Source of the DNA: Myxococcales bacterium | GTDB taxonomy: Bacteria > Myxococcota_A > Polyangia > Haliangiales > Haliangiaceae | Direction of reading: 5' to 3' | DNA length: 64,000 bases | Assembly (NCBI GenBank): GCA_016707895.1 | Contig: JADJGV010000002.1 | Coordinates: 591,695 to 655,694, forward strand | In this document: positions 1-64,000 of the stretch, piece after piece | How positions within the stretch are numbered: position 1 is the first letter of the stretch | Layout: the number at the start of each line of letters is the position of its first letter | Made by a program: the position numbers and the translations under genes | The notes under the pieces: generated by a model | The model's database searches: none | The model's input: only the letters and a program-made list of their open reading frames with translations | What the model was told of the DNA's origin: nothing

Positions 1-596
1 CCCGCGTCGAGCTGGTGGCGGTCTACGCGCGCGCGTATCCACCGATGCAGGCGCGCGCGTTCATGACGTCGCTCGCCGGCGACCGCGCGGACGTCGCGCC
101 GATGCTCCTGCGCCTGCGGCGGTACTACCTCGCCGCGCGGGCGTACGCGCAGCTGACCGACCTGGACCACGATCTGATCACGCGCGGCGTGCCGGGCGCG
201 TGCGAGCGCGCCGTCGAGCGCGTCACCCTCGCCGGGTTTGGCGGTGGCATCGCCCGGGCGATCGCCCACGGCGAGGCCACGCGGCTGCTCGACCTGGCGA
301 GCGAGCTGGCGCGACGCGGCGATCCCACCGAACCGAGCTGCCTCGCCGAGGCGGTCTCGGTGGTGGGTGCGCTGGCGATGGCGTGGGACGCTGACGCGGT
401 GGGCGTGGTCGGCGGCCCTGCGGGCGATGGCGATCGCTCGACGCGGGCGCTGGCCGCCGCGCTGTACGCCGCGCTGGGCAGCTTCACCGACGCGCAGATC
501 GCGGCGGCGCCGTTCGCGCGGGTGGGTGGCGCGACGCGGCCGACCCGCGCGCAGCTCGCCGCCCGGGGTGCGCAGCTCGCGGGTGCGGGCGACTGA
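1..596 (+). CDS. hypothetical protein, 5'-truncated at window edge (Ala/Arg/Leu-rich helical protein)
   Basis: ORF open to the window start (track 15..596). Third-position GC is high. There is no recognisable family motif. Confidence 0.45.
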   Translation, partial: RVELVAVYARAYPPMQARAFMTSLAGDRADVAPMLLRLRRYYLAARAYAQLTDLDHDLITRGVPGACERAVERVTLAGFGGGIARAIAHGEATRLLDLASELARRGDPTEPSCLAEAVSVVGALAMAWDADAVGVVGGPAGDGDRSTRALAAALYAALGSFTDAQIAAAPFARVGGATRPTRAQLAARGAQLAGAGD

Positions 597-608
597 CCTG
601 CGTCGAGC

Positions 609-1328
609 TCAGCGCGTCACGCCGATCATCAGCGTCGAGGTGCGCTTCGTGAACCGCGGGACCCGCGCGCTGGCGAGCGCGCGCTCGACGCAGCGCGCGT
701 CGGCCCGGCTGGCGCCGCCGACGCGGACCCGGCGGACCGCGCCGGCGCTGCTGAACGTGATCGCGGCCGTCACCCGGCCGCCGCCGGTGACGCACGCCTG
801 CGCGGCGGGCAACAGCGGCGCGAGCGCCGCGTGGATGGCCGCGGTGCTCGGCTGGTCGGGCGGCGGCGGCGCGGCGTTCGCGTGCGCGGTGAGCCAGGCG
901 GCCCAGCGGTCGCGGGCGGCCCGTCGCGCGGCGGGCGGCCCGTCCCACGCGTACGGTCCGTTGGCCATCCACGCGGCCTCGAAGCGGCGGGTCGCGCCCG
1001 AGCGCGGATCCTCGGTCTGGCCGCGCCGCACGCCGAACCACGCCGCGACCGCGCACTCGAGCGCGCGGCTGGCGTGCATGCGCGTCATCGGGTCGGCCGC
1101 GTCGAGCAGCGACAGCACCGCCCGCGCGCCGTCGAGGCCATGGCCGCACAGCGCCCACACCGCCGGCGTGTAGTCGGCGTGGAGCGGATCGGGATCGGCG
1201 TCGATCGACGCCACCAGGCTGGCGATCGTCGGGACCGGCGGGATGGCTCGCGGCGTGGGCTGGGCGTGCGCGACGGCGGCGACCGCGGCCAGCAGCGCGG
1301 ACGAGACGAGCAGGCAGCGCGGGGGCAC
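609..1328 (-). CDS. secreted protein with C-terminal TonB-C / AgmX-PglI-like domain
   Basis: Real part of track ORF 609..1898. GTG start at 1326-1328 gives MPPRCLLVSSALLAAVAAVAHAQP, a signal peptide. The C-terminus (…CVTGGGRVTAAITFSSAGAVRRVRV…CVERALASARVPRF) has the two-Cys TonB-C/AgmX-like pattern. The upstream 2/3 of the long ORF is the antisense shadow of the 1441..1922 gene. Confidence 0.5.
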   Translation of the reverse strand: MPPRCLLVSSALLAAVAAVAHAQPTPRAIPPVPTIASLVASIDADPDPLHADYTPAVWALCGHGLDGARAVLSLLDAADPMTRMHASRALECAVAAWFGVRRGQTEDPRSGATRRFEAAWMANGPYAWDGPPAARRAARDRWAAWLTAHANAAPPPPDQPSTAAIHAALAPLLPAAQACVTGGGRVTAAITFSSAGAVRRVRVGGASRADARCVERALASARVPRFTKRTSTLMIGVTR

Positions 1329-1440
1329 GGGCGCTTGGACCGCCCGCGGGGCCGAAGCCTTGGGTCTCTGGATGTGCCGTGGCGCACGGGGACGCGCGAC
1401 GCGCGGCGCACGACCGCGGCCCCGGTGCAGAATCGAGCCA

Positions 1441-1922
1441 TGGGCAGGTTCGTGCTTGCGGTGATGATCGTGGCGGCGTGCGACCACGGCGGCGGCCCCG
1501 CCATCGACGCCGCGACCGACGGCACCTTCGACGGGACGGGGGGCGGGCCCGACGCGGGGCTGGGCTCGCTCACGTGCGACGAGCTGGCCGCGCAGCTGCG
1601 CGCCCGCGCGGCCGCGACGTCGCGGCAGTGTTCGGCGCCGAGCGATTGCGAGCTCGACGGCTACCCGGTCGACTTCAGCGGCACGCCGACCTGCAACTGC
1701 GGGGCGACGTGGTCGTCGAGCTGCGGTGGCGCCGCGGTGAACGCGGCGGCGTGGGCCGCCGACGCGACCGCCGGGGCGCTCAGCGCCGAGTGGATCGCCC
1801 GCTGCATCGGCGGCACCAACGGCGTGTGCGATTGCACCCGCGGCACGGTGTCGTGCGTCGACGGGACCTGCCGGGGCACGACCTACGACTGCTTCCACCC
1901 GTTCGACGCCGGCGTGCGGTGA
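1441..1922 (+). CDS. Cys-rich lipoprotein
   Basis: ATG at 1441 gives MGRFVLAVMIVAACDHGG, a lipobox. The protein has 16 Cys and high third-position GC. It is the tail of track ORF 831..1922. Confidence 0.55.
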
Positions 1923-1934
1923 CGGCGCGCGCGG

Positions 1935-2546
1935 TCAGTCGTCGGCAGCGGCGGCGTCGGCGTCCGCGACCAGCGCGACGATGATCGCGTCGCCCGAGTC
2001 GGGGTACGCGTAGCCGAGGTGCAGCGCCGGCGCGCGGTTGATCCGGGCCAGGCCGTCCTCGGCGACCAGCCGCGTCAGCGCCCGGGCGATCACGAACCGG
2101 ACGTGGCCCTCGAGCCAGCCGTCCTCGCCGCCGACGTTGAGCGCGGCGTACGCCGGCGAGAGCACGAACGGCGTGACGCTGATCGTGAACTCGTGCAGCT
2201 CGCCTTCGCCGAGCGCGTAGTCGCCGTAGCGCGGATCGAACGTGCTGGCCTGGGTGCGCAGCGCGGTCGTCCGCGCGGTCTGCCAGTGGTCGGGGGCCCC
2301 GGTCAACCGGGGCAGCAGCGCGCGCAGCTCGGCGTTGCGGGCCCGCGCGCCGGCGGCGTTGCGCGCGGCGGTGTCGGCGACGACCTCGTACCAGCCCTTG
2401 TACGGGTCGGCCCACAGCACGATCGCCGCGATCGGCTCGTCGGCGTGATCGTCGGCGAGCCGGGCGATCGCGGTGCGCAGCTCGCCCAGCAGCTGGTCCT
2501 CGAGCGCGCGCCAGTCGGGCGGGGCCTGATCGTCGGTGGTCATCAC
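1935..2546 (-). CDS. hypothetical protein
   Basis: 203-aa ORF starting MMTTDDQAPPDW, with balanced composition and native codon bias. Confidence 0.55.
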   Translation of the reverse strand: MMTTDDQAPPDWRALEDQLLGELRTAIARLADDHADEPIAAIVLWADPYKGWYEVVADTAARNAAGARARNAELRALLPRLTGAPDHWQTARTTALRTQASTFDPRYGDYALGEGELHEFTISVTPFVLSPAYAALNVGGEDGWLEGHVRFVIARALTRLVAEDGLARINRAPALHLGYAYPDSGDAIIVALVADADAAAADD

Positions 2547-2677
2547 GCCGAGCGTACCCGACCGCCGGCGACCGCCGCGACGCGCTACCGATCCTTGCCG
2601 CGCGCCTGCAGTCGTCCGACCAGCTACCCGGTCGCTGCCGGGCGGGGTGATGGACGGCGTGCTACCTATGACGGCTC

Positions 2678-3616
2678 ATGCGCATCGCCGTCGGTGGTCT
2701 GGTCGTGTCCCTGCTGGCCGCCTGTGGAGGCGATCCATCCCCGGCGGTCGACGCCGGGCCCGACGCGATGGGCGAGCCCGACGCGCTGGTCGACGCCGGC
2801 GGTCCCGACGCGCGGCCGACCACGTTCGGCGGCGCGCGCCCGGCCACGCTGGTGGTCCCGGCCTCGTACGATCCGGCCACCCCGACGCCGCTGGTGCTGG
2901 TGCTCCACGGCTACAGCACCAACACCACCTACGCCGCGCCGCTGTTGCAGCTGACCGCCGCCGCGTCGTCGGCCGGGTTCCTGATGATCGCACCGGCCGG
3001 GACCGCCGACAGCAGCGGCAGCCACTTCTGGAACGCGACCGACGCGTGCTGCAACTTCGAGAACAGCCAGGTCGATGACGTGGCCTACCTCGACGGGCTG
3101 ATCACCGAGATCAGCGCCGCGTACAACGTCGACCCCAAGCGGATCTACGTGGTCGGCCACTCCAACGGCGGCTTCATGGCGTACCGGATGGCCTGCGCCA
3201 AGGCCGACCGGATCGCGGCGGTCGTGTCGGTGGCCGGCGCCACGTTCGCCACGCCGGCGAGCTGCGCGCCGAGCCAGCCGGTGAGCGTGCTGCAGGTCCA
3301 CGGCACCTCCGACGCGACGATCCAGTACGCGGGTGGCACGCTCATGGTCGGCACCGCCAACATCGCGTACCCGTCGGCGGCGGGCTCGCGCGATCGCTGG
3401 GCGACCTACGACGGCTGCGCCGCGACCACCACGACCGGCGCGGCGATCGACGTCACCGGCGACGCCACCGCCGAGACCACGCCCACCGCGCACGGCGCCT
3501 GCCCCGCCGGCATCGGCGTCGAGCTGTGGACGGTCGATCAGGCGCCGCACATCCTGGCGTTCAAGGCCGGCCCGCCGCTGCTGTGGACCTGGTTGGCCGC
3601 GCACCCCAAGCCGTGA
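2678..3616 (+). CDS. lipoprotein esterase, alpha/beta-hydrolase (PHB-depolymerase/LpqC-type)
   Basis: Signal plus lipobox LLAACGG. Nucleophile elbow GHSNGG. The HGYST…AP block is typical of the esterase/PHB depolymerase family. Confidence 0.7.
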   Translation: MRIAVGGLVVSLLAACGGDPSPAVDAGPDAMGEPDALVDAGGPDARPTTFGGARPATLVVPASYDPATPTPLVLVLHGYSTNTTYAAPLLQLTAAASSAGFLMIAPAGTADSSGSHFWNATDACCNFENSQVDDVAYLDGLITEISAAYNVDPKRIYVVGHSNGGFMAYRMACAKADRIAAVVSVAGATFATPASCAPSQPVSVLQVHGTSDATIQYAGGTLMVGTANIAYPSAAGSRDRWATYDGCAATTTTGAAIDVTGDATAETTPTAHGACPAGIGVELWTVDQAPHILAFKAGPPLLWTWLAAHPKP

Positions 3617-3629
3617 GCGATCCACGCGG

Positions 3630-4910
3630 TCAGCCGACGACGAGTGCGTCGGCGGCCGCGCGCAGGTAGCCGCGCAACAGCGCGTCGGGCCCGTGAGGCG
3701 TCGGCGCGAGCGCGTCCGCGGTCGCCACGAGCGCGGCGCGGGTCGGCGCGGCCAGGTGCGCGATCGCCGCGCGCGCGAACGCGGCGGTCGCCGCCAGCAC
3801 CGCGCGTTCGCCAGCGCGGACCACCGAACAGCTCCGACGCCAGCTGTCGCTCGCCGGGGTGTCGTCCGGCGGCGCGATGCGATCGTGAGCGGTCAGCGCC
3901 GCGGCGGCCAGCATGGTCATCGCCGCGCGCTCGACCTCGACGCCGCGCCAGGCGTCGTCGTCGTCGTCATCGACCGGCCCGAGCCCCGCCGCGCGTCGGC
4001 GGGCGGTCGCCAGCGCGGCGCGCGCGTCGTCGTCGAAGCGCGCGGTCACCGTGATCGCCGGCGCGCCGGGCAGCGCCAGCGCGACGGCGGTCGCCGGGTT
4101 GTCCGGCAGGGCGAAGCCGTAGCCGACCAGCAGCGCGGTGTTGCCCTTGGCGCCGTAGTCGAAGTGGACCTCGTCCCCGGCCGCGAACGCGCGGCGCGCC
4201 TCGACCGACCAGACCGCGGTGAGCGGGTCGTACTGCCAGCGCGTCTGGCCGGGGTGGTGGTTGAACAGATCAGCGACCGGGATGAACGCGACCCGATCGT
4301 CGAGCGTGTCGGGCGCGTTGAAGCCGCGCGACGCGACGATCGCGCGGCCCCAGGCGTAGTCAGCCAGGCTCACCTGCGCCCGCAGCGCCACCGGCAGCCG
4401 CGCGTAGGTGTCGACGACGTCGGCGTGGGCGGCCGCCGCGGCCCGTCGCGCCGCGGTGCCGGCCAGCGGCGCCAGTTCGTCGCCGCCGCGGAACATCGGC
4501 AGGTCGGCGAAGGCCGCCGGCTGCACGTCGAGGAACGCCCGCCAGCGCGAGTCGGGCCGGCGCGCCTCGAGGGGCAACCACACCGCGAGCGCGTCGCGCG
4601 GCCCCGCGACCTCGGGGCCGAGGTCGATCGCGCCGGTCGCGGTGGCGGCCAGCTCATCGTCGCGCACCATCAGCGCGCGTGGGATCGCCAGCAGCCGCTC
4701 GCCGACGGCGATCGCGCGCGCCGCGCGCACCGCGCCGTCACCGGCGGCGTCGACGCTGAGCGCCACGCCGTCGAGCCGTGCGCCGCCCTCGAGCGCCCAC
4801 GCCTGCAGCCGAGCCACCGCCGCGGCGCGCGCGCTGCCGCCGGGAGGCGCGCTGGTCCGCGTCGGGAGCGCGGCCCACGTCGGATCGGGGAGCGGCGGGA
4901 CGGGCGACAT
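3630..4910 (-). CDS. SET-domain protein lysine methyltransferase (LSMT-like)
   Basis: Real 426-aa tail of track ORF 3630..6968, with ATG at 4908-4910 (MSPVPPLPDPTW). N-SET block GARLDGVAL…GERLLAIPRALMV. C-SET block RGFNAPDTLDDRVAFIPVADLFNHHP…GDEVHFDYG. Poly-Asp insert DDDDDD. The upstream 640 aa of the long ORF is antisense of the TerD-domain gene. Confidence 0.65.
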   Translation of the reverse strand: MSPVPPLPDPTWAALPTRTSAPPGGSARAAAVARLQAWALEGGARLDGVALSVDAAGDGAVRAARAIAVGERLLAIPRALMVRDDELAATATGAIDLGPEVAGPRDALAVWLPLEARRPDSRWRAFLDVQPAAFADLPMFRGGDELAPLAGTAARRAAAAAHADVVDTYARLPVALRAQVSLADYAWGRAIVASRGFNAPDTLDDRVAFIPVADLFNHHPGQTRWQYDPLTAVWSVEARRAFAAGDEVHFDYGAKGNTALLVGYGFALPDNPATAVALALPGAPAITVTARFDDDARAALATARRRAAGLGPVDDDDDDAWRGVEVERAAMTMLAAAALTAHDRIAPPDDTPASDSWRRSCSVVRAGERAVLAATAAFARAAIAHLAAPTRAALVATADALAPTPHGPDALLRGYLRAAADALVVG

Positions 4911-4952
4911 CGGACGAGCATATCGGACCTCGACCGGCGCTATGCTCGTCGC

Positions 4953-7085
4953 GTGTCGGCCACCGGTGCGCATCCGCTGAACTCGCTGTTCCTGCGCCGA
5001 CGTCGCAAGCTGGTCGTCGCGGCCGGCGTCGACGCGCTGCCGCTCGGCTACGTCGCGACCGCGCTCAAGAACCTCGAGCGGCTCGGCTACACGACGTCGC
5101 CGCGGCTGCTGGCCCGGCTGCGCACGCTGTCCGAGCGCGACCTCGCCGCGGTCTACGGCCAGCTGGTGTCGACGCTGCGCAAGCTCAAGGGCGCCGACGT
5201 CGAGTGGCGCCCGATGTACCCCAACTTCCCGCGCCAGGTCATGGAGGCCAGCGACGCCGAGCTGTACGTCAACGCGCTCCTGCATTACCTGGGCGACTGG
5301 GTCGGGCTGCGGATCCTGCCGGTCTACCCGGTCGCCGATCGACCGCCGCTGATCGAGGCGGTCGAGCTCGAGGTCATCGATCTCGGCGACGACGGCGAGC
5401 TGCGGGCGATGGCGCGCGATCTGATCGGCGCCGCGACCTCGATCTCGGCGACCGACAAGGATGACCTGCGCGCGCTGCTCGCGCACTACGGCGCCGACCT
5501 CACCGACGTGCTGCCGCCCGCGATCCCGCACAAAGAGAACCTGGCGTTCACCGCCGCGGTGCTGCTCGAGCACCGGGTCGCCTCCGACGTGCTGCTCACG
5601 CGCTACTTCCGCACCGCCACCGACGTGCTGCGGCTGGCGGTGGCGCGGGCCGGCGGTGACGTCAGCCTGGCCACGCCGACCCGGTTCGGCAGCGTCGGGC
5701 GGGCCGAGCGCCGGCTGCTGGTCGCGCTCGTCGATCGGCTGGCCGCGCCCGACGAGGACCTGTGGCGCCACCGCGAGGCGTGGCTGCGCCTCGGCGAGCG
5801 ACTGCACCCCGGCGAGCTGACGACGCGGTTCCCGAAGGCGGCGGCGGCGTTCGCGCGGCTGCGGGCGGGTGAGCGCCCGGCCACCTTCAACCGGCAGGTC
5901 GAGCGCGCGCTGCGCACGCCCGACGTCGAGGCGGCGCTGGCCCGGCTGCGCACCCGCCCCGGTGAGCTGGCCCGGCGGCTCGATCACCTGCTGCGGCTGG
6001 CGACGCCGGCGCAGCGGCCCGCGGTGCTGGCCGCCTTCGCGACCACCGCGGCCGAGGTCGCGACGCCGGTGCTGCTGCAGGTGCTGACCCACTTCGAGCA
6101 CCGCGGCGCGGCCGAGGCGGTGCGGCCGATCTTCCCCAAGGGCAACGCGGCCAAGGTCATCGCGGTGCCCAACCGCCTGCCGCCGCTGCCGGCGGCCACG
6201 ATCGCCGCGGTGGTGGCCGCGTGCGAGGTCGCGCTGCGGGCGCGGTTCGCGCGGCGCCCGTCGCTGGGCAAGGTCTACCTCGACCCGCGCCTCGACAAGC
6301 ACCTGGTGCCGTTCTCGCAGCGCTCGGCGAGCAAGGCGTTGCGCACGCTGGTGCGCGGCTCGCGGGTGCCGCTGCCGGCCGGCGGCACGCTCCGCTTCTT
6401 CTTGTGGTGGAAGGAGGGCCTGGTGCGCGGCAAGCCGACCGGCCGCGTCGACATCGACCTCACCGCGGCGCTGTACGGCGCCGACTTCGGCTACCGCGAG
6501 CACATCTCGTGGACCAACCTGCGGTCGGCCAAGTACCGCGGCGCCCACAGCGGCGACATCACCTCGGCGCCCGACGGCGCCTGCGAGTTCATCGACCTCG
6601 ACGTGAAGTCGGTGCTGGCGTTCGGCGCGCGCTACGTGGTGGCCGCCGCGTACGCGTACACCGCGCAGCCGTTCTGCAACCTGCCCGAGTGCTTCGTCGG
6701 CTGGATGACGCGCCTCGATCCGGGCTCGGGGGAGATCTTCGAGCCGGCGACCGTCGTCGATCGGGTCGATCTGGCCGCGGACCGGCGGGTGTGCGTGCCG
6801 GCGATCTTCGATCTCGCGACGCGCGAGGTCATCTGGACCGACGTCGCCTACGACGCGCAGCCGCAGACGATGGCGGCGATCGAGAGCAACCGGTCGTCGC
6901 TGGGCCAGCTGGTGCAGGCGATGACCGTGCTGCACAAGACCACGCTGCACCGGCTGTGGGGGCTGCACGCCGACGCCCGCGGCACCCGGGTCGCGACCGC
7001 GGCCGAGGCCGACACCGTCTTCGCGGTCGACGCCGGCATCACGCCGCGCGATCAGGAAGTGATCATGGCCGAATACCTGGCGTGA
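4953..7085 (+). CDS. large protein with C-terminal TerD-like domain (N-terminal ~550 aa of unknown family)
   Basis: Real part of track ORF 3333..7085, with first in-frame start GTG at 4953. The C-terminal ~140 aa match the TerD fold signature: DIDLTA…ISWTNL…HSGDITSAPDGACEFIDLDV…QPFCNLPECFVGWMTRLD…AIFDLATREVIWTDVAYDAQ. Compare Pfam TerD: DLD…FYnnL…HSGDNrTGeGdGDDE.I.vDL…qnFgqV.nAyiRl.d…fdLs…WkFrAvGqG. Confidence 0.6.
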   Translation: MSATGAHPLNSLFLRRRRKLVVAAGVDALPLGYVATALKNLERLGYTTSPRLLARLRTLSERDLAAVYGQLVSTLRKLKGADVEWRPMYPNFPRQVMEASDAELYVNALLHYLGDWVGLRILPVYPVADRPPLIEAVELEVIDLGDDGELRAMARDLIGAATSISATDKDDLRALLAHYGADLTDVLPPAIPHKENLAFTAAVLLEHRVASDVLLTRYFRTATDVLRLAVARAGGDVSLATPTRFGSVGRAERRLLVALVDRLAAPDEDLWRHREAWLRLGERLHPGELTTRFPKAAAAFARLRAGERPATFNRQVERALRTPDVEAALARLRTRPGELARRLDHLLRLATPAQRPAVLAAFATTAAEVATPVLLQVLTHFEHRGAAEAVRPIFPKGNAAKVIAVPNRLPPLPAATIAAVVAACEVALRARFARRPSLGKVYLDPRLDKHLVPFSQRSASKALRTLVRGSRVPLPAGGTLRFFLWWKEGLVRGKPTGRVDIDLTAALYGADFGYREHISWTNLRSAKYRGAHSGDITSAPDGACEFIDLDVKSVLAFGARYVVAAAYAYTAQPFCNLPECFVGWMTRLDPGSGEIFEPATVVDRVDLAADRRVCVPAIFDLATREVIWTDVAYDAQPQTMAAIESNRSSLGQLVQAMTVLHKTTLHRLWGLHADARGTRVATAAEADTVFAVDAGITPRDQEVIMAEYLA

Positions 7086-7158
7086 GCGGCGCGGGCCGCG
7101 CTACGCTCGTCTTCGGCGGCTATGGTCGCGCTTCCTTCTACAATCCGGAACCGGAGGT

Positions 7159-7231
7159 CGGAGGTTCGAATCCTCCTCTCGAGCTCGCTCGAGGTAGCTC
7201 AGTGGTAGAGCGCCGGTCTTCAGCTCGACCG
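7159..7231 (+). tRNA. tRNA gene fragments in permuted order (3' half followed by 5' half); not a canonical tRNA
   Basis: 7159-7183 reads GGAGG-TTCGAAT-CCTCC-TCTCGAG-C, a perfect T-arm plus acceptor 3' strand. After 3 nt, 7187-7230 reads CTCGAGG-TA-GCTC-AGTGGTA-GAGC-G-CCGGTCTTCAGCTCGACCG, i.e. acceptor 5' strand, U8/A9, a canonical D-arm and an anticodon-arm-like stem CGGTC/GACCG with an 8-nt loop containing UCA. The two acceptor strands are mutually complementary over 7 bp (one G-U). No upstream 5' half or downstream T-arm exists. Confidence 0.3.
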
Positions 7232-7260
7232 CTCTCCGCCACTATTTCTCGCGCCGGCGA

Positions 7261-8103
7261 TCACACCTCGATCGCGCCCCGGCCCAGCTCGATCGTCGCG
7301 CCGGTGACGTGGATCGCGCCGGCGGCGTCGACGTCGAGGCGCAGCCGCGACGGGCGGCCAGCCTGGTCGCCCTGATCGAGCGTCGCGGTCAGCGGCAGGC
7401 CGCCGCCGGTGGCGATCCACCAGCCGCCCAGGTTGGCGCACGCCGAGCCGGTGGCCGGGTCTTCGAGGATGGCCCCGGCGCTGGTGAAGAAGAACCGCAC
7501 CGTCCAGCGCGGCTCGCCGGGCGCCCACAGGTAGGCCATCGCCTCGTCGCGCGCGGCCGAGTAGCCCCAGCGCTCGAGCAGCGCCGGCACCGGCCGCGCG
7601 GCCCGCACGTGGGCCGGCGTCGTGATCGGGATGATCAGCTGCTCGACGCCGGTCGACACCCAGCGCGGCTCGCCGGCGATCGCCTCGGCCGGGAGCCCGA
7701 CCATCGCGGCGAGGTCGGCGCGGCTGGCCTCGACCGCGCGGGTGACCGGCGCCTGCGCCGCGCGTAGCGTCCACGCCCCGTCGGCGCCGCGGCGCACCGG
7801 CACCAGGCCGGCCTTCATCTCGAGCACGACCTGGTCGCGGCCGCCGGCGACCACGCTGGCGGTGCCCAGCGTCGGGTGGCCGGCGAACGGCATCTCGAAG
7901 CCCGGCGTGAAGATGCGCACCCGCGCGTCGGCGCGCTCGCTGGGCAGGACGAACGTCGTCTCCGACAGGTTGAGCTGGCGGGCCAGCGCCTGCATGGTGC
8001 GCTCGTCGAGCCCGCGGGCGTCCTCGAACACCGCCAGCGGGTTGCCCGAGAAGCGATCGCCGGCGATCGTGAACACGTTGACGATCCGGAACGCGTAGGC
8101 CAT
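7261..8103 (-). CDS. PhzF-family phenazine-biosynthesis-like isomerase
   Basis: ATG at 8101-8103 gives MAYAFRIVNVFT…GNPLAVFEDARGLDERTMQALARQLNLSETTFV, the classic PhzF N-terminus. The C-terminus reads EDPATGSA. The longer track ORF has a junk Arg-rich leader. Confidence 0.75.
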   Translation of the reverse strand: MAYAFRIVNVFTIAGDRFSGNPLAVFEDARGLDERTMQALARQLNLSETTFVLPSERADARVRIFTPGFEMPFAGHPTLGTASVVAGGRDQVVLEMKAGLVPVRRGADGAWTLRAAQAPVTRAVEASRADLAAMVGLPAEAIAGEPRWVSTGVEQLIIPITTPAHVRAARPVPALLERWGYSAARDEAMAYLWAPGEPRWTVRFFFTSAGAILEDPATGSACANLGGWWIATGGGLPLTATLDQGDQAGRPSRLRLDVDAAGAIHVTGATIELGRGAIEV

Positions 8104-8303
8104 GCGCCGACTGTACGGCGGCGGCGGCCCCGCGGTCGGTACAGCTGGCGCGACCGCGGGCGGTACAGCCGATGACCGCCGTCGTCGCCGCACTTGATGG
8201 CGGTCAGGTCGCGGCGACGGGGAGCGCGCTCGTCGAGAAGCGTGGTCGCGCCGTGCCCGAGTCGTGACGGCGCGCTGACCGGCGCGGGCGCACGGTGACC
8301 GGC

Positions 8304-9884
8304 ATGCGCGTCCTGCTCGTCCACCCGGCGTTCCCGATCACCTACTGGGGCTTCCAGCACGCGCTGCCGATCATCGACAAGCGCGCGACCCTGCCACCGC
8401 TCGGCCTGATCACCGTCGCCGCGCACCTGCCGCCAGCGGCCGAGGTCCGGCTGGTCGACCTGGCGGTGGCGCCGCTCGACGACGCCACCCTGGCCTGGGC
8501 CGAGGTGGTGCTCATCGGCGGCATGCGCATCCAGGCGCCGTCGATGCACGCGATCATCGCGCGCGCCCGGGCGCTCGGGCGGCGCACCGTCGTCGGCGGG
8601 CCGGCCGCGACCACCGCGCCCGACGAGTTCGCCGACGCCGACGTGGTGTTCGTCGGCGAGGTCGAGGGTCGCGAGCGCGAGCTCTGGGTGGCGATCACCG
8701 GCACCGATCCCCTGCGGGTGCCGGCGCCGACCGACCGCCCGGCGCTTGCGACCGCGCGCCGCCCGCGCTTCGAGCTGCTCGACCTCGCCGCCTACGCGTC
8801 GATGAGCGTGCAGTACTCGCGCGGCTGCCCGTTCCGCTGCGAGTTCTGCGACGTGATCGAGATCTTCGGCCGGGTGCCGCGGGTGAAGTCCCCGGACCAG
8901 GTGATCGACGAGCTGGAGGCGCTGCACCGGCTGGGCTGGCGCGGCACGGTGTTCCTGGTCGACGACAACTTCATCGGCAACCGCCGCGAGGTGGCGATGC
9001 TGCTGCCGGTGCTGGCGGCGTGGCAGGCGGCGCACGATCGGCCGATGGCGCTGTACACCGAGGCGTCGGTCGATCTCGCCGGCGAGCCGGCGCTGCTCGC
9101 CGGGATGGCCGAGGCCGGCTTCGGCGCGGTGTTCCTCGGCATCGAGACGCCGTCGGAGACCGCGCTGCGCGGCATCGGCAAGACCCAGAACCTGCGCCGC
9201 AGCCCGGCCGAGGCGGTGGCGATCCTGGCCCGCGCCGGGCTCGAGGTGATGTCGGGGTTCATCGTCGGCTTCGACTCCGACGACGCCAGCGCGCTGGAGG
9301 CGCAGCGCCGGTTCCTGGCCACCGCGCCGATCCCGCTGGCGATGGTGGGCCTCCTGACCGCGCTGCCCGGCACCGCCCTGTGGAAGCGGCTGGCCAGCGA
9401 GGGGCGGCTGCGCGCCGCCAGCGGCGGCGATCAATACGTGCGCCCGAACTTCGCGCCGGTGATGGACGAGCGCGCGCTGCTCGAGGGCTACGCCGATCTG
9501 CTGGCGGAGATCTACGCGCCCGAGGCGTACCTGGCGCGGTGCCTGGCCCACCTCGCGCTGGCGCCGATCCCCGACACCCGCGTCCGCGCCGGCGGCCCGC
9601 GCATCGCCGCCCGCGCGCTGTGGCAGCTCGGCGTCGCCGGGCCACGGCGCGCGCTGTTCTGGCGGTTGCTGGTGGCCGCGGTGCGCCGGTCGCCGGCGTT
9701 CACGTCGTGGGCGATCGAGAAGGCGATCCAGGGCGAGCACCTGATCCGCTACACCGAGGAGCAGGTCGTGCCGCGGATCCGCGCCGCCGCCGCCGCGCTC
9801 GCGATCGAACCTGCGCCGCCCGTCGCACCGGCGCCCGCGCCGCGGGTCGCGCGTCACGCGCCGCGACCCGTCGCGTCGCACTGA
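8304..9884 (+). CDS. B12-binding radical SAM protein (DUF4070-type C-terminus)
   Basis: MRVLLVHPAFP… followed by a B12-binding-like N-domain. CPFRCEFC is a CxxxCxxC radical-SAM cluster motif. GIETPSETALR is a radical-SAM core block. Confidence 0.75.
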   Translation: MRVLLVHPAFPITYWGFQHALPIIDKRATLPPLGLITVAAHLPPAAEVRLVDLAVAPLDDATLAWAEVVLIGGMRIQAPSMHAIIARARALGRRTVVGGPAATTAPDEFADADVVFVGEVEGRERELWVAITGTDPLRVPAPTDRPALATARRPRFELLDLAAYASMSVQYSRGCPFRCEFCDVIEIFGRVPRVKSPDQVIDELEALHRLGWRGTVFLVDDNFIGNRREVAMLLPVLAAWQAAHDRPMALYTEASVDLAGEPALLAGMAEAGFGAVFLGIETPSETALRGIGKTQNLRRSPAEAVAILARAGLEVMSGFIVGFDSDDASALEAQRRFLATAPIPLAMVGLLTALPGTALWKRLASEGRLRAASGGDQYVRPNFAPVMDERALLEGYADLLAEIYAPEAYLARCLAHLALAPIPDTRVRAGGPRIAARALWQLGVAGPRRALFWRLLVAAVRRSPAFTSWAIEKAIQGEHLIRYTEEQVVPRIRAAAAALAIEPAPPVAPAPAPRVARHAPRPVASH

Positions 9885-9980
9885 CTGTCCCTATTTTGCA
9901 CAGCGGCGAGTCGACGGATCGGGTGGTGTCGACGCGCGCGGCGCGTGATGATCGAGCCAGACTTCCTGAGGAGCTTGCTC

Positions 9981-10709
9981 ATGCGCATCCGCACGTCGAC
10001 GCTGACCGTCGTGTTCTTGCTGGGGGCCGCCGCCACGGCCCACGCCCAGGCGGCCCCGGCCAAGGGCTTCGTCGAGCTGGGCCTCGGCTACGGCTACGGG
10101 CTGTCCACCAGCGACTTCCTCGAGGTCGATCAGGGGACCAAGCTCGACAGCCCGCACTCGAGCGGGCCCGCGCTCGATCTCGCCGGCGGCTACGCGTTCG
10201 CGCCCAACCTCGCGGTCTTCGGCGATCTGCAGTGGGCCTACGCCTCGACGATCACCGGGCAGAACGACAACGGCGAGACCCAGCAATACACGGTCGACTA
10301 CACCAGCCTCGGGGTCGGGCTGCGCACCAGCGCGCCGATCGGCCCGGGCGAGGTCTACGCCCAGCTCGCGCTCGGCGCGGTGTTCCCGTTCGAGACCGAG
10401 CGTGTCCAGCACATGACCAACAACGAGTCGCGCACGACGACCATCGGCTACAACAGCGGCCTCGGCGCCCGCGGCGAGCTCGGCTACCACTACCAGCTCA
10501 ACCACCGCGTCTACCTGCTCGGCGGGGTGCGGGTGCAGGCGTTCGCCACCGACAACGTCGGCCGCGAGCGGGTGCGGGTCGATCAGCCCAGCGGCAACGT
10601 CGACCGCGAGACCTACAGCACCGATCCCAACGCGCCGAACACGTCGCGCGCGGAGGCGCTGTCGGTCCAGGACCTGCGGTTGCGCATCGGCGTCGGCGTC
10701 CGGTTCTGA
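9981..10709 (+). CDS. outer-membrane beta-barrel protein
   Basis: RBS GAGGAG, then ATG 9981 gives MRIRTSTLTVVFLLGAAATAHA, a signal peptide. Alternating Gly/aromatic beta-strand pattern. C-terminal RIGVGVRF (terminal Phe). Confidence 0.6.
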   Translation: MRIRTSTLTVVFLLGAAATAHAQAAPAKGFVELGLGYGYGLSTSDFLEVDQGTKLDSPHSSGPALDLAGGYAFAPNLAVFGDLQWAYASTITGQNDNGETQQYTVDYTSLGVGLRTSAPIGPGEVYAQLALGAVFPFETERVQHMTNNESRTTTIGYNSGLGARGELGYHYQLNHRVYLLGGVRVQAFATDNVGRERVRVDQPSGNVDRETYSTDPNAPNTSRAEALSVQDLRLRIGVGVRF

Positions 10710-10737
10710 GTGCCAGGGCGCCGCGCGACGGCGGCGC

Positions 10738-11529
10738 TCACGGCGCGGTGGCGCGGACGCAGCGCGCCCGGGCGGCGAGGGTGAAGCCGCCGCGCGGCGC
10801 GCCCAGCCGGCGCGCGAGGTCGTCGCGGAGGCGATCGCGCTGGGCGGCGGGGAGCGCCACGCAGTACGCGCCCGCCGGGCCGACGCCGGCCAGGAAGCCG
10901 GCCCACAGCGCGTCGAAGTCGTCGTAGGCGGCCTCGACGTCGAGCAGCGTCTCGTCGATCGTCTGCATCCCCGCGTCGGCGAACAGCGCCGCGATCTCGC
11001 CGGCGCGGCCAAAGCGCAGCACGCGGGCCTCGTCGGGCGCGCCCGGATCGACCGCCATCGCCGCGTCCCAGAACAGCCGCAGCATCTGCATCCCCTCGGC
11101 GAAGTCCCAGACGCACGCCGCGATCGTGCCGCCGGGGCGCACCACGCGGCGCAGCTCACGCGCGGCCGCCGCGGGGTCGCCGACGAAGTGCAAGACCAGC
11201 TGGGCCAGCGCGACGTCGAAGGCGTGGTCGCGATGCGGGATCGCCTCGGCGCGCCCAGCCTGGACGTCGACCCCGGGGTGGCGCGCAGCGCACGCGGCCA
11301 CGAACGGCGGCGACGGATCGATCGCCGCGACCGCGCCGGCGCCGAGCCGCGTCACCAGCTCGGTCGTCAGCGCCCCCGGGCCGCAGCCGACGTCGAGCGC
11401 GCGCTGGCCGGCGGCCACGCCGGCGACGTCGGCGAACCGCGGGGCGAGCGGCCGGGCGTAGCGCCCCATGAACCCGTCGTACGCGGCCCCGCCGGCCTGG
11501 AACATCGCCGACGCGTCGGAGGCAGCCAT
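10738..11529 (-). CDS. class I SAM-dependent methyltransferase
   Basis: Motif I LDVGCGPG and post-I acidic block. Motif LRPGG. Confidence 0.7.
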   Translation of the reverse strand: MAASDASAMFQAGGAAYDGFMGRYARPLAPRFADVAGVAAGQRALDVGCGPGALTTELVTRLGAGAVAAIDPSPPFVAACAARHPGVDVQAGRAEAIPHRDHAFDVALAQLVLHFVGDPAAAARELRRVVRPGGTIAACVWDFAEGMQMLRLFWDAAMAVDPGAPDEARVLRFGRAGEIAALFADAGMQTIDETLLDVEAAYDDFDALWAGFLAGVGPAGAYCVALPAAQRDRLRDDLARRLGAPRGGFTLAARARCVRATAP

Positions 11530-11582
11530 GGGCGGATGCTACCCCCGGGCGGCCACCGCCGCGCGTAGTAAGGTGTGGCGTG

Positions 11583-12167
11583 ATGCGCAAGACCTCGATC
11601 GCCTGGCTCGCGGTGGTGTGCGCGTGCGGCGGCGACGCGGCGACGCCCGACGCGGGCCCCGACGCCGCCGGCGGCCCCGACGCCGCGCTGCCGACCGCCT
11701 GCGACGGCGCGTGCCGCACGACGGCGCTCACCGCGCGGTTCGGCGCGACGACCCGGACCTTCGACCGCGCCGTCTACGGCGTGACCGCGACCGCCGGCCA
11801 GCCGCCGACGCTGCACGTCGAGGCGTACCGGGGCGGCCCCGCGGGCTGCCCGACCGCGTCGTCGCCGACGCCGGACTACACGCTGGTGCTCGGCGAGCTG
11901 GCGGTGCCGACGACGACCGCGGCGGCCGCGACCACGGCCAACGTCCTCGACTTCGTCGGCGATCTGCTGGGCGGTCCGCTCGGCGCCGCCGCCACCGCGG
12001 CCACCGCGACGCCGGTCGCGCTCGACGTATGCCCGGCGTGCGTCGGCCAGCCGGCCCCGGCCGATCCCGACGGGCTGGTCGCGCTCGACCTCACGGCGAC
12101 GTTCGCCGCCGGCACCGTCACCGGCCACCTGTTCGCGACGCACTGCGACTCGCTCGACACGATGTAG
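11583..12167 (+). CDS. lipoprotein, hypothetical
   Basis: MMRKTSIAWLAVVCACGG lipobox. Pro/Ala/Thr-rich, Cys-containing. Confidence 0.5.
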   Translation: MRKTSIAWLAVVCACGGDAATPDAGPDAAGGPDAALPTACDGACRTTALTARFGATTRTFDRAVYGVTATAGQPPTLHVEAYRGGPAGCPTASSPTPDYTLVLGELAVPTTTAAAATTANVLDFVGDLLGGPLGAAATAATATPVALDVCPACVGQPAPADPDGLVALDLTATFAAGTVTGHLFATHCDSLDTM

Positions 12168-12169
12168 CG

Positions 12170-12787
12170 ATGTCGGACGATCGATCCTACTGGGAGCGCC
12201 ACGCGCGCCGCTACGATCGCTCGACGCGGTTCCTCGGGCGGCCGCTGCCGCGCGCGCTGGCGCTGGCGGCCGCCGCGGTGCGCGGCCGCGCCGACGTGCT
12301 CGAGCTGGCGGCCGGCACCGGCGCGTTCACCGCGGCGATCGCGCCCGAGGTCGGCGCGCTGATCGCCACCGACTACGCGCAGGCCATGGTCGACGCGCTG
12401 GCGGCCCGGGTCCGCGCCGCCGGCTTGACCAACGTCACCTGCGCCCGGGCCGACCTGTACGAGCTGCCGTACCCGGCGGCCCGCTTCGACGCGGTGGTCG
12501 CGGCCAACGTGCTGCACCTGGTGCCGGACCTGCCGGCGGCGCTGGCCAGCGTGCGTCGGGTGCTGCGGCCCGACGGCGTGCTGGTGGCGCCGACGTACCT
12601 GCACCGCGGCACGTTCACCGCGGCGGCGCTGTCTCGCGTCATGGCCGTCACGGGCTTCCCCGGCCACCGGCGGTTCGACGCGGTGGGGCTCGCCGCGGCG
12701 CTGGCCGCCGCAGGCTTCGCCGTCGTCGCGGCCGAGACGATCCCCGGTCCGTTGCCGATCGGCCACGTCGTCGCCGCGATCCGGTGA
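12170..12787 (+). CDS. class I SAM-dependent methyltransferase
   Basis: Starts 3 nt after the upstream stop. VLELAAGTGAF is motif I and LRPDG is motif II/III. It is the tail of track ORF 11468..12787. Confidence 0.7.
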   Translation: MSDDRSYWERHARRYDRSTRFLGRPLPRALALAAAAVRGRADVLELAAGTGAFTAAIAPEVGALIATDYAQAMVDALAARVRAAGLTNVTCARADLYELPYPAARFDAVVAANVLHLVPDLPAALASVRRVLRPDGVLVAPTYLHRGTFTAAALSRVMAVTGFPGHRRFDAVGLAAALAAAGFAVVAAETIPGPLPIGHVVAAIR

Positions 12788-12802
12788 GCCGCATCGCGCC
12801 GA

Positions 12803-13336
12803 TCAGAAGGTCGCGAAGTCGAAGCCGGCCGAGGCCCCGAGCGCGGCGGTGTCGCCGAGGTCGGGCGCCAGCAGCCCGCCGACGACCGTGAGCCCGCCGC
12901 GGCGCAGGCCGACGCCGAGCGACGCGCCCAGCTCGGTCTGGGTGTCGGCGCCATCGCCGACCCCGGTGTCGACCGCGGCGTGGGCGATCGTCACGCCGAG
13001 CTCGGCGGCGACGAACAGGCCGCTCGCGCCGAGCGGCATCCGCACGCCGGCCCAGATCGGGACGTAGATCAGGCTGGCGCCGTCGACCTTCATCGCGTGC
13101 AGCAGCGCGCCGGCGCGGACCGTCGCGACCGCGGGTCCGGCGGGGAACGCGGCCCGGCCCATCGCGCCGGCCGCGACGCTGGCGACGTCGGCGTAGTCGC
13201 CGATCGGCAGGGCGACCACGGCGTCGACGCCGAGCGCGCGCGCGGGTGGTGGCGCGTCGGCGCGGGCGTCGCTGGCGCTGACAGCGGCGAGGGCGAAGGT
13301 GAGGGCGATCATGGTGAGGGTGGGCGTGGCGTTCAT
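12803..13336 (-). CDS. small secreted/outer-membrane beta-barrel-like protein
   Basis: Signal peptide MNATPTLTMIALTFALAAVSASDARA. Gly/Ala/Val-rich amphipathic strands. C-terminal FDFATF. Confidence 0.5.
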   Translation of the reverse strand: MNATPTLTMIALTFALAAVSASDARADAPPPARALGVDAVVALPIGDYADVASVAAGAMGRAAFPAGPAVATVRAGALLHAMKVDGASLIYVPIWAGVRMPLGASGLFVAAELGVTIAHAAVDTGVGDGADTQTELGASLGVGLRRGGLTVVGGLLAPDLGDTAALGASAGFDFATF

Positions 13337-13451
13337 GGGGTCCTCTCGAAGACGGCCGGCGAGGTCATCGTCGTGGCCTTCTACGGCCGCCCCCCGCCGC
13401 GCTGCGACATCACCCCGACATCACCGCGATCGCGGCAACGCGCCACGGGAC

Positions 13452-14048
13452 ATGGCCCACCGCGAGGCTCACACTGATGGCGAGGCCGCTGCCATGTGGT
13501 TCGCGCACGTGCTCACGCTGTCGCGGATCCCGATCGCCCTCGGGTTCTGGTGGACCTATGGCGATCGGCGGTGGTCGATCGCGCTGCTGGTGCTGGCGGC
13601 GCTGACCGACGCGGTCGACGGGGCGGTCGCGCGCTGGTCGCGCCGGCGCACCGGGATCACCGCGCCGTCGGCCGGCGAGTGGCTCGATCCGCTGGCCGAC
13701 AAGGTGTTCGTGCTGGTCGCGATCGCGGCGGTGCAGCACCACGACCCCGCGCCCTGGCCGCTGGTCGCGCTGATCGTCGCGCGCGAGCTGGTGCTGATCC
13801 CGCTGGCCACGGTGTACCGCCTCGCGGTCCACGGTCGCGGCGCCCACGCGTTCCAGGCCGCCGCCATCGGCAAGGCCGCGACCGTGGCCGAGGTGGCCGC
13901 GCTCGGCGCGCTGGTGATCTACCGTCCGGCGCTGCCGCCGCTGGCGATCGTCGCCGGCGTCCTCGGCGTGGCCGCCGCGGCGCGCTACGTGTTGCGGGCG
14001 CGCCACGTGCGCCGCGACGCCGCGGTCACGACGGCGCCGCCCATCTGA
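13452..14048 (+). CDS. CDP-alcohol phosphatidyltransferase family membrane protein
   Basis: DAVDGAVAR…GEWLDPLADK matches D-G-x2-A-R…G-x3-D-x3-D. Multiple TM helices. An alternative start at ATG 13494 (MWFAHV…) is plausible. The track ORF starts at 13299 with a junk leader. Confidence 0.65.
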   Translation: MAHREAHTDGEAAAMWFAHVLTLSRIPIALGFWWTYGDRRWSIALLVLAALTDAVDGAVARWSRRRTGITAPSAGEWLDPLADKVFVLVAIAAVQHHDPAPWPLVALIVARELVLIPLATVYRLAVHGRGAHAFQAAAIGKAATVAEVAALGALVIYRPALPPLAIVAGVLGVAAAARYVLRARHVRRDAAVTTAPPI

Positions 14049-15129
14049 CGCCGGCGGCCGAGATCTCCTGGTACCACGGCAGCCCCCAGCGACCGGGCTT
14101 GATCACCAGCTCGACCTCGCGGCGCGCCTCGGCGGCGTTGCACAGCTCGTGCACCACCTGGATCTGCGACGGCAGGTCGAAGCGATCGGGCGTCGGGCGG
14201 CCGCCCAACCACAGGTGGTACGAGTAGCTCTTGCTGCCGCGCTTGCCGCGGTGCTCGCGCACCTCGCAGCGGTCGATCGGCGCGGTCAGCCGCACCGCCG
14301 GGGCGTCGTCGAGCGCGCGGTTGGTGTCACCGAGCACCTGGATGCTGGCCACCGGCAGGCCCAGGGTCAGCACCACGGCGCTCTCGATCAGCACCCGGTG
14401 GCCGCGCGACGAGCCGCGCAGCACCAGCCAGGTGACGCCGACCAGGGCCAGCAGCGCCACCGCCGCGACCCCGAGGCCGGTCGCGATCACCTGGCCGGGG
14501 TACACGTGGACGTCCTCGCGGTGGATCACGACCTCGGCGAACGCGCCGACCGCGTAGCCGAACATCGCCCACACGACGCCCTCGATCAGCAGCGCCTTCC
14601 ACAGGAACGGATCGGCGAACCAGCGGCGCGGCGTGTGCTCGATCGGCGCGCTGGCGCGCTGCAGCCGCAGCAGCGCGTCGAGCTGCTCGTCGGTGGGCTC
14701 GGAGCCGCTGAGTTGATCGATCCACACGGTCGCGCCGTCGTAGCGGACCGACGACGCCCCCAGGTCCAGCGCCGCGACCACGGCCGCGCGCAGGTCGGGC
14801 GACGCCGCCACCAGCTCGGTCACCGCCGGGTGATCGCACGTCAGGTAGACGCGGTCGTCGAACCGCGCGTCGCCGGTCTGCAGCTCGTTGGCCACGCCGA
14901 CCCGCTTGAAGAAGCGATCGAGCTTGCTCTCGGCGTGCATGCGCACCCAGGTCGGCGACGGCGCGGCCATGCCGATCGTCACCGCGGTGACCCGCTTCTT
15001 GTCGCGGTGCTCCTGCAGGTAGTACCCCTCGCCGAGGTGGTGGCCGTGGACCGCCGGCGGCGATCGCCGCCGCCACTGCCGGACCGCGAACCCGATCACC
15101 GCCAGCACGAGCCGGATCAGCAGCCACAT
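14026..15129 (-). CDS. membrane protein, hypothetical
   Basis: 367-aa ORF with an N-terminal TM helix (MWLLIRLVLAVIGFAV) and later TM segments. Native codon usage. Confidence 0.5.
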   Translation of the reverse strand: MWLLIRLVLAVIGFAVRQWRRRSPPAVHGHHLGEGYYLQEHRDKKRVTAVTIGMAAPSPTWVRMHAESKLDRFFKRVGVANELQTGDARFDDRVYLTCDHPAVTELVAASPDLRAAVVAALDLGASSVRYDGATVWIDQLSGSEPTDEQLDALLRLQRASAPIEHTPRRWFADPFLWKALLIEGVVWAMFGYAVGAFAEVVIHREDVHVYPGQVIATGLGVAAVALLALVGVTWLVLRGSSRGHRVLIESAVVLTLGLPVASIQVLGDTNRALDDAPAVRLTAPIDRCEVREHRGKRGSKSYSYHLWLGGRPTPDRFDLPSQIQVVHELCNAAEARREVELVIKPGRWGLPWYQEISAAGVRWAAPS

Positions 15130-15185
15130 CGTCGAAGCAGTCTAGTCGACTTTGGCCTGCATCCGCGGGGCGCTACGCTGCGCCC

Positions 15186-15743
15186 ATGATCAAGATCGCC
15201 ATCATCGTCGGCAGCACCCGCCCCGGTCGCAAGGCGCCCGCCGTCGCGCAGTGGGTGTACGACGCCGCCAGCCAGCGCACCGACGCCAGCTTCGAGATCG
15301 TCGACCTGCTGGCCTACGACCTGCCGCTGCTCGACGAGCCGATGCCGCCCGCCATGGGCAAGTACACCAAGCCGCACACGATGGCGTGGTCGGCCAAGAT
15401 CGCCGCGTTCGACGGCTACGTGTTCGTCACCCCCGAGTACAACCACGGCCCGTCGGGCGCGCTCAAGAACGCCATCGACTTCCTGTACCGCGAGTGGAAC
15501 AACAAGGCGGCCGGCTTCGTCGCCTACGGCAGCGCCGGCGGCACCCGCGCGGTCGAGCAGTTGCGGCTGATCATGGCCGAGTTGCAGATCGCCGACGTCC
15601 GCGGCCAGGTCGCGCTGTCGCTGTACACCGACTTCGAGAACTTCGCGACGTTCAAGCCGGCCCCGGTCCACACCAAGCCGCTGGCCGCGATGCTCGATCA
15701 GGTCGTGGCCTGGGCCACCGCGCTGAAGCCGCTGCGCGGCTGA
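15186..15743 (+). CDS. NAD(P)H-dependent FMN reductase
   Basis: MIKIAIIVGSTRPGR…FVTPEYNHGPSGALKNAIDFL is the canonical NADPH-dependent FMN reductase family signature. Confidence 0.75.
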   Translation: MIKIAIIVGSTRPGRKAPAVAQWVYDAASQRTDASFEIVDLLAYDLPLLDEPMPPAMGKYTKPHTMAWSAKIAAFDGYVFVTPEYNHGPSGALKNAIDFLYREWNNKAAGFVAYGSAGGTRAVEQLRLIMAELQIADVRGQVALSLYTDFENFATFKPAPVHTKPLAAMLDQVVAWATALKPLRG

Positions 15744-15766
15744 TCGCCGGCGCGCGCCGCGCGCGC

Positions 15767-16660
15767 TCAGTAGTACCAGGGGAACGGCGAGTAGTCCTGC
15801 TTGCGCTTCTCGAGGAACGCGTCGCGGCCCTCCTGCGCCTCGTCGGTCCCGTAGGCCAGGCGCGTCGCCTCGCCGGCGAACAGCTGCTGGCCGACCAGGC
15901 CGTCGTCGCACAGGTTGAACGCGTACTTCAGCATGCGCTGGGCGGTCGGGCTCTTGGCGTTGATCTCGGCGGCCCACTCGAGCGCGACCCGCTCGAGGTC
16001 GGCGTGCGGCACCACCGCGTTGGCCATGCCCATGTCCGCGGCCTCTTGCCCCGAGTAGGTGCGGCCGAGGAAGAAGATCTCGCGCGCCTTCTTCTGCCCG
16101 ACCATCCGCGCCAGGTACGCCGAGCCGTAGCCGCCGTCGAAGCTGGCGACGTCGGCGTCGGTCTGCTTGAACTTCGCGTGCTCGGCGCTGGCCAGGGTCA
16201 GGTCGCACACGACGTGCAAGCTGTGGCCGCCGCCGACCGCCCAGCCGTTGACCACCGCGATCACCACCTTGGGCATGAACCGGATCAGCCGCTGCACCTC
16301 GAGGATGTGCAGCCGGCCCAGGCGCGCGGCGTCGACGACGCCCTCGCCCTCCTGGTACTGGTAGCCGGCCTTGCCGCGGATGCGCTGGTCGCCGCCCGAG
16401 CAGAACGCCCAGCCGCCGTCCTTGGCCGACGGGCCGTTGCCGGTGAGCAGCACCGTGCCGACGTCGCTGGTCTGGCGCGCGTGATCGAGCGCGGCGTACA
16501 GCTCGTCGACGGTCTTGGGCCGGAACGCGTTGCGCACCTCGGGGCGGTTGAACGCGATGCGCACCGTGCCCTGGCCGACGGCCCGGTGGTAGGTGAGGTC
16601 GGTGAACGCGAAGCCGGGGACGGCGGTCCAGCGAGTCGGATCGAAGATGGCGCTCGGCAT
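15767..16660 (-). CDS. menB: 1,4-dihydroxy-2-naphthoyl-CoA synthase
   Basis: 297-aa tail of track ORF 15767..17041, with ATG at 16658-16660. AFCSGGDQRIRGKAGY is a MenB crotonase-fold motif. C-terminal DYSPFPWYY. Confidence 0.8.
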   Translation of the reverse strand: MPSAIFDPTRWTAVPGFAFTDLTYHRAVGQGTVRIAFNRPEVRNAFRPKTVDELYAALDHARQTSDVGTVLLTGNGPSAKDGGWAFCSGGDQRIRGKAGYQYQEGEGVVDAARLGRLHILEVQRLIRFMPKVVIAVVNGWAVGGGHSLHVVCDLTLASAEHAKFKQTDADVASFDGGYGSAYLARMVGQKKAREIFFLGRTYSGQEAADMGMANAVVPHADLERVALEWAAEINAKSPTAQRMLKYAFNLCDDGLVGQQLFAGEATRLAYGTDEAQEGRDAFLEKRKQDYSPFPWYY

Positions 16661-16723
16661 GCCGTTCCTTACCACGGGCGCATCGGGCGCCCGCGCCGGT
16701 GGCCGCGTGCGACAGTCCGGGTG

Positions 16724-17179
16724 ATGCCGACCCTGATCCCGGTCGCCCACGACGACCCGCGGCTCGATCGCCTGCTGCAGCTGTACATGCACGAGTGGAG
16801 CGCGCTGGTCGCGACGCCGATCGACGCCGACGCGCGCTACCGCTACCCCGACCTGCCGGACTGGGAGGATCGCGTCGACCACGCGGCGTACCTGGTCGTC
16901 GCCGACGCCGCGCCGCAGGGCTTCGCGCTGATCGCGCGCGACCCGGCCGGCACCTGGCACGTCGAGGAGTTCTTCGTGATCGCCGGCGCGCGGCGGCGCG
17001 GGCTGGGCGATCGCGCGGCGCGCGCGCTGTTCGCGGCGCACCCCGGCGCGTGGACCTGGACGGTGCGGCCCGAGAACCCGGCGGCGCTGGCGTTCTGGCG
17101 GCGGGTGGCGCCGACCGCGACGGTGACACCCGAGCCCGGCGACGACGGCATCGTCCGCACCCGCATGAGGCTGGGGTGA
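16724..17179 (+). CDS. GNAT-family N-acetyltransferase
   Basis: Tail of track ORF 15152..17179. FVIAGARRRGLGDRAARALF is an acetyl-CoA-binding R/Q-x-x-G-x-G/A motif. Confidence 0.6.
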   Translation: MPTLIPVAHDDPRLDRLLQLYMHEWSALVATPIDADARYRYPDLPDWEDRVDHAAYLVVADAAPQGFALIARDPAGTWHVEEFFVIAGARRRGLGDRAARALFAAHPGAWTWTVRPENPAALAFWRRVAPTATVTPEPGDDGIVRTRMRLG

Positions 17180-17505
17180 GCGACGCGCCCGCCTGCGGCC
17201 ACCCGCTGTGCGCGCTGATCGGCGGCGGCTGCAGCCTGGCCGCGGGCGTGTCGCGCGGCTGCCGCGCCGGGCCGCCTCCGGACCGCGCGATCGCGGCGGC
17301 GGTGATCGACGAGGTGCGCGGGCTGCTGGGCGCGCTCGATCCGGAGCTCCCCGACGCCGCGCGGCGCGCCGCGGCCGCGCAGCTGGCCCGGATCATCCGC
17401 CGCGAGGCGCGCGAGGATCGCAGCCTGCTGGTGCTGGCCGCCGACGGCGACCTCGAGCCGGCGCTGGCCGAGCGCCTCACCGCGCTGTGCCGCCGCGCCC
17501 GTTGA
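17176..17505 (+). CDS. hypothetical small protein
   Basis: GTG start overlaps the upstream stop (GTGA). 109 aa with high third-position GC. No motif. Confidence 0.3.
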   Translation: MSDAPACGHPLCALIGGGCSLAAGVSRGCRAGPPPDRAIAAAVIDEVRGLLGALDPELPDAARRAAAAQLARIIRREAREDRSLLVLAADGDLEPALAERLTALCRRAR

Positions 17506-17508
17506 GGA

Positions 17509-18741
17509 TCACGCCACCGCGCCGACCGCGCGCAACGCCGACAGCAGCGCGACCCAGCGATCCTCGAGGTCGCCGGTGATGCCGATCGACATGCGCACCA
17601 GCCCGGGCCCGATGCCGGCGGCAGCCAGCGCCTCGTCGGTGAGCTCGCTCGAGGTCGAGCTGGCCGACGCCGACATCAGCGTCTCGGCGTAGCCCAGGCT
17701 GACCGCCATGAAGCCGAAGCGGTGCTGGTTCTGCAGGAGGTCCATGAAGCGGTTGGCGCGCTCGCGGCTGCCGAGATCGATCGTGCACAGCCCGCCGAAG
17801 CCCTGGCCCGGGTTGAGCTGCCGCTTCATCAGCGCGTGCTGCGGGTGCGCCGGCAGGCCGGGGTAGGTGACCGCGGCGCCGAGCTCGGCCATCCGCGCGC
17901 ACAGGATCATCGCGCGGCGCGAGTGCTCGGCGATGCGCAGCGGCAGGTGCGGCAGGCGCATCGACACCTCGAACGCCGAGCGGGCGTCCATCGTCGGCCC
18001 CAGCAGCATCAGCGTGCCGGTGTGCAGATCCATGAGCTGCCCGACGAACGCGGCCGAGCCCAGCACCGCGCCGGCGATCAGATCGGACGCGCCGTTGACG
18101 AACTTGGTCAGGCTGTGGACCACCACGTCGGCGCCGTGCAAGGCCGGCGTGATCATCACCGGGCAGAAGGTGTTGTCGACGACCAGCGCCGCGCCGTGGC
18201 GGTGGGCGATCGCCGCCAGCGCCGCCAGGTCGGCGACCTCGAGCGTCGGGTTCGACAGCGTCTCGGTGAACAGCACCTTGGTGCGCGGGGTGAACGCGGC
18301 CTCGACGGCGGCCAGGTCGGTGATCGGCACGAACGTCGTGCGGATCGCGGTCTTGGCCGGGAACAGCTCGGCGAACAGCGCGTGGCTGCCGCCGTAGATC
18401 GCCCGCGACGCGACGATGTGATCGCCGGTGTCGCACAGCTGCAGCACCGCGGCGGCGACCGCGGCGATGCCCGACGCGCAGCAGTAGCCGCTCTCGGTGG
18501 CCTCGAGCGCGGCCAGCTCGCGGCCCAGCGTGTAGACGGTGGGGTTGAAGTGCCGGCCGTAGAGGAAGCAGCCGTCGCGGTCGGCGGTGCGCCGGCCGGC
18601 GAAGATCTCCGGCATCGTGCCGGGATCGAGCACGGTGAACGTGGTCGAGGCCTCGATGCTCATGTTGACCCCGCCGTGCTCGCCGAACTCGTGCTTGGCG
18701 GCGGCCAGGGCGCGGACCGGATCAAAGGTGGTAGCGCTCAT
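17509..18741 (-). CDS. Cys/Met-metabolism PLP-dependent enzyme (methionine gamma-lyase / cystathionine gamma-synthase family)
   Basis: 410-aa tail of track ORF 17509..19158, with ATG at 18739-18741. VVHSLTKFVNGASD is the PLP-lysine motif S-x-T-K. Trans-sulfuration-family blocks occur throughout. Confidence 0.8.
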   Translation of the reverse strand: MSATTFDPVRALAAAKHEFGEHGGVNMSIEASTTFTVLDPGTMPEIFAGRRTADRDGCFLYGRHFNPTVYTLGRELAALEATESGYCCASGIAAVAAAVLQLCDTGDHIVASRAIYGGSHALFAELFPAKTAIRTTFVPITDLAAVEAAFTPRTKVLFTETLSNPTLEVADLAALAAIAHRHGAALVVDNTFCPVMITPALHGADVVVHSLTKFVNGASDLIAGAVLGSAAFVGQLMDLHTGTLMLLGPTMDARSAFEVSMRLPHLPLRIAEHSRRAMILCARMAELGAAVTYPGLPAHPQHALMKRQLNPGQGFGGLCTIDLGSRERANRFMDLLQNQHRFGFMAVSLGYAETLMSASASSTSSELTDEALAAAGIGPGLVRMSIGITGDLEDRWVALLSALRAVGAVA

Positions 18742-18756
18742 GGCTATCCGTATACG

Positions 18757-19326
18757 ATGCGGCTCATGGCGAAGGCAGCGAACAGAATGCGGAAGGAGCC
18801 GGTCCGGAGCCCGCTGGACCGCATCGATCGCGCCCTGGTGGCCGCGGTGCAGCAGGATGTTCGGCGATCCAACAAGGAGCTGGCCGCGCGGGTCGGGTTG
18901 TCGCCGTCGGCGTGCCTGGAGCGGATGCGGCGGCTGCGCGCCCGCGGCGTGATCCGCGGCGCCTGGGCCGAGGTCGACCCGCGGGCGCTGGGCATCGACC
19001 TCGAGGCGATGATCGCGGTGACGCTGCGCCAGCACGTCCGCGACGACGTCGAGTCGTTCCGCGCCCACGCGCTGGCCTTGCCCGAGGTGGTCGCGGTGCA
19101 CCACGTCGCCGGCCAGGTCGACTTCCTGGTCCAGGTCGCGGTCCGCGACAGCCGCCACCTGCGCGACCTGGCGCTCGACGAGTTCAGCGCCCGCGCCGAG
19201 GTCGCCCGCATCGAGACCTCGATCATCTTCGCGACCACCTGGTCGCCGCGGCTGCCCGACTACCTCGACCCCGAGCCCGCCGCCGCGCCGCCGCCGCGCC
19301 GCCGTCGCCGCACTCTGCCGGCCTGA
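18757..19326 (+). CDS. Lrp/AsnC-family transcriptional regulator
   Basis: Divergent from the PLP enzyme. LDRIDRALVAAVQQDVRRSNKELAARVGLSPSACLERMRRL is an HTH_AsnC motif. There is a C-terminal RAM domain. Alternative starts at 18766 or 18787. Confidence 0.7.
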   Translation: MRLMAKAANRMRKEPVRSPLDRIDRALVAAVQQDVRRSNKELAARVGLSPSACLERMRRLRARGVIRGAWAEVDPRALGIDLEAMIAVTLRQHVRDDVESFRAHALALPEVVAVHHVAGQVDFLVQVAVRDSRHLRDLALDEFSARAEVARIETSIIFATTWSPRLPDYLDPEPAAAPPPRRRRRTLPA

Positions 19327-19464
19327 GCGCGTGCGCGGCCCGCGGGGGTGACGCCGCTGGCGAAGACCGGACGCCGCGCTGCTGCTGCGTCGGCGGCGTC
19401 GCGTCGCGGTGCCGCAGCGCGGTCGCTAGGCGGCCGCGGGGGCGGGTGCTAGCGTGCCCGCGCC

Positions 19465-20331
19465 ATGGCCGCCCGTCTCTCTGGTCGTCTCGTCGTCGCC
19501 GTCGTCCTCACGATCGGCGTCGGCGTCGGTGCGCTCGGGTCGTGGTGGCTGGTCCGCTCGCGGCCGGTGCCCGGCGACTTCATCGACGCGGTCGCCACTC
19601 CCGATGGCGGCGCGGTGGTGATCCGCCACGAGCGCGGCAGCAAGAACGACTTCGTCGACGTCTACGGGCGCGATCGGCTGCGCTGGCGCGCGCTGATCCC
19701 GCGCTACGCCGGCGCGGTGGGGACGCCGGCGATCGCCGCCACCAGCAAGGTGGTGACGGTGCGGGTCGTGCGCGACGGCCACCCCAACGTGTTCGCGTTC
19801 GATATCGAGCACGGGCGCAAGCTGGCGTCGTTCGATCTGGCCGAGGGCGAGCCCGCCGATCCCGCCGTCTACACCAAGCCCGGGCTGGCCACGGTGATGG
19901 CCGGCGCGTGGTCGGTCGAGGTGCTGGCCCGCCCCGACGGCAGCGCCCGCCTGTACACGATGGCGCTCGACGAGCACCGCGTGGCGTGGAAGGCCGATCT
20001 GGCCAAGGCGCCGTCGGCGGTGTGGCTCGGTCAGGGCGGCCAGGTCCGCGCGCAGGTCGACCAGGTGGTCTACGCGTGGAACCTGCTGACCGGCGAAGGC
20101 GAGCAGCCCAAGCTGCTCGACGGGCCTCGCCAGACCATGGGCGACCCGGCGCGGGTGATCGCCGAGGGCTTCGAGTTCAACGGTGGCACCCGCGTCGTCG
20201 TGCCGGTGCCGCGCACCGCGGTCGCCCCGCAGCCGTACCACCTGGCCGGCGGCCGCGGCTGGATCATCGAGCCCGACAAGCTGTCGATCGTCGACGGCCC
20301 GCTGGGCGTGACCCGCACGATCCCGCGCTGA
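19465..20331 (+). CDS. membrane-anchored hypothetical protein
   Basis: N-terminal TM/signal LVVAVVLTIGVGVGALGSWWLV. 288 aa. Confidence 0.5.
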   Translation: MAARLSGRLVVAVVLTIGVGVGALGSWWLVRSRPVPGDFIDAVATPDGGAVVIRHERGSKNDFVDVYGRDRLRWRALIPRYAGAVGTPAIAATSKVVTVRVVRDGHPNVFAFDIEHGRKLASFDLAEGEPADPAVYTKPGLATVMAGAWSVEVLARPDGSARLYTMALDEHRVAWKADLAKAPSAVWLGQGGQVRAQVDQVVYAWNLLTGEGEQPKLLDGPRQTMGDPARVIAEGFEFNGGTRVVVPVPRTAVAPQPYHLAGGRGWIIEPDKLSIVDGPLGVTRTIPR

Positions 20332-20346
20332 GCCCGGGGGCCCCGC

Positions 20347-21039
20347 TCAGCCCGTGCGGACCGAGAAGTCGCGCGAGGTGACGACCAGGTTGTCGACCAG
20401 GTCGATCAGGAACGAGCGGCCGGTGCCGACCCGGCCGTCGAACGCCAGCAGGTACCAGACGTCGAGGGTCCAGCGGCCGTGCTGGGTCTCGCACGGCGGG
20501 GTCCACGACACCGCCTCCAGCTCGCCCAGGTACGACGGCCGGTTGATCGTCGACGCCACCAGCTTCTCGTAGTCGGCGCTCTTGGCCGCCAGCGCCACCG
20601 CCGCCGCCGCGTCGGAGGCGGCGATGGTCCGGCGCCAGGCCGAGGTCAGCCGGCAGCGGCCGATCGTGCCCGACGGCGACAGCTCGATCTCGTAGGCCTC
20701 GTCGGCCGCGAGCTGATCGAAGTCGGGGACGTCGAACTCTGGGTAGCGATCGCGCTCGGCGATCACCTCGAGGCGATCGTCGTAGGCCTCGAGCCCGGCC
20801 TCGAGCGTGTCGTCGGAGTAGTAGCCGAACACCCGCAGCGCCAGCGTCTGCGACGGCAGCTTGTGGTCCCAGTCGACGATCGTGATCGCCCCGGCGTACT
20901 CCTTGCGGAAGCAGGGCAGGGGCGGCAGCGCCACCGCCAGCTTGGCGGCCGCCGACTCGCCGCTGAATAGACCCTGGTACGCCACCCGCGGGTGGACGCG
21001 GATCTCTTCCGCGACGAGGGCCCGAAGATCAGATGACAC
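20347..21039 (-). CDS. hypothetical protein
   Basis: 230-aa acidic protein with native codon usage. The overlapping opposite-strand ORF has worse composition. Confidence 0.45.
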
Positions 21040-21239
21040 GGCGGCTTACACATACTACACGGGCGGGCGCCGCGCCGCGACCGGCGCCGCCTGAACCCGC
21101 CCCAGCTACCCCCGACCTCACGCAAGCGGGGCCGGTCCCGGCGACGTGGCGCCGCGTGGGCCTCATAACTAGCCATAAGTCGCCCTGATGGTGGCGGGAT
21201 GGCGAGCCATGGCAGGTCGGCCCTGTCGGCCCCCGCCGT

Positions 21240-21872
21240 TCAGGCCGGCGCGACCGCGGCGCCCAGGCGCGCGATCAGCTCGGCCACCTGGGCGCCGGCC
21301 AGCTTCATCGCCGCCGGGTTGACCACCAGCCGGCTCGACACCTCGCACACCGTGTCGATGATCGTCAGCCCGTTCTGGCGCAGCGTCTCGCCGGTCTGGG
21401 TGATGTCGACGATGCGGTCGCACAGGCCGGTCAGCGGCCCCAGCTCGATCGCGCCCGACAGCTTGATCACCTCGGCGGTCAGGCCCTTCCGCTGCAGGTA
21501 GTCCTTGGTGATCCGCGGGTACTTCGTCGCGTAGCGGATGTGCATCGCGCCGCGCTCGCGCCGCGCCGCCTCGGGCTCGGCGACGATCATCGTGCAGCGG
21601 CCGACCCGCAGGTCGAGCGGCTCGTACAGGTCGCGGCCCTCCTCGTCGATCACGTCGGAGCCGGCCACGCCCAGGTCGGCGGCGCCGTGGGCGACGTAGG
21701 TCGGCACGTCGGAGTTGCGCACCACCAGCACCCGCACCGGGCCGCAGTCGTGCATCAGCCGGCGGCTGTCGCCCAGGGCCGGGCTGAGGTCGTAGCCGGC
21801 GCGCGCGAAGATCGCGGCGACGTCCTCGAGGATGCGGCCCTTGGGCAGGGCCAGCCGCAGCGGCGCGCTCAC
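21240..21872 (-). CDS. hisG: ATP phosphoribosyltransferase (short form)
   Basis: 210-aa tail of track ORF 21240..23132, with a GTG start. [13 protein letters not shown] is the HisG N-terminus. DLRVGRCTM…[15 protein letters not shown]. Its start overlaps the murA stop (GTGA). Confidence 0.8.
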
Positions 21873-23125
21873 GCCTTCACTCGCTTGACCTTGGCGCCGA
21901 CGCCGCGCAGCTTCTTCTCGATCGTCTCGTAGCCGCGGTCGAGGTGGTAGACCCGCAGCACCTCGGTCTTGCCGCTGGCGACCAGCCCGGCCAGCACCAG
22001 CGACGCCGACGCGCGCAGGTCGGTGGCCATCACCGCCGCGCCCGACAGCTTGGTGCCGCCGCGGATGATCGCGGTGCGGCCGTCGACGTGGATGTCGGCG
22101 CCCATGCGGCTGAGCTCCGGCACGTGCATGTAGCGGTTCTCGAAGATCATCTCCCGGATCATGCTCTGGCCCTTGGCCTGGGTGGCCAGCACCATGAACT
22201 GCGCCTGCATGTCGGTGGGGAAGCCGGGGTGGGGCTGGGTGGTGATGTCGATCGGCAGGATGTCGCCGCCGCCGCGCACCCGCACCCCGCCGGCCTCGAC
22301 GGTGACGGTCGAGCCGGCCGCGCGCAGCTTGGCGATGATCGCGTCCATGTGCTCGGCCCGCGCGCCCTGCAGGAGCACGTCGCCGCGGGTCAGCGCCGCG
22401 GCGATCGCGAAGGTGCCGGCCTCGATGCGGTCGGGGATGATCGTGTGCTCGATCGGCTGCAGCTCGTCGACGCCCTCGATCGTGATGATCGCGGTGCCGG
22501 CGCCGGTGACCTTGGCGCCCATCTTGTTGAGCACCAGGCCCAGGTCCTCGACCTCGGGCTCGCGCGCGGCGTTCTCGATGACGGTGCGGCCCTTGGCCAG
22601 CGCCGCCGCCATCATCAGGTTCTCGCAGCCGGTGACCGTCGGCATGTCGAGCACGATCGTCGCGCCCTTGAGCCGCTTGCACTCGACGTCGACGTAGCCG
22701 TGGTCGAGGTGGATCTTGGCGCCCATCGCCGCCAGGCCCTTGAGGTGCTGATCGATCGGGCGGGTGCCGATCGCGCAGCCGCCGGGCTGCGACACCCGGG
22801 CCCGGCCGTAGCGCGCGACCAGCGGGCCGAGCACGACGATCGACGCGCGCATCGTCTTGACCAGCTCGTAGGGCGCCTCGAGCTTGGCCTTCTTCGCCGT
22901 CGGCGGGTGGATGACCATCGTGTGCTTGCCGTCCACCTCGCAGCCGAGCTGGCGCAAGAGCTTGCCCATCGTGGCCACGTCCTGGAGCAGCGGGACGTTC
23001 TTGAACGTGCTGGGCCCGTTGGGCAACAGCGCCGAGGCCAAGAGCGGCAGCGCGGCGTTCTTGGCGCCGCCGATGGGGATGTCTCCAACCAGGCGGCTGC
23101 CGCCTTCGACGACGATCTTGTCCAT
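21869..23125 (-). CDS. murA: UDP-N-acetylglucosamine 1-carboxyvinyltransferase
   Basis: Track ORF starting [28 protein letters not shown]… Full-length MurA/EPT family with the active-site Cys in the [10 protein letters not shown] loop. Confidence 0.9.
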
Positions 23126-23196
23126 GGGTCACGACCTGGGTAGCACGATTTCCCCCGGCAGAACGCGCCGGGCGGCGCGGGCATTCGCCGGCCGCG

Positions 23197-25269
23197 TCAG
23201 CCGCCGCGAGCGAGGTAGGCGACCAGCGAATCGGCCTCGCCGCGGTGGTTGAGCCGGCCCGCCGCGTCGCGCATCAGCGCCGCGCCGTCGGGCGAGTCGG
23301 CGATGGTCACGAACCGCGCGCAGGTCTCGCCGTCGAACAGGCCGTGGGTGTCGGCGTCCTCGAGCGCGGTCATCAGCGCCTCGTGCAGCATGTCGGCGAA
23401 GTCGCCGGCGCGGTCGCGGTGGGCCCGGGCCTGGCTGGCGGCCAGCGCCGCCACCCCCTCGAACTCTTCGAGCGCGACGTCGCGGCTCCAGCCGTCGACG
23501 GCCCAGCGCGCGCGGTCGACGGCGCGGCGATCGCGCGCGGCCAGCGCGCCCAGGCGGGCCTCGCGCTCGGCGATCGTCGAGGCCGCCGCGCGGACGGTGG
23601 CGCCGGCGGCGTCGGTGATCAGCGCCACCGCGTCGAGCGGGCCGGGGTGGGCGGCGCGGAACCGCGGCAGCCACGCCCGCAGCGCCGCGCTGGCCTGGTC
23701 GATCAGCTCGTCGTGCAGCTCGGGCAGCGGCTTGACCACGGTGGCGATGACCACCGCCTCGGGCGTCACCGCCGCGACCTGCACCTCGTCGCCCAGCCGG
23801 CACACCGTCGTGCCGTCCTTGCGCGCCAGCCGGGCGCCGTCGTCGACGACGGTCAGCCACGCGCCGCGCTCGAGCTTGCCCTGCTCGATCAGCGGCACCC
23901 GCACGTCGAGCGGCGGATCGTCGAGGACGACGTGGATGCGGCCGGGCGCGAAGCCGACGATCGTGCCGGTGTGGCGGACCCGGCGGTCGAACGGCGGCCC
24001 CAGCTCGGGGCCCAGCACCGCCGCGAGCACGCGGGCGTCGATGTCGCGGTTCAGCGCGCGCTGCTGATCCTTGGAGCGGTTGCCGGCCTCGATCACCTGG
24101 GCCCGCACCGCCTCGTCCTCGGCGCGCGACCGCGGCGACTTGCCCAGCATCCGGTCGATGGCCTGGGCGTGGCACTGGATGCCGACGATCTCGCGCATCG
24201 GCGCCGTGAACCGCGAGTAGATCTGCTCGCCGACGCCGAAGTGCGCGCGCGGCTCGGCCGCGAACACCGAGCGGCCGTTGAGCAGCATCGCCTGGCGGTG
24301 CAGCGCGCGGGCCAGCCGGCCGCCGGGGCCGGTGATGGGCAGGTGTTGCAGGTAGCCGGCCATGCCCTGATCGGCGGCGCGGCGGTACAGCCACGGATCG
24401 TCGGGCAGGCCGCGCTGGCGCGCCACCTGGCCGACCAGCCGCTCGAAGCCGGCGATGCGGTCGGCCTCGGGCGGCTCGTGGACGCGGAAGATCGGCTGCA
24501 CCAGCTCGGGCGGGCCGCCCTGCAGGAAGCGGCCGCCGAGCGCGTTGCACAGGATGCTGATCTGCTCGTTGGCCAGCTCGATCGCGGTGCGCGGCGCGCT
24601 CGAGATCACCAGCTGGCCGGCGGCGTCGAGGCGCACCGTGGTCTCGGGGCGCAGGTAGCGCACCATCTGGGCGCGGTCCTCGTGCTTGCAGCGCAGCTCG
24701 CCCAGCGCGGCGATCGCCAGGAGGCTCGGGCCGATCGCGCGCGGGCCCGGCACCTTGGCCTTGCCGTCGACGAACGCCTGGACGCCCTCGAAGGTGAGCT
24801 TGCCGCGGCTGCGCACGCGGGCCCGCTCGAGCCCGAACTTGGTGACCGTGCCGCGGCCGTCGAACTCGACGTCGAAGATCAGCGCGCGGCGATCGACGTC
24901 GGGGCCGATCGACACCAGGCCCTCGGACAGCGCCCGCGGCAGCATCGGCACCGACAGCCCCGGCAGGTAGTAGCTGGCGCCGCGGCGCAGCGCCTCGGCG
25001 TGGAGCGCGGTGCCGGGCCGCACGTAGTACGACGCGTCGGCGATCGCGTAGCGCAGCCGGAAGCCGCCGGCGCGGGCCTCGACGTGGATCGCCTGATCCA
25101 GGTCGCGGGTGCCGGGGCCGTCGATCGTGACGAACGGCAGCGCGGTGCGGTCGACCAGCGCCGGGTCGTCGAGCCCGGGCGCCTTCAGGTACGCCTCGAC
25201 CTCGGCCTCGACCGCCGGCGGATACTCCAGCGTGAACCCGTGGGCGGCGGCCAGATCCTCGAATGACAT
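23197..25269 (-). CDS. RNB-domain 3'-5' exoribonuclease (RNase II/R family)
   Basis: [18 protein letters not shown] is the RNB catalytic-aspartate cluster. 690 aa. Confidence 0.7.
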
Positions 25270-25337
25270 GGCCGCACCTTAGGGCCAGGGAATGGGGAAG
25301 TCGAACGTTCTCGCGGCCGATGCATCCCCGCCGGCGG

Positions 25338-26372
25338 CTACCGATGGTTGGCGACCGTCGGCACCGCGACGCCGCCGGTGGCCTGCAGCGCGATCGCCTC
25401 GGGGTGGGCCTGGTAGTGGCGGCGCACCGCGGCCGCCAGCGCCAGCTTCGCCGCGTCGGTGACCGGCGCCGGCGACGCGTCGGGCAGCGCGTCGACCAGC
25501 GCGTCGACCAGCCGCTCCTGCGGCGCCGGCACCCGGTCGCGCCACGACGCCAAGAGCGCGCGATCGACGTGGCTGGGCAGCGAGCCGAGGATGCCGACGT
25601 CGTTCTGATCGTGGATCAACAGCCCCGACGTGGTGCCGCGATCCAGCGTCAGCACCTGGAACAGGTACAGCGTGTGGTACGCGAGCTGCGCCGCGCGATC
25701 GGCGGCGGTGATCGGCGTGGCCCGGGCCAGCGCCGCGCCCAGCAGCCGCGCGTAGGTCGTGGTCGCCGCGGCCCCGACCCGCTCGGCCAGCGCCAGGTCG
25801 GCGGCGGGGTCGGCGGTGGCGTGGTCCTCGAGGTAGAGGTGGGTCACGCCGCGGTGGCGGCCCAGCGCCGGGATGAAGAAGTAGCGGTCGCCCTGGGCCT
25901 GCGCCTCGTCGTACAGATCGCCGGCGGCCTCGCGCAGCGCCGCGGCGAAGCCGGCCGTGTCGTCGGGGTTGGCGATCGCCGGGTTGAGGTCGGCCATGAT
26001 CCGCCAGTAGGCGCGGCCGCTGCGCAGCTCGGTCCAGCTGACGTGGATGTGCACCGACGGCGCGTGCGGCGACCGCGGGTGGATGATCGTCGACAGCGCC
26101 GTGGCCGAGGCCAGCGCCCGGGCCGGCTCGTCGTCGTAGTGCACCTGCGAGACGTTGATCGACGCGCGGTCGATCGCCGCGACGTCGCCGGTGCCGAGCC
26201 GGGTGCCGCCGCCGTGGCGGCCCTCGTCGCGCACCCAGCTGACCGGCGCGAAGGTCGCCGGCTGGCCGGCGGCGGCGGTGGCGGCCTCCAGCGCGGCGGC
26301 GAACCCGCGCTGCAGGCGCTCGACCAGGGACAGCGCGCGGGCGGCGCCAGGCGACGCGGCGAAGTTCATCAC
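25338..26372 (-). CDS. hemF: oxygen-dependent coproporphyrinogen III oxidase-like
   Basis: WVRDEGRHGGGTRLG…RASINVSQVHYDD and later blocks are consistent with the HemF family. The assignment is from memory of motifs. Confidence 0.55.
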   Translation of the reverse strand: MMNFAASPGAARALSLVERLQRGFAAALEAATAAAGQPATFAPVSWVRDEGRHGGGTRLGTGDVAAIDRASINVSQVHYDDEPARALASATALSTIIHPRSPHAPSVHIHVSWTELRSGRAYWRIMADLNPAIANPDDTAGFAAALREAAGDLYDEAQAQGDRYFFIPALGRHRGVTHLYLEDHATADPAADLALAERVGAAATTTYARLLGAALARATPITAADRAAQLAYHTLYLFQVLTLDRGTTSGLLIHDQNDVGILGSLPSHVDRALLASWRDRVPAPQERLVDALVDALPDASPAPVTDAAKLALAAAVRRHYQAHPEAIALQATGGVAVPTVANHR

Positions 26373-26388
26373 CGCGCGACGATAGCAG

Positions 26389-29250
26389 CTACTTCGCCGG
26401 CAAGAGCGTGCCCGACAGGTAGCGCTTCTTGGCCAGGAAGCGGGCGGCGGCGGCCTTGAGGTTGTCGTTGGTGACCCGCTCGGCGGCCTCGTCGTGGCTG
26501 AGCGCCTCGTGCGGGTCGTCGCCGAACTGCGCGGCGTCGCCCAGCAGGTTCAGCCAGTAGCGGTTGTCCTCGAGCTCCAGCTCGTGGCTGCGGCGGCGGG
26601 TCTCCTTGACCTTGTCGAGGTAGCTCGGGTCGACGCCGTCCTTCTGCATGCGGGCGATCTCGGCCAGCGCCGCGTCGCGCAGCTTGGCGACGTTCTCGGG
26701 CGCGCAGCCGAAGCGGATCACGAACTGCCGCCGCTGCACCGGCGCGCGCTGCATCCAGCCGTAGACGCCGACGCCGTAGACCCCGCCCATGTCCTCGCGC
26801 AGGATCTCGCGCAGGCGCATCTCCAGCACCGCGGCCAGGATGCCGACGTCGCGCTCGCCGTCCTCGCTCCAGGTGTCCTCGTCGTGGAACACCAGCTGCA
26901 CCGCGGCCTTGGGCTCCTGGCCCTGCTTGACGACCTTCTTGACGACGCCCTTGGGCGGCTTCACGCCGATGCTCTTCCAGGTCTCCTTGCGGGCGGTGGC
27001 CGGCAGGCTGCCGAGGTAGGTCTCGACCAGCGGCTTGAGCGTCGCCAGGTCGAGGTTGCCGACGATCGTGAAGGTCCAGTCGCCGGCGTCGCCGAAGCGC
27101 TCGCGGTAGGTGGCCAGCGCCGCGTCGAGATCGACCGCGCGGATGTCGGCGGCGGTGACCGGCTTGCGCCGCTTGTGGCCGCCCGACAGCGCGGTCGTGA
27201 CCGCGTCGTTCATCGCGATCTCGGGCGTCACGTCGCGGCGCTCGAGCTGCTCGACGCGGCCGCGCTGCCACGCGGCGAACGCGTCGGCGTCCTTGCGCGG
27301 CGCGCTCAGGCGCAGGTGGATGAGCTGCAACAGCGAGGGCAGCTCGGTGGACGCGGCCTGGCCCTGCACGCCCTCGCTGACCTCGGCCAGCCACGGCCAC
27401 ACCATCACGCCCTTGTCGGCCAGCAGGCGCTCGAGCTGATCGCTCGACAGCGCGCCGACGCCGCCACTCTGCACCGCCTCGACCGCGAAGCGCGCGCTGC
27501 CGAACCGCTGGTCGTCGATCTGCGCGGTGCCGCCCGGGCTCTCGCCGGCGACGTAGACCCGCTGGTTCTCGAAGCTGGTCGGCCGCACGATCACGTGGAC
27601 CCCGTTGGCCAGGGTCCAGCGGGTCACGCCGAGATCGTCGGCCGGGGTCTCGGCCACCACCTTGCCCGGCGTCGGCGCCTGCGCCATCAGCGCGGTGGGC
27701 AGCTCGGCCTCGGTCCACGGCTCGAGCGCGCGGGCGTCGACCGCGGCCACCAGCGCCTCGACCTCGGCCGCGGTGGGGAGGCCCTTGGCCTTGGCCGGCG
27801 CGCTGATCGTGATCGCGCGGGTGGCGCCGCCCTGCCACGCGTCGGCGAGGTGGTTGACCTCGTCGAGGGTGACCTGCGGCGCGTAGGTGCGGGCCAGCTC
27901 GTCCTCGGCCACCCGGCCGATCACCAGCTCGTGCTCGAAGAAGTGGCGGGTCAGCTCGTCGGCGTACTCGTAGGCCTCCTGCTGATCCCACTCGACGGCG
28001 CTGTCGTGGGTGCCCTTCAGGTACGCCTTCTTGGCGCGCTCGAGCTCGGGGGCGGTGAAGCCGTGGCGCTGCACCCGCGCCACCTCGGTGAGCAGCGCGT
28101 CGACGGTGTCGGCGATGCGGCCGTCCTTGGCCATCGCGAACCGCGAGAACGCCTCGAACTCGCGGGTCTCGTCGCCGGTCGACGAGAACGCCATCACGAA
28201 CGGCGCGTCGGGCTTGCGGCCGAGCGTGGTCAGCCGGGCGCCGAGCATCCGGTGGTACAGGCTGTCGAGCACGAACTTGCGGTAGTCCGAGGCGGAGGCC
28301 TCGCGCCGGTGCGGGAACAGATCCTGGATCGACACCGTGGCCTGCCGCAGCTCGGGGTCGGTGTCGATCGCGATCTTGGCGCCGCGATCGAGCGCGCCGC
28401 CGCCCGGGCGGGGCCGCGCGCCGGCCGGGTTGGTGAGGTCGCCGAAGCGATCGCCGATGGCCTTGGTGATCGCGGCGGGGTCGACGTCGCCGACGACGAT
28501 CACCGCCATCAGGTCGGGGCGGTACCAGTCCTTGTAGAAGCGCTGCGCGACGTCGCGCGGCGCGCCCTTGATGATCTCGGGCTTGCCGATCGGCAGCCGC
28601 TGCGCGTAGCGGGTGCCGCCGTAGATGATCGGCGCCTGCTGCTGGAAGATGCGCATCTCGGCGCCGCGGCCCAGCCGCCACTCCTCGAGGACGACGCCGC
28701 GCTCCTTGTCGACCTCGACCGGATCGAAGCTGATGTTGCCGGCCCACTCGCGCAGGATGTCGAGGCCGGTGGCGACGAACTGCGGGTCGTCGGTCGGCAC
28801 CTGCAGCTGGTAGACGGTCTGATCCCACGACGTGTACGCGTTGACGTCGGGGCCGAACTCCATGCCGATCTTCTCGAGGTAGTCGATGATCGCCTGCTTG
28901 GGGTACTTGGCGGTGCCGTTGAACGCCATGTGCTCGACGAAGTGGGCCAGGCCCTGCTGGTCGTCGTCCTCTTGCAGCGAGCCGGCGTTGACCGCCAGCC
29001 ACATCGCGGCGCGATCCTCGGGCTGGTGGTGGGGCAGGACGTAGTAGGTGAGGCCGTTGGCCAGCGTGCCGCGCTGCACCTGCGGCCACAGCGGCAGCGG
29101 CTGCTCGGCGTCGGCGGCCGGCGTGGCGTCGCCGCCGGTGGGCGGTGGGTCGACGGTGGCGTGGTCGTCGGTGGGCGGCGCGGGGGGCTTCGGCGGGCTG
29201 CCGCAGGCGAGGGCGGCCAGGATCGGCAGCAGGCGGAGGTGGGATCGCAT
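26389..29250 (-). CDS. M16-family zinc peptidase (pitrilysin/insulinase-like), secreted
   Basis: Signal plus lipobox ALACGSP. Inverted zincin motif GLAHFVEHMAFNGT (HxxEH). 953 aa with two M16 halves. Confidence 0.8.
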   Translation of the reverse strand: MRSHLRLLPILAALACGSPPKPPAPPTDDHATVDPPPTGGDATPAADAEQPLPLWPQVQRGTLANGLTYYVLPHHQPEDRAAMWLAVNAGSLQEDDDQQGLAHFVEHMAFNGTAKYPKQAIIDYLEKIGMEFGPDVNAYTSWDQTVYQLQVPTDDPQFVATGLDILREWAGNISFDPVEVDKERGVVLEEWRLGRGAEMRIFQQQAPIIYGGTRYAQRLPIGKPEIIKGAPRDVAQRFYKDWYRPDLMAVIVVGDVDPAAITKAIGDRFGDLTNPAGARPRPGGGALDRGAKIAIDTDPELRQATVSIQDLFPHRREASASDYRKFVLDSLYHRMLGARLTTLGRKPDAPFVMAFSSTGDETREFEAFSRFAMAKDGRIADTVDALLTEVARVQRHGFTAPELERAKKAYLKGTHDSAVEWDQQEAYEYADELTRHFFEHELVIGRVAEDELARTYAPQVTLDEVNHLADAWQGGATRAITISAPAKAKGLPTAAEVEALVAAVDARALEPWTEAELPTALMAQAPTPGKVVAETPADDLGVTRWTLANGVHVIVRPTSFENQRVYVAGESPGGTAQIDDQRFGSARFAVEAVQSGGVGALSSDQLERLLADKGVMVWPWLAEVSEGVQGQAASTELPSLLQLIHLRLSAPRKDADAFAAWQRGRVEQLERRDVTPEIAMNDAVTTALSGGHKRRKPVTAADIRAVDLDAALATYRERFGDAGDWTFTIVGNLDLATLKPLVETYLGSLPATARKETWKSIGVKPPKGVVKKVVKQGQEPKAAVQLVFHDEDTWSEDGERDVGILAAVLEMRLREILREDMGGVYGVGVYGWMQRAPVQRRQFVIRFGCAPENVAKLRDAALAEIARMQKDGVDPSYLDKVKETRRRSHELELEDNRYWLNLLGDAAQFGDDPHEALSHDEAAERVTNDNLKAAAARFLAKKRYLSGTLLPAK

Positions 29251-29327
29251 GAGGGCTCGGATGCTAGCCGAGGGGTGGAGTTGCAGGAATCACCCCGAAT
29301 GGAGGGGTCTGGCGTAAACTGGCAACG

Positions 29328-30380
29328 ATGGTTCGCTGGCTGACACTCGTGGCGGGGGTAGCGCTCGCTGCCGGGTGCTTCAACGCCGAGCACCGATGCG
29401 GGACCGCCGCCGACTGCCCGGGCGGCACCTGCGAGCCGAACGGCTACTGCAGCTTCGCTGGCGCGACCTGCCAGGAGTACGGCGCGGGCGCCGGCAGCCT
29501 GGCCGGCACCTGCGTGCTCGACGCGGCGCCCGACGGCGCGGTGGTCGACGCGGCGGCGCCCGACGGCGCGGTGGTCGACGGCGCGGTGGTCGACGCGCGG
29601 GCGCTCGATGCGCCGCTGGCCGATGCGCCGCTGGTCGATGCGCGGCTGGTCGACGCGCCGCTGGTCGACGCCGGCTGCACCAGCGGCCATGACGAGGACG
29701 GCGACGCCATCCCCGACGCGTGTGACAACTGTCCCCACCTCGCCAACCAGACGCAGGCCAACATCGACGGCGACGCCCTCGGCGACGCCTGCGATCCGCG
29801 GCCGACCGTCCCGACCAGCGCGCTGGTCGCGTTCGAAGCGTGGGGCACCGCGTCGGCGTTCGTGCCGGGGTGGACCGCGGTGAGCGGGACGTGGTCGGTC
29901 GCGGGCGACGGCGTCCAGGTCGGGCTGTCGACGACCGTCGGGCGCATGACGCGGCCGGTGACGATCCCGAGCGGTGGGACCGGCGGCGTCTTCGTCGAGA
30001 TCGGCTTCAACCTGTCCCAGGTCCAGGCGCCGAGCTACCTGTCGGTGTTCGCGCCGGTGGCGGCCGACTTCGCGAGCGGCAACGGCTGCGGGATACGCCA
30101 GGAGCTGATCTCGCCGCAGCCGACCCTGATCAGCCAGACCGCGACCAGCGCCACGGCGTTCAGCAACACCACGCTGGCCACCTACGAGGGCACGCTGACG
30201 CCGCCGGTGGTCGGGGTGATCCGCCTCGAGCACCGCGACGACGCGACCACCTGCACCGGGACCATCGGCGCGGTCAGCCACACCGGCGACGCGACGTTCC
30301 CCGGCGCGATCGATCACGTCGGCCTGGTGACCCGCGGCCTCGCGGGCGTGATCCGCTACGCGATCGTCTACACCGACTGA
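29328..30380 (+). CDS. lipoprotein with degenerate (A/L)VDA repeats and thrombospondin-type-3-like Asp boxes
   Basis: LAAGCFNAE lipobox. Repeats [18 protein letters not shown]…[25 protein letters not shown]…[10 protein letters not shown] are calcium-binding TSP3-like motifs. Confidence 0.55.
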
Positions 30381-30811
30381 GCGCCGAGCGCGCGCGCGAT
30401 CCGGGTGGCGTCGGCGTCGAGCGCGGCCCGCGGCACCGGCGGCAGCAGCCGGCGCGGGCCGATCGCCAGCGCGCGCCACAGGTCGCCGCGCACCCGCGGC
30501 ACGACGTGCACGTGCAGGTGGGCCACGGTCTGGCCGGCGGCGGGGCCGTCGTTGACCAGCAGGTTGACGTCGTCGCACGGCAGGCCGGCGGCGCGCACCG
30601 CCGCGGTCACGTCGCGGGCCAGCGCGAACACCGCCGCGACGTCGTCGGGCGGCAGGTCGCCGAGCCGCTGGCCGTGGCGGGTCGGCACGCACAGCACGTG
30701 CCCGCGGCGCCACGGCCGGATGTCCATGAACGCCACCGCCGCCGGGCGCCGGCACACCACGCTGGCCGGTGCCTCGTCGCGCACGATCGCGCAGAAGACG
30801 CAGGGCGCCAC
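30368..30811 (-). CDS. HIT-family (histidine triad) hydrolase
   Basis: 147-aa tail of track ORF 30368..31345, with a GTG start. CVFCAIV… followed by the HLHVHVVPR histidine triad. Confidence 0.75.
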
Positions 30812-30825
30812 GCCCCGATGGTACG

Positions 30826-31728
30826 TCAGCGGCGGCTGAGCTGCAGCGGCGCGTCGCCGCTGCGGCTGCCGCGGTCGATGCGGTAGACCACGCCGACGGT
30901 GAGCTGGCGCTGATCGAAGCCGCCGTCGAGGATCGGCAGCATCGTCGCCGCCATGCCGGCGTCGCCGCGATCGACGATCGAGCCCTCGACGTAGACGTCC
31001 CAGTCCTTCACCACGGCGTAGACCGAGCCGACCGTCACGTCGAGCCGGGTGTTGGGCTCGATCCCCGACGACGACGCCACCGGCACCGCGAGGTTGGCGC
31101 CCATCCAGGTGCCCCACCAGCCGTTCGGCGTGTGGAACATGACCTGGCCGCCGACGGTGGCCTCGGCCAGCCACTGGTCGGGCGTCGCGTCGAAGCGCAG
31201 CGCGGTGGCGTCGGCGCCGCCGCTGACCTGGAACGACAGCGTCTGATCGGGGTGCGCGCGGAACACCATCGCGGTGGCGGCGCTGCCCCACAGCCCGTCG
31301 TCGCCGAGCGTCGGCCCGCCGCTGCTCGAGGCCGCCAGCGCCCACTTCGGCGACACCGCGATCTTGATCCCGGCGGTCGCGCGCTGCAGGGGGCTGGCGT
31401 CGCTGTACGCCGGCTGCTTGGCCAGCAGATCGAGCGACCCGAACAGCTCGACCCGGCGCGCCGCGGTGTAGCGGACCCGGGCCCGCGCCAACCCGACGTC
31501 GGTGAGCTTGAGCGCGCGGCCCTCGGCCAGGCCGACGTCGCTGGTGATGAAGCGCAGCTCGCCGCCGACGTCCCAGCCCGGCGGGCCGACCAGCCAGTCG
31601 CGGGTCGCGGCGCGGGCGTCGCCGACGTCGCCGATCGCCAGGCCGTCGGCGGCGAAGCCGCGCTCCGGGGGCTGGGCGAGGGCGGTCGCGGGGACGGCGA
31701 GGATGGCGAGGCAGGCGAGGCGGCGCAT
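30826..31728 (-). CDS. secreted hypothetical protein
   Basis: Signal peptide MRRLACLAILAVPATALA. 300 aa, Gly/Trp-rich, beta-rich. Confidence 0.5.
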   Translation of the reverse strand: MRRLACLAILAVPATALAQPPERGFAADGLAIGDVGDARAATRDWLVGPPGWDVGGELRFITSDVGLAEGRALKLTDVGLARARVRYTAARRVELFGSLDLLAKQPAYSDASPLQRATAGIKIAVSPKWALAASSSGGPTLGDDGLWGSAATAMVFRAHPDQTLSFQVSGGADATALRFDATPDQWLAEATVGGQVMFHTPNGWWGTWMGANLAVPVASSSGIEPNTRLDVTVGSVYAVVKDWDVYVEGSIVDRGDAGMAATMLPILDGGFDQRQLTVGVVYRIDRGSRSGDAPLQLSRR

Positions 31729-31956
31729 GCGGCTACCACGCGCGATCGCGGCAAAGGATCTCCGGTGGCGTGGTGTCGGCTGGCGATCGCCCCGCTGGCG
31801 GCGCGGCCGGCGGGGGGGGCCCTGGCAACTCGATCCGCCGGCTGATCGGGCCGCGCGACCCCGCTCCGGCGACTGGATCAGCCGGCAGACGCCGTATTGA
31901 TTTCAATCGGTTAGGCCGGTTCAGCGATGGCACCGGCCTTGCTCAATGGCTCCGGC

Positions 31957-33582
31957 ATGAAGCGCATCTCGTCCCTCGCTCTGCTGTGTGCGGCTCCGCT
32001 CGTCGCCGGCCCCCTGGCCGCGTGCACCTCCGAGGACGACCCGTACGAGGGCGAGATCGTGAAGGACGCTGACGGCAAGGCCGACACCAGCGCCGCCGCG
32101 GTGTTCATGGACATGGAGTTCGACGGCCAGCTCCTGACCGACTCGTCGTGGAACGCCGAGCAGACCGTGAAGGACCAGCTCCTCTACACGATCGGCCAGC
32201 TCAACGGGAAGAACTCGGTCGGCCGCCTCGACAAGGTGCAGCTCACCAACGTCGTGAAGACCACCGAGGCGGGCAAGACCAAGATCACCTACCACGCGAA
32301 GATGCCGGTCTCGTGGGGCAGCAAGACCAACCTGCCCTCGAGCGTCAAGCTGACCTTCCCGCTCGACATGAGCTACTCGAAGCTCGACGCGTTCGCGACC
32401 AGCTACGGTCACAGCTGCGTCGACTTCGGCGCCCACGACGTCGACTCGGGATCGATGTGGTACTACTTCCGCCCGGAGCGCTCGGGCTGCACGTTCACCG
32501 CGGCCGACGTGTTCAAGACCACCGCGTCGCTGTCGGTGTCGCCGATCAACACGACCGGCAAGTTCCCCGAGTACAACAAGGTGTGGGAGGACGGCACGCT
32601 GAAGATGGTCGCCATCTTCGGCAAGTACGAGGACGGCGCGACGTCGGGTGACGCCGGCATCGACGCCTGGAACCAGTTCATCGCGTCGATGAAGCGCGAG
32701 CTCGGCGCCTCGGTGGTGACCGTGCCGGCGACCCTGCCGACCAACCCCGGCACCACGGTCACCGACGTCGAGTTCCGCGCCACGCTGGCCGACGGCAAGA
32801 CCGTCCAGGTCAACGCGATGCTGACCGACAACGTCCGCACCGCGCTCGGCCAGACCGCGTTCCGCACCAAGTACGAGTCGCTGTCGACCCGCGCCGACTT
32901 CATCGTCTACAACGGCCACGCCGGCCTGGGCGCCAACGTCCGCGCGCTGGCCCGCGCCGGCCGCTGGGTCGCCGGCCAGTACGTCATCATGTTCGAGAAC
33001 GGCTGCGACACCTACGCCTACGTCGACGGCTCGATCATCGAGGCCCACAAGGCGGTCAACGCGGACGACCCGATCGGCACCAAGTACGTGGACGTCGTCA
33101 ACAACGGCATGCCGGCGTTCTTCTCGTCGATGCCGGGCGCGACGATGGCGATGTTCAAGGGCCTGATGTCGTACGCGGCGCCCAAGACCTACGAGCAGAT
33201 CTTCGCCAACGTCGACCGCTCGCAGGTGGTGCTGGTGACCGGCGAGGCCGACAACACCTTCACCCCGGGCGGCGGTGGCCAGCCCGAGACCTGGGCCGGC
33301 CTCAACGCCAGCGGCACCGTCAAGAAGTCGGAGATCAAGAAGTTCCCGACCCCGACCCTGGCCGCCGGCACGTACACCTTCTCGATGACCGGCACCGCGG
33401 ACGCCGACCTCTACGTCCGCGTCGGCAGCGAGCCGACCGCCTCGACCTACGACTGCCGCCCGTACAAGAACGGCTCGAACGAGTCGTGCGAGCTGACCCT
33501 GGCCCAGCCGGCCAAGGTGTTCGTCCAGGTCCGTGGCTACGCGACCACCTCGACCTTCGAGCTGGTCGGCAAGAAGAACTGA
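31957..33582 (+). CDS. lipoprotein with C-terminal pre-peptidase C-terminal (PPC)-like domain
   Basis: MKRISSLALLCAAPLVAGPLAAC lipobox. Lys/Asn/Thr/Tyr-rich extracellular composition with very high third-position GC. The C-terminus (TYTFSMTGTADADLYVRVGSEPT…FVQVRGYATTSTFELV) resembles bacterial PPC domains. Confidence 0.55.
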   Translation: MKRISSLALLCAAPLVAGPLAACTSEDDPYEGEIVKDADGKADTSAAAVFMDMEFDGQLLTDSSWNAEQTVKDQLLYTIGQLNGKNSVGRLDKVQLTNVVKTTEAGKTKITYHAKMPVSWGSKTNLPSSVKLTFPLDMSYSKLDAFATSYGHSCVDFGAHDVDSGSMWYYFRPERSGCTFTAADVFKTTASLSVSPINTTGKFPEYNKVWEDGTLKMVAIFGKYEDGATSGDAGIDAWNQFIASMKRELGASVVTVPATLPTNPGTTVTDVEFRATLADGKTVQVNAMLTDNVRTALGQTAFRTKYESLSTRADFIVYNGHAGLGANVRALARAGRWVAGQYVIMFENGCDTYAYVDGSIIEAHKAVNADDPIGTKYVDVVNNGMPAFFSSMPGATMAMFKGLMSYAAPKTYEQIFANVDRSQVVLVTGEADNTFTPGGGGQPETWAGLNASGTVKKSEIKKFPTPTLAAGTYTFSMTGTADADLYVRVGSEPTASTYDCRPYKNGSNESCELTLAQPAKVFVQVRGYATTSTFELVGKKN

Positions 33583-33644
33583 GCGCCTGCCTCGCCTGGC
33601 TTGCGGCGGCCCCTCGACGGGGCCGTCGCCGTTTTCGGGCGCCG

Positions 33645-33812
33645 TCAGCGGCGCGGCTTGGGCTTGGGGTCGGGGAACGTCTTGTGGCAGCGCGGGCAGC
33701 GGCGGAAGGCGGCCGGCCGCAGCCGCGACACCAGCTTGCGCTGGCCGCAGTGCGGGCAGGTGATCGCGGTGGTGCGGGCCAGCGCGGCGGCCATCGCGAT
33801 CGCGCCGGCCAT
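33645..33812 (-). CDS. small zinc-ribbon protein (55 aa)
   Basis: CPHCG…CPRCH four-Cys ribbon with a basic C-terminus. ATG overlaps the upstream lipoprotein stop (ATGA). Could be a spurious tail of track ORF 33645..34364. Confidence 0.3.
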   Translation of the reverse strand: MAGAIAMAAALARTTAITCPHCGQRKLVSRLRPAAFRRCPRCHKTFPDPKPKPRR

Positions 33813-34384
33813 CAGCGGCCGCCCATCGCCGACGCCATCCGCGCCTTCAGCTTGCTGGTGAGCTCGGGGCTGGCGAGGTGCTCGCAGCCCTTCCAGTCCT
33901 CCAGCGGATCCTTGGCGTTGGCCAGGCACGCCTTCATCGCCGGCGGCCAGCCGTCCTGGTTGCACGAGTCCTTGATCGCCGCCGCCGCTCGCTCGGCGAG
34001 CTTGGCCATCTCGGGCGGCCCGCCCCCGCCGCCGCCGAGCTGCTTCTCCATCGCGCCGCGCAGCTTGGCCGCCACCACGTCGCACTGCCCATCGACCTTG
34101 ACGTCCGGGAACATGCGCGGCGCGCACAGCGCGGCCGACCACACGTCCTTGGCCGCCATCAGGCACTCGCCCTGCTTGGCGTCGACGCCGGTGTCGCGGC
34201 ACGCCTTGACGAAGCGCGCCACCGTCGGCGCCCGGGTCTCCGGCGGCGCGTAGTTGCCCAGCTCGAACGCCGCGGCCGCCGCCCCCACCTTGTCGCAATC
34301 GGCCGGCGGCCCGCCGCCGCCGCCGCCGGTCTTCTGGCAACCCACCAACGCGAGCGCGACGCACAACGCGACCTGACGACTCAT
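33812..34384 (-). CDS. Cys-rich lipoprotein
   Basis: MSRQVALCVALALVGCQ lipobox. Two Gly-runs (GGGGGGP) flank Cys-containing helical segments. Confidence 0.55.
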   Translation of the reverse strand: MSRQVALCVALALVGCQKTGGGGGGPPADCDKVGAAAAAFELGNYAPPETRAPTVARFVKACRDTGVDAKQGECLMAAKDVWSAALCAPRMFPDVKVDGQCDVVAAKLRGAMEKQLGGGGGGPPEMAKLAERAAAAIKDSCNQDGWPPAMKACLANAKDPLEDWKGCEHLASPELTSKLKARMASAMGGR

Positions 34385-34458
34385 GCCCCGATCATACGCG
34401 CTCGCTCCGCCCCGCGCCCGCGCGCCGCCGATCGCCGCGTGGCGTCACCCGTACGCGA

Positions 34459-35154
34459 TCAATACGCCGCCCGCGGGCTGGCCAGCTGGCCGCCCTCGAC
34501 CGCGACCAGCCGGTAGAAGGTGCCGGCGCCGCGGTGGGCGAACTGGCCGTGCGCGGCCAGCTGCGCGTCGAGCTCGTCCTGGCGCACGTCCTCGCGCTCG
34601 AGCCAGCCGGTGGCCTCGACGAGGCCGCCCTCGGCGCCGCGGTCGTCGACGTCGACCCCGAGCAAGGTCGGGCGGCGGGTGGCGTGGAGCGGGCCGCGCA
34701 GCGTGACCAGCTCGCCGACCGCGGCGGGGACGTCGGCGGCGTCGACGATCGTGCGCGCGGCGCGCGCGACCAGCGGGCCAGCGACCCGCGGCACCAGCGC
34801 CGCCGCGTAGCCGCCGATGCCGTAGCAGCGGGCCGCCGGCGGTGGCGGCGTCGCGGCGTAGCGGACCAGCACGTGATCGCCGGCGTCGATCACCGCCGCC
34901 AGCGTCGGCGGGTCCATCGAGTCGCCGCGGGTGATCACGATCAGCATGTCGCGGCCGAAGTCGATCGGCGGACGGGCGCGCAGCGGATCGGTCGAGCGCG
35001 GGGCCGGCTGGCGTTGCTGGATCCGGTGGGTCGGCAGCGTCGTGATCAGCGCGTCGTAGGCGGCCTCGTCGCGGATCGCGCGCGTGGTCGGCGCGTCGTC
35101 GTCGCCGAGGTGGATCTGCCCGAGCCAGCGCGCGGTGATGGGGAGGCTCCGCAT
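34459..35154 (-). CDS. hypothetical protein
   Basis: 231-aa ORF with native codon bias. No motif. Confidence 0.4.
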   Translation of the reverse strand: MRSLPITARWLGQIHLGDDDAPTTRAIRDEAAYDALITTLPTHRIQQRQPAPRSTDPLRARPPIDFGRDMLIVITRGDSMDPPTLAAVIDAGDHVLVRYAATPPPPAARCYGIGGYAAALVPRVAGPLVARAARTIVDAADVPAAVGELVTLRGPLHATRRPTLLGVDVDDRGAEGGLVEATGWLEREDVRQDELDAQLAAHGQFAHRGAGTFYRLVAVEGGQLASPRAAY

Positions 35155-35194
35155 GACCCGACGGTAGCGCGCCGGCGGTGGTTCTTGCCCGCTG

Positions 35195-35833
35195 TCACGG
35201 CCGAGCGGCCGCTGGCGAAGTGACCAGCCGGCCCGCGTCGAGCACCAGCTCGCGGGTCGCCACCTGCGCCCGCACCGCGGGATCGTGGGTGGCGATCAGC
35301 ACGCCAGCGCCGGCGGCGGCCGCGGCCGCCAGCAGCGTCGCCATCGCGGCCAGCGCGCCGGCGTCGAGCCCGTTGTCGGGCTCGTCGAGCACCAGCGCCG
35401 GCGGCGCGCCGATCAGCGCCGCCGCCAGGCACGCGCGCCGGCGCTGCCCCAGCGACATCCGCTCGAAGCGGCGATCGGCGATTGGCGCGAGCTCGAGCGC
35501 GTCGGCTACCGCGGTCGGCAGCGCCGCGCCGCCGCGCAGCCCGCCGACCAGCGCCCACAGCTCGGCCGCGGTCAGGTGGCCCGGCGGATCGGCGCCCTCG
35601 GGCACGTAGCCGACGCGGCGCCGGGTCCCCGAGGTCGCGCCGGCGATCGCCACCCAGCCGCGATCGATCGTCAGCGCGCCCGCGATCATCGCCAGCGTCG
35701 TCGACTTGCCGGCGCCGTTGCCGCCGACCAGCGCGACGAGCTCGCCGGGCGCCACCGCGAACGCCACGTCGTCGACCACCCAGCGGTCACCGCGGCGCTT
35801 GCCCAGCCCGCGCACCTCGATCGCCGCGGTCAT
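35195..35833 (-). CDS. ABC transporter ATP-binding protein
   Basis: 212-aa tail of track ORF 35195..38023. Walker A GGNGAGKST, signature LSLGQRRR, Walker B LVLDEP, H-loop THD. Confidence 0.75.
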   Translation of the reverse strand: MTAAIEVRGLGKRRGDRWVVDDVAFAVAPGELVALVGGNGAGKSTTLAMIAGALTIDRGWVAIAGATSGTRRRVGYVPEGADPPGHLTAAELWALVGGLRGGAALPTAVADALELAPIADRRFERMSLGQRRRACLAAALIGAPPALVLDEPDNGLDAGALAAMATLLAAAAAAGAGVLIATHDPAVRAQVATRELVLDAGRLVTSPAAARP

Positions 35834-36924
35834 CGCCCGCGCCCCCCGACGGCGACCGCGCCGCCGACCAGCACCACCGCCGCCACGCCGAGCAGCGACA
35901 GCATCCCGATCGCGATCACCGACGCCAGCGCCACGCCGCCCGCGCCGCCGGCCAGCGTCTGGCCCGGGTGCGGCGCCGCGATCGCCCGCCGCGCGACCGC
36001 GGTCATCGCCAGGCCGACGCCGACGCCGGCCGCGATCGACACCGCCGCGATCGCCGCGACGTGCGCCGCCGGCGGCGCCGCGATCGCGATCGTCGCCGCC
36101 GCCACCACCGCGCCCAAGAGCGCGCCGGCGATCACCAGCACCAGCGCCCGCGCCCCGGCCACCGCGCCGCGCGAGGTCGCGGCCGCCGCCACCCACGCCC
36201 GCAGCCGCAGGTCGTCCTCGACCACCGCGGTGCCCACCGCGACCAGCCCGCACGCCACCGCCACCGCCGCCACCGCCGCCACCAGCGTCGCCGACGGCAG
36301 CGCCGCGACCGCCGCGCTCTCGATCAGCGCCGCGCCCAGCGCGCCGCCCAGCACCGCCAGCCCCGCCGCGAACAGCACCGACCCGCCCCGCCGGCGCACG
36401 ATCGCCCGCGCGTGCACGCCGACCAGCGCCGCCACCGCGCCGCGCCACCGCGGCCGCCGCGGCGCCCGCACCCAGCGCGCCATCGCCAGCGCGATCGCCA
36501 GCGACGCCAGCGCCAGCCCGAGCCAGGTCAGCGCGCCGGTCGCGCCGCGCGCCGCGATCGCCACCGCCGCCCACGGCGCGTGGATCGCCAGCGCCGTCGC
36601 CAGCCGCGCCGCCACCTCGAGCCCCGGCGCCCCCGGCAGCGAGCGCAGCAGCTCGAGCCCGGGCGCACCGACGATCGCCCGCGCCGCCGGCGTCAGCAGC
36701 ACCAGCCAGCCGCACGCGACCACCGCGATCACCCGCGGCGCGCCGGCGGCCAGGGCCGCCACGTCGCGCGGGGCCAGGCCGTTGCCGCCGAACACCGCGC
36801 CACCGACGATCGCCGCGCCCAGCCACGCCGGCATCGCGCGGCCCAGCCCGGCGCGCCCCAGCGTCGCCAGCCACACCCGTCCGGCGCGGGTCCAGGCCCA
36901 GGCGGACGGCGCGGCGAGCTGCAT
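35830..36924 (-). CDS. ABC-transporter-associated polytopic membrane protein (permease-like)
   Basis: Translationally coupled (ATGA) upstream of the ATPase. Very hydrophobic Ala/Leu/Val/Gly-rich protein with about 8-10 TM helices. Confidence 0.5.
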   Translation of the reverse strand: MQLAAPSAWAWTRAGRVWLATLGRAGLGRAMPAWLGAAIVGGAVFGGNGLAPRDVAALAAGAPRVIAVVACGWLVLLTPAARAIVGAPGLELLRSLPGAPGLEVAARLATALAIHAPWAAVAIAARGATGALTWLGLALASLAIALAMARWVRAPRRPRWRGAVAALVGVHARAIVRRRGGSVLFAAGLAVLGGALGAALIESAAVAALPSATLVAAVAAVAVACGLVAVGTAVVEDDLRLRAWVAAAATSRGAVAGARALVLVIAGALLGAVVAAATIAIAAPPAAHVAAIAAVSIAAGVGVGLAMTAVARRAIAAPHPGQTLAGGAGGVALASVIAIGMLSLLGVAAVVLVGGAVAVGGRGR

Positions 36925-36979
36925 CGGCGCCACCATACAGCTTGACCCGCCCACGCGCTGGCCCTATGTCTCCACCGCA

Positions 36980-37993
36980 GTGCACTTCATCGACGAGGCG
37001 ACGATCCACGTGAAGGCCGGCGACGGCGGCGACGGCTCGTCGGCGATGCGCCGCGAGGACAACGTGCCGCTGGGCGGCCCGTCGGGCGGCGACGGTGGCA
37101 ACGGCGCCAGCGTGGTGTTCCGCGCCGACGTCCAGCTCGGCTCGCTGCTCGACTTCCGCTACAAGCGCCACTACAAGGGCGAGCGCGGCGAGCACGGCCG
37201 GGCCAAGGATCAGTACGGCGCGGCCGCCGAGGATCTGGTGCTGCGGGTGCCGGTCGGCACGGTGATCTACGACGCCGACACCGGCGATCTGCTGGCCGAC
37301 CTCGCCACCGACGGCGCGCGCGCGGTCGTGGCCCAGGGCGGCAAGGGCGGCCGCGGCAACATCCACTTCAAGACCCCGTGGAACCAGGCGCCGCGCACCT
37401 GCGAGCCGGGCACGCCGGGCCAGGAGCGCACGCTGCGCCTCGAGCTCAAGCTGCTCGCCGACGTCGGCCTGCTCGGCTACCCCAACGTCGGCAAGTCGAC
37501 GTTCATCTCGCGGGTGTCGCGGGCCCGGCCCAAGATCGCCGACTACCCGTTCACGACGCTGGCGCCCAACCTGGGGGTGGTGCGGCTGTCCGACGAGCGC
37601 AGCCTGATCATCGCCGACATCCCCGGGCTGATCGAGGGCGCCGCCGAGGGCGCGGGGCTCGGCCACCAGTTCCTGCGCCACGTCGAGCGCTGCCGCGCGC
37701 TGCTGCACATCCTCGACGACACGTACACCACCGGGCCCGAGCGCGATCCGCTCAAGGACTTCGACGTCATCAACGCCGAGCTGGCCCGCTACGCGCCGCA
37801 CCTGGCCGACAAGCCGCAGCTGGTCGTGCTCAACAAGCTCGACGCCGGCACCACCCACGGCTCGGTCGACGAGCTGACGGCGCAGTTCGCGGCCCGCGGC
37901 ATCACGCTGCACACCATGTCGGCCGCCACCGGCGAGGGCGTCGACGCGGTGATCGCGCGGCTGTGGGACCTGGTGCATCCGCGGCCGGAGTGA
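36980..37993 (+). CDS. obg: GTPase Obg/CgtA
   Basis: GTG start gives (M)HFIDEATIHVKAGDGGDG…, the Obg N-domain Gly-rich motif. GLLGYPNVGKST is the G1 motif, DIPGLIEGA the G3, NKLD the G4. Tail of track ORF 35285..37993. Confidence 0.85.
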   Translation: MHFIDEATIHVKAGDGGDGSSAMRREDNVPLGGPSGGDGGNGASVVFRADVQLGSLLDFRYKRHYKGERGEHGRAKDQYGAAAEDLVLRVPVGTVIYDADTGDLLADLATDGARAVVAQGGKGGRGNIHFKTPWNQAPRTCEPGTPGQERTLRLELKLLADVGLLGYPNVGKSTFISRVSRARPKIADYPFTTLAPNLGVVRLSDERSLIIADIPGLIEGAAEGAGLGHQFLRHVERCRALLHILDDTYTTGPERDPLKDFDVINAELARYAPHLADKPQLVVLNKLDAGTTHGSVDELTAQFAARGITLHTMSAATGEGVDAVIARLWDLVHPRPE

Positions 37994-38012
37994 TCCGGCG
38001 CCGCGCCGGATC
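37992..38012 (+). terminator. GC-rich hairpin (9-bp stem GATCCGGCG/CGCCGGATC, 3-nt loop) overlapping the obg stop; putative U-tract-less terminator/attenuator
   Basis: Perfect inverted repeat read directly from the sequence. No T-tract follows, as is usual in very high-GC genomes. Confidence 0.3.
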
Positions 38013-38028
38013 GTGATATCCACGAGGC

Positions 38029-39963
38029 GTGCCGCGGTTCGAGCAGCGCGCCACCGGCCGGTTCTGGGAGGTCGAGGTCGACGATCGCGTCGTCACGACG
38101 TGCGTCGGGGCCATCGGCGGTGACCCGCCCAAGCCCGCCACCGTCGAGCACGCCGACGCCGACGCGGCCTACTACGCCGCGACCTCCGCGATCCGCCAGC
38201 AGCGCCGGCGCGGCTTCGTCGACGCCGGCCCGGCCCAGGTCCTCGCCGGCGCCGAGCCGTGGACCGGCGCCGGCTCGACCATCCTGCTCGACGAGTTCTT
38301 CGACCGCGGCGACGACCGATTCGGTCTCGAGCTGCGACGCGCGACCGCCGCCGCCAAGCTCGGCGCGCTGGCCGAACGCTGGTATCGCGATCCCCGGCCG
38401 TGGGCCCGGGCCCAGCTCCTGGCCTACCTCGACGACGGCTGCGATCGCCCGCACCACAAGCAGCTGATCAAGAAGCTGTTCAAGCTGGCCGAGGCCGCCG
38501 ACGACGATCGCGCGATGGCCGGGTTCCTGGTCGCGTTCGATCGCCTGACCCGGAGGTCGTTGGTCGCGGTCACGCGCTACGACTGGCAGACCCGCGTCAC
38601 CACCACGACCCACGTGCTGCGCGACGATCCCAGCGTCATCGAGAGCCTGGTCCGCGCCGGCCGCCCCGCGATCGACAGCCCTGTGTTCTCGCGGTCGACG
38701 CGGCGCTACCTGGCGCGCCGGGCCGCGCGCTACTTCCGCTACCTCGGCTACCGCGATCCGGCCCGCTACCGCGCGGCGATGCTGGTGGCGCTGGCCCGCT
38801 ACACCGACGCCGCGCTCGGCACCACCACCCGGCTGCTCGACGCCTGGGGCCTGACCCACGCGCTCTACGGCGGCTCGCCGGTGCTGGTCCACCACCCGCG
38901 CGGCCTGCGCCTCGCGCCCGATCGCCGGCTCGACGAGCTGACCCCGGCGCCGCAGATCCCGGCGGCGTGGCAGGACGCGTTCGCCGATGTCTGGCGCCTG
39001 TTCGTCGACGCGCGCAGCCGCGCGGTCCGGGCGTGGGCGCTGGCCTGGCTGCGCGCCCACCACGCCGCCGAGCTGGCCGCGCTGCCGTTCGCCGAGGTCG
39101 CGACGCTCCTGCGCTCGCCCCACGCCGACGTCGCCGCGCTCGGCGTCGAGCGGCTGCCGCACACCCGCGGCCTCGAGACCGTGCCGCTGACGATCTGGCT
39201 CGAGCTGCTCGCGCTCGGCGATCTCGACGTGGTCGCCGCGGTGGTCGCGACGGTCGAGCGGGTCGTGACGCCAGCCCGGACCACGCTCGCACAGTGCCTC
39301 GACCTGGCCGGCGCGCCGATCGCCGCGGTCGCGGAGCTCGGCCTCGCTTGGGCCAAGACCAAGCCGATCACCACCGTCGACGATCTGCACCTGATCGCGC
39401 GCCTGGCCCGGGCCCGGGTCGCCGCCGTCCGCGCCGCTGGCGCCGCGTGGGCCCTCGAACTCGCCGGCGCCCACCCCGCGGTCGACTACACCTTCGTCCG
39501 CGACCTGTGCGACGCGCCGTTCGCCGAGGTCCGCGCGCCGGCGCTCGCGGTTGCCGCCGCCGACCCGCGGTTCGCCGCGGTGCCGGCGCTGTGGTTCGCG
39601 CTCACCGAGTCGCCGTACGACGACGTCCGCGCCGCGGTGCTGGCCCACGCCACCCGCTGGCACGCGACCGCCACGCCGGCCACGCTGCAGTGGGTGTGGT
39701 CGGCGGCGATCCTCGCGGTCCACCGCGGCAGCAAGACCAAGGCCGGCGTGCCGCGCGCGATCGCCGACCGCGTCGTCGCGCACCCCGACGAGGCCGAGCA
39801 GCTGCTGCCGATGCTCGCGCTCGCGCTGCACAGCGTCCGCGCCCCCGAGCGCGCGGCGGCGCTGGCGGCGCTGGCGCGCGCGCTCCACGGCGATCCGGCG
39901 CTGGCGGCCCGGGCCCGCGTCCACCTGCCGACGCTCACCGTCGGCGTCGAGGTGATCCGGTGA
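38029..39963 (+). CDS. WGR-domain protein with C-terminal helical (HEAT/ARM-like) repeats
   Basis: N-terminus MPRFEQRATGRFWEVEVDDRVVTTCVGAIGG…RRRGFVD is a WGR domain. The middle region is similar to MolR/DUF4132-type proteins. The C-terminal half is repetitive Ala/Leu helices. Confidence 0.7.
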   Translation: MPRFEQRATGRFWEVEVDDRVVTTCVGAIGGDPPKPATVEHADADAAYYAATSAIRQQRRRGFVDAGPAQVLAGAEPWTGAGSTILLDEFFDRGDDRFGLELRRATAAAKLGALAERWYRDPRPWARAQLLAYLDDGCDRPHHKQLIKKLFKLAEAADDDRAMAGFLVAFDRLTRRSLVAVTRYDWQTRVTTTTHVLRDDPSVIESLVRAGRPAIDSPVFSRSTRRYLARRAARYFRYLGYRDPARYRAAMLVALARYTDAALGTTTRLLDAWGLTHALYGGSPVLVHHPRGLRLAPDRRLDELTPAPQIPAAWQDAFADVWRLFVDARSRAVRAWALAWLRAHHAAELAALPFAEVATLLRSPHADVAALGVERLPHTRGLETVPLTIWLELLALGDLDVVAAVVATVERVVTPARTTLAQCLDLAGAPIAAVAELGLAWAKTKPITTVDDLHLIARLARARVAAVRAAGAAWALELAGAHPAVDYTFVRDLCDAPFAEVRAPALAVAAADPRFAAVPALWFALTESPYDDVRAAVLAHATRWHATATPATLQWVWSAAILAVHRGSKTKAGVPRAIADRVVAHPDEAEQLLPMLALALHSVRAPERAAALAALARALHGDPALAARARVHLPTLTVGVEVIR

Positions 39964-41654
39964 AGGTCGACCTCCGCTACCACGGCGGCTCGGGGCTGCG
40001 CGAGCTGGCCGGCGGCGCCGGCCTGCGGTTCGCGACCAACGTCGCGCGGCTGCCGGTCGCGTTCGACGGCGAGCTGGTCGAGCCGCTGCGCTTCCGCGAG
40101 GCGGTGAGCGCGCTGCACGAGATCGTCGTCGGCGATCTGCGGTTCCAGCCGCGCGACAAGCGCGCGTACCAGGCGTGGCTGGCGCGCCAGGCCGCCGACG
40201 AGGCCACGCTGCGCGCCGCCGCCACCGCGCGCGGCCAGGCCGACGCGCTGGCCCGGGGCCCCGGCGGCCCGCCGCCGCCCGGCCTCGAGGCCGACTTCCG
40301 CCGCCAGCACGACCTGTACTGGACCGCGCGCCGCGCCTGGGCCGTCGAGCTCAACCGCAACGACCCGGCGATGTTCCGCGCGCTGGTGCCGTGCGATCCG
40401 GTCGTGACCGTCGCCCCCGACGTCGTCACCTTCGAGTGCTTCAGCAAGGACGAGTCGGCCTACGGCTGCCTGTCGGTCGATCGCGACGGCTTCCGCCCGG
40501 CCGCCGAGGTCGCGCTCGGCACCACCAACGTCGACTACTCGCTGGCGCTCTACGAGCACTTCCAGACCATCCGCACCTACCGACCGACCCGGCTGCAGGT
40601 CGACCCGGGCGGCGTCAGCGCCGCGGTCGGCGCGGCGTCCGCGCTGCGCGAGGAGAAGATCGACCTGCCGCCGTCGTGGCTGCGCGGGTTCGGCCAGCTC
40701 CAGGCGGCGATGGCGCTGCCGGCGCGCCACGTCGAGCTGTCGCCCGACGTCGTCTACTCGCTGCTGGCGTACCTGCGCCGCCACCGTGAGCGCACCGGCC
40801 CGCGCGCGCTGCGGTTCGTGCTCGCGCCGGGTCAGCCGCCGCAGGTCGTGATCGAGCCGTGGGGCGTCACGCTCACCTCGCGCGGCGCGCCGTACGCCGG
40901 CGACCGCGCCGAGGAGATCAAAGTGTGGGGCCGGCGCCGCTTGCTGGCGTTCGCGCGCACGCTGCCGCTGGCCGAGCGCTACGACGTGCGCCTGCTCGGC
41001 ACTGGCCTGCCGAGCGTGTGGATCGCGCGCATGGGCGCGCTGCGCCTGACCCTGGCGCTGTCGGGCTGGACCGCCAACGACTGGGCGCGGGGCTCGAACC
41101 TCGACGGCCACTTCGCCCGCTACACCGCCCACGCCAGCGCCGTCGACGCCGTGGCCCGGATCCTGGCCGCGCGCCACGTCGCGCCGATGGCCGCGCTGAC
41201 CGCCGCCGTGCCCGAGCCGCGCGAGACCGTGCTGGCCGCGCTGTTCGAGCTGGCGCGCCGCGGCCAGGTCGCGTTCGACTACGCGATCGACGCCTACCGC
41301 TGGCGGCCGATCCTCGACGCCGCGATCACCGACGCCGCGCTCGGCCCCGAGCCCGAGGAGACGGTGGCCGGGCGCCGGCTCGCCGCCAGCGTCACGATCG
41401 AGCGCCGCGAGCCACTCGGCGACGGCCGCCGCGCGCTGGTGGCCAAGGTCGGCGGCACCTCGTGCGAGGCGGTGCTCGACGCCGACGATCGGCTCGGCCG
41501 CGCCCGCTGCACCTGCTCGTACTTCCATCGCTTCCGCCTGCGCGCGGGGCCGTGCCGCCACCTGCTGGCGCTGCGCCTCCACGCCACGGCGCCCGACGAT
41601 CGCGCGCTGCCGGCGGCGCGCGTCGTCGCGTCCAACCCCCGGCGGTCGACCTGA
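39960..41654 (+). CDS. SWIM zinc-finger protein
   Basis: GTG start overlaps the WGR stop (GTGA). C-terminal CTCSYFHRFRLRAGPCRHLLAL is a CxCxnCxH SWIM motif. 564 aa. Confidence 0.7.
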   Translation: MKVDLRYHGGSGLRELAGGAGLRFATNVARLPVAFDGELVEPLRFREAVSALHEIVVGDLRFQPRDKRAYQAWLARQAADEATLRAAATARGQADALARGPGGPPPPGLEADFRRQHDLYWTARRAWAVELNRNDPAMFRALVPCDPVVTVAPDVVTFECFSKDESAYGCLSVDRDGFRPAAEVALGTTNVDYSLALYEHFQTIRTYRPTRLQVDPGGVSAAVGAASALREEKIDLPPSWLRGFGQLQAAMALPARHVELSPDVVYSLLAYLRRHRERTGPRALRFVLAPGQPPQVVIEPWGVTLTSRGAPYAGDRAEEIKVWGRRRLLAFARTLPLAERYDVRLLGTGLPSVWIARMGALRLTLALSGWTANDWARGSNLDGHFARYTAHASAVDAVARILAARHVAPMAALTAAVPEPRETVLAALFELARRGQVAFDYAIDAYRWRPILDAAITDAALGPEPEETVAGRRLAASVTIERREPLGDGRRALVAKVGGTSCEAVLDADDRLGRARCTCSYFHRFRLRAGPCRHLLALRLHATAPDDRALPAARVVASNPRRST

Positions 41655-41670
41655 TGTATCGTCCCTCGCA

Positions 41671-41695
41671 CCTCCCGTCCTGCAAGGAGATCCGC
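41671..41695 (+). repeat. retron inverted repeat a1 (CCTCCCGTCCTGCAAGGAGATCCGC)
   Basis: Reverse complement of the 41891-41915 repeat with 2 mismatches in 25 nt. It lies 17 nt after the SWIM stop. Confidence 0.6.
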
Positions 41696-41890
41696 GCGCA
41701 CGAGCCCACTATGCTGCGGCGTTCCGCCGTGGCGGGACTTGCTCCACCATTGCTCACCCACGCCCGATTTTCTTTTGGGCCCTATGCGGTGCTAGCGCTC
41801 CTCACTGAGACGACCACGAGAGTCTTGGGAGCCGCTAGCACCGCCGGGCCCTCGGTGATCGGTCGCGGTCCTGCGCACGAAGTCGAGCGA

Positions 41891-41915
41891 GCGGATCTCC
41901 TTGGAGGGCGGGAGG
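41891..41915 (+). repeat. retron inverted repeat a2 (GCGGATCTCCTTGGAGGGCGGGAGG)
   Basis: See a1. Confidence 0.6.
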
Positions 41916-41927
41916 CACGACACTGAC

Positions 41928-43550
41928 ATGGGGTTCTGGGACAAGGTCAAACGGTTCTTCGGCGGCGGCGGCGCGCTGCAGCCGGACCCGTCGGCGCCCA
42001 CTGCGGCACCGCCGTCGACGCCCACGCCGTCGACCCCGGCGCCGGCCCCCGCGCACACCGCCCCTGCGCCGCCAGCCGCGCGCACCGCACCCGCGCCGAC
42101 CTCGACCGACGACAGCGCGCGCTTCCGCAACCCGGCCATCCTCGGCCTGTCCGCCGCCGAGCTGCGCAAGCGCGCGCTGCGCATCAACCCGTACCAGACG
42201 CCGTGGATCGGCCGGGTCGACACCATCCCGCCGCAGAGCGACGAGCGCACCGCGATCATCGACCGCGGCCTGATCCTGCGCGGCCTGCTCACCGCCGCGC
42301 AGATCGAAGAGATCCACCGCGTCGGCGACCTGTGGCTCGCCCACCACGACGCGATGCGCCTGGCCGCCGCCGCCGGCGCCGCGTCGGGCGAGGCCGCGGT
42401 CGCCGCCGAGCGCGCCCGCCGCGCCGAGGCCAAGCGCGCCAAGCAGGCCGCGGCCGCCGCCCGCGCCGCCGCCCGCGCCGCCGCCGTCGCCGCGCGCCGC
42501 GCCACCGACATCATCTTCGTCGGCCGCGGCGTGTCCGCCGGCCTCGCCGACCGCCGCAGCCACGTCGAGCAGCTCGCCGCCGCCGGCCTGCCGGTCCTGG
42601 CCGCGCCCGCCGATCTCGCCGCCGCGCTCGGCCTGACCGTGCCGCGCCTGCGATGGCTGTGCTTCCACGCCGACGCGCCCGCGAAGACCCACTACACGTA
42701 CTTCACGATCCCCAAGCGCTCGGGCGGCACCCGCAAGCTGGCCGCGCCGCACCGCCAGCTCGCCGCGGCCCAGCGCTGGATCTTCGATCAGATCCTCGCG
42801 AAGCTGCCGATCACCGACGCCGCCCACGGCTTCGTCCCCGGGCGCTCGACGGTGACCAACGCCCGGCCCCACGTCGGCCAGCGCATCGTCATCAACCTGG
42901 ACCTGGCCGACTTCTTCCCGTCGATCACGTTCCCGCGCGTCCGCGGCCTGTTCGCCTCGCTCGGCTACTCGCCGGCGATCGCGACGCTCCTGGCCATGCT
43001 CACCACCGAGGCGCCGCGGGTCGAGGTCGAGTTCGCCGGCCGCACCCACTACGTCGCCACCGGTCCGCGCGCGCTGCCCCAGGGCGCGTGCACCAGCCCG
43101 ACCTTGGCCAACCTGGTCGCGCGCAAGCTCGATCGTCGCCTCGGCGGCGCTACCCGCAAGCTCGGCTGGACCTACACCCGCTACGCCGACGACCTGACGT
43201 TCTCGGCGCCGGCCGCGGGCTCGGCCCAGGTCGCGCTGATCTTCGCCCGGGTCCGCGCCATCGTCACCGCCGAGGGCTTCGCGGTGAACGAGGCCAAGGG
43301 CCGGGTCCAGCGCGGCGGCCGCCACACCGTCACCGGCCTGGTCGTCAACGATCGGCTCGCCGTCCCGCGCGAGCAGGTGCGCCGGGTCCGCGCGATCCTC
43401 CACGGCGCCCGCACGACCGGGCTGGCCGCGCAGAACCGCGCCGGCCATCCCGACTTCCGCGCATGGCTGCAAGGCACGATCGCCTACATCCACATGGTCG
43501 ACCCCGCGCGCGGCGCCGCCTTCCAGGCCCAACTCGACGCGCTATCGTGA
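41928..43550 (+). CDS. retron-type reverse transcriptase with ~210-aa N-terminal extension
   Basis: RBS GGAGGG, then ATG 41928. RT blocks: YFTIPKRSGGTRKLAAP; NARPH (retron NAxxH); INLDLADFFPSI; LPQGACTSPTLANL; YTRYADDLTFS (YADD); and RGGRHTVTGLVVN (retron VTG). The N-terminus has a Pro/Ala/Thr low-complexity region, a helical domain and an Ala/Arg/Lys coiled-coil. Confidence 0.85.
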   Translation: MGFWDKVKRFFGGGGALQPDPSAPTAAPPSTPTPSTPAPAPAHTAPAPPAARTAPAPTSTDDSARFRNPAILGLSAAELRKRALRINPYQTPWIGRVDTIPPQSDERTAIIDRGLILRGLLTAAQIEEIHRVGDLWLAHHDAMRLAAAAGAASGEAAVAAERARRAEAKRAKQAAAAARAAARAAAVAARRATDIIFVGRGVSAGLADRRSHVEQLAAAGLPVLAAPADLAAALGLTVPRLRWLCFHADAPAKTHYTYFTIPKRSGGTRKLAAPHRQLAAAQRWIFDQILAKLPITDAAHGFVPGRSTVTNARPHVGQRIVINLDLADFFPSITFPRVRGLFASLGYSPAIATLLAMLTTEAPRVEVEFAGRTHYVATGPRALPQGACTSPTLANLVARKLDRRLGGATRKLGWTYTRYADDLTFSAPAAGSAQVALIFARVRAIVTAEGFAVNEAKGRVQRGGRHTVTGLVVNDRLAVPREQVRRVRAILHGARTTGLAAQNRAGHPDFRAWLQGTIAYIHMVDPARGAAFQAQLDALS

Positions 43551-43613
43551 TCGACGCCCCGGTCGACGCACCGCCCGACTGCGCCGCCAACGGGGCCCGC
43601 GCGCCACACGCTG

Positions 43614-43799
43614 ATGGTCGCGGCCGCCGACATCGCCGATCCCGCGGCGCGCACCTACGACATCACCGGCGAGGCCACCCACGGCCACACCGTGATGCTC
43701 ACCGCAGCCGACTTCGCGGAGCTGGCCGCCAACCGCCGGGTCACCGTGACCTCGAGCGCGGTCGGTCACAGCCACGCCGTCACGATCACCTGCGTCTGA
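43614..43799 (+). CDS. small hypothetical protein (61 aa), possible retron-associated ORF
   Basis: ATG start 64 nt after the RT stop. Strong third-position GC bias. His-rich (HGH, HSH) motifs. No TM segment. Confidence 0.4.
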   Translation: MVAAADIADPAARTYDITGEATHGHTVMLTAADFAELAANRRVTVTSSAVGHSHAVTITCV

Positions 43800-43974
43800 G
43801 CCGTCGCCGCGATCTCGACAAAATTCATCGGGATTTCAGACTTCTGCAAGATCGTGACGGCGGTCAAGGACGGGGGCGCGGCAGTTTGATCCGCTCCCTG
43901 CGGGGTGTTACAACTGCTCTATTCCACTCGAATTTGGCCGACCCGTCCCTCGGCCATCGTGGACCGGTTCGCCG

Positions 43975-44855
43975 GTGCGGAGCCCCATGCGTCAAACCCA
44001 GATCTCCCGCCGCGGTCTCGACCGCACCTCCGTGACTGTCCTCGCGCTGGCGCTCGCCGCTGGCTCCGTCGCAGCGCAGCCTGGTGCGACCCCGACCGGC
44101 ACGCCGACGACGCCCAAGCCTCCGACCACCGCGCTGCCCGCCACGACCGGCACCCCGGCGACCGGCACCCCGACGACCGACCGACGACGCCGACGACCGG
44201 CACGCCGACGACGCCGACCACCGGCACGCCGGCCACCGGCACGCCGACGACGGGCGCCCCGACGCCAGGCACCACGCCGACCGATCCCACCGATCCCAAC
44301 CAGACCGCCACCGCCGACACCGTCGACCCCGAGTCGATGCCGGTCAACCTGCGGCTGCGCCGTCTCGAGCAGCGCGTGCAGGCCCTCAAGGAGCGCGCCT
44401 GGCGCGCCAAGGCCCGCACCACGCAGCTCAAGGAGGCCGTCATCGGCGGCGGCGTCGGCGCCCAGGCCACGCTCGTCCACGAGAACAAGATGGGCAGCTC
44501 GTTCCGGCTGATCCGCCTGGTCTACGCCCTCGACGGCACCCAGGTGTTCGCCCGCTCCGAGGACACCAGCCCCAACCTGTACAAGACCAAGTCGTTCGAC
44601 ATCCTCACCGGCCCGATCTCGCCCGGCAGCCACTCGATCAGCGCGCTCGCGGTGTACCGCGGCCACGGCTACGGCGTGTTCAAGTACCTCAACAAGTACA
44701 CGTTCACCGTCCGCGCCAGCCACACCTTCACCGCCGCCGAGGGCAAGGCCACCCGCATCGAGGCGTCGGGCTTCGAGAAGGGCGGCCGCACCACGCCGCT
44801 CGAGAAGCGCCCCGCGATCGACTTCAAGGTGACCGCCGGGACCGGGGAGAAGTAA
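43975..44855 (+). pseudogene. Pro/Thr-repeat secreted protein with -1 frameshift in the (TPTTG)n repeat; first gene of Glt/Nfs-like operon
   Basis: Frame A (43975-) reads MRQTQISRRGLDRTSVTVLALALAAGSVAAQP + TPTGTPTT…, a signal peptide plus linker. Frame B (to 44855) continues PTTPTTGTP…NQTATADTV… into a globular C-domain. The switch is at ACCGACCGACG near 44175-44190. It is either a sequencing error in a slippery repeat or a genuine frameshift. Confidence 0.5.
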
Positions 44856-44858
44856 GCC

Positions 44859-47309
44859 ATGGCGTCCGGTTCGCGCACCGCGCTCGCCGCGGTGCTCATC
44901 GCATGCGCCGGCGGGGCGGTGGCCCCGGTCCGCGCCGACGTGCTCGACGACATCGGCAAGAAGCTGGTGACCGTCGAGGGCGAGGCCCGCGAGCTCGGCA
45001 GCGGCATCAAGAAGCCGACCGGCCAGCCCAAGAAGGACGACGTCATGTCGCGCCGGCTGATCGACGCCCAGGTGGCGTTCGGCGTCGGCAACTACGACAA
45101 CGCCGCGCTCCTGCTCTACGACTACGTCGCGCAAGCGACGCGCGGCCGCGACTACGACACCGCGCTCTACTACCTCGGCGAGGCGCTGTTCCAGAAGAAG
45201 GACCGCGTCGCGTCGCGCACCTACTTCACCCAGCTGGTCAAGGAGCTGCCGTCGAGCAAGTACTACCAGCAGTCGCTCGAGCGGCTGATCGAGCTGTCGC
45301 TGATCCTCGGCGACACCGACGGCGTCGACGCGTGGCTGGCCGACCTCGATCGGGTGCCGTCCGACAAGCGGCGGCCGTCGGTGCCCTACGTCCGCGGCAA
45401 GTACGCGTTCGCGCAGAACGACTTCGCCGGCGCCGAGGGCTGGTTCAAGCAGGTCCCGGCCGACTCCGAGTACGGCTTCCAGGCCCAGTACTACCTGGGC
45501 ACCGCGTACGTCGGCATGAGGGAGCTCGGCAAGGCCACCCAGGCCATGGCCGCGCTGCTCGATCGCGAGCCCAAGACCGACGACGACGCCCGGGTCAAGG
45601 AGCTGGCGCAGCTGGCGCTGGGCCGCCTGTACTACGAGCGCGATCAGCCGACCAAGGCCATCGACAGCTACCTGCTGCTCGACCGCAAGAGCGACCTGTT
45701 CCCCGACGCGCTCTACGAGGTCGCGTGGGTCTACGTGAAGTCGCAGCAGTACGACAAGGCGCTGCGCGCGCTCGAGCTGTTGGCGCTGGCCGACCCGACC
45801 TCGCAGCGGCTGCCGACGGTGCGCATCCTCGAGGGCAACCTACGCGTGCGCAAGGCCCAGGGCATCCACGAGAAGGTGCTGGCCGGCCTCGACACCGGCA
45901 GCGCCAGCGGCACCGAGGAGTACGACAAGGCGACCCGCCTGTTCGGCGAGACCCACGAGCTGTACGCGCCGCCCCACGACGAGCTGGCCAAGATCATCGC
46001 CGCCAACGAGGACCCGCAGGCGTTCCTGGCGCAGATCACCGGCCGCGCGTCGGAGACCTTCCACACCAACTCGACGATGCCGGAGATCGCCGCGGCGTGG
46101 ATCCGCGACGAGCCCAACGTCAACCGGGTGATGACCGTCGAGACCGACCTCGGCGACATCCAGGGCGAGATCAACGAGGCCGAGCGCACGATCCAGCGGC
46201 TCGACGCCGTGCTCGGCTCGGCCAACCGGGTCAACATCTTCCCGTCGCTGGCCACCAAGCGCTCGCGCTCGACCGAGCTGCTCGAGGACCTGCTCGGCAT
46301 GCGCGAGAAGCTGGCCGACGAGGAGTACCGGCTGGCGCAGCAAGGCAACGCCAACGCCCAGCTGGCCGCGGTCGAGCCGCTGACCCAGCGCCGGCGCGCG
46401 CTCTTGACGCAGTGGAAGGCGATGCCCGACGCGGCGATCAGCTACGGCCAGCGCGTCGAGAAGGCCCAGGGCCAGTTCGACGACGTCGATCGCCAGCTGG
46501 CCGAGGTGCTGGTCACGATCGACACCACCCAGGCCACGGTCGTCGCGCTCGACAAGTTTGTCAAGGAGTCGGCCGAGCCGTCGGACCCCGCCGCCAAGAA
46601 GGCGTGGATCGCCCAGAAGCTCGAGGCGCAGAAGGTGATCGCCGAGCTCAACATCGAGATGGCCGAGATGCACCAAGAGCTCGACGGCATCCGCCGCGAG
46701 GTCGTGCTGGGCCGCGACGAGGCCGGCAGCGGCGACGAGGTGTCGCTGCGCGCCCGGACGCTGCGCGATCAGCTGCGCGCCGCCTACGCCGACGAGCACC
46801 GCGCGGTGGCGCGGCTGACGCTGGCCGACGCCAAGCGCGGCGGCAAGATCGGTGACCTGATCCGCCGCTCCGACGCGGCGATGGGGCAGCTCGACACCGT
46901 CAACGACACGATCGATCAGATCGTCGAGGTGGCGCTGACCGAGGTCCAGGACACGCTGACCTACGAGAAGGCCGAGCTGGCGTCGTACCGCCGCGAGTTC
47001 TTGCTGTACGAGGCCGAGTCGCGCGCGCTCGGCGGCACCGTGCTCGGCAACGCGTTCCGCGACGTCAAGGCCAAGTTCTACGACGTGCTGGTGCGCTCCG
47101 ACGTCGGCGTCGTCGACGTCGGCTGGTCGCAGAAGGAAGAGTCCGACGAGGATCTGTCGCGGCTCAACGTCGAGAAGCAGCGCGAGATCAAGCAGCTGCG
47201 CGACGAGTTCGCCGACCTGATCCGCGAGGCCAAGGAGGACGCGCCCGCGCCGGCCCCCGAGCCGGCCCCGCCGCCGCCCGATGGCGCCACGCCGGGAGGT
47301 CTGCCGTGA
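44859..47309 (+). CDS. TPR-repeat / coiled-coil envelope protein (Glt/Nfs-like)
   Basis: Signal peptide MASGSRTALAAVLIACAGGAVAPVRA. TPR-like YY…A…Y repeats are followed by a long Glu/Lys/Gln coiled-coil. Translationally linked to neighbours. Confidence 0.7.
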   Translation: MASGSRTALAAVLIACAGGAVAPVRADVLDDIGKKLVTVEGEARELGSGIKKPTGQPKKDDVMSRRLIDAQVAFGVGNYDNAALLLYDYVAQATRGRDYDTALYYLGEALFQKKDRVASRTYFTQLVKELPSSKYYQQSLERLIELSLILGDTDGVDAWLADLDRVPSDKRRPSVPYVRGKYAFAQNDFAGAEGWFKQVPADSEYGFQAQYYLGTAYVGMRELGKATQAMAALLDREPKTDDDARVKELAQLALGRLYYERDQPTKAIDSYLLLDRKSDLFPDALYEVAWVYVKSQQYDKALRALELLALADPTSQRLPTVRILEGNLRVRKAQGIHEKVLAGLDTGSASGTEEYDKATRLFGETHELYAPPHDELAKIIAANEDPQAFLAQITGRASETFHTNSTMPEIAAAWIRDEPNVNRVMTVETDLGDIQGEINEAERTIQRLDAVLGSANRVNIFPSLATKRSRSTELLEDLLGMREKLADEEYRLAQQGNANAQLAAVEPLTQRRRALLTQWKAMPDAAISYGQRVEKAQGQFDDVDRQLAEVLVTIDTTQATVVALDKFVKESAEPSDPAAKKAWIAQKLEAQKVIAELNIEMAEMHQELDGIRREVVLGRDEAGSGDEVSLRARTLRDQLRAAYADEHRAVARLTLADAKRGGKIGDLIRRSDAAMGQLDTVNDTIDQIVEVALTEVQDTLTYEKAELASYRREFLLYEAESRALGGTVLGNAFRDVKAKFYDVLVRSDVGVVDVGWSQKEESDEDLSRLNVEKQREIKQLRDEFADLIREAKEDAPAPAPEPAPPPPDGATPGGLP

Positions 47310-50300
47310 TCCGCACTCGCCTCATCGCCGCGCTGCTCGGCGTCGCCGTCGCCGCCGGCCCCGTCGTCGCCCAGCCCGGCGCGCAGGGCCCGGGCAGCGG
47401 CCCCTGGAACCAGCCTGGCTCCGGCCCCGGTCTCGGCGTGCCGTCGGGCGCGGTCCCCACGCCGCTCACCGACGCCGAGCGCGCCGCGCTCAAGGAGGTC
47501 GAAGCCGACTGGGGCCGCTACGTCGGCCAGGCCGACGAGCACCACCGCCGGCTGCGCGATCAGCTGCTGCGCTCGTTCGACGAGAAGACCGCCGACCTCG
47601 AGGCCCGCTACGCCTCGCGGATCGCCGACGCGACCGCGACCAAGGCCGAGCGCCAGCGCTCGATCATCGCGCAGCTCGAGAAGTTCATCGCCGATCACCC
47701 CGACCATCCGCAGTTCACCCCGGACGCGATGTTCCGGCTGGCCGACCTGTACCTCGACGTCGCCGACGAGGCGCTCGACCTGCTGACCGATCCCTCGGCC
47801 GAGCCGATCGCCGACTATTCGAAGTCGCTCGAGCTGTGGGAGCAGATCGTCACCCGGTTCCCCGACTACCGGCAGATGCCGTCGGTGCTGTACCTGCTGG
47901 CGTACTACGGCAAGACCAAGGATGAGCGCCGGTCGATGGTGCTGTTCCTGGCCCTGACCTGCACCAACCACTTCAAGTGGAACGACGTGCCCACCGCGGC
48001 GCCGACCAAGGAGGAGGCGCTGGCGCGGATCGATCGGCCCGAGCTGACCGATCCCTACGGCGACTGCCAGCCGTGGCCCGACGCCGACGTCGAGCTGGTC
48101 CGCCACGCCTGGGTGCGCGGCCTCGCCGACTACCACTTCACCGTCCCCGGCGAGCTCGACGAGGCGATCAGCGCCTACAACAAGGTCGTCGGCACCGCCA
48201 AGGACTCGCCGCTCTACGCCGAGGCGCTCTACAAGCTGGCCTGGTCGTACTACAAGCGCGACAAGCTCATCGAGTCGATCCAGAAGTTCGACGAGTCGGT
48301 GAAGCTCTACGACGACATCGTCGCCAAGGGCGCGATCCCGACGCTCGAGCTGCGCGAGGAGTCGCTGCAGTACATCGCGATCGGCTTCACCGATCCGTGG
48401 AAGGGCGAGACCGACCCCGATCCGGTCAAGGCCTTCGACCGCGCGCGCGAGTTCTACAAGGGCCGCGAGAACGAGCCCCACGTCCGCGACGTGTGGGAGG
48501 CGATGGGCGGCGCGTTCATGGAGCTCCAGGCCTACGACCAGGCCGTCGACTCGTACCGCATCGCGATCGGGCCGCCGTGGGAGCTCAACGCGCGCAACCC
48601 GCTGGTGCACCAGGCGATCGTCGACGCCTTCGAGGCCAAGGGCGACAAGCTGGCCGCCGACGAGGCCGCCGCGCAGCTCGCCATCCGCTACGCGCCGGGC
48701 ACGCCCTGGTACATCGCCAACGAGAAGGACCGCGAGGCGATGGAGAACCAGCGCCGCATCGCGGAGCGCGCGCTGTACGCCTCGGCCCGCAACACCCACC
48801 TGGCCGCGACCAACCTGCGCAAGGAGTACGAGGCCGGCGGCAAGACCGAGCCGGCGCTGAAGGAGGAGTACCTCGCGCTCTACGCCTCGGCGGTCAAGCT
48901 GTACCAGACCTTCGTCAAGCAGTACCCCGAGAGCGACTACGCCTACGAGTTCACCTACTACCAGGGCGAGGCGCTGTTCTACAGCGAGCGCTACATGGAG
49001 GCGGTCGAGCAGTACAAGTGGGTGCGCGACCACCGCGACCTGTCCGAGGCGTTCTTCCTCGACGCCGCCAAGAGCATCCTGGCCAGCTACGAGGCCGAGG
49101 TGGCCAAGCAGGTGGCGGCCGGCCAGCTGCCCGAGCTGCGGGTGCCGACCTCCGACGAGCTCAAGGCGCTGCCGCAGCCGCTGACGCCGATGTCGATCCC
49201 GGAGCTGTACCTGCAGCTGCAGGCGCAGTGGGACGACTACCAGAACGTCGTCAACGACCCGGCGACCGCGCCGCAGCAGGGCATCAACGCCGCGCTGGTC
49301 AGCCTGGCGTACCTGCACATCGACGACGCGATCGCCCGCATGGACAAGGTCATGACCAAGTTCTGCGGCGTGCCCGAGGCGATCGCCGCCAAGGACGGCC
49401 TGCTCGCGCTGTACGAGGCGACCGGCCAGCTCGAGAAGTTCACCGAGGTGAACAACAAGTTCATCAGCCAGAAGTGCGGCGACGCCAAGGCGATCGAGGC
49501 GGCCAAGAGCCAGAACCGCTCGGTCGAGTTCATGAAGGCCGGCCAGCAGTACGCCGACGGCAAGTTCCTCGAGGCCGCCGAGAGCTTCTACCGCTTCTAC
49601 AAGATCGCCCCGGCCGCCGACGCCGACGGCCCGACCGCGCTCTACAACTCGGCCGCGGCCTACATGCAGGCCAACCGCCCCAAGACCGCGATCGCGCTGT
49701 TCAAGGAGTTCACCCAGAGCAAGGAGAAGAACTACCGGGAGAGCCCGTACTTCCTCGAGGCGATGCGCCTGACCGCGGCCAGCCAGCAGAGCGTCTTCGA
49801 CTACGACGCGGCGATCGCCACCAACCTCGAGCTGTACGCGGTGGCCAAGGACGCCAAGAAGCGCGGCATCAAGCCGCCGCCGCCGCTGCCGGGCGAGGCG
49901 CAGCGCACCACCGATCAGATCGCGCTCGAGGCGCTGTACAACGCCGCGTTCCTGGCCGAGCTCAACCGCGACTTCAAGCGCGCGGTCGACCTGTTCGGCA
50001 AGTACGACAAGGAAGAGACCGACCGCGGCAAGAAGAGCGACGCCGCCTGGGAGGTCGTCATGATCTACAAGACCTCGGGCGACATCTCGAGCCTGATCGC
50101 CGCCGCCGATCGCTGGCGCCGGGGCTACGGCGCCGACGCCGGCAACGAGGACAAGTTCGTCCAGTCGTACTACGACACCGCGGGCCTGTGGCGGCGCAAG
50201 GGCAAGACCAAGGACGCCGAGGCGGCCGGCCGGCAGACCATGGACGCGTGGGTCACCCGCGGCAGCGTCAAGGGCGGCAAGGGCGCCAAGCTGGCCGGCG

Positions 50301-50806
50301 AGTGGGCGCTGTACTTCGCCGAGAGCTACTTCACCAAGACCTTCCAGCCGTACAAGATCACCGAGGTGGCCAAGACCATCGATCGGTCCAAGGCGATCAA
50401 GGCCGCGCTCGAGAAGCTGACCCTCGAGGTCCAGGACAAGTACGTCGCGCTCGACGCCTACGGCGTGGCCGAGTACTCGATGGCGGCCAAGGTGCGCTTC
50501 GGTGAGAGCCTGTCGCAGTTCGCCGAGAAGCTGGCGCAGTCGCCGACGCCCAAGTACGTGCTCGACCTCGACAAGAAGAACCCCGACGCCGGCGCGGTCG
50601 CGGCCTACGAAGAAGGCCTGGCCCGCAACCTGGCCAAGTACGTCGACCAGGCCAAGGCGCAGTGGACCGAGGTGGTCAACCTCGCGAAGAAGAACGGCGT
50701 GTCCAACAAGTGGAGCCAGCTCGCGCTGGAGAACCTCAACCGCGAGTTCCCGGACGAGTTCCCGGTCCTGCACCAGGAGCTGTTCGACGGCACGGAGGCG
50801 CCATGA
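47306..50806 (+). CDS. large TPR-repeat protein (GltD/NfsD-like)
   Basis: Signal peptide MIRTRLIAALLGVAVAAGPVVAQP. 1166 aa of TPR-like repeats. Start overlaps the upstream stop by 4 nt. Confidence 0.7.
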   Translation: MIRTRLIAALLGVAVAAGPVVAQPGAQGPGSGPWNQPGSGPGLGVPSGAVPTPLTDAERAALKEVEADWGRYVGQADEHHRRLRDQLLRSFDEKTADLEARYASRIADATATKAERQRSIIAQLEKFIADHPDHPQFTPDAMFRLADLYLDVADEALDLLTDPSAEPIADYSKSLELWEQIVTRFPDYRQMPSVLYLLAYYGKTKDERRSMVLFLALTCTNHFKWNDVPTAAPTKEEALARIDRPELTDPYGDCQPWPDADVELVRHAWVRGLADYHFTVPGELDEAISAYNKVVGTAKDSPLYAEALYKLAWSYYKRDKLIESIQKFDESVKLYDDIVAKGAIPTLELREESLQYIAIGFTDPWKGETDPDPVKAFDRAREFYKGRENEPHVRDVWEAMGGAFMELQAYDQAVDSYRIAIGPPWELNARNPLVHQAIVDAFEAKGDKLAADEAAAQLAIRYAPGTPWYIANEKDREAMENQRRIAERALYASARNTHLAATNLRKEYEAGGKTEPALKEEYLALYASAVKLYQTFVKQYPESDYAYEFTYYQGEALFYSERYMEAVEQYKWVRDHRDLSEAFFLDAAKSILASYEAEVAKQVAAGQLPELRVPTSDELKALPQPLTPMSIPELYLQLQAQWDDYQNVVNDPATAPQQGINAALVSLAYLHIDDAIARMDKVMTKFCGVPEAIAAKDGLLALYEATGQLEKFTEVNNKFISQKCGDAKAIEAAKSQNRSVEFMKAGQQYADGKFLEAAESFYRFYKIAPAADADGPTALYNSAAAYMQANRPKTAIALFKEFTQSKEKNYRESPYFLEAMRLTAASQQSVFDYDAAIATNLELYAVAKDAKKRGIKPPPPLPGEAQRTTDQIALEALYNAAFLAELNRDFKRAVDLFGKYDKEETDRGKKSDAAWEVVMIYKTSGDISSLIAAADRWRRGYGADAGNEDKFVQSYYDTAGLWRRKGKTKDAEAAGRQTMDAWVTRGSVKGGKGAKLAGEWALYFAESYFTKTFQPYKITEVAKTIDRSKAIKAALEKLTLEVQDKYVALDAYGVAEYSMAAKVRFGESLSQFAEKLAQSPTPKYVLDLDKKNPDAGAVAAYEEGLARNLAKYVDQAKAQWTEVVNLAKKNGVSNKWSQLALENLNREFPDEFPVLHQELFDGTEAP

Positions 50807-51993
50807 GTTCGGTAGATCCTCGATCCCGCTCGCGCGTCGGTAGTGTCGTGCGTCGCCTCGGCACCATCGGCATGGCCCTCGCCCTCGCGGCGGCGGTGGC
50901 CTGTGGCGGCGGCAGCAAGAAGAAGCCGACCACGCCGGGCGCCGGCTCGGGGTCGGGCTCGACCGCCGATCCCGGCGGCATGAACGACACCGGCGACCCC
51001 ACCGGCGACGGCGTCCCCACCACCGGCGGTGGCGGCGGGAGCGCGGGCGGCGGCGGCGACACGGGCGGCGGCGGCGGCGGTGGCGACCTGGGTGGCGGTG
51101 GTGGCGACGGCGGCGACCCGGTCGCGGCCGGCGACCCCGAGCCGCCGCCGATCGTCCCGCCCAACCTCGACATCCCGCCCGACCAGGCCCGCACCGAGGT
51201 CGATCGCCACCTGCGGCAGGCCAAGGCGATGCTGGCCGCGGCCAAGCCCGACCCCGACGGCGCGATCATCGAGGCCAAGGCGGCGCTGGCGGTCGACGGC
51301 ACCAACGTCGACGCGCAGATCGCGATCGCCCACGCCTACTACCTCAAGCGGCTGACCGACACCGCCGAGGTCATCCTCGACACGCTGTACAACAAGCGGC
51401 GCGCCGCGGTCGAGAACAACGCCTACCTGAACTACGTGTACGGGCTGGTCTACGACCGCAACAACGAGCCGGCCCGCGCGTTCGCCGCCTTCAAGAAGGC
51501 GGTCGCGCTCGACGGCAACTTCGCCAGCGCGCTGGTCAACCTCGGCGTCCACCAGCTCGAGAACAAGCAGTACGGCGACGCGGTCGAGTCCTTCGAGCGG
51601 CTCACCGGCCAGCTCGGCCGCACCGACGCCGCCACCTGGTCGTCCCTCGGCTCGGCCTACCGCGGCCAGGCCGCCGACTACGATCCTGGCAGCGCCAACA
51701 AGAACCAGCTCCTGGGTCGGGCCGAGAACGCCTACAAGCGGGCGCTGGCCGCCAACCAGAGCTACGGCCCCGCGTACTACAACCTCGGGCTGCTCTACCT
51801 CGACGCCGATCCGTTCCCCGACGGCGGCGGCGCGATGGACACGCTGGTCCGCCTCAACAAGGCCAAGACCTACTTCGAAGAGTACAAGAACATGGCCGGC
51901 GTCGACCTGGCGCTCTACGACGAGCGCCTGAAGGACGTCACCAAGCTGATCAAGCGCGAAGAGAAGAAGCGCAAGAAAGCCGGAGGTGGCTGA
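50803..51993 (+). CDS. TPR lipoprotein with Gly-rich linker (GltE/AglT/NfsE-like)
   Basis: ATGA overlap with upstream gene. Lipobox LAAAVACGGG. A 60-aa Gly/Asp-rich spacer precedes TPR repeats. Tail of track ORF 50662..51993. Confidence 0.65.
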   Translation: MSSVDPRSRSRVGSVVRRLGTIGMALALAAAVACGGGSKKKPTTPGAGSGSGSTADPGGMNDTGDPTGDGVPTTGGGGGSAGGGGDTGGGGGGGDLGGGGGDGGDPVAAGDPEPPPIVPPNLDIPPDQARTEVDRHLRQAKAMLAAAKPDPDGAIIEAKAALAVDGTNVDAQIAIAHAYYLKRLTDTAEVILDTLYNKRRAAVENNAYLNYVYGLVYDRNNEPARAFAAFKKAVALDGNFASALVNLGVHQLENKQYGDAVESFERLTGQLGRTDAATWSSLGSAYRGQAADYDPGSANKNQLLGRAENAYKRALAANQSYGPAYYNLGLLYLDADPFPDGGGAMDTLVRLNKAKTYFEEYKNMAGVDLALYDERLKDVTKLIKREEKKRKKAGGG

Positions 51994-52280
51994 TGCGTCC
52001 GACCCTCGCCCTGTTGCTGGTGGCGGCCCTGGCCGGGACCGCGGGCGCCGACCCGGCGGTCGCGTTCCACGTCGTCGACGACGGCGGCCACAAGAAGATC
52101 GTCATCGACACGCCGATCGACGTGAACGGGCGGGCGCCGCGGCCCGAGGTCGCGGTGCTGGGCGCGACCTTGCGCCCCGACTACGTGTGGCCGCTGGTCG
52201 AGCAGTCGATGCTCGACCTGGTGCTGGCCACCGTGCAGCGCGCGCCGTTCGTCGCGGCCCACGCCGGGGGCCGGCCGTGA
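51993..52280 (+). CDS. small secreted protein (GltF/NfsF-like), paralog 1
   Basis: Signal MRPTLALLLVAALAGTAGA. TGATG overlap with upstream gene. C-terminal …RAPF. Confidence 0.5.
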   Translation: MRPTLALLLVAALAGTAGADPAVAFHVVDDGGHKKIVIDTPIDVNGRAPRPEVAVLGATLRPDYVWPLVEQSMLDLVLATVQRAPFVAAHAGGRP

Positions 52281-52576
52281 GGGCGGTCGCGCTGGTGGTC
52301 GCCGCGCTGGCGCTGGCCGCCCCGACGGCCGCGCGCGCCGAGGGCTGCGACGACCAGGACACCGAGAAGAAGAACGACGGGAAGAACTTCCACATCGAGT
52401 ACCGCAACGGCCAGAAGGTCCACGTCATCGACACCGTCATCGCGGTGTGCGGCAAGGTCCCGCGGCCCAGCGTCGTCTACGTCTTGCAGGCCAAGAACAT
52501 CAACTACGAGTGGGAGCATCTGAAGCAGGACTTCCTGCCGCTGATCCTCGCCTCGGTCACCAAGGCCCCCTTCTGA
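52277..52576 (+). CDS. small secreted protein, paralog 2
   Basis: GTG overlapping the upstream stop. Signal VRAVALVVAALALAAPTAARA. Shares FH[IV]…V.VIDT.I.V.G..PRP.V..VL…APF with paralog 1. Confidence 0.5.
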   Translation: MRAVALVVAALALAAPTAARAEGCDDQDTEKKNDGKNFHIEYRNGQKVHVIDTVIAVCGKVPRPSVVYVLQAKNINYEWEHLKQDFLPLILASVTKAPF

Positions 52577-53982
52577 TGGCGACCGCACCCAACGCCCACG
52601 GCCCGCGTCCGCGCATCCTGCGCATCGGCGTCCTGCTCGGCGGCAAGATCGTCGAGGAGCGGCTGATCCGCGACCGCGGCGACGTCACCGTCGGCCAGAC
52701 GTCGAAGAACACCTTCTCGGTGCCGCTCGAGGGCCTGCCCCGCGAGTGGACGCTGTTCAAGGCCCACGAGGGGCGCTACACGCTCGACTTCACGGGGCAG
52801 ATGGACGGCCGCCTGTCCGACGGCGACAAGGTCCAGACGCTGGCCGCGGCCCGCGAGGCCGGCGCCCGGCGGGTCGGCGAGCACTTCTCGCTGCCGCTCG
52901 GCGACCACGCGCGCGGCAAGGTGTCGCTGGGCGACCTGACGCTCCTGTTCCAGTTCGTCACCGAGCCGCCGCTGCAGCCCCGGCCGCTGTTGCCGCACTC
53001 GGTGCGCGGCACGCTGGCCGATCGCATCGACCCGCGGCTCGCGATCACGGTCGCCGCGTCGGTGGCGATCCACTTCGGCTTCATGATCGCGGCGTGGCAG
53101 TGGGATCCACCGGGCGACGGCGGCATCGCCTACCGCGCGGCCAAGCAGACGTTCGCCGAGGACTCGGTGCCGGTCGACTTCCAGGAGCCGGTGGCGGTGC
53201 CGGAGAAGGGCGACGAGAAGGGCGCCGAGACCAAGGGCGAGGACAAGCAGCCCGAGAAGGCGCCCGACAAGAAGCCGGCCGGCGACAAGAAGCCGGCGGG
53301 CGACAGCAAGCCGGCCGAGGCCGGCGGCGGCCGCAACGAGAACGACGCGGTCGCGCTGCAGGAGGAGTCGGCCCGCATGGCCGACGCGCTGTTCTCCGAG
53401 GACGAGGCCGGCGGCGGCCTGGCCGGCGCGATGGAGAACAAGAAGCCGGGCAGCGACCTCGGCAACCAGCTGTCGGAGGTCGCCAAGAGCGGCGCGCAGA
53501 CCGCGATCGGCAACACCGCCGGCCGCGGCACCCGCGGCAACGGCGACCCGCGCGTCGGCACCGGCACCGGCCCCGGCGTCACCGGCCCCGGCGGCCCGGT
53601 CAGCGCCACCGGCCCCGACGGCAAGGGCGAGAAGGTCCCGACCGGCCGCATCTCGGTGTCGGACAAGAAGACGTTCGACGACTCGACGCTGACCCCCGAC
53701 GCCGTGCTGCGCAAGATCACCAGCGCGTACATGAGCGGCCTGAAGCGCTGCCACAAGGAGCTGCTGAAGACCGATCCCACCGCGCGCGGCAAGGTCAAGC
53801 TGGCGTTCACGGTCAACGAGAGCGGCCGCACCGTCAGCCCGCGCGTGAGCGGCTTCGCCGACAGCCTCGACTCGTGCATCGAGGGGCAGATGGGCAACTG
53901 GCGCTTCGACATCCCCAAGGACGGCGACGGCGAGCCGACCGACGCCAGCTTCGAGATCGCGCTGCAGCTCGTCCCGGAGTGA
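52576..53982 (+). CDS. AgmX/PglI C-terminal-domain protein (GltG/NfsG-like)
   Basis: TGATG coupling. Lys/Glu/Pro/Gly-rich linker. C-terminal LRKITSAYMSGLKRCHKELL…CIEGQMGNWRFDIPKDG is a TonB-C-like AgmX/PglI domain with two Cys. Tail of track ORF 52447..53982. Confidence 0.65.
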   Translation: MATAPNAHGPRPRILRIGVLLGGKIVEERLIRDRGDVTVGQTSKNTFSVPLEGLPREWTLFKAHEGRYTLDFTGQMDGRLSDGDKVQTLAAAREAGARRVGEHFSLPLGDHARGKVSLGDLTLLFQFVTEPPLQPRPLLPHSVRGTLADRIDPRLAITVAASVAIHFGFMIAAWQWDPPGDGGIAYRAAKQTFAEDSVPVDFQEPVAVPEKGDEKGAETKGEDKQPEKAPDKKPAGDKKPAGDSKPAEAGGGRNENDAVALQEESARMADALFSEDEAGGGLAGAMENKKPGSDLGNQLSEVAKSGAQTAIGNTAGRGTRGNGDPRVGTGTGPGVTGPGGPVSATGPDGKGEKVPTGRISVSDKKTFDDSTLTPDAVLRKITSAYMSGLKRCHKELLKTDPTARGKVKLAFTVNESGRTVSPRVSGFADSLDSCIEGQMGNWRFDIPKDGDGEPTDASFEIALQLVPE

Positions 53983-53986
53983 GCCA

Positions 53987-54006
53987 GCTCGGGGTAGCCC
54001 GAGCTG
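53987..54006 (+). terminator. hairpin AGCTCGGG-GTAG-CCCGAGCT 4 nt after operon stop; putative terminator
   Basis: Perfect 8-bp stem with a tetraloop at the end of the nine-gene same-strand cluster. A lower-GC intergenic region of 170 nt follows. Confidence 0.3.
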
Positions 54007-54175
54007 TGCTCCTGACAACGGACGACGCGGGGCGGCGTAGTCGTTTGCGGGCGTCGCTCGCACACCGTCTCACTCCGAGATCATCGGAGCGTGCGGCAGA
54101 ACATCGCAGCGCTGACGCGGTGGGGAGATCCGCGACGTGAATGGCGTACTCTGGTGACACTGGGGGATCATCGCC

Positions 54176-64000: not shown

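What the first reader, a model, noticed from the sequence alone, without database searches (positions are those of the whole stretch)
41655..43550. Unannotated retron: a1/a2 inverted repeats, msr-msd-like structured RNA and a retron-type reverse transcriptase
A 25-nt inverted repeat pair lies at 41671-41695 and 41891-41915: CCTCCCGTCCTGCAAGGAGATCCGC versus GCGGATCTCCTTGGAGGGCGGGAGG, 23/25 complementary. They flank about 195 nt of lower-GC sequence containing a long imperfect hairpin at 41787-41844, which is msd-like. The second repeat ends 13 nt before an RT gene. The RT has the retron-diagnostic NAxxH (NARPH) and VTG (RHTVTGLVVN) motifs as well as YADD. This architecture (a1-msr-msd-a2-RT) is the hallmark of retrons, which are now known as anti-phage defence modules. 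No integrase or prophage genes are nearby, so it appears chromosomally embedded between housekeeping genes (obg upstream) and an envelope operon.
Basis: partly seen in the sequence, partly recalled or inferred. Interest (0 to 1): 0.9.

Follow-up and report, generated by a model that had tools for sequence, protein, structure and literature searches.

The report
Myxobacterial type XIII (Mx162-family) retron
This is a real, complete retron (a reverse transcriptase that copies part of its own small RNA into single-stranded DNA) of the long-known myxobacterial Mx162 family, so it is an ordinary new member of a known kind, although what that family does is still unknown.

Summary
The 25-nt inverted repeat sits at the stated coordinates and extends to 38-nt arms. 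It is the only such repeat in the 64-kb window. Across 56 related loci its pairing is kept by compensatory changes.

The reverse transcriptase (RT, 41928-43550) is a retron RT; its best PADLOC model is RT_XIII (1.5e-154). One is a WGR-like/HEAT-ARM protein (38029-39963). The other is a SWIM zinc-finger protein (39960-41654). Both hit the type XIII models at about 1e-160.

The full unit is therefore 38029-43550, a type XIII retron, the class of Mx162, Mx65, Sa163 and Ne144. The host is a Kofleriaceae-like Myxococcota MAG.

The predicted priming G is 41704, in a GAGC context. The predicted msDNA is about 120-130 nt and hairpin-forming. In near-orthologs the RNA gene is 99.3% identical, against 93-95% for the flanking genes.

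Verdict: a new member of a known kind, of modest interest.

The parts
38029..39963 (+). Accessory gene 1, 644 aa: an N-terminal WGR-like domain followed by HEAT/ARM-like helical repeats (Mestre cluster 216-type).
39960..41654 (+). Accessory gene 2, 564 aa. Its start overlaps the stop of gene 1 (GTGA). Predicted PCNA-like two-domain module (about aa 146-370; range inferred from the secondary structure, not read from an alignment), a winged helix, and a C-terminal SWIM zinc finger CxCx12CxH (aa 517-534 = 41508-41561).
41655..41927 (+). Retron non-coding RNA gene (msr-msd), filling the whole SWIM-RT intergenic gap.
   Evidence: Fold z = -7.7. Homologous sequence found upstream of the RT in 66 of 80 related loci by nhmmer. 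Ten more loci were found by the covariance model: nine full-length, one cut at a contig end. 99.3% identical in near-orthologs, against 93-95% for the flanking genes. No Rfam family matches.
41666..41703 (+). 5' arm of the terminal inverted repeat. The covariation-supported part is 41672-41703.
   Evidence: 38-nt arms. Helices 1-4 of the consensus: 29 pairs, 26 with compensatory changes. Window coordinates.
41704..41704 (+). Predicted priming (branching) guanosine in GAGC, the first unpaired base after the 5' arm.
   Evidence: G in 55 of 56 aligned loci, in the context CGAG[C/A/T]C. Simon et al. give GAGC for Mx65 and CAGC for Mx162 and Sa163, with the stem ending just 5' of the G (PMC6868368). 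The role itself is inferred, not shown.
41715..41731 (+). Conserved msr hairpin (7 bp, 3-nt loop).
   Evidence: Helix 5: 99.5% of cells paired, 3 pairs with compensatory changes. Coordinates.
41754..41882 (-). Predicted msd, the template region copied into msDNA. The 5' end of the DNA is the complement of G41882. The 3' end is approximate (template end about 41754-41764), giving about 120-130 nt.
   Evidence: First template base G in 56 of 56 loci. As DNA, the 129-nt complement folds into one long hairpin, -35.2 kcal/mol, z = -4.1. The end point is inferred by analogy with Mx162 msr lengths, not measured.
41758..41868 (+). Long stem-loop in three parts: conserved base helix 41758-41768/41858-41868, helix 41778-41782/41846-41850, and a sequence-variable apical hairpin that includes 41786-41797/41833-41844.
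   Evidence: Helix 6 is 99.3% paired and helix 7 is 85.4% paired, with compensatory changes in all 5 of helix 7's pairs. The variable centre forms a stable hairpin in all 56 loci, median z = -7.4.
41883..41920 (+). 3' arm of the terminal inverted repeat. It contains GGAGG motifs and ends 7 nt before the RT start codon.
41928..43550 (+). Retron reverse transcriptase, 540 aa. It has a Pro/Ala-rich variable N-terminus (aa 1-70), a conserved clade-specific N-terminal extension (aa about 71-240) and the RT core (aa about 250-540). NARPH is at 42858-42872, YADD at 43182-43193, VTG at 43329-43337.
   Evidence: Pfam RVT_1 aa 261-459. PADLOC RT_XIII 1.5e-154. PDB best hit retron Ec86 RT, 3.5e-40. Motifs. 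The start codon is supported by conserved M1, G2, W4 and K8 in 15 homologs.

Best explanation
Window 38029-43550 is a complete type XIII retron of the Mx162/Sa163/Ne144/Mx65 class, in the chromosome of a Kofleriaceae-like myxobacterium. The gene order is WGR-HEAT/ARM protein, SWIM protein, msr-msd RNA, RT.

Proposed mechanism:
- **Folding (shown by covariation).** The RNA folds so that its two ends (41666-41703 and 41883-41920) pair.
- **Priming (inferred from retron biochemistry).** The RT binds the conserved msr hairpin. It uses the 2'-OH of G41704 as primer and copies leftwards from G41882.
- **Product (inferred).** This gives a branched RNA-DNA molecule whose DNA part is about 120-130 nt and folds into one long hairpin.
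- **Accessory proteins (inferred).** Both look like nucleic-acid-structure binders rather than enzymes. One has a WGR fold plus a helical-repeat scaffold. The other has a PCNA-like module, a winged helix and a SWIM finger. Most likely they assemble with the RT and msDNA into one ribonucleoprotein complex.
- **Role (analogy only).** By analogy with other retron types, this complex would guard against phage and switch on an effector activity when disturbed. That activity may reside in the invariant acidic cluster of the SWIM protein.
For: **RT class.**

**Accessory genes.** They match the type XIII models at 1e-157 and 1e-168. They keep the order ARM > SWIM > RNA > RT in 54 of 80 related loci.

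**RNA structure.** 49 consensus pairs, 37 with compensatory changes. 93.8% of cells are paired, against 36-48% for slid controls. 0 of 500 shuffles reach the observed values.

**Priming site.** The G is conserved in 55 of 56 loci and the first template G in 56 of 56.

**msd.** The variable hairpin is stable in all 56 loci. The predicted msDNA folds as a hairpin with z = -4.1.

**Selection on the RNA gene.** It is 99.3% identical across genomes whose flanking genes are 93-95% identical.

**Family assignment.** PMC7736814 places Mx162, Mx65, Sa163 and Ne144 in type XIII, with SWIM and WGR/HEAT-ARM partners.

**Accessory folds.**
Against: - No msDNA has been observed for this organism.
- No sigma-70-like promoter or intrinsic terminator was found around the RNA gene, so its transcription start is unknown. 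It may be co-transcribed with the upstream genes.
- Rfam has no model that matches.
- The msd 3' end is only an analogy-based estimate.
- The defence role is unsupported for this type. I found no phage-challenge data.
- Neither accessory protein shows a toxin or enzyme fold.
- The family is reported as largely vertically inherited in myxobacteria, which is atypical for defence islands. Here it is syntenic within the genus.
Confidence: 0.9

Rival explanations
1. It is a type XIII retron that makes msDNA, but its role is a domesticated cellular function rather than anti-phage defence. That function could lie in DNA metabolism, damage sensing or development. The WGR and PCNA-like modules would act as DNA-structure readers.
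For: - Type XIII shows a moderate correlation with host 16S, and Mestre et al. raise domestication explicitly.
- msDNA was found in 27 of 28 myxobacteria and is described as vertically inherited.
- Strict synteny (ABC, obg, retron, TPR genes) in near-orthologs, with no mobile-element genes seen nearby.
- The accessory proteins resemble DNA-repair-type binding modules (PARP WGR, PCNA/9-1-1) and lack toxin folds.
Against: - Every retron type tested experimentally so far acts in defence, according to the abstracts listed.
- The genomic position is not conserved beyond the genus: obg is adjacent in none of the 80 species-level loci. That fits an element that moves.
- The SWIM protein's invariant acidic cluster could still be a nuclease site.
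Confidence: 0.3
2. The RT belongs to another bacterial RT class (group II intron, DGR, Abi or DRT), and the inverted repeat is an unrelated structured element such as a terminator or REP-like repeat.
For: Weak cross-hits only: TIGR04416 group II RT/maturase at 53 bits against a cut-off of 300, and Drt2 and Drt3a at 24-26 bits.
Against: - The best hits are all retron RTs, by 40-140 orders of magnitude.
- The retron-specific NAxxH and VTG motifs are present.
- Rfam finds no group II intron RNA.
- The repeat covaries and keeps a fixed position next to the RT in more than 70 loci.
- No T-tract terminator was found.
Confidence: 0.01
3. The locus is a decayed or inactive retron remnant that no longer makes msDNA.
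For: No direct expression or msDNA data exist. No promoter was detected.
Against: - All three ORFs are intact and full-length relative to their homologs.
- The catalytic YADD is intact.
- The RNA gene is under stronger constraint than the neighbouring coding sequence.
Confidence: 0.05

Closest known systems
Type XIII retrons (Mestre et al. 2020, RT clade 10): Retron-Mxa1 (Mx162), Retron-Sau1 (Sa163), Retron-Nex2 (Ne144) and Retron-Mxa2 (Mx65)
   Same: - RT with an extended N-terminus, NAxxH, VTG and YADD.
- Adjacent msr-msd with long terminal inverted repeats.
- Priming G in a GAGC/CAGC context.
- Long msd hairpin.
- Partner genes for a SWIM zinc-finger protein with a DEDE motif and a WGR-like/HEAT-ARM protein.
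- Myxobacterial host and chromosomal location.
   Different: - The predicted msDNA is shorter than Mx162 or Sa163: 178 nt lie between the priming G and the 3' arm, against about 211-221 nt implied by the published Mx162 numbers.
- I could not obtain the Mx162, Sa163, Ne144 or Mx65 sequences, so I cannot say which of them is closest.
- The organism is an uncultured Kofleriaceae-like MAG.
Retron-Eco1 (Ec86, type II-A), the structurally best-known retron
   Same: Closest solved RT structure (3.5e-40, aa 216-493 aligned). Same logic of terminal-repeat pairing, priming G and msd hairpin.
   Different: Ec86 has no N-terminal RT extension. Its effector is a nucleoside deoxyribosyltransferase-like toxin, unrelated to the SWIM and WGR/HEAT proteins here.
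PCNA, 9-1-1 and beta sliding clamps (fold level only, for the SWIM accessory protein)
   Different: - No detectable sequence similarity (hhalign probability 0.2%).
- It is fused to a winged helix and a SWIM finger, and carries an invariant acidic cluster.
- Ring formation is untested.
- This rests on a prediction of moderate confidence (pLDDT 74), weakest in the first clamp-like domain.

Membership tests
Retron (general) | RT of the retron clade with region X NAxxH, region Y VTG and catalytic YADD | tested here: met
   NARPH at aa 311, YADD at aa 419, VTG at aa 468. All top PADLOC hits are retron RTs. PDB best hit is retron Ec86 RT at 3.5e-40, against group II RT at 3.9e-8.
Retron (general) | Adjacent ncRNA whose 5' and 3' ends pair through inverted repeats | tested here: met
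   38-nt arms at 84% complementarity. 29 arm pairs, 26 with compensatory changes across 56 loci. Slid and shuffled controls fail.
Retron (general) | Conserved priming guanosine (xAGC context) immediately 3' of the 5' arm | tested here: met
   G41704 lies in GAGC and is conserved in 55 of 56 loci. The context matches the descriptions of Mx65 and Mx162. Its chemical role was not tested.
Retron (general) | msr with short hairpin(s) and msd with a long stable stem-loop | tested here: met
   msr hairpin 41715-41731 is 99.5% paired. The msd stem-loop is stable in all 56 loci, median z = -7.4. The DNA fold has z = -4.1.
Retron (general) | Production of 2'-5' branched msDNA | not testable with these tools
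   Needs msDNA extraction, RNase or debranching treatment, or cDNA sequencing.
Type XIII retron | RT in clade 10 / RT_XIII profile, with an extended N-terminus | tested here: met
   RT_XIII 1.5e-154; the next model is 4.4e-106. The RVT_1 domain starts at aa 261. The extension is conserved in homologs.
Type XIII retron | Linked cluster-114-type protein: Dx7[D]x4Ex30-32Dx37E motif, winged helix and C-terminal SWIM CxCx12CxH | tested here: met
   [not shown]
Type XIII retron | Preceding WGR-like/HEAT-ARM repeat protein (cluster 216 type) | tested here: met
   HEAT-ARM_XIII 1.8e-157. The WGR fold and helical repeats are confirmed structurally.
Type XIII retron | Type XIII-specific ncRNA consensus structure | tested here: inconclusive
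   The published covariance model and figure were not available, and Rfam holds no model. The RNA is homologous to RNAs next to type XIII-like cassettes in Myxococcus, Pyxidicoccus, Sorangium and Polyangium genomes.
Type XIII retron | Anti-phage defence activity | not testable with these tools
   No experimental report for this type was found in the held literature.
Group II intron RT/maturase | Intron RNA domains and a match to the RT/maturase equivalog | tested here: not met
   No group II intron RNA hit in 41000-44000, even at E up to 10. TIGR04416 scores 53 bits against a cut-off of 300.
DDE (IS256/Mutator-like) transposase origin of the SWIM protein, as proposed in PMC7736814 | RNase H-like catalytic fold carrying the acidic residues | tested here: not met
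   [not shown]

The most novel reading that the evidence does not exclude
Type XIII retrons are the class discovered first, in 1984, and are still without a known function. They may not use a toxin-type effector at all. Their SWIM partner may be a PCNA/9-1-1-like clamp module, not a domesticated DDE transposase, fused to a winged helix and a zinc finger. Their other partner may be a PARP-like WGR DNA-end reader on a HEAT scaffold. Together these would read or load onto the msDNA hairpin. If so, this retron class would work through DNA-structure sensing of a kind not yet described for retrons, and the invariant acidic cluster would form a new type of active or metal-binding site in a clamp fold.
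Probability: 0.35. Interest if true: 0.6.

Novelty: new member of a known kind. Interest (0 to 1): 0.3.

Why it matters
For this locus the result is mainly annotation. It turns an 'RNA-directed DNA polymerase', a SWIM zinc-finger gene, a 'hypothetical protein' and an empty intergenic gap into one defined four-part retron. The priming G and the template start are predicted to the base, which gives a ready design for msDNA detection or retron engineering in a high-GC host.

More widely, type XIII is abundant: it was the third most common retron group in a 2026 metagenome survey. It is also historically the first retron class, yet its mechanism is unknown and no structure of its partner proteins exists. 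The predicted clamp-like and WGR folds give concrete, testable hypotheses for that open question.

Tried and rejected
- **Rfam.** A permissive scan (E up to 10) of 41000-44000 gave only chance-level microRNA/sRNA hits and no retron or intron family.
- **Promoter and terminator scan.** Nothing found in 37900-44000.
- **obg linkage.** I tested whether obg next to the retron is a conserved linkage. It holds only within the genus and is absent from all 80 species-level loci. Rejected as a functional link.
- **Sequence link to PCNA.** The clamp resemblance therefore rests on predicted structure only.
- **afdb50 fold library.** Unavailable.
- **Experimental work on type XIII.** Literature searches on type XIII function, Mx162 partners and clamp-like retron effectors found nothing beyond the 2020 classification and a 2026 survey.
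- **Small ORF after the RT (43560-43799).** Considered as a fifth component and rejected. The stretch 43571-43830 does not align with the 88%-RT near-orthologs, and the ORF has no family hit above threshold.
- **Closest characterised retron.** I could not retrieve the Mx162, Sa163, Ne144 or Mx65 sequences, so this is not determined, and the msd 3' end is only estimated.
Full report
**1. The observation**

- 41671-41695 and 41891-41915 are the quoted 25-mers. They are 23/25 complementary, and one mismatch is a G-U wobble.
- The repeat finder extends the arms to 38 nt (41666-41703 and 41883-41920, 84% complementary). It also finds a perfect 12-bp inner hairpin, 41786-41797 with 41833-41844.
- A window-wide scan for 25-nt arms with at least 23 matches and a 150-260 nt spacer returns this pair and nothing else.
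- The 276-nt stretch folds at -153.8 kcal/mol, z = -7.7. It is 66% GC in a 74% GC window whose flanking genes are 76% GC.
- The RT ORF starts at ATG 41928 and ends at 43550 (540 aa). It carries NARPH, YADD and RHTVTGLVVN.

**2. What the RT is**

- Pfam sees RVT_1 at aa 261-459.
- The best PADLOC model is RT_XIII (1.5e-154). The other listed families (25 of the 60 matched) are all retron RT models.
- Against solved structures the best match is the retron Ec86 RT (3.5e-40). Other retron RTs follow, and a group II intron RT scores only 3.9e-8.
- NCBIfam gives retron models at 1e-59 to 1e-65, none above its curated cut-off. The group II model scores 2.5e-14.
- The identical protein exists in NCBI as 'MAG: RNA-directed DNA polymerase [Myxococcales bacterium]', with a partial copy from a Kofleriaceae MAG.

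**3.

GC3-guided ORF calling and translation show two co-directional genes between obg and the RNA gene.
- obg is 36980-37993.
- Gene 38029-39963 (644 aa) matches PADLOC HEAT-ARM_XIII at 1.8e-157.
- Gene 39960-41654 (564 aa) matches SWIM_XIII at 1.3e-168. Its start overlaps the stop of the preceding gene.
- Gene callers on near-orthologous contigs call the same two genes at the same sizes.

In the classification of Mestre et al. 2020 (PMC7736814), RT clade 10 together with a SWIM protein defines type XIII. The SWIM protein there has a DEDE motif, a winged helix and CxCx12CxH. Usually a WGR-like/HEAT-ARM protein precedes it. This is the class of Mx162, Mx65, Sa163 and Ne144.

The window protein carries the DEDE motif from aa 146 and CxCx12CxH at aa 517-534. 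The unit is therefore 38029-43550.

**4. The RNA in related loci**

A scan of one genome per species returned 80 loci that encode relatives of the RT. Most are Myxococcota (Kofleriaceae, Polyangium, Sorangium, Labilithrix, Chondromyces, Pyxidicoccus, Myxococcus). A few are Planctomycetota or MAGs labelled Acidobacteriota.
- nhmmer finds the RNA sequence upstream of the RT, on the same strand, in 66 of them.
- The order ARM > SWIM > RNA > RT holds in 54 of 80. Most of the rest are cut by contig ends.
- A covariance model built from the alignment finds the RNA in ten more loci, nine full-length and one cut at a contig end (L043).
- In a 56-sequence alignment, RNAalifold predicts 49 pairs, 37 with compensatory changes.
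- On that structure 93.8% of cells are paired, against 36-48% when partners are slid by 1-3 columns. None of 500 column shuffles reaches the observed values on any measure.
- All 21 pairs of the two outer arm helices vary on both sides.

In window coordinates the helices are:

| Element | Coordinates |
|---|---|
| Arm helices | 41672-41703 with 41883-41914 |
| msr hairpin | 41715-41731 |
| Conserved base helix | 41758-41768 with 41858-41868 |
| Next helix | 41778-41782 with 41846-41850 |

The centre is not alignable in sequence, but it forms a stable hairpin in every one of the 56 loci (median z = -7.4). This is the expected signature of an msd stem.

**5. Priming site and product**

- The first unpaired base after the 5' arm is G41704, within GAGC. 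It is G in 55 of 56 loci; the exception is a misaligned row.
- The base opposite, G41882, is invariant.
- Simon et al. 2019 describe exactly this arrangement, and give GAGC for Mx65 and CAGC for Mx162 and Sa163.
- Using the published Mx162 msr lengths as a guide, the template would end near 41754-41764. That gives an msDNA of about 120-130 nt.
- As DNA, the 129-nt version folds into a single long hairpin (z = -4.1).
- These end points are inferred, not shown.

**6. Constraint and synteny**

- Three near-orthologous contigs share the order ABC ATPase, membrane protein, obg, ARM, SWIM, RNA, RT, then two large TPR proteins. Their RTs are 88% and 95% identical to the window's. One of the contigs is 99.55% identical in DNA over 15.6 kb.
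- Between the window and the 88% relatives, the RNA gene has 2 substitutions in 273 nt (99.3%). One lies in the apical loop and one after the 3' arm.
- Over the same comparison obg, ARM, SWIM and the RT core are 93-95% identical. The Pro/Ala-rich first 70 codons of the RT are only 62% identical.
- Beyond the genus, obg is never adjacent.

**7. The accessory proteins**

Neither has a solved homolog.

The ARM protein:
- The AF2 model, built on 51 homologs, is confident (pLDDT 92.6).
- The rest is HEAT/TOG-like repeats. There is no enzyme fold.

The SWIM protein:
- The AF2 model, built on 60 homologs, is moderate (pLDDT 74.3, pTM 0.74). It is high over aa 240-540 and lower over aa 146-235.
- Foldseek agrees independently (E 7e-8, probability 1.00).
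- No transposase or RNase H-fold protein appears in the lists shown. The transposase origin suggested in 2020 is therefore not supported.
- The acidic residues D146, D154, E159, D192 and E231/232 are nevertheless invariant in 60 homologs and remain unexplained.
- Sequence-profile comparison with PCNA is not significant.
- I found no paper that reports a clamp-like fold for a retron partner.

**8. Mechanism and its limits**

- Shown: RT class, conserved RNA structure, conserved priming context, conserved four-part cassette.
- Inferred from retron biochemistry: 2'-OH priming at G41704, copying from G41882, and a hairpin msDNA of about 120-130 nt.
- Inferred from folds: both partners are nucleic-acid-structure binders that assemble with the RT and msDNA.
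- Analogy only: anti-phage defence. I found no experimental test of type XIII. The literature stresses vertical inheritance and possible domestication.

**9. Verdict**

It is a further member of the oldest known retron class. Standard defence-system annotators would pick it up, since PADLOC has dedicated models for all three proteins. Interest in the locus itself is modest. The structural by-product concerning the SWIM partner applies to the whole family and is worth a follow-up.

Noticed in passing
[not shown]
   Followed up: partly
L059:2683-2962, L061:999-1259, L063:3169-3390, L072:3776-4051: In the Planctomycetota (Gemmatales, Rhodopirellula) loci the retron RNA gene lies between the ARM and SWIM genes, not between SWIM and the RT. 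L063 carries a second full-length copy at 5097-5362, in the usual place.
   Followed up: partly
L014 (Minicystis rosea) and L029, 6 kb upstream of the RT homolog: These loci encode close RT homologs (59-65% identity) with full flanks. Neither tblastn nor the covariance model finds ARM, SWIM or the RNA gene nearby. They may be stand-alone RT copies, or the partners may be encoded elsewhere.
   Followed up: no
window 41928-42137 (RT codons 1-70): The Pro/Ala/Thr-rich N-terminal linker of the RT is hypervariable: 62% nucleotide identity with indels in near-orthologs, against 93-95% for the rest. The first approximately 12 residues (MGFWDKVKRFFG) are conserved across families.
   Followed up: no
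window 41903-41927: The 3' arm of the RNA contains GGAGG motifs and ends 7 nt before the RT start codon. Arm pairing could therefore hide the RT ribosome-binding site. This is a possible translational coupling and was not tested.
   Followed up: no
window 43560-43799: A small ORF (79 aa, with HGH and HSH motifs) lies directly after the RT. It has no family hit above threshold. The stretch 43571-43830 does not align with the 88%-RT relatives, where gene callers call nothing or a different frame.
   Followed up: partly
window 44859-50806: Two large TPR-repeat proteins (816 and 1166 aa), preceded by a Thr/Pro-rich 316-aa protein (43905-44855), lie in conserved synteny downstream. I did not identify it further.
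   Followed up: no
window 35195-38023, both strands: The high GC content produces very long spurious overlapping ORFs, for example 942 aa on the minus strand and 902 aa on the plus strand. The real genes here are an ABC ATPase (minus strand, ending near 35195), a 368-374 aa membrane protein (minus) and obg (36980-37993, plus).
   Followed up: yes

What the first reader, a model, noticed from the sequence alone, without database searches (positions are those of the whole stretch)
41928..42620. Retron RT carries a ~210-aa N-terminal extension (low-complexity Pro/Ala linker, helical domain, Ala/Lys/Arg coiled-coil)
Canonical retron RTs begin close to the YxxxxIPKKxGGxR block. Here that block (HYTYFTIPKRSGGTRKL) starts near residue 250. 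The extension contains a PAPAP-rich linker, a conserved-looking helical segment (FRNPAILGLSAAELRKRALRINPYQTPWIGRVD…IEEIHRVGDLWLAHHDAM) and an ARRAEAKRAKQAAAAARAAARAAAVAARRA coiled-coil. A fused N-terminal domain could be an effector or sensor module. Alternatively the true start is downstream and part of this region is untranslated.
Basis: seen in the sequence. Interest (0 to 1): 0.6.

Follow-up and report, generated by a model that had tools for sequence, protein, structure and literature searches.

The report
Membrane-anchor-like N-terminal arm on retron RT
The long extra N-terminal piece on this retron reverse transcriptase is real, translated and conserved across myxobacteria, and it looks like a membrane anchor on a flexible leash plus a small unknown domain and a rigid helix, not an enzyme.

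Summary
The ORF at 41928-43550 encodes a 540-aa retron reverse transcriptase (RT). Ec86 RT residue 12 aligns with its residue 216, so about 205 residues are extra. The locus is a complete type XIII retron: HEAT/ARM-WGR gene, SWIM gene, msr-msd ncRNA with a 38-nt a1/a2 repeat ending 8 nt before the ATG, then the RT.

The extension is translated and under selection. GC3 is 0.87-1.0 from the ATG, over 100 full-length homologues share it, and all 80 genome loci examined have it fused in frame to the RT.

It has four parts:
- a terminal amphipathic helix (GFWDKVKRFFGG) resembling the E. coli MinD membrane-targeting sequence; some homologues carry a transmembrane-like helix there instead;
- a disordered Pro/Ala spacer of very variable length that tolerates compensated frameshifts;
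- a small domain with an invariant WIGRxDxIPPxxDxxT loop and no known relatives;
- a predicted 71-residue helix of fixed length with a basic stripe and no regular heptad pattern.

Only residues from about 163 onward are homologous to the known Mx162 RT extension.

My best reading is a membrane tether plus docking scaffold; that step is inferred, not shown. I found no catalytic signature, and the downstream-start alternative is refuted.

The parts
38029..39963 (+). HEAT/ARM-repeat accessory protein with an N-terminal WGR-like domain (644 aa). First gene of the type XIII retron.
   Evidence: PADLOC HEAT-ARM_XIII E=1.8e-157 and WGR_XIII 1.3e-25. Weak Pfam WGR hit, below threshold. Syntenic in nearly all related loci with enough upstream flank.
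39960..41654 (+). SWIM zinc-finger protein (564 aa, GTG start overlapping the upstream stop by 4 nt). Predicted primary effector of type XIII retrons.
   Evidence: PADLOC SWIM_XIII E=1.3e-167. Pfam SWIM 7.8e-5. CTC-x12-CRH motif is readable in the translation. GTGA overlap seen. Homologous genes are 564 aa.
41666..41920 (+). Retron msr-msd non-coding RNA. a1 arm 41666-41703, a2 arm 41883-41920. Inner msd hairpin with perfect 12-bp arms 41786-41797/41833-41844.
   Evidence: 38-nt inverted repeat, 84% complementary, 179 nt apart. MFE -152.6 kcal/mol, z = -8.6 against shuffles. An equivalent repeat (median arm 33 nt, loop 180 nt) lies upstream of the RT in 63 related loci. No Rfam family matched.
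41903..41915 (+). Shine-Dalgarno-like GGAGGGCGGGAGG for the RT, embedded in the a2 arm.
   Evidence: Read directly from the sequence.
41928..43550 (+). Retron reverse transcriptase ORF, 540 aa plus stop.
   Evidence: PADLOC RT_XIII E=1.5e-154. Pfam RVT_1. 100% identical annotated protein P0024. GC3 periodicity in this frame.
41931..41966 (+). Residues 2-13, GFWDKVKRFFGG: N-terminal amphipathic helix and putative membrane-targeting sequence.
   Evidence: AF2 predicts a helix at residues 4-10. Hydrophobic moment 0.63, against a control median of 0.29 and 95th percentile of 0.61. W4 is invariant; D5, K8 and G12 are at least 90% conserved. No amino-acid changes against three close relatives. Some homologues have a transmembrane-like helix here instead. 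Resembles the E. coli MinD MTS KGFLKRLFGG (PMC5471200).
41967..42131 (+). Residues 14-68: disordered Pro/Ala/Thr/Ser spacer.
   Evidence: pLDDT below 50. Its length varies: the WIGR motif sits at residue 67 to 274 in homologues. 19 of the 24 amino-acid differences from the closest relative fall here, with dN/dS 0.4-0.8. The window and L084 differ here by a compensated +1/-1 frameshift.
42132..42362 (+). Residues 69-145: conserved small helical domain with the invariant loop W93-I-G-R-V-D-T-I-P-P-Q-S-D-E-R-T108. No known relatives. It overlaps the start of the long helix.
42294..42506 (+). Residues 123-193: one long predicted alpha-helix (71 residues) of fixed length with a conserved basic stripe. 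Ala/Arg/Lys-rich here, Glu/Lys/Arg-rich in homologues.
   Evidence: AF2 helix 123-193, with pLDDT 76-95 along it. The distance from the WIGR motif to the IPKR motif is exactly 168 aa wherever both motifs were found. Only one insertion column (7 sequences) lies between residues 64 and 260. R162, K/R165, K169, K172, R179, R183, R190 and R191 are conserved, with no regular heptad hydrophobics. The region is homologous to the Mx162-type RT from residue ~163.
42507..42677 (+). Residues 194-250: conserved DIIFxGRGVSxxLxDRRxHVE...GLPVL...LRWLCFH segment joining the helix to the RT fingers. Residues 216-250 correspond to the N-terminus of Ec86 RT.
   Evidence: pLDDT 82-97. Aligned with Ec86 residues 12-45 and with Mx162 RT.
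42678..43547 (+). Residues 251-540: RT core with retron motifs (NARPH 311-315, YADD 419-422, VTG 468-470).

Best explanation
The segment 41928-42620 encodes the true N-terminus of the RT of a chromosomal type XIII retron. The gene order is HEAT/ARM-WGR, SWIM, msr-msd, RT. The host is a Kofleriaceae-like myxobacterium.

The ~215-residue extension is a non-catalytic appendage with four parts.
1. Residues 2-13 form an amphipathic helix, GFWDKVKRFFGG. I read it as an in-plane membrane anchor of the MinD/SepF type.
2. Residues ~14-68 are a disordered Pro/Ala spacer. Only its presence and composition are conserved, not its sequence or length.
3. Residues ~69-145 form a small, strongly conserved domain. 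Its invariant WIGRxDxIPPxxDxxT loop is probably a docking surface for a partner, either protein or nucleic acid.
4. Residues 123-193 form a rigid helix of fixed length with a basic stripe. Its C-terminal part packs onto the RT and is shared with Mx162-type RTs.

Proposed mechanism: the RT-msDNA complex is held at the cytoplasmic face of the inner membrane on a flexible leash. Its HEAT/ARM and SWIM partners are presumably held with it. The conserved domain and helix position partners relative to the polymerase.

Shown: translation, conservation, architecture, and fusion to the RT wherever the RT region was available.
Inferred: membrane binding, the docking role, and any consequence for retron function.
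For: Type XIII identity:
- PADLOC hits RT_XIII 1.5e-154, SWIM_XIII 1.3e-167 and HEAT-ARM_XIII 1.8e-157.
- The ncRNA has a 38-nt a1/a2 repeat and folds with z = -8.6.

Translation and start codon:
- GC3 periodicity begins at 41928.
- P0024 is an identical annotated protein.
- The ncRNA ends 8 nt before the ATG here, and a median of 26 nt before the equivalent start in 63 loci.

Conservation:
- 104 full-length homologues show invariant W4 and 29 other invariant extension residues.
- Against close relatives, the amphipathic helix has no amino-acid changes. dN/dS is 0.35-0.41 for the domain and 0.14-0.21 for the helix.
- All 80 genome loci have the domain fused in frame to the RT core. HEAT-SWIM-RT synteny holds in nearly all loci with enough flank.

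Membrane anchor:
- The hydrophobic moment is 0.63, above the 95th percentile of control 11-mers. The family median is 0.48, against 0.24 for Mx162-like N-termini.
- About 111 of 119 close homologues start with the M-G-[FILV]-W-D-K-[VIL]-K-x-x-[FL]-G motif (the second adjusted by eye).
- The pattern resembles the E. coli MinD MTS KGFLKRLFGG (PMC5471200).
- In other homologues the same position holds a hydrophobic transmembrane-like helix. A K/R cluster and the same Pro-rich spacer follow it. Examples are P0092, P0121, P0228, P0242, P0254, P0278, P0248 and the multi-pass P0257.
- Two such variants, P0092 and the less hydrophobic P0087, sit in the same three-gene arrangement with the a1/a2 repeat directly upstream.

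Spacer:
- pLDDT is below 50.
- Length varies widely.
- A compensated frameshift separates the window from L084.

Fixed-length helix.
Against: - No experiment or membrane-binding predictor was available, so the anchor role rests on physico-chemical pattern and on substitution by hydrophobic helices.
- A minority of diverged homologues appear to lack both an amphipathic and a hydrophobic N-terminus. They begin with another small domain, for example P0184, P0206 and P0221.
- Two MAG loci place a zinc ribbon in front of the helix (L019, L032).
- Mx162-type RTs work with homologous SWIM and HEAT partners without residues 1-162. The distal module is therefore not required for type XIII function in general.
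- The conserved domain is modelled only at moderate confidence: pLDDT 63-85 in the full-length model and 71 on its own.
- Amphipathic helices can also mediate protein-protein contacts.
Confidence: 0.55

Rival explanations
1. The terminal amphipathic peptide is a tethered docking motif. It inserts into the groove of the HEAT/ARM-repeat partner, or binds the SWIM protein. The conserved WIGR domain is a second contact. On this reading the extension is an assembly arm for the retron complex and not a membrane anchor.
For: HEAT/ARM repeats commonly bind short peptides (general knowledge). Mestre et al. 2020 report that type XIII RTs co-evolve with the HEAT/ARM accessory protein (cluster 216) more than with the SWIM protein (PMC7736814). 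A short conserved motif on a long disordered leash fits this reading.
Against: Homologues in the same gene arrangement replace the peptide with a hydrophobic transmembrane-like helix followed by a K/R cluster. That is hard to reconcile with a specific groove-binding peptide. Two genome loci (L012, L030) keep the peptide but have no HEAT or SWIM gene within 7 kb. Mx162-type RTs have the same partners without this peptide.
Confidence: 0.2
2. The conserved WIGR domain is a sensor or an effector. It would bind a phage or cellular ligand, or carry an unrecognised activity that controls the RT.
For: Charged and aromatic residues are very strongly conserved: R80, R82, W93, R96, D98, D105, D112, R113, H130, D134 and W136. 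They lie in and around a loop modelled with low confidence, as expected for a site that becomes ordered on binding.
Against: No match to any enzymatic or ligand-binding family or fold. The domain is small, about 55 residues plus the start of a helix. In the full-length hits examined it occurs only in front of this RT. Candidate effectors are already encoded upstream.
Confidence: 0.12
3. The long helix is a dimerisation or oligomerisation coiled coil. The extension would mainly serve to multimerise the RT. This is not exclusive of the other readings.
For: A 71-residue isolated helix in a monomer prediction often pairs in reality. Partial hydrophobic occupancy at residues 161, 168 and 175 is spaced by seven.
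Against: Those positions are hydrophobic in only 26-29% of sequences. There is no conserved a/d seam. The strongest conservation lies in a basic stripe. Homologues are Glu/Lys/Arg-rich, like single alpha-helices.
Confidence: 0.12
4. The start codon is mis-called. Part of 41928-42620 is untranslated and the RT begins near residue 200-220.
For: Canonical retron RTs are about 300-400 aa (PMC6868368). High-GC genomes produce long spurious ORFs, and several overlap here on the minus strand.
Against: GC3 is 0.87-1.0 from 41928 onward. Protein-level conservation, including the first 13 residues, holds across Polyangia and Myxococcia. dN/dS is below 0.45 for the ordered parts. The ncRNA ends 8 nt upstream.
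Confidence: 0.01

Closest known systems
Type XIII retrons (Mestre et al. 2020, RT clade 10: Mx162, Mx65, Sa163, Ne144)
   Same: Same three protein families with very strong PADLOC matches. Same long a1/a2 repeat and ncRNA placed directly upstream of the RT. [quoted passage not shown]
   Different: No member of this sub-family has been characterised experimentally, as far as the searchable literature shows. Its RT is 518-724 aa, against 485 aa for Mx162 and 427 aa recalled for Mx65 (the Mx65 length is from memory and was not checked here).
N-terminal extension of Mx162-type RTs (M. xanthus 485-aa RT, P0284)
   Same: Both have a charged helix followed by a hhhxGxGV...GLPxL...LRW segment before the RT core. 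Identity is 45% from window residue 179 to Mx162 residue 98. The profile-profile alignment starts at window residue 163 and Mx162 residue 82. Reviews list this extension as 'of unknown function' (PMC6868368).
   Different: Window residues 1-162 (amphipathic helix, spacer, WIGR domain) have no counterpart in Mx162 residues 1-81. Mx162-like N-termini are not amphipathic, with a median hydrophobic moment of 0.24. At least one Sorangium genome (So ce134) carries both kinds (P0387 and L035).
MinD C-terminal and SepF N-terminal membrane-targeting amphipathic helices
   Same: A 10-12 residue terminal amphipathic helix has aromatic and aliphatic residues on one face and flanking Lys/Arg, and it ends in Gly-Gly. 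Compare GFWDKVKRFFGG with the E. coli MinD sequence KGFLKRLFGG (PMC5471200). As in SepF (my own knowledge), a flexible linker follows the helix.
   Different: There is no homology, only a resemblance of pattern. It is attached to a reverse transcriptase and not to a cell-division protein. Membrane binding has not been tested.
ER/K single alpha-helix (SAH) spacers
   Same: A long helix that is Glu/Lys/Arg/Ala-rich and has few hydrophobic residues. It could serve as a rigid spacer of defined length.
   Different: Specific basic positions are conserved, and the C-terminal half is modelled with high confidence, so it probably packs on the RT. A pure SAH conserves composition only.

Membership tests
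Retron | RT with retron-specific motifs (region X NAxxH, region Y VTG) and a YADD catalytic box | tested here: met
   N311-A-R-P-H315, Y419-A-D-D422 and V468-T-G470 are present in the translation and conserved in 104 homologues. The best solved relatives are retron RTs: Ec86 at 3.5e-40.
Retron | Adjacent msr-msd ncRNA flanked by a1/a2 inverted repeats | tested here: met
   38-nt repeat at 41666-41703 / 41883-41920. The fold is a closing stem, an msr hairpin and a long msd hairpin, z = -8.6. Conserved in 63 related loci.
Retron | Production of msDNA with a 2'-5' branch at a priming guanosine | not testable with these tools
   Needs an experiment. The branching G was not assigned.
Type XIII retron | RT belongs to clade 10 | tested here: met
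   RT_XIII is the best PADLOC model at 1.5e-154. The next best are RT_other (4.4e-106) and RT_outgroup (1.2e-100). The RT is 45% identical to Mx162 RT. No phylogeny was built.
Type XIII retron | [quoted passage not shown] | tested here: met
   SWIM_XIII 1.3e-167. Pfam SWIM. CTC-SYFHRFRLRAGP-CRH is in the translation.
Type XIII retron | HEAT/ARM-repeat accessory protein, often with a WGR-like domain, preceding the SWIM gene | tested here: met
   HEAT-ARM_XIII 1.8e-157 and WGR_XIII 1.3e-25. The gene lies directly upstream and overlaps the SWIM start.
Type XIII retron | Type XIII consensus ncRNA structure | tested here: inconclusive
   No model of that structure was available. Rfam has no match. 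Only the general retron architecture and the long a1/a2 stem were verified.
Mx162-type N-terminal extension | Homology over the whole extension | tested here: not met
   Homology starts at window residue 163 (hhalign) or 179 (BLASTP). Residues 1-162 are unrelated.
Membrane-targeting amphipathic helix (MinD/SepF type) | Short terminal helix with a high hydrophobic moment, a hydrophobic face and flanking basic residues | tested here: met
   Hydrophobic moment 0.63, above the 95th percentile of controls. AF2 helix at residues 4-10. F3, W4, V7, F10 and F11 lie on one face; K6, K8 and R9 on the other (sequence).
Membrane-targeting amphipathic helix (MinD/SepF type) | Functional equivalence to a membrane anchor: replaceable by a transmembrane segment | tested here: met
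   Natural homologues carry transmembrane-like helices with a following K/R cluster at the same position. Two such variants sit in the same retron arrangement.
Membrane-targeting amphipathic helix (MinD/SepF type) | Demonstrated lipid or membrane binding | not testable with these tools
   Needs localisation or liposome assays.
Coiled coil | Conserved heptad a/d hydrophobic seam | tested here: not met
   Between residues 146 and 193 only 158 and 187 are consistently hydrophobic. Residues 161, 168 and 175 are hydrophobic in 26-29% of sequences.
ER/K single alpha-helix | Glu/Lys/Arg-rich helix without a hydrophobic seam, conserved in composition and not in sequence | tested here: inconclusive
   Composition fits in the homologues. 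However, specific basic positions are conserved, and the window's version is Ala/Arg-rich.

The most novel reading that the evidence does not exclude
A large myxobacterial sub-family of type XIII retrons has a reverse transcriptase that is physically tethered to the cytoplasmic membrane. The anchor is a MinD-like amphipathic helix, or in some lineages a true transmembrane helix, on a long disordered leash. The msDNA-RT complex and its SWIM and HEAT partners would then act at the membrane. Possible roles are guarding the site of DNA entry, or keeping a putative nuclease away from the nucleoid until it is triggered. This would be the first retron whose RT itself is membrane-localised. It would also give a handle on the long-unknown role of the N-terminal extensions of myxobacterial retron RTs.
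Probability: 0.45. Interest if true: 0.65.

Novelty: new variant of a known kind. Interest (0 to 1): 0.45.

Why it matters
Myxobacterial retrons were the first retrons discovered, yet their biological role and the purpose of their RTs' N-terminal extensions are still unknown (PMC6868368).

This analysis splits the extension into two parts. The proximal part is shared with Mx162. The distal module is specific to this sub-family, and its anatomy points to membrane tethering.

That gives concrete, cheap experiments: localisation of short fusions, and N-terminal truncations in msDNA assays. It also suggests a spatial component to retron function.

For biotechnology, it marks which residues are probably dispensable when trimming these RTs for heterologous use (1-68, perhaps 1-162). 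It also marks which are probably integral to the enzyme (about 163-250).

Tried and rejected
- Rfam scan of 38000-47000. The only hit was a chance microRNA match at E=0.29.
- Pfam, NCBIfam and PADLOC on residues 1-215 or 1-231. Nothing was found except the RT_XIII profile touching residues 142-231.
- Profile of the WIGR domain against all PDB sequences. The best E-value was 0.06, a chance match to a lactone dehydrogenase.
- A first N-terminus-only protein search returned only 120-340-aa proteins without an RT domain. This briefly suggested a stand-alone protein. Inspection showed contig-end truncations and frameshifted tails. All 80 genome loci have the fusion.
- Two multi-repeat hits of the profile search (P0195, P0279) are eukaryotic repeat proteins and spurious.
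- The small ORF at 43614-43799 was checked as a possible extra retron gene. It is conserved only in the closest relative.
- My automatic classifier for amphipathic versus transmembrane N-termini was too strict, and the counts had to be corrected by eye.
- I considered whether the 71-residue helix (~105 A) measures the 38-bp a1/a2 duplex. I dropped the idea as numerology without support.
Full report
OBSERVATION

The window is about 75% G+C. The ORF at 41901-43550 (+) contains an ATG at 41928 that opens a 540-aa protein beginning MGFWDKVKRFFGG.

- a Pro/Ala/Thr/Ser stretch at residues ~16-68;
- the segment FRNPAILGLS...HHDAM at residues ~65-143;
- ARRAEAKRAKQAAAAARAAARAAAVAARRA at residues 163-192;
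- HYTYFTIPKRSGGTRKL from residue 255.

Pfam RVT_1 starts at residue 261. Ec86 RT residue 12 aligns with residue 216. The extension over a canonical retron RT is therefore about 205 residues.

IS IT TRANSLATED?

Yes, for four reasons.
- GC at the third codon position in this frame is 0.87-1.0 in every 90-nt window from 41928 to the stop. The 270 nt upstream show no periodicity.
- An identical 540-aa protein with the same start is annotated in a Myxococcales MAG (P0024). A partial identical copy comes from a Kofleriaceae MAG (P0023).
- A search with the full protein returns hundreds of RTs of 518-724 aa covering 84-100% of the query. They come from Kofleriaceae, Sorangium, Polyangium, Labilithrix, Minicystis and others.
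- An alignment of 104 of these has 30 invariant positions within the extension, including W4, R80, R82, P88, W93, G95, R96, D98, I100, P101, P102, D105, T108, I111-G114, H130, G133, D134, W136, R190 and D194.

Against three close relatives, the first 13 residues show no amino-acid change. dN/dS is 0.35-0.41 for residues 69-145 and 0.14-0.21 for residues 146-193. The RT core has 0.17-0.20.

CONTEXT

PADLOC identifies all three proteins of a type XIII retron:
- HEAT-ARM_XIII with a WGR-like N-terminus at 38029-39963 (E=1.8e-157);
- SWIM_XIII at 39960-41654 (E=1.3e-167), with CTC-x12-CRH in the sequence;
- RT_XIII (E=1.5e-154).

Between the SWIM gene and the RT lies a 38-nt inverted repeat, 41666-41703 / 41883-41920, with 179 nt between the arms. 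This segment folds into the classical retron shape of a closing a1/a2 stem, an msr hairpin and a long msd hairpin. The MFE is -152.6 kcal/mol and z = -8.6.

Type XIII is the class that holds Mx162, Mx65, Sa163 and Ne144. Mestre et al. describe it as vertically inherited, with the RT co-evolving with the HEAT/ARM protein (PMC7736814). In three related genomes the retron sits between obg and TPR genes, as it does here.

ANATOMY OF THE EXTENSION

AlphaFold2 on the 104-sequence alignment gives mean pLDDT 84.8. It predicts:
- a short helix at residues 4-10;
- disorder at residues 14-68 (pLDDT below 50);
- helices at 76-84 and 106-117;
- one continuous helix at 123-193;
- then the RT.

Comparative data sharpen each part.

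(i) The N-terminal peptide. M-G-[FILV]-W-D-K-[VIL]-K-x-x-[FL]-G-G opens about 111 of 119 close homologues and most genome loci. It is a near-perfect amphipathic helix. F3, W4, V7, F10 and F11 lie on one face, and D5, K6, K8 and R9 on the other. Its hydrophobic moment is 0.63. Control 11-mers have a median of 0.29 and a 95th percentile of 0.61. Mx162-like N-termini have a median of 0.24.

(ii) The spacer. The WIGR motif sits anywhere from residue 67 to residue 274 in homologues. Against the closest relative (L084), 19 of the 24 amino-acid differences fall in the spacer. The DNA alignment shows a +1 insertion and a -1 deletion about 70 nt apart. The same DNA is therefore read in another frame, yet it still yields a Pro/Ala-rich peptide. 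Only composition is constrained here.

(iii) The WIGR domain (residues ~69-145). This is the most conserved part, but it is modelled only moderately well (pLDDT 63-85).

(iv) The long helix. The distance from the WIGR motif to the IPKR motif is exactly 168 residues wherever both motifs were detected. Only one insertion column (7 sequences) occurs between residues 64 and 260. Hydrophobic positions are sparse and not heptad-spaced. A stripe of basic residues is conserved instead: R162, K/R165, K169, K172, R179, R183, R190 and R191. In homologues the helix is Glu/Lys/Arg-rich. In this very GC-rich genome it is Ala/Arg-rich.

IS THE DOMAIN FOUND ELSEWHERE?

A profile of residues 64-150 was run against 1.84 billion representative proteins. 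It gave 157 hits at E<=0.001. Every full-length hit I examined carries RT motifs, and the rest are short fragments. Two eukaryotic repeat proteins were spurious.

A scan of one genome per GTDB species found 115 loci. The best 80 span Polyangia and Myxococcia, plus a few MAGs labelled Acidobacteriota. In all 80 the domain is followed in frame by the RT core. HEAT-SWIM-RT synteny holds in nearly all loci with enough flank.

The domain has no relatives in Pfam, NCBIfam, PDB sequences or PDB folds.

RELATION TO THE KNOWN MYXOCOCCAL EXTENSION

I retrieved the 485-aa M. xanthus RT (P0284). I identify it as Mx162 RT from memory of that sequence; the database names it only as a Myxococcus xanthus RT. 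BLASTP aligns it with the window protein from window residue 179 and Mx162 residue 98, at 45% identity. A profile-profile comparison of the two families starts at window residue 163 and Mx162 residue 82, and finds nothing upstream.

Only the proximal part of the extension is therefore the 'known' one. That part comprises the end of the basic helix and the DIIFxGRGVS...LRWLCFH segment, and is modelled at pLDDT 91-97. Residues 1-162 are a separate module specific to this sub-family. Sorangium sp. So ce134 carries both kinds of RT (P0387, L035).

MECHANISM

The key clue is natural substitution. In some homologues the amphipathic peptide is replaced by a hydrophobic, transmembrane-like helix. A Lys/Arg cluster and the same Pro-rich spacer and WIGR domain follow it. 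Examples:
- P0121: TGTLVTILAVIAIQVIARVVKARDVKK
- P0228: MDFWLHILRIVTIVVVAAIVLWFLKKKN
- P0242, P0254, P0278 and P0248

P0257 has several such helices followed by an RVT_1 domain. Two variants, P0092 (L081) and the less hydrophobic P0087 (L082), sit in the same three-gene arrangement with the a1/a2 repeat immediately upstream of their start codons.

The peptide also resembles the E. coli MinD membrane-targeting sequence KGFLKRLFGG (PMC5471200). From my own knowledge it also resembles the N-terminal anchor-plus-linker of SepF.

I therefore propose that the extension tethers the RT-msDNA complex to the cytoplasmic face of the membrane on a flexible leash. The WIGR domain would act as a docking surface. 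The fixed-length basic helix would act as a rigid connector that is partly integral to the polymerase. Membrane binding and docking are inferences.

Rivals are:
- a peptide that docks into the HEAT/ARM partner;
- a sensor role for the WIGR loop;
- helix-mediated oligomerisation.

Caveats are:
- some diverged homologues appear to lack any anchor and begin with another small domain;
- Mx162-type retrons manage without the module.

NOVELTY AND SCORE

The retron is an ordinary member of type XIII. An extended N-terminus in myxobacterial RTs has been known for decades.

What I could not find in the searchable literature is any dissection of this sub-family's extension, or any suggestion that a retron RT is membrane-anchored. 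I therefore rate it a new variant of a known kind.

Interest is moderate (0.45). It is a clear, testable hypothesis about an old open question, but it rests on sequence analysis alone.

Noticed in passing
window 41883-41930; L082 5969-6004; L029: The a2 arm of the retron ncRNA contains the RT's Shine-Dalgarno-like sequence (GGAGGGCGGGAGG, 41903-41915) and ends 8 nt before the ATG. In L082 and L029 the arm overlaps the start codon by 4 nt. Formation of the a1/a2 stem could therefore occlude RT translation initiation. This may be a form of autoregulation.
   Followed up: partly
window 41967-42131 compared with L084 5040-5210: The linker differs from its closest relative by a +1 insertion and a -1 deletion about 70 nt apart. 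About 20 codons are read in another frame but still encode a Pro/Ala-rich peptide. This is either real compensated frameshifting in an unconstrained spacer or MAG assembly error.
   Followed up: partly
L012 (Minicystis rosea CP016211) and L030: These loci encode the full N-terminal module fused to the RT. They have no SWIM or HEAT/ARM gene within 7 kb on either side and no a1/a2 inverted repeat upstream. They look like orphan RT copies.
   Followed up: no
L007-L009, L011, L013, L015, L025, L026, L071 (Archangium and Myxococcaceae); P0102, P0184, P0206, P0221: Many lineages carry an extra conserved segment of roughly 70-200 aa between the anchor and the WIGR domain (motifs such as AQQNLVRDAMLGRV and FxAVDVAD). 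Some diverged proteins begin with it and lack any anchor. Pfam finds nothing in it.
   Followed up: partly
L019 and L032 (MAGs labelled Acidobacteriota / Thermoanaerobaculia): A CxxC...CxxC zinc-ribbon-like peptide precedes the amphipathic motif in the same reading frame, so the helix is not strictly N-terminal there. The taxonomic labels may reflect mis-binning or horizontal transfer.
   Followed up: no
L083-L085 and window 37000-47300: The retron lies between an obg GTPase gene and large TPR-repeat genes, with identical synteny in three related genomes. This is a chromosomal, vertically inherited position and not a mobile defence island.
   Followed up: partly
window 43614-43799 (+): A 61-aa ORF lies in the same frame as the RT, 63 nt after its stop, and has high GC3. 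It is conserved only in the closest relative (L084), where a 90-aa gene overlapping the RT stop was called. It is probably not a retron component.
   Followed up: yes
L035 and P0387 (Sorangium sp. So ce134); P0361-P0403: Sorangium genomes carry both an Mx162-like RT (about 480-500 aa) and this WIGR-type RT. These are two paralogous type XIII retrons in one genome.
   Followed up: no
L068 (MAG JADJBV010000001, P0003): The RT gene appears frameshifted between the N-terminal module and the RT core, so the N-terminal part was called as a separate 251-aa protein. This is a pseudogene or a long-read assembly error.
   Followed up: partly
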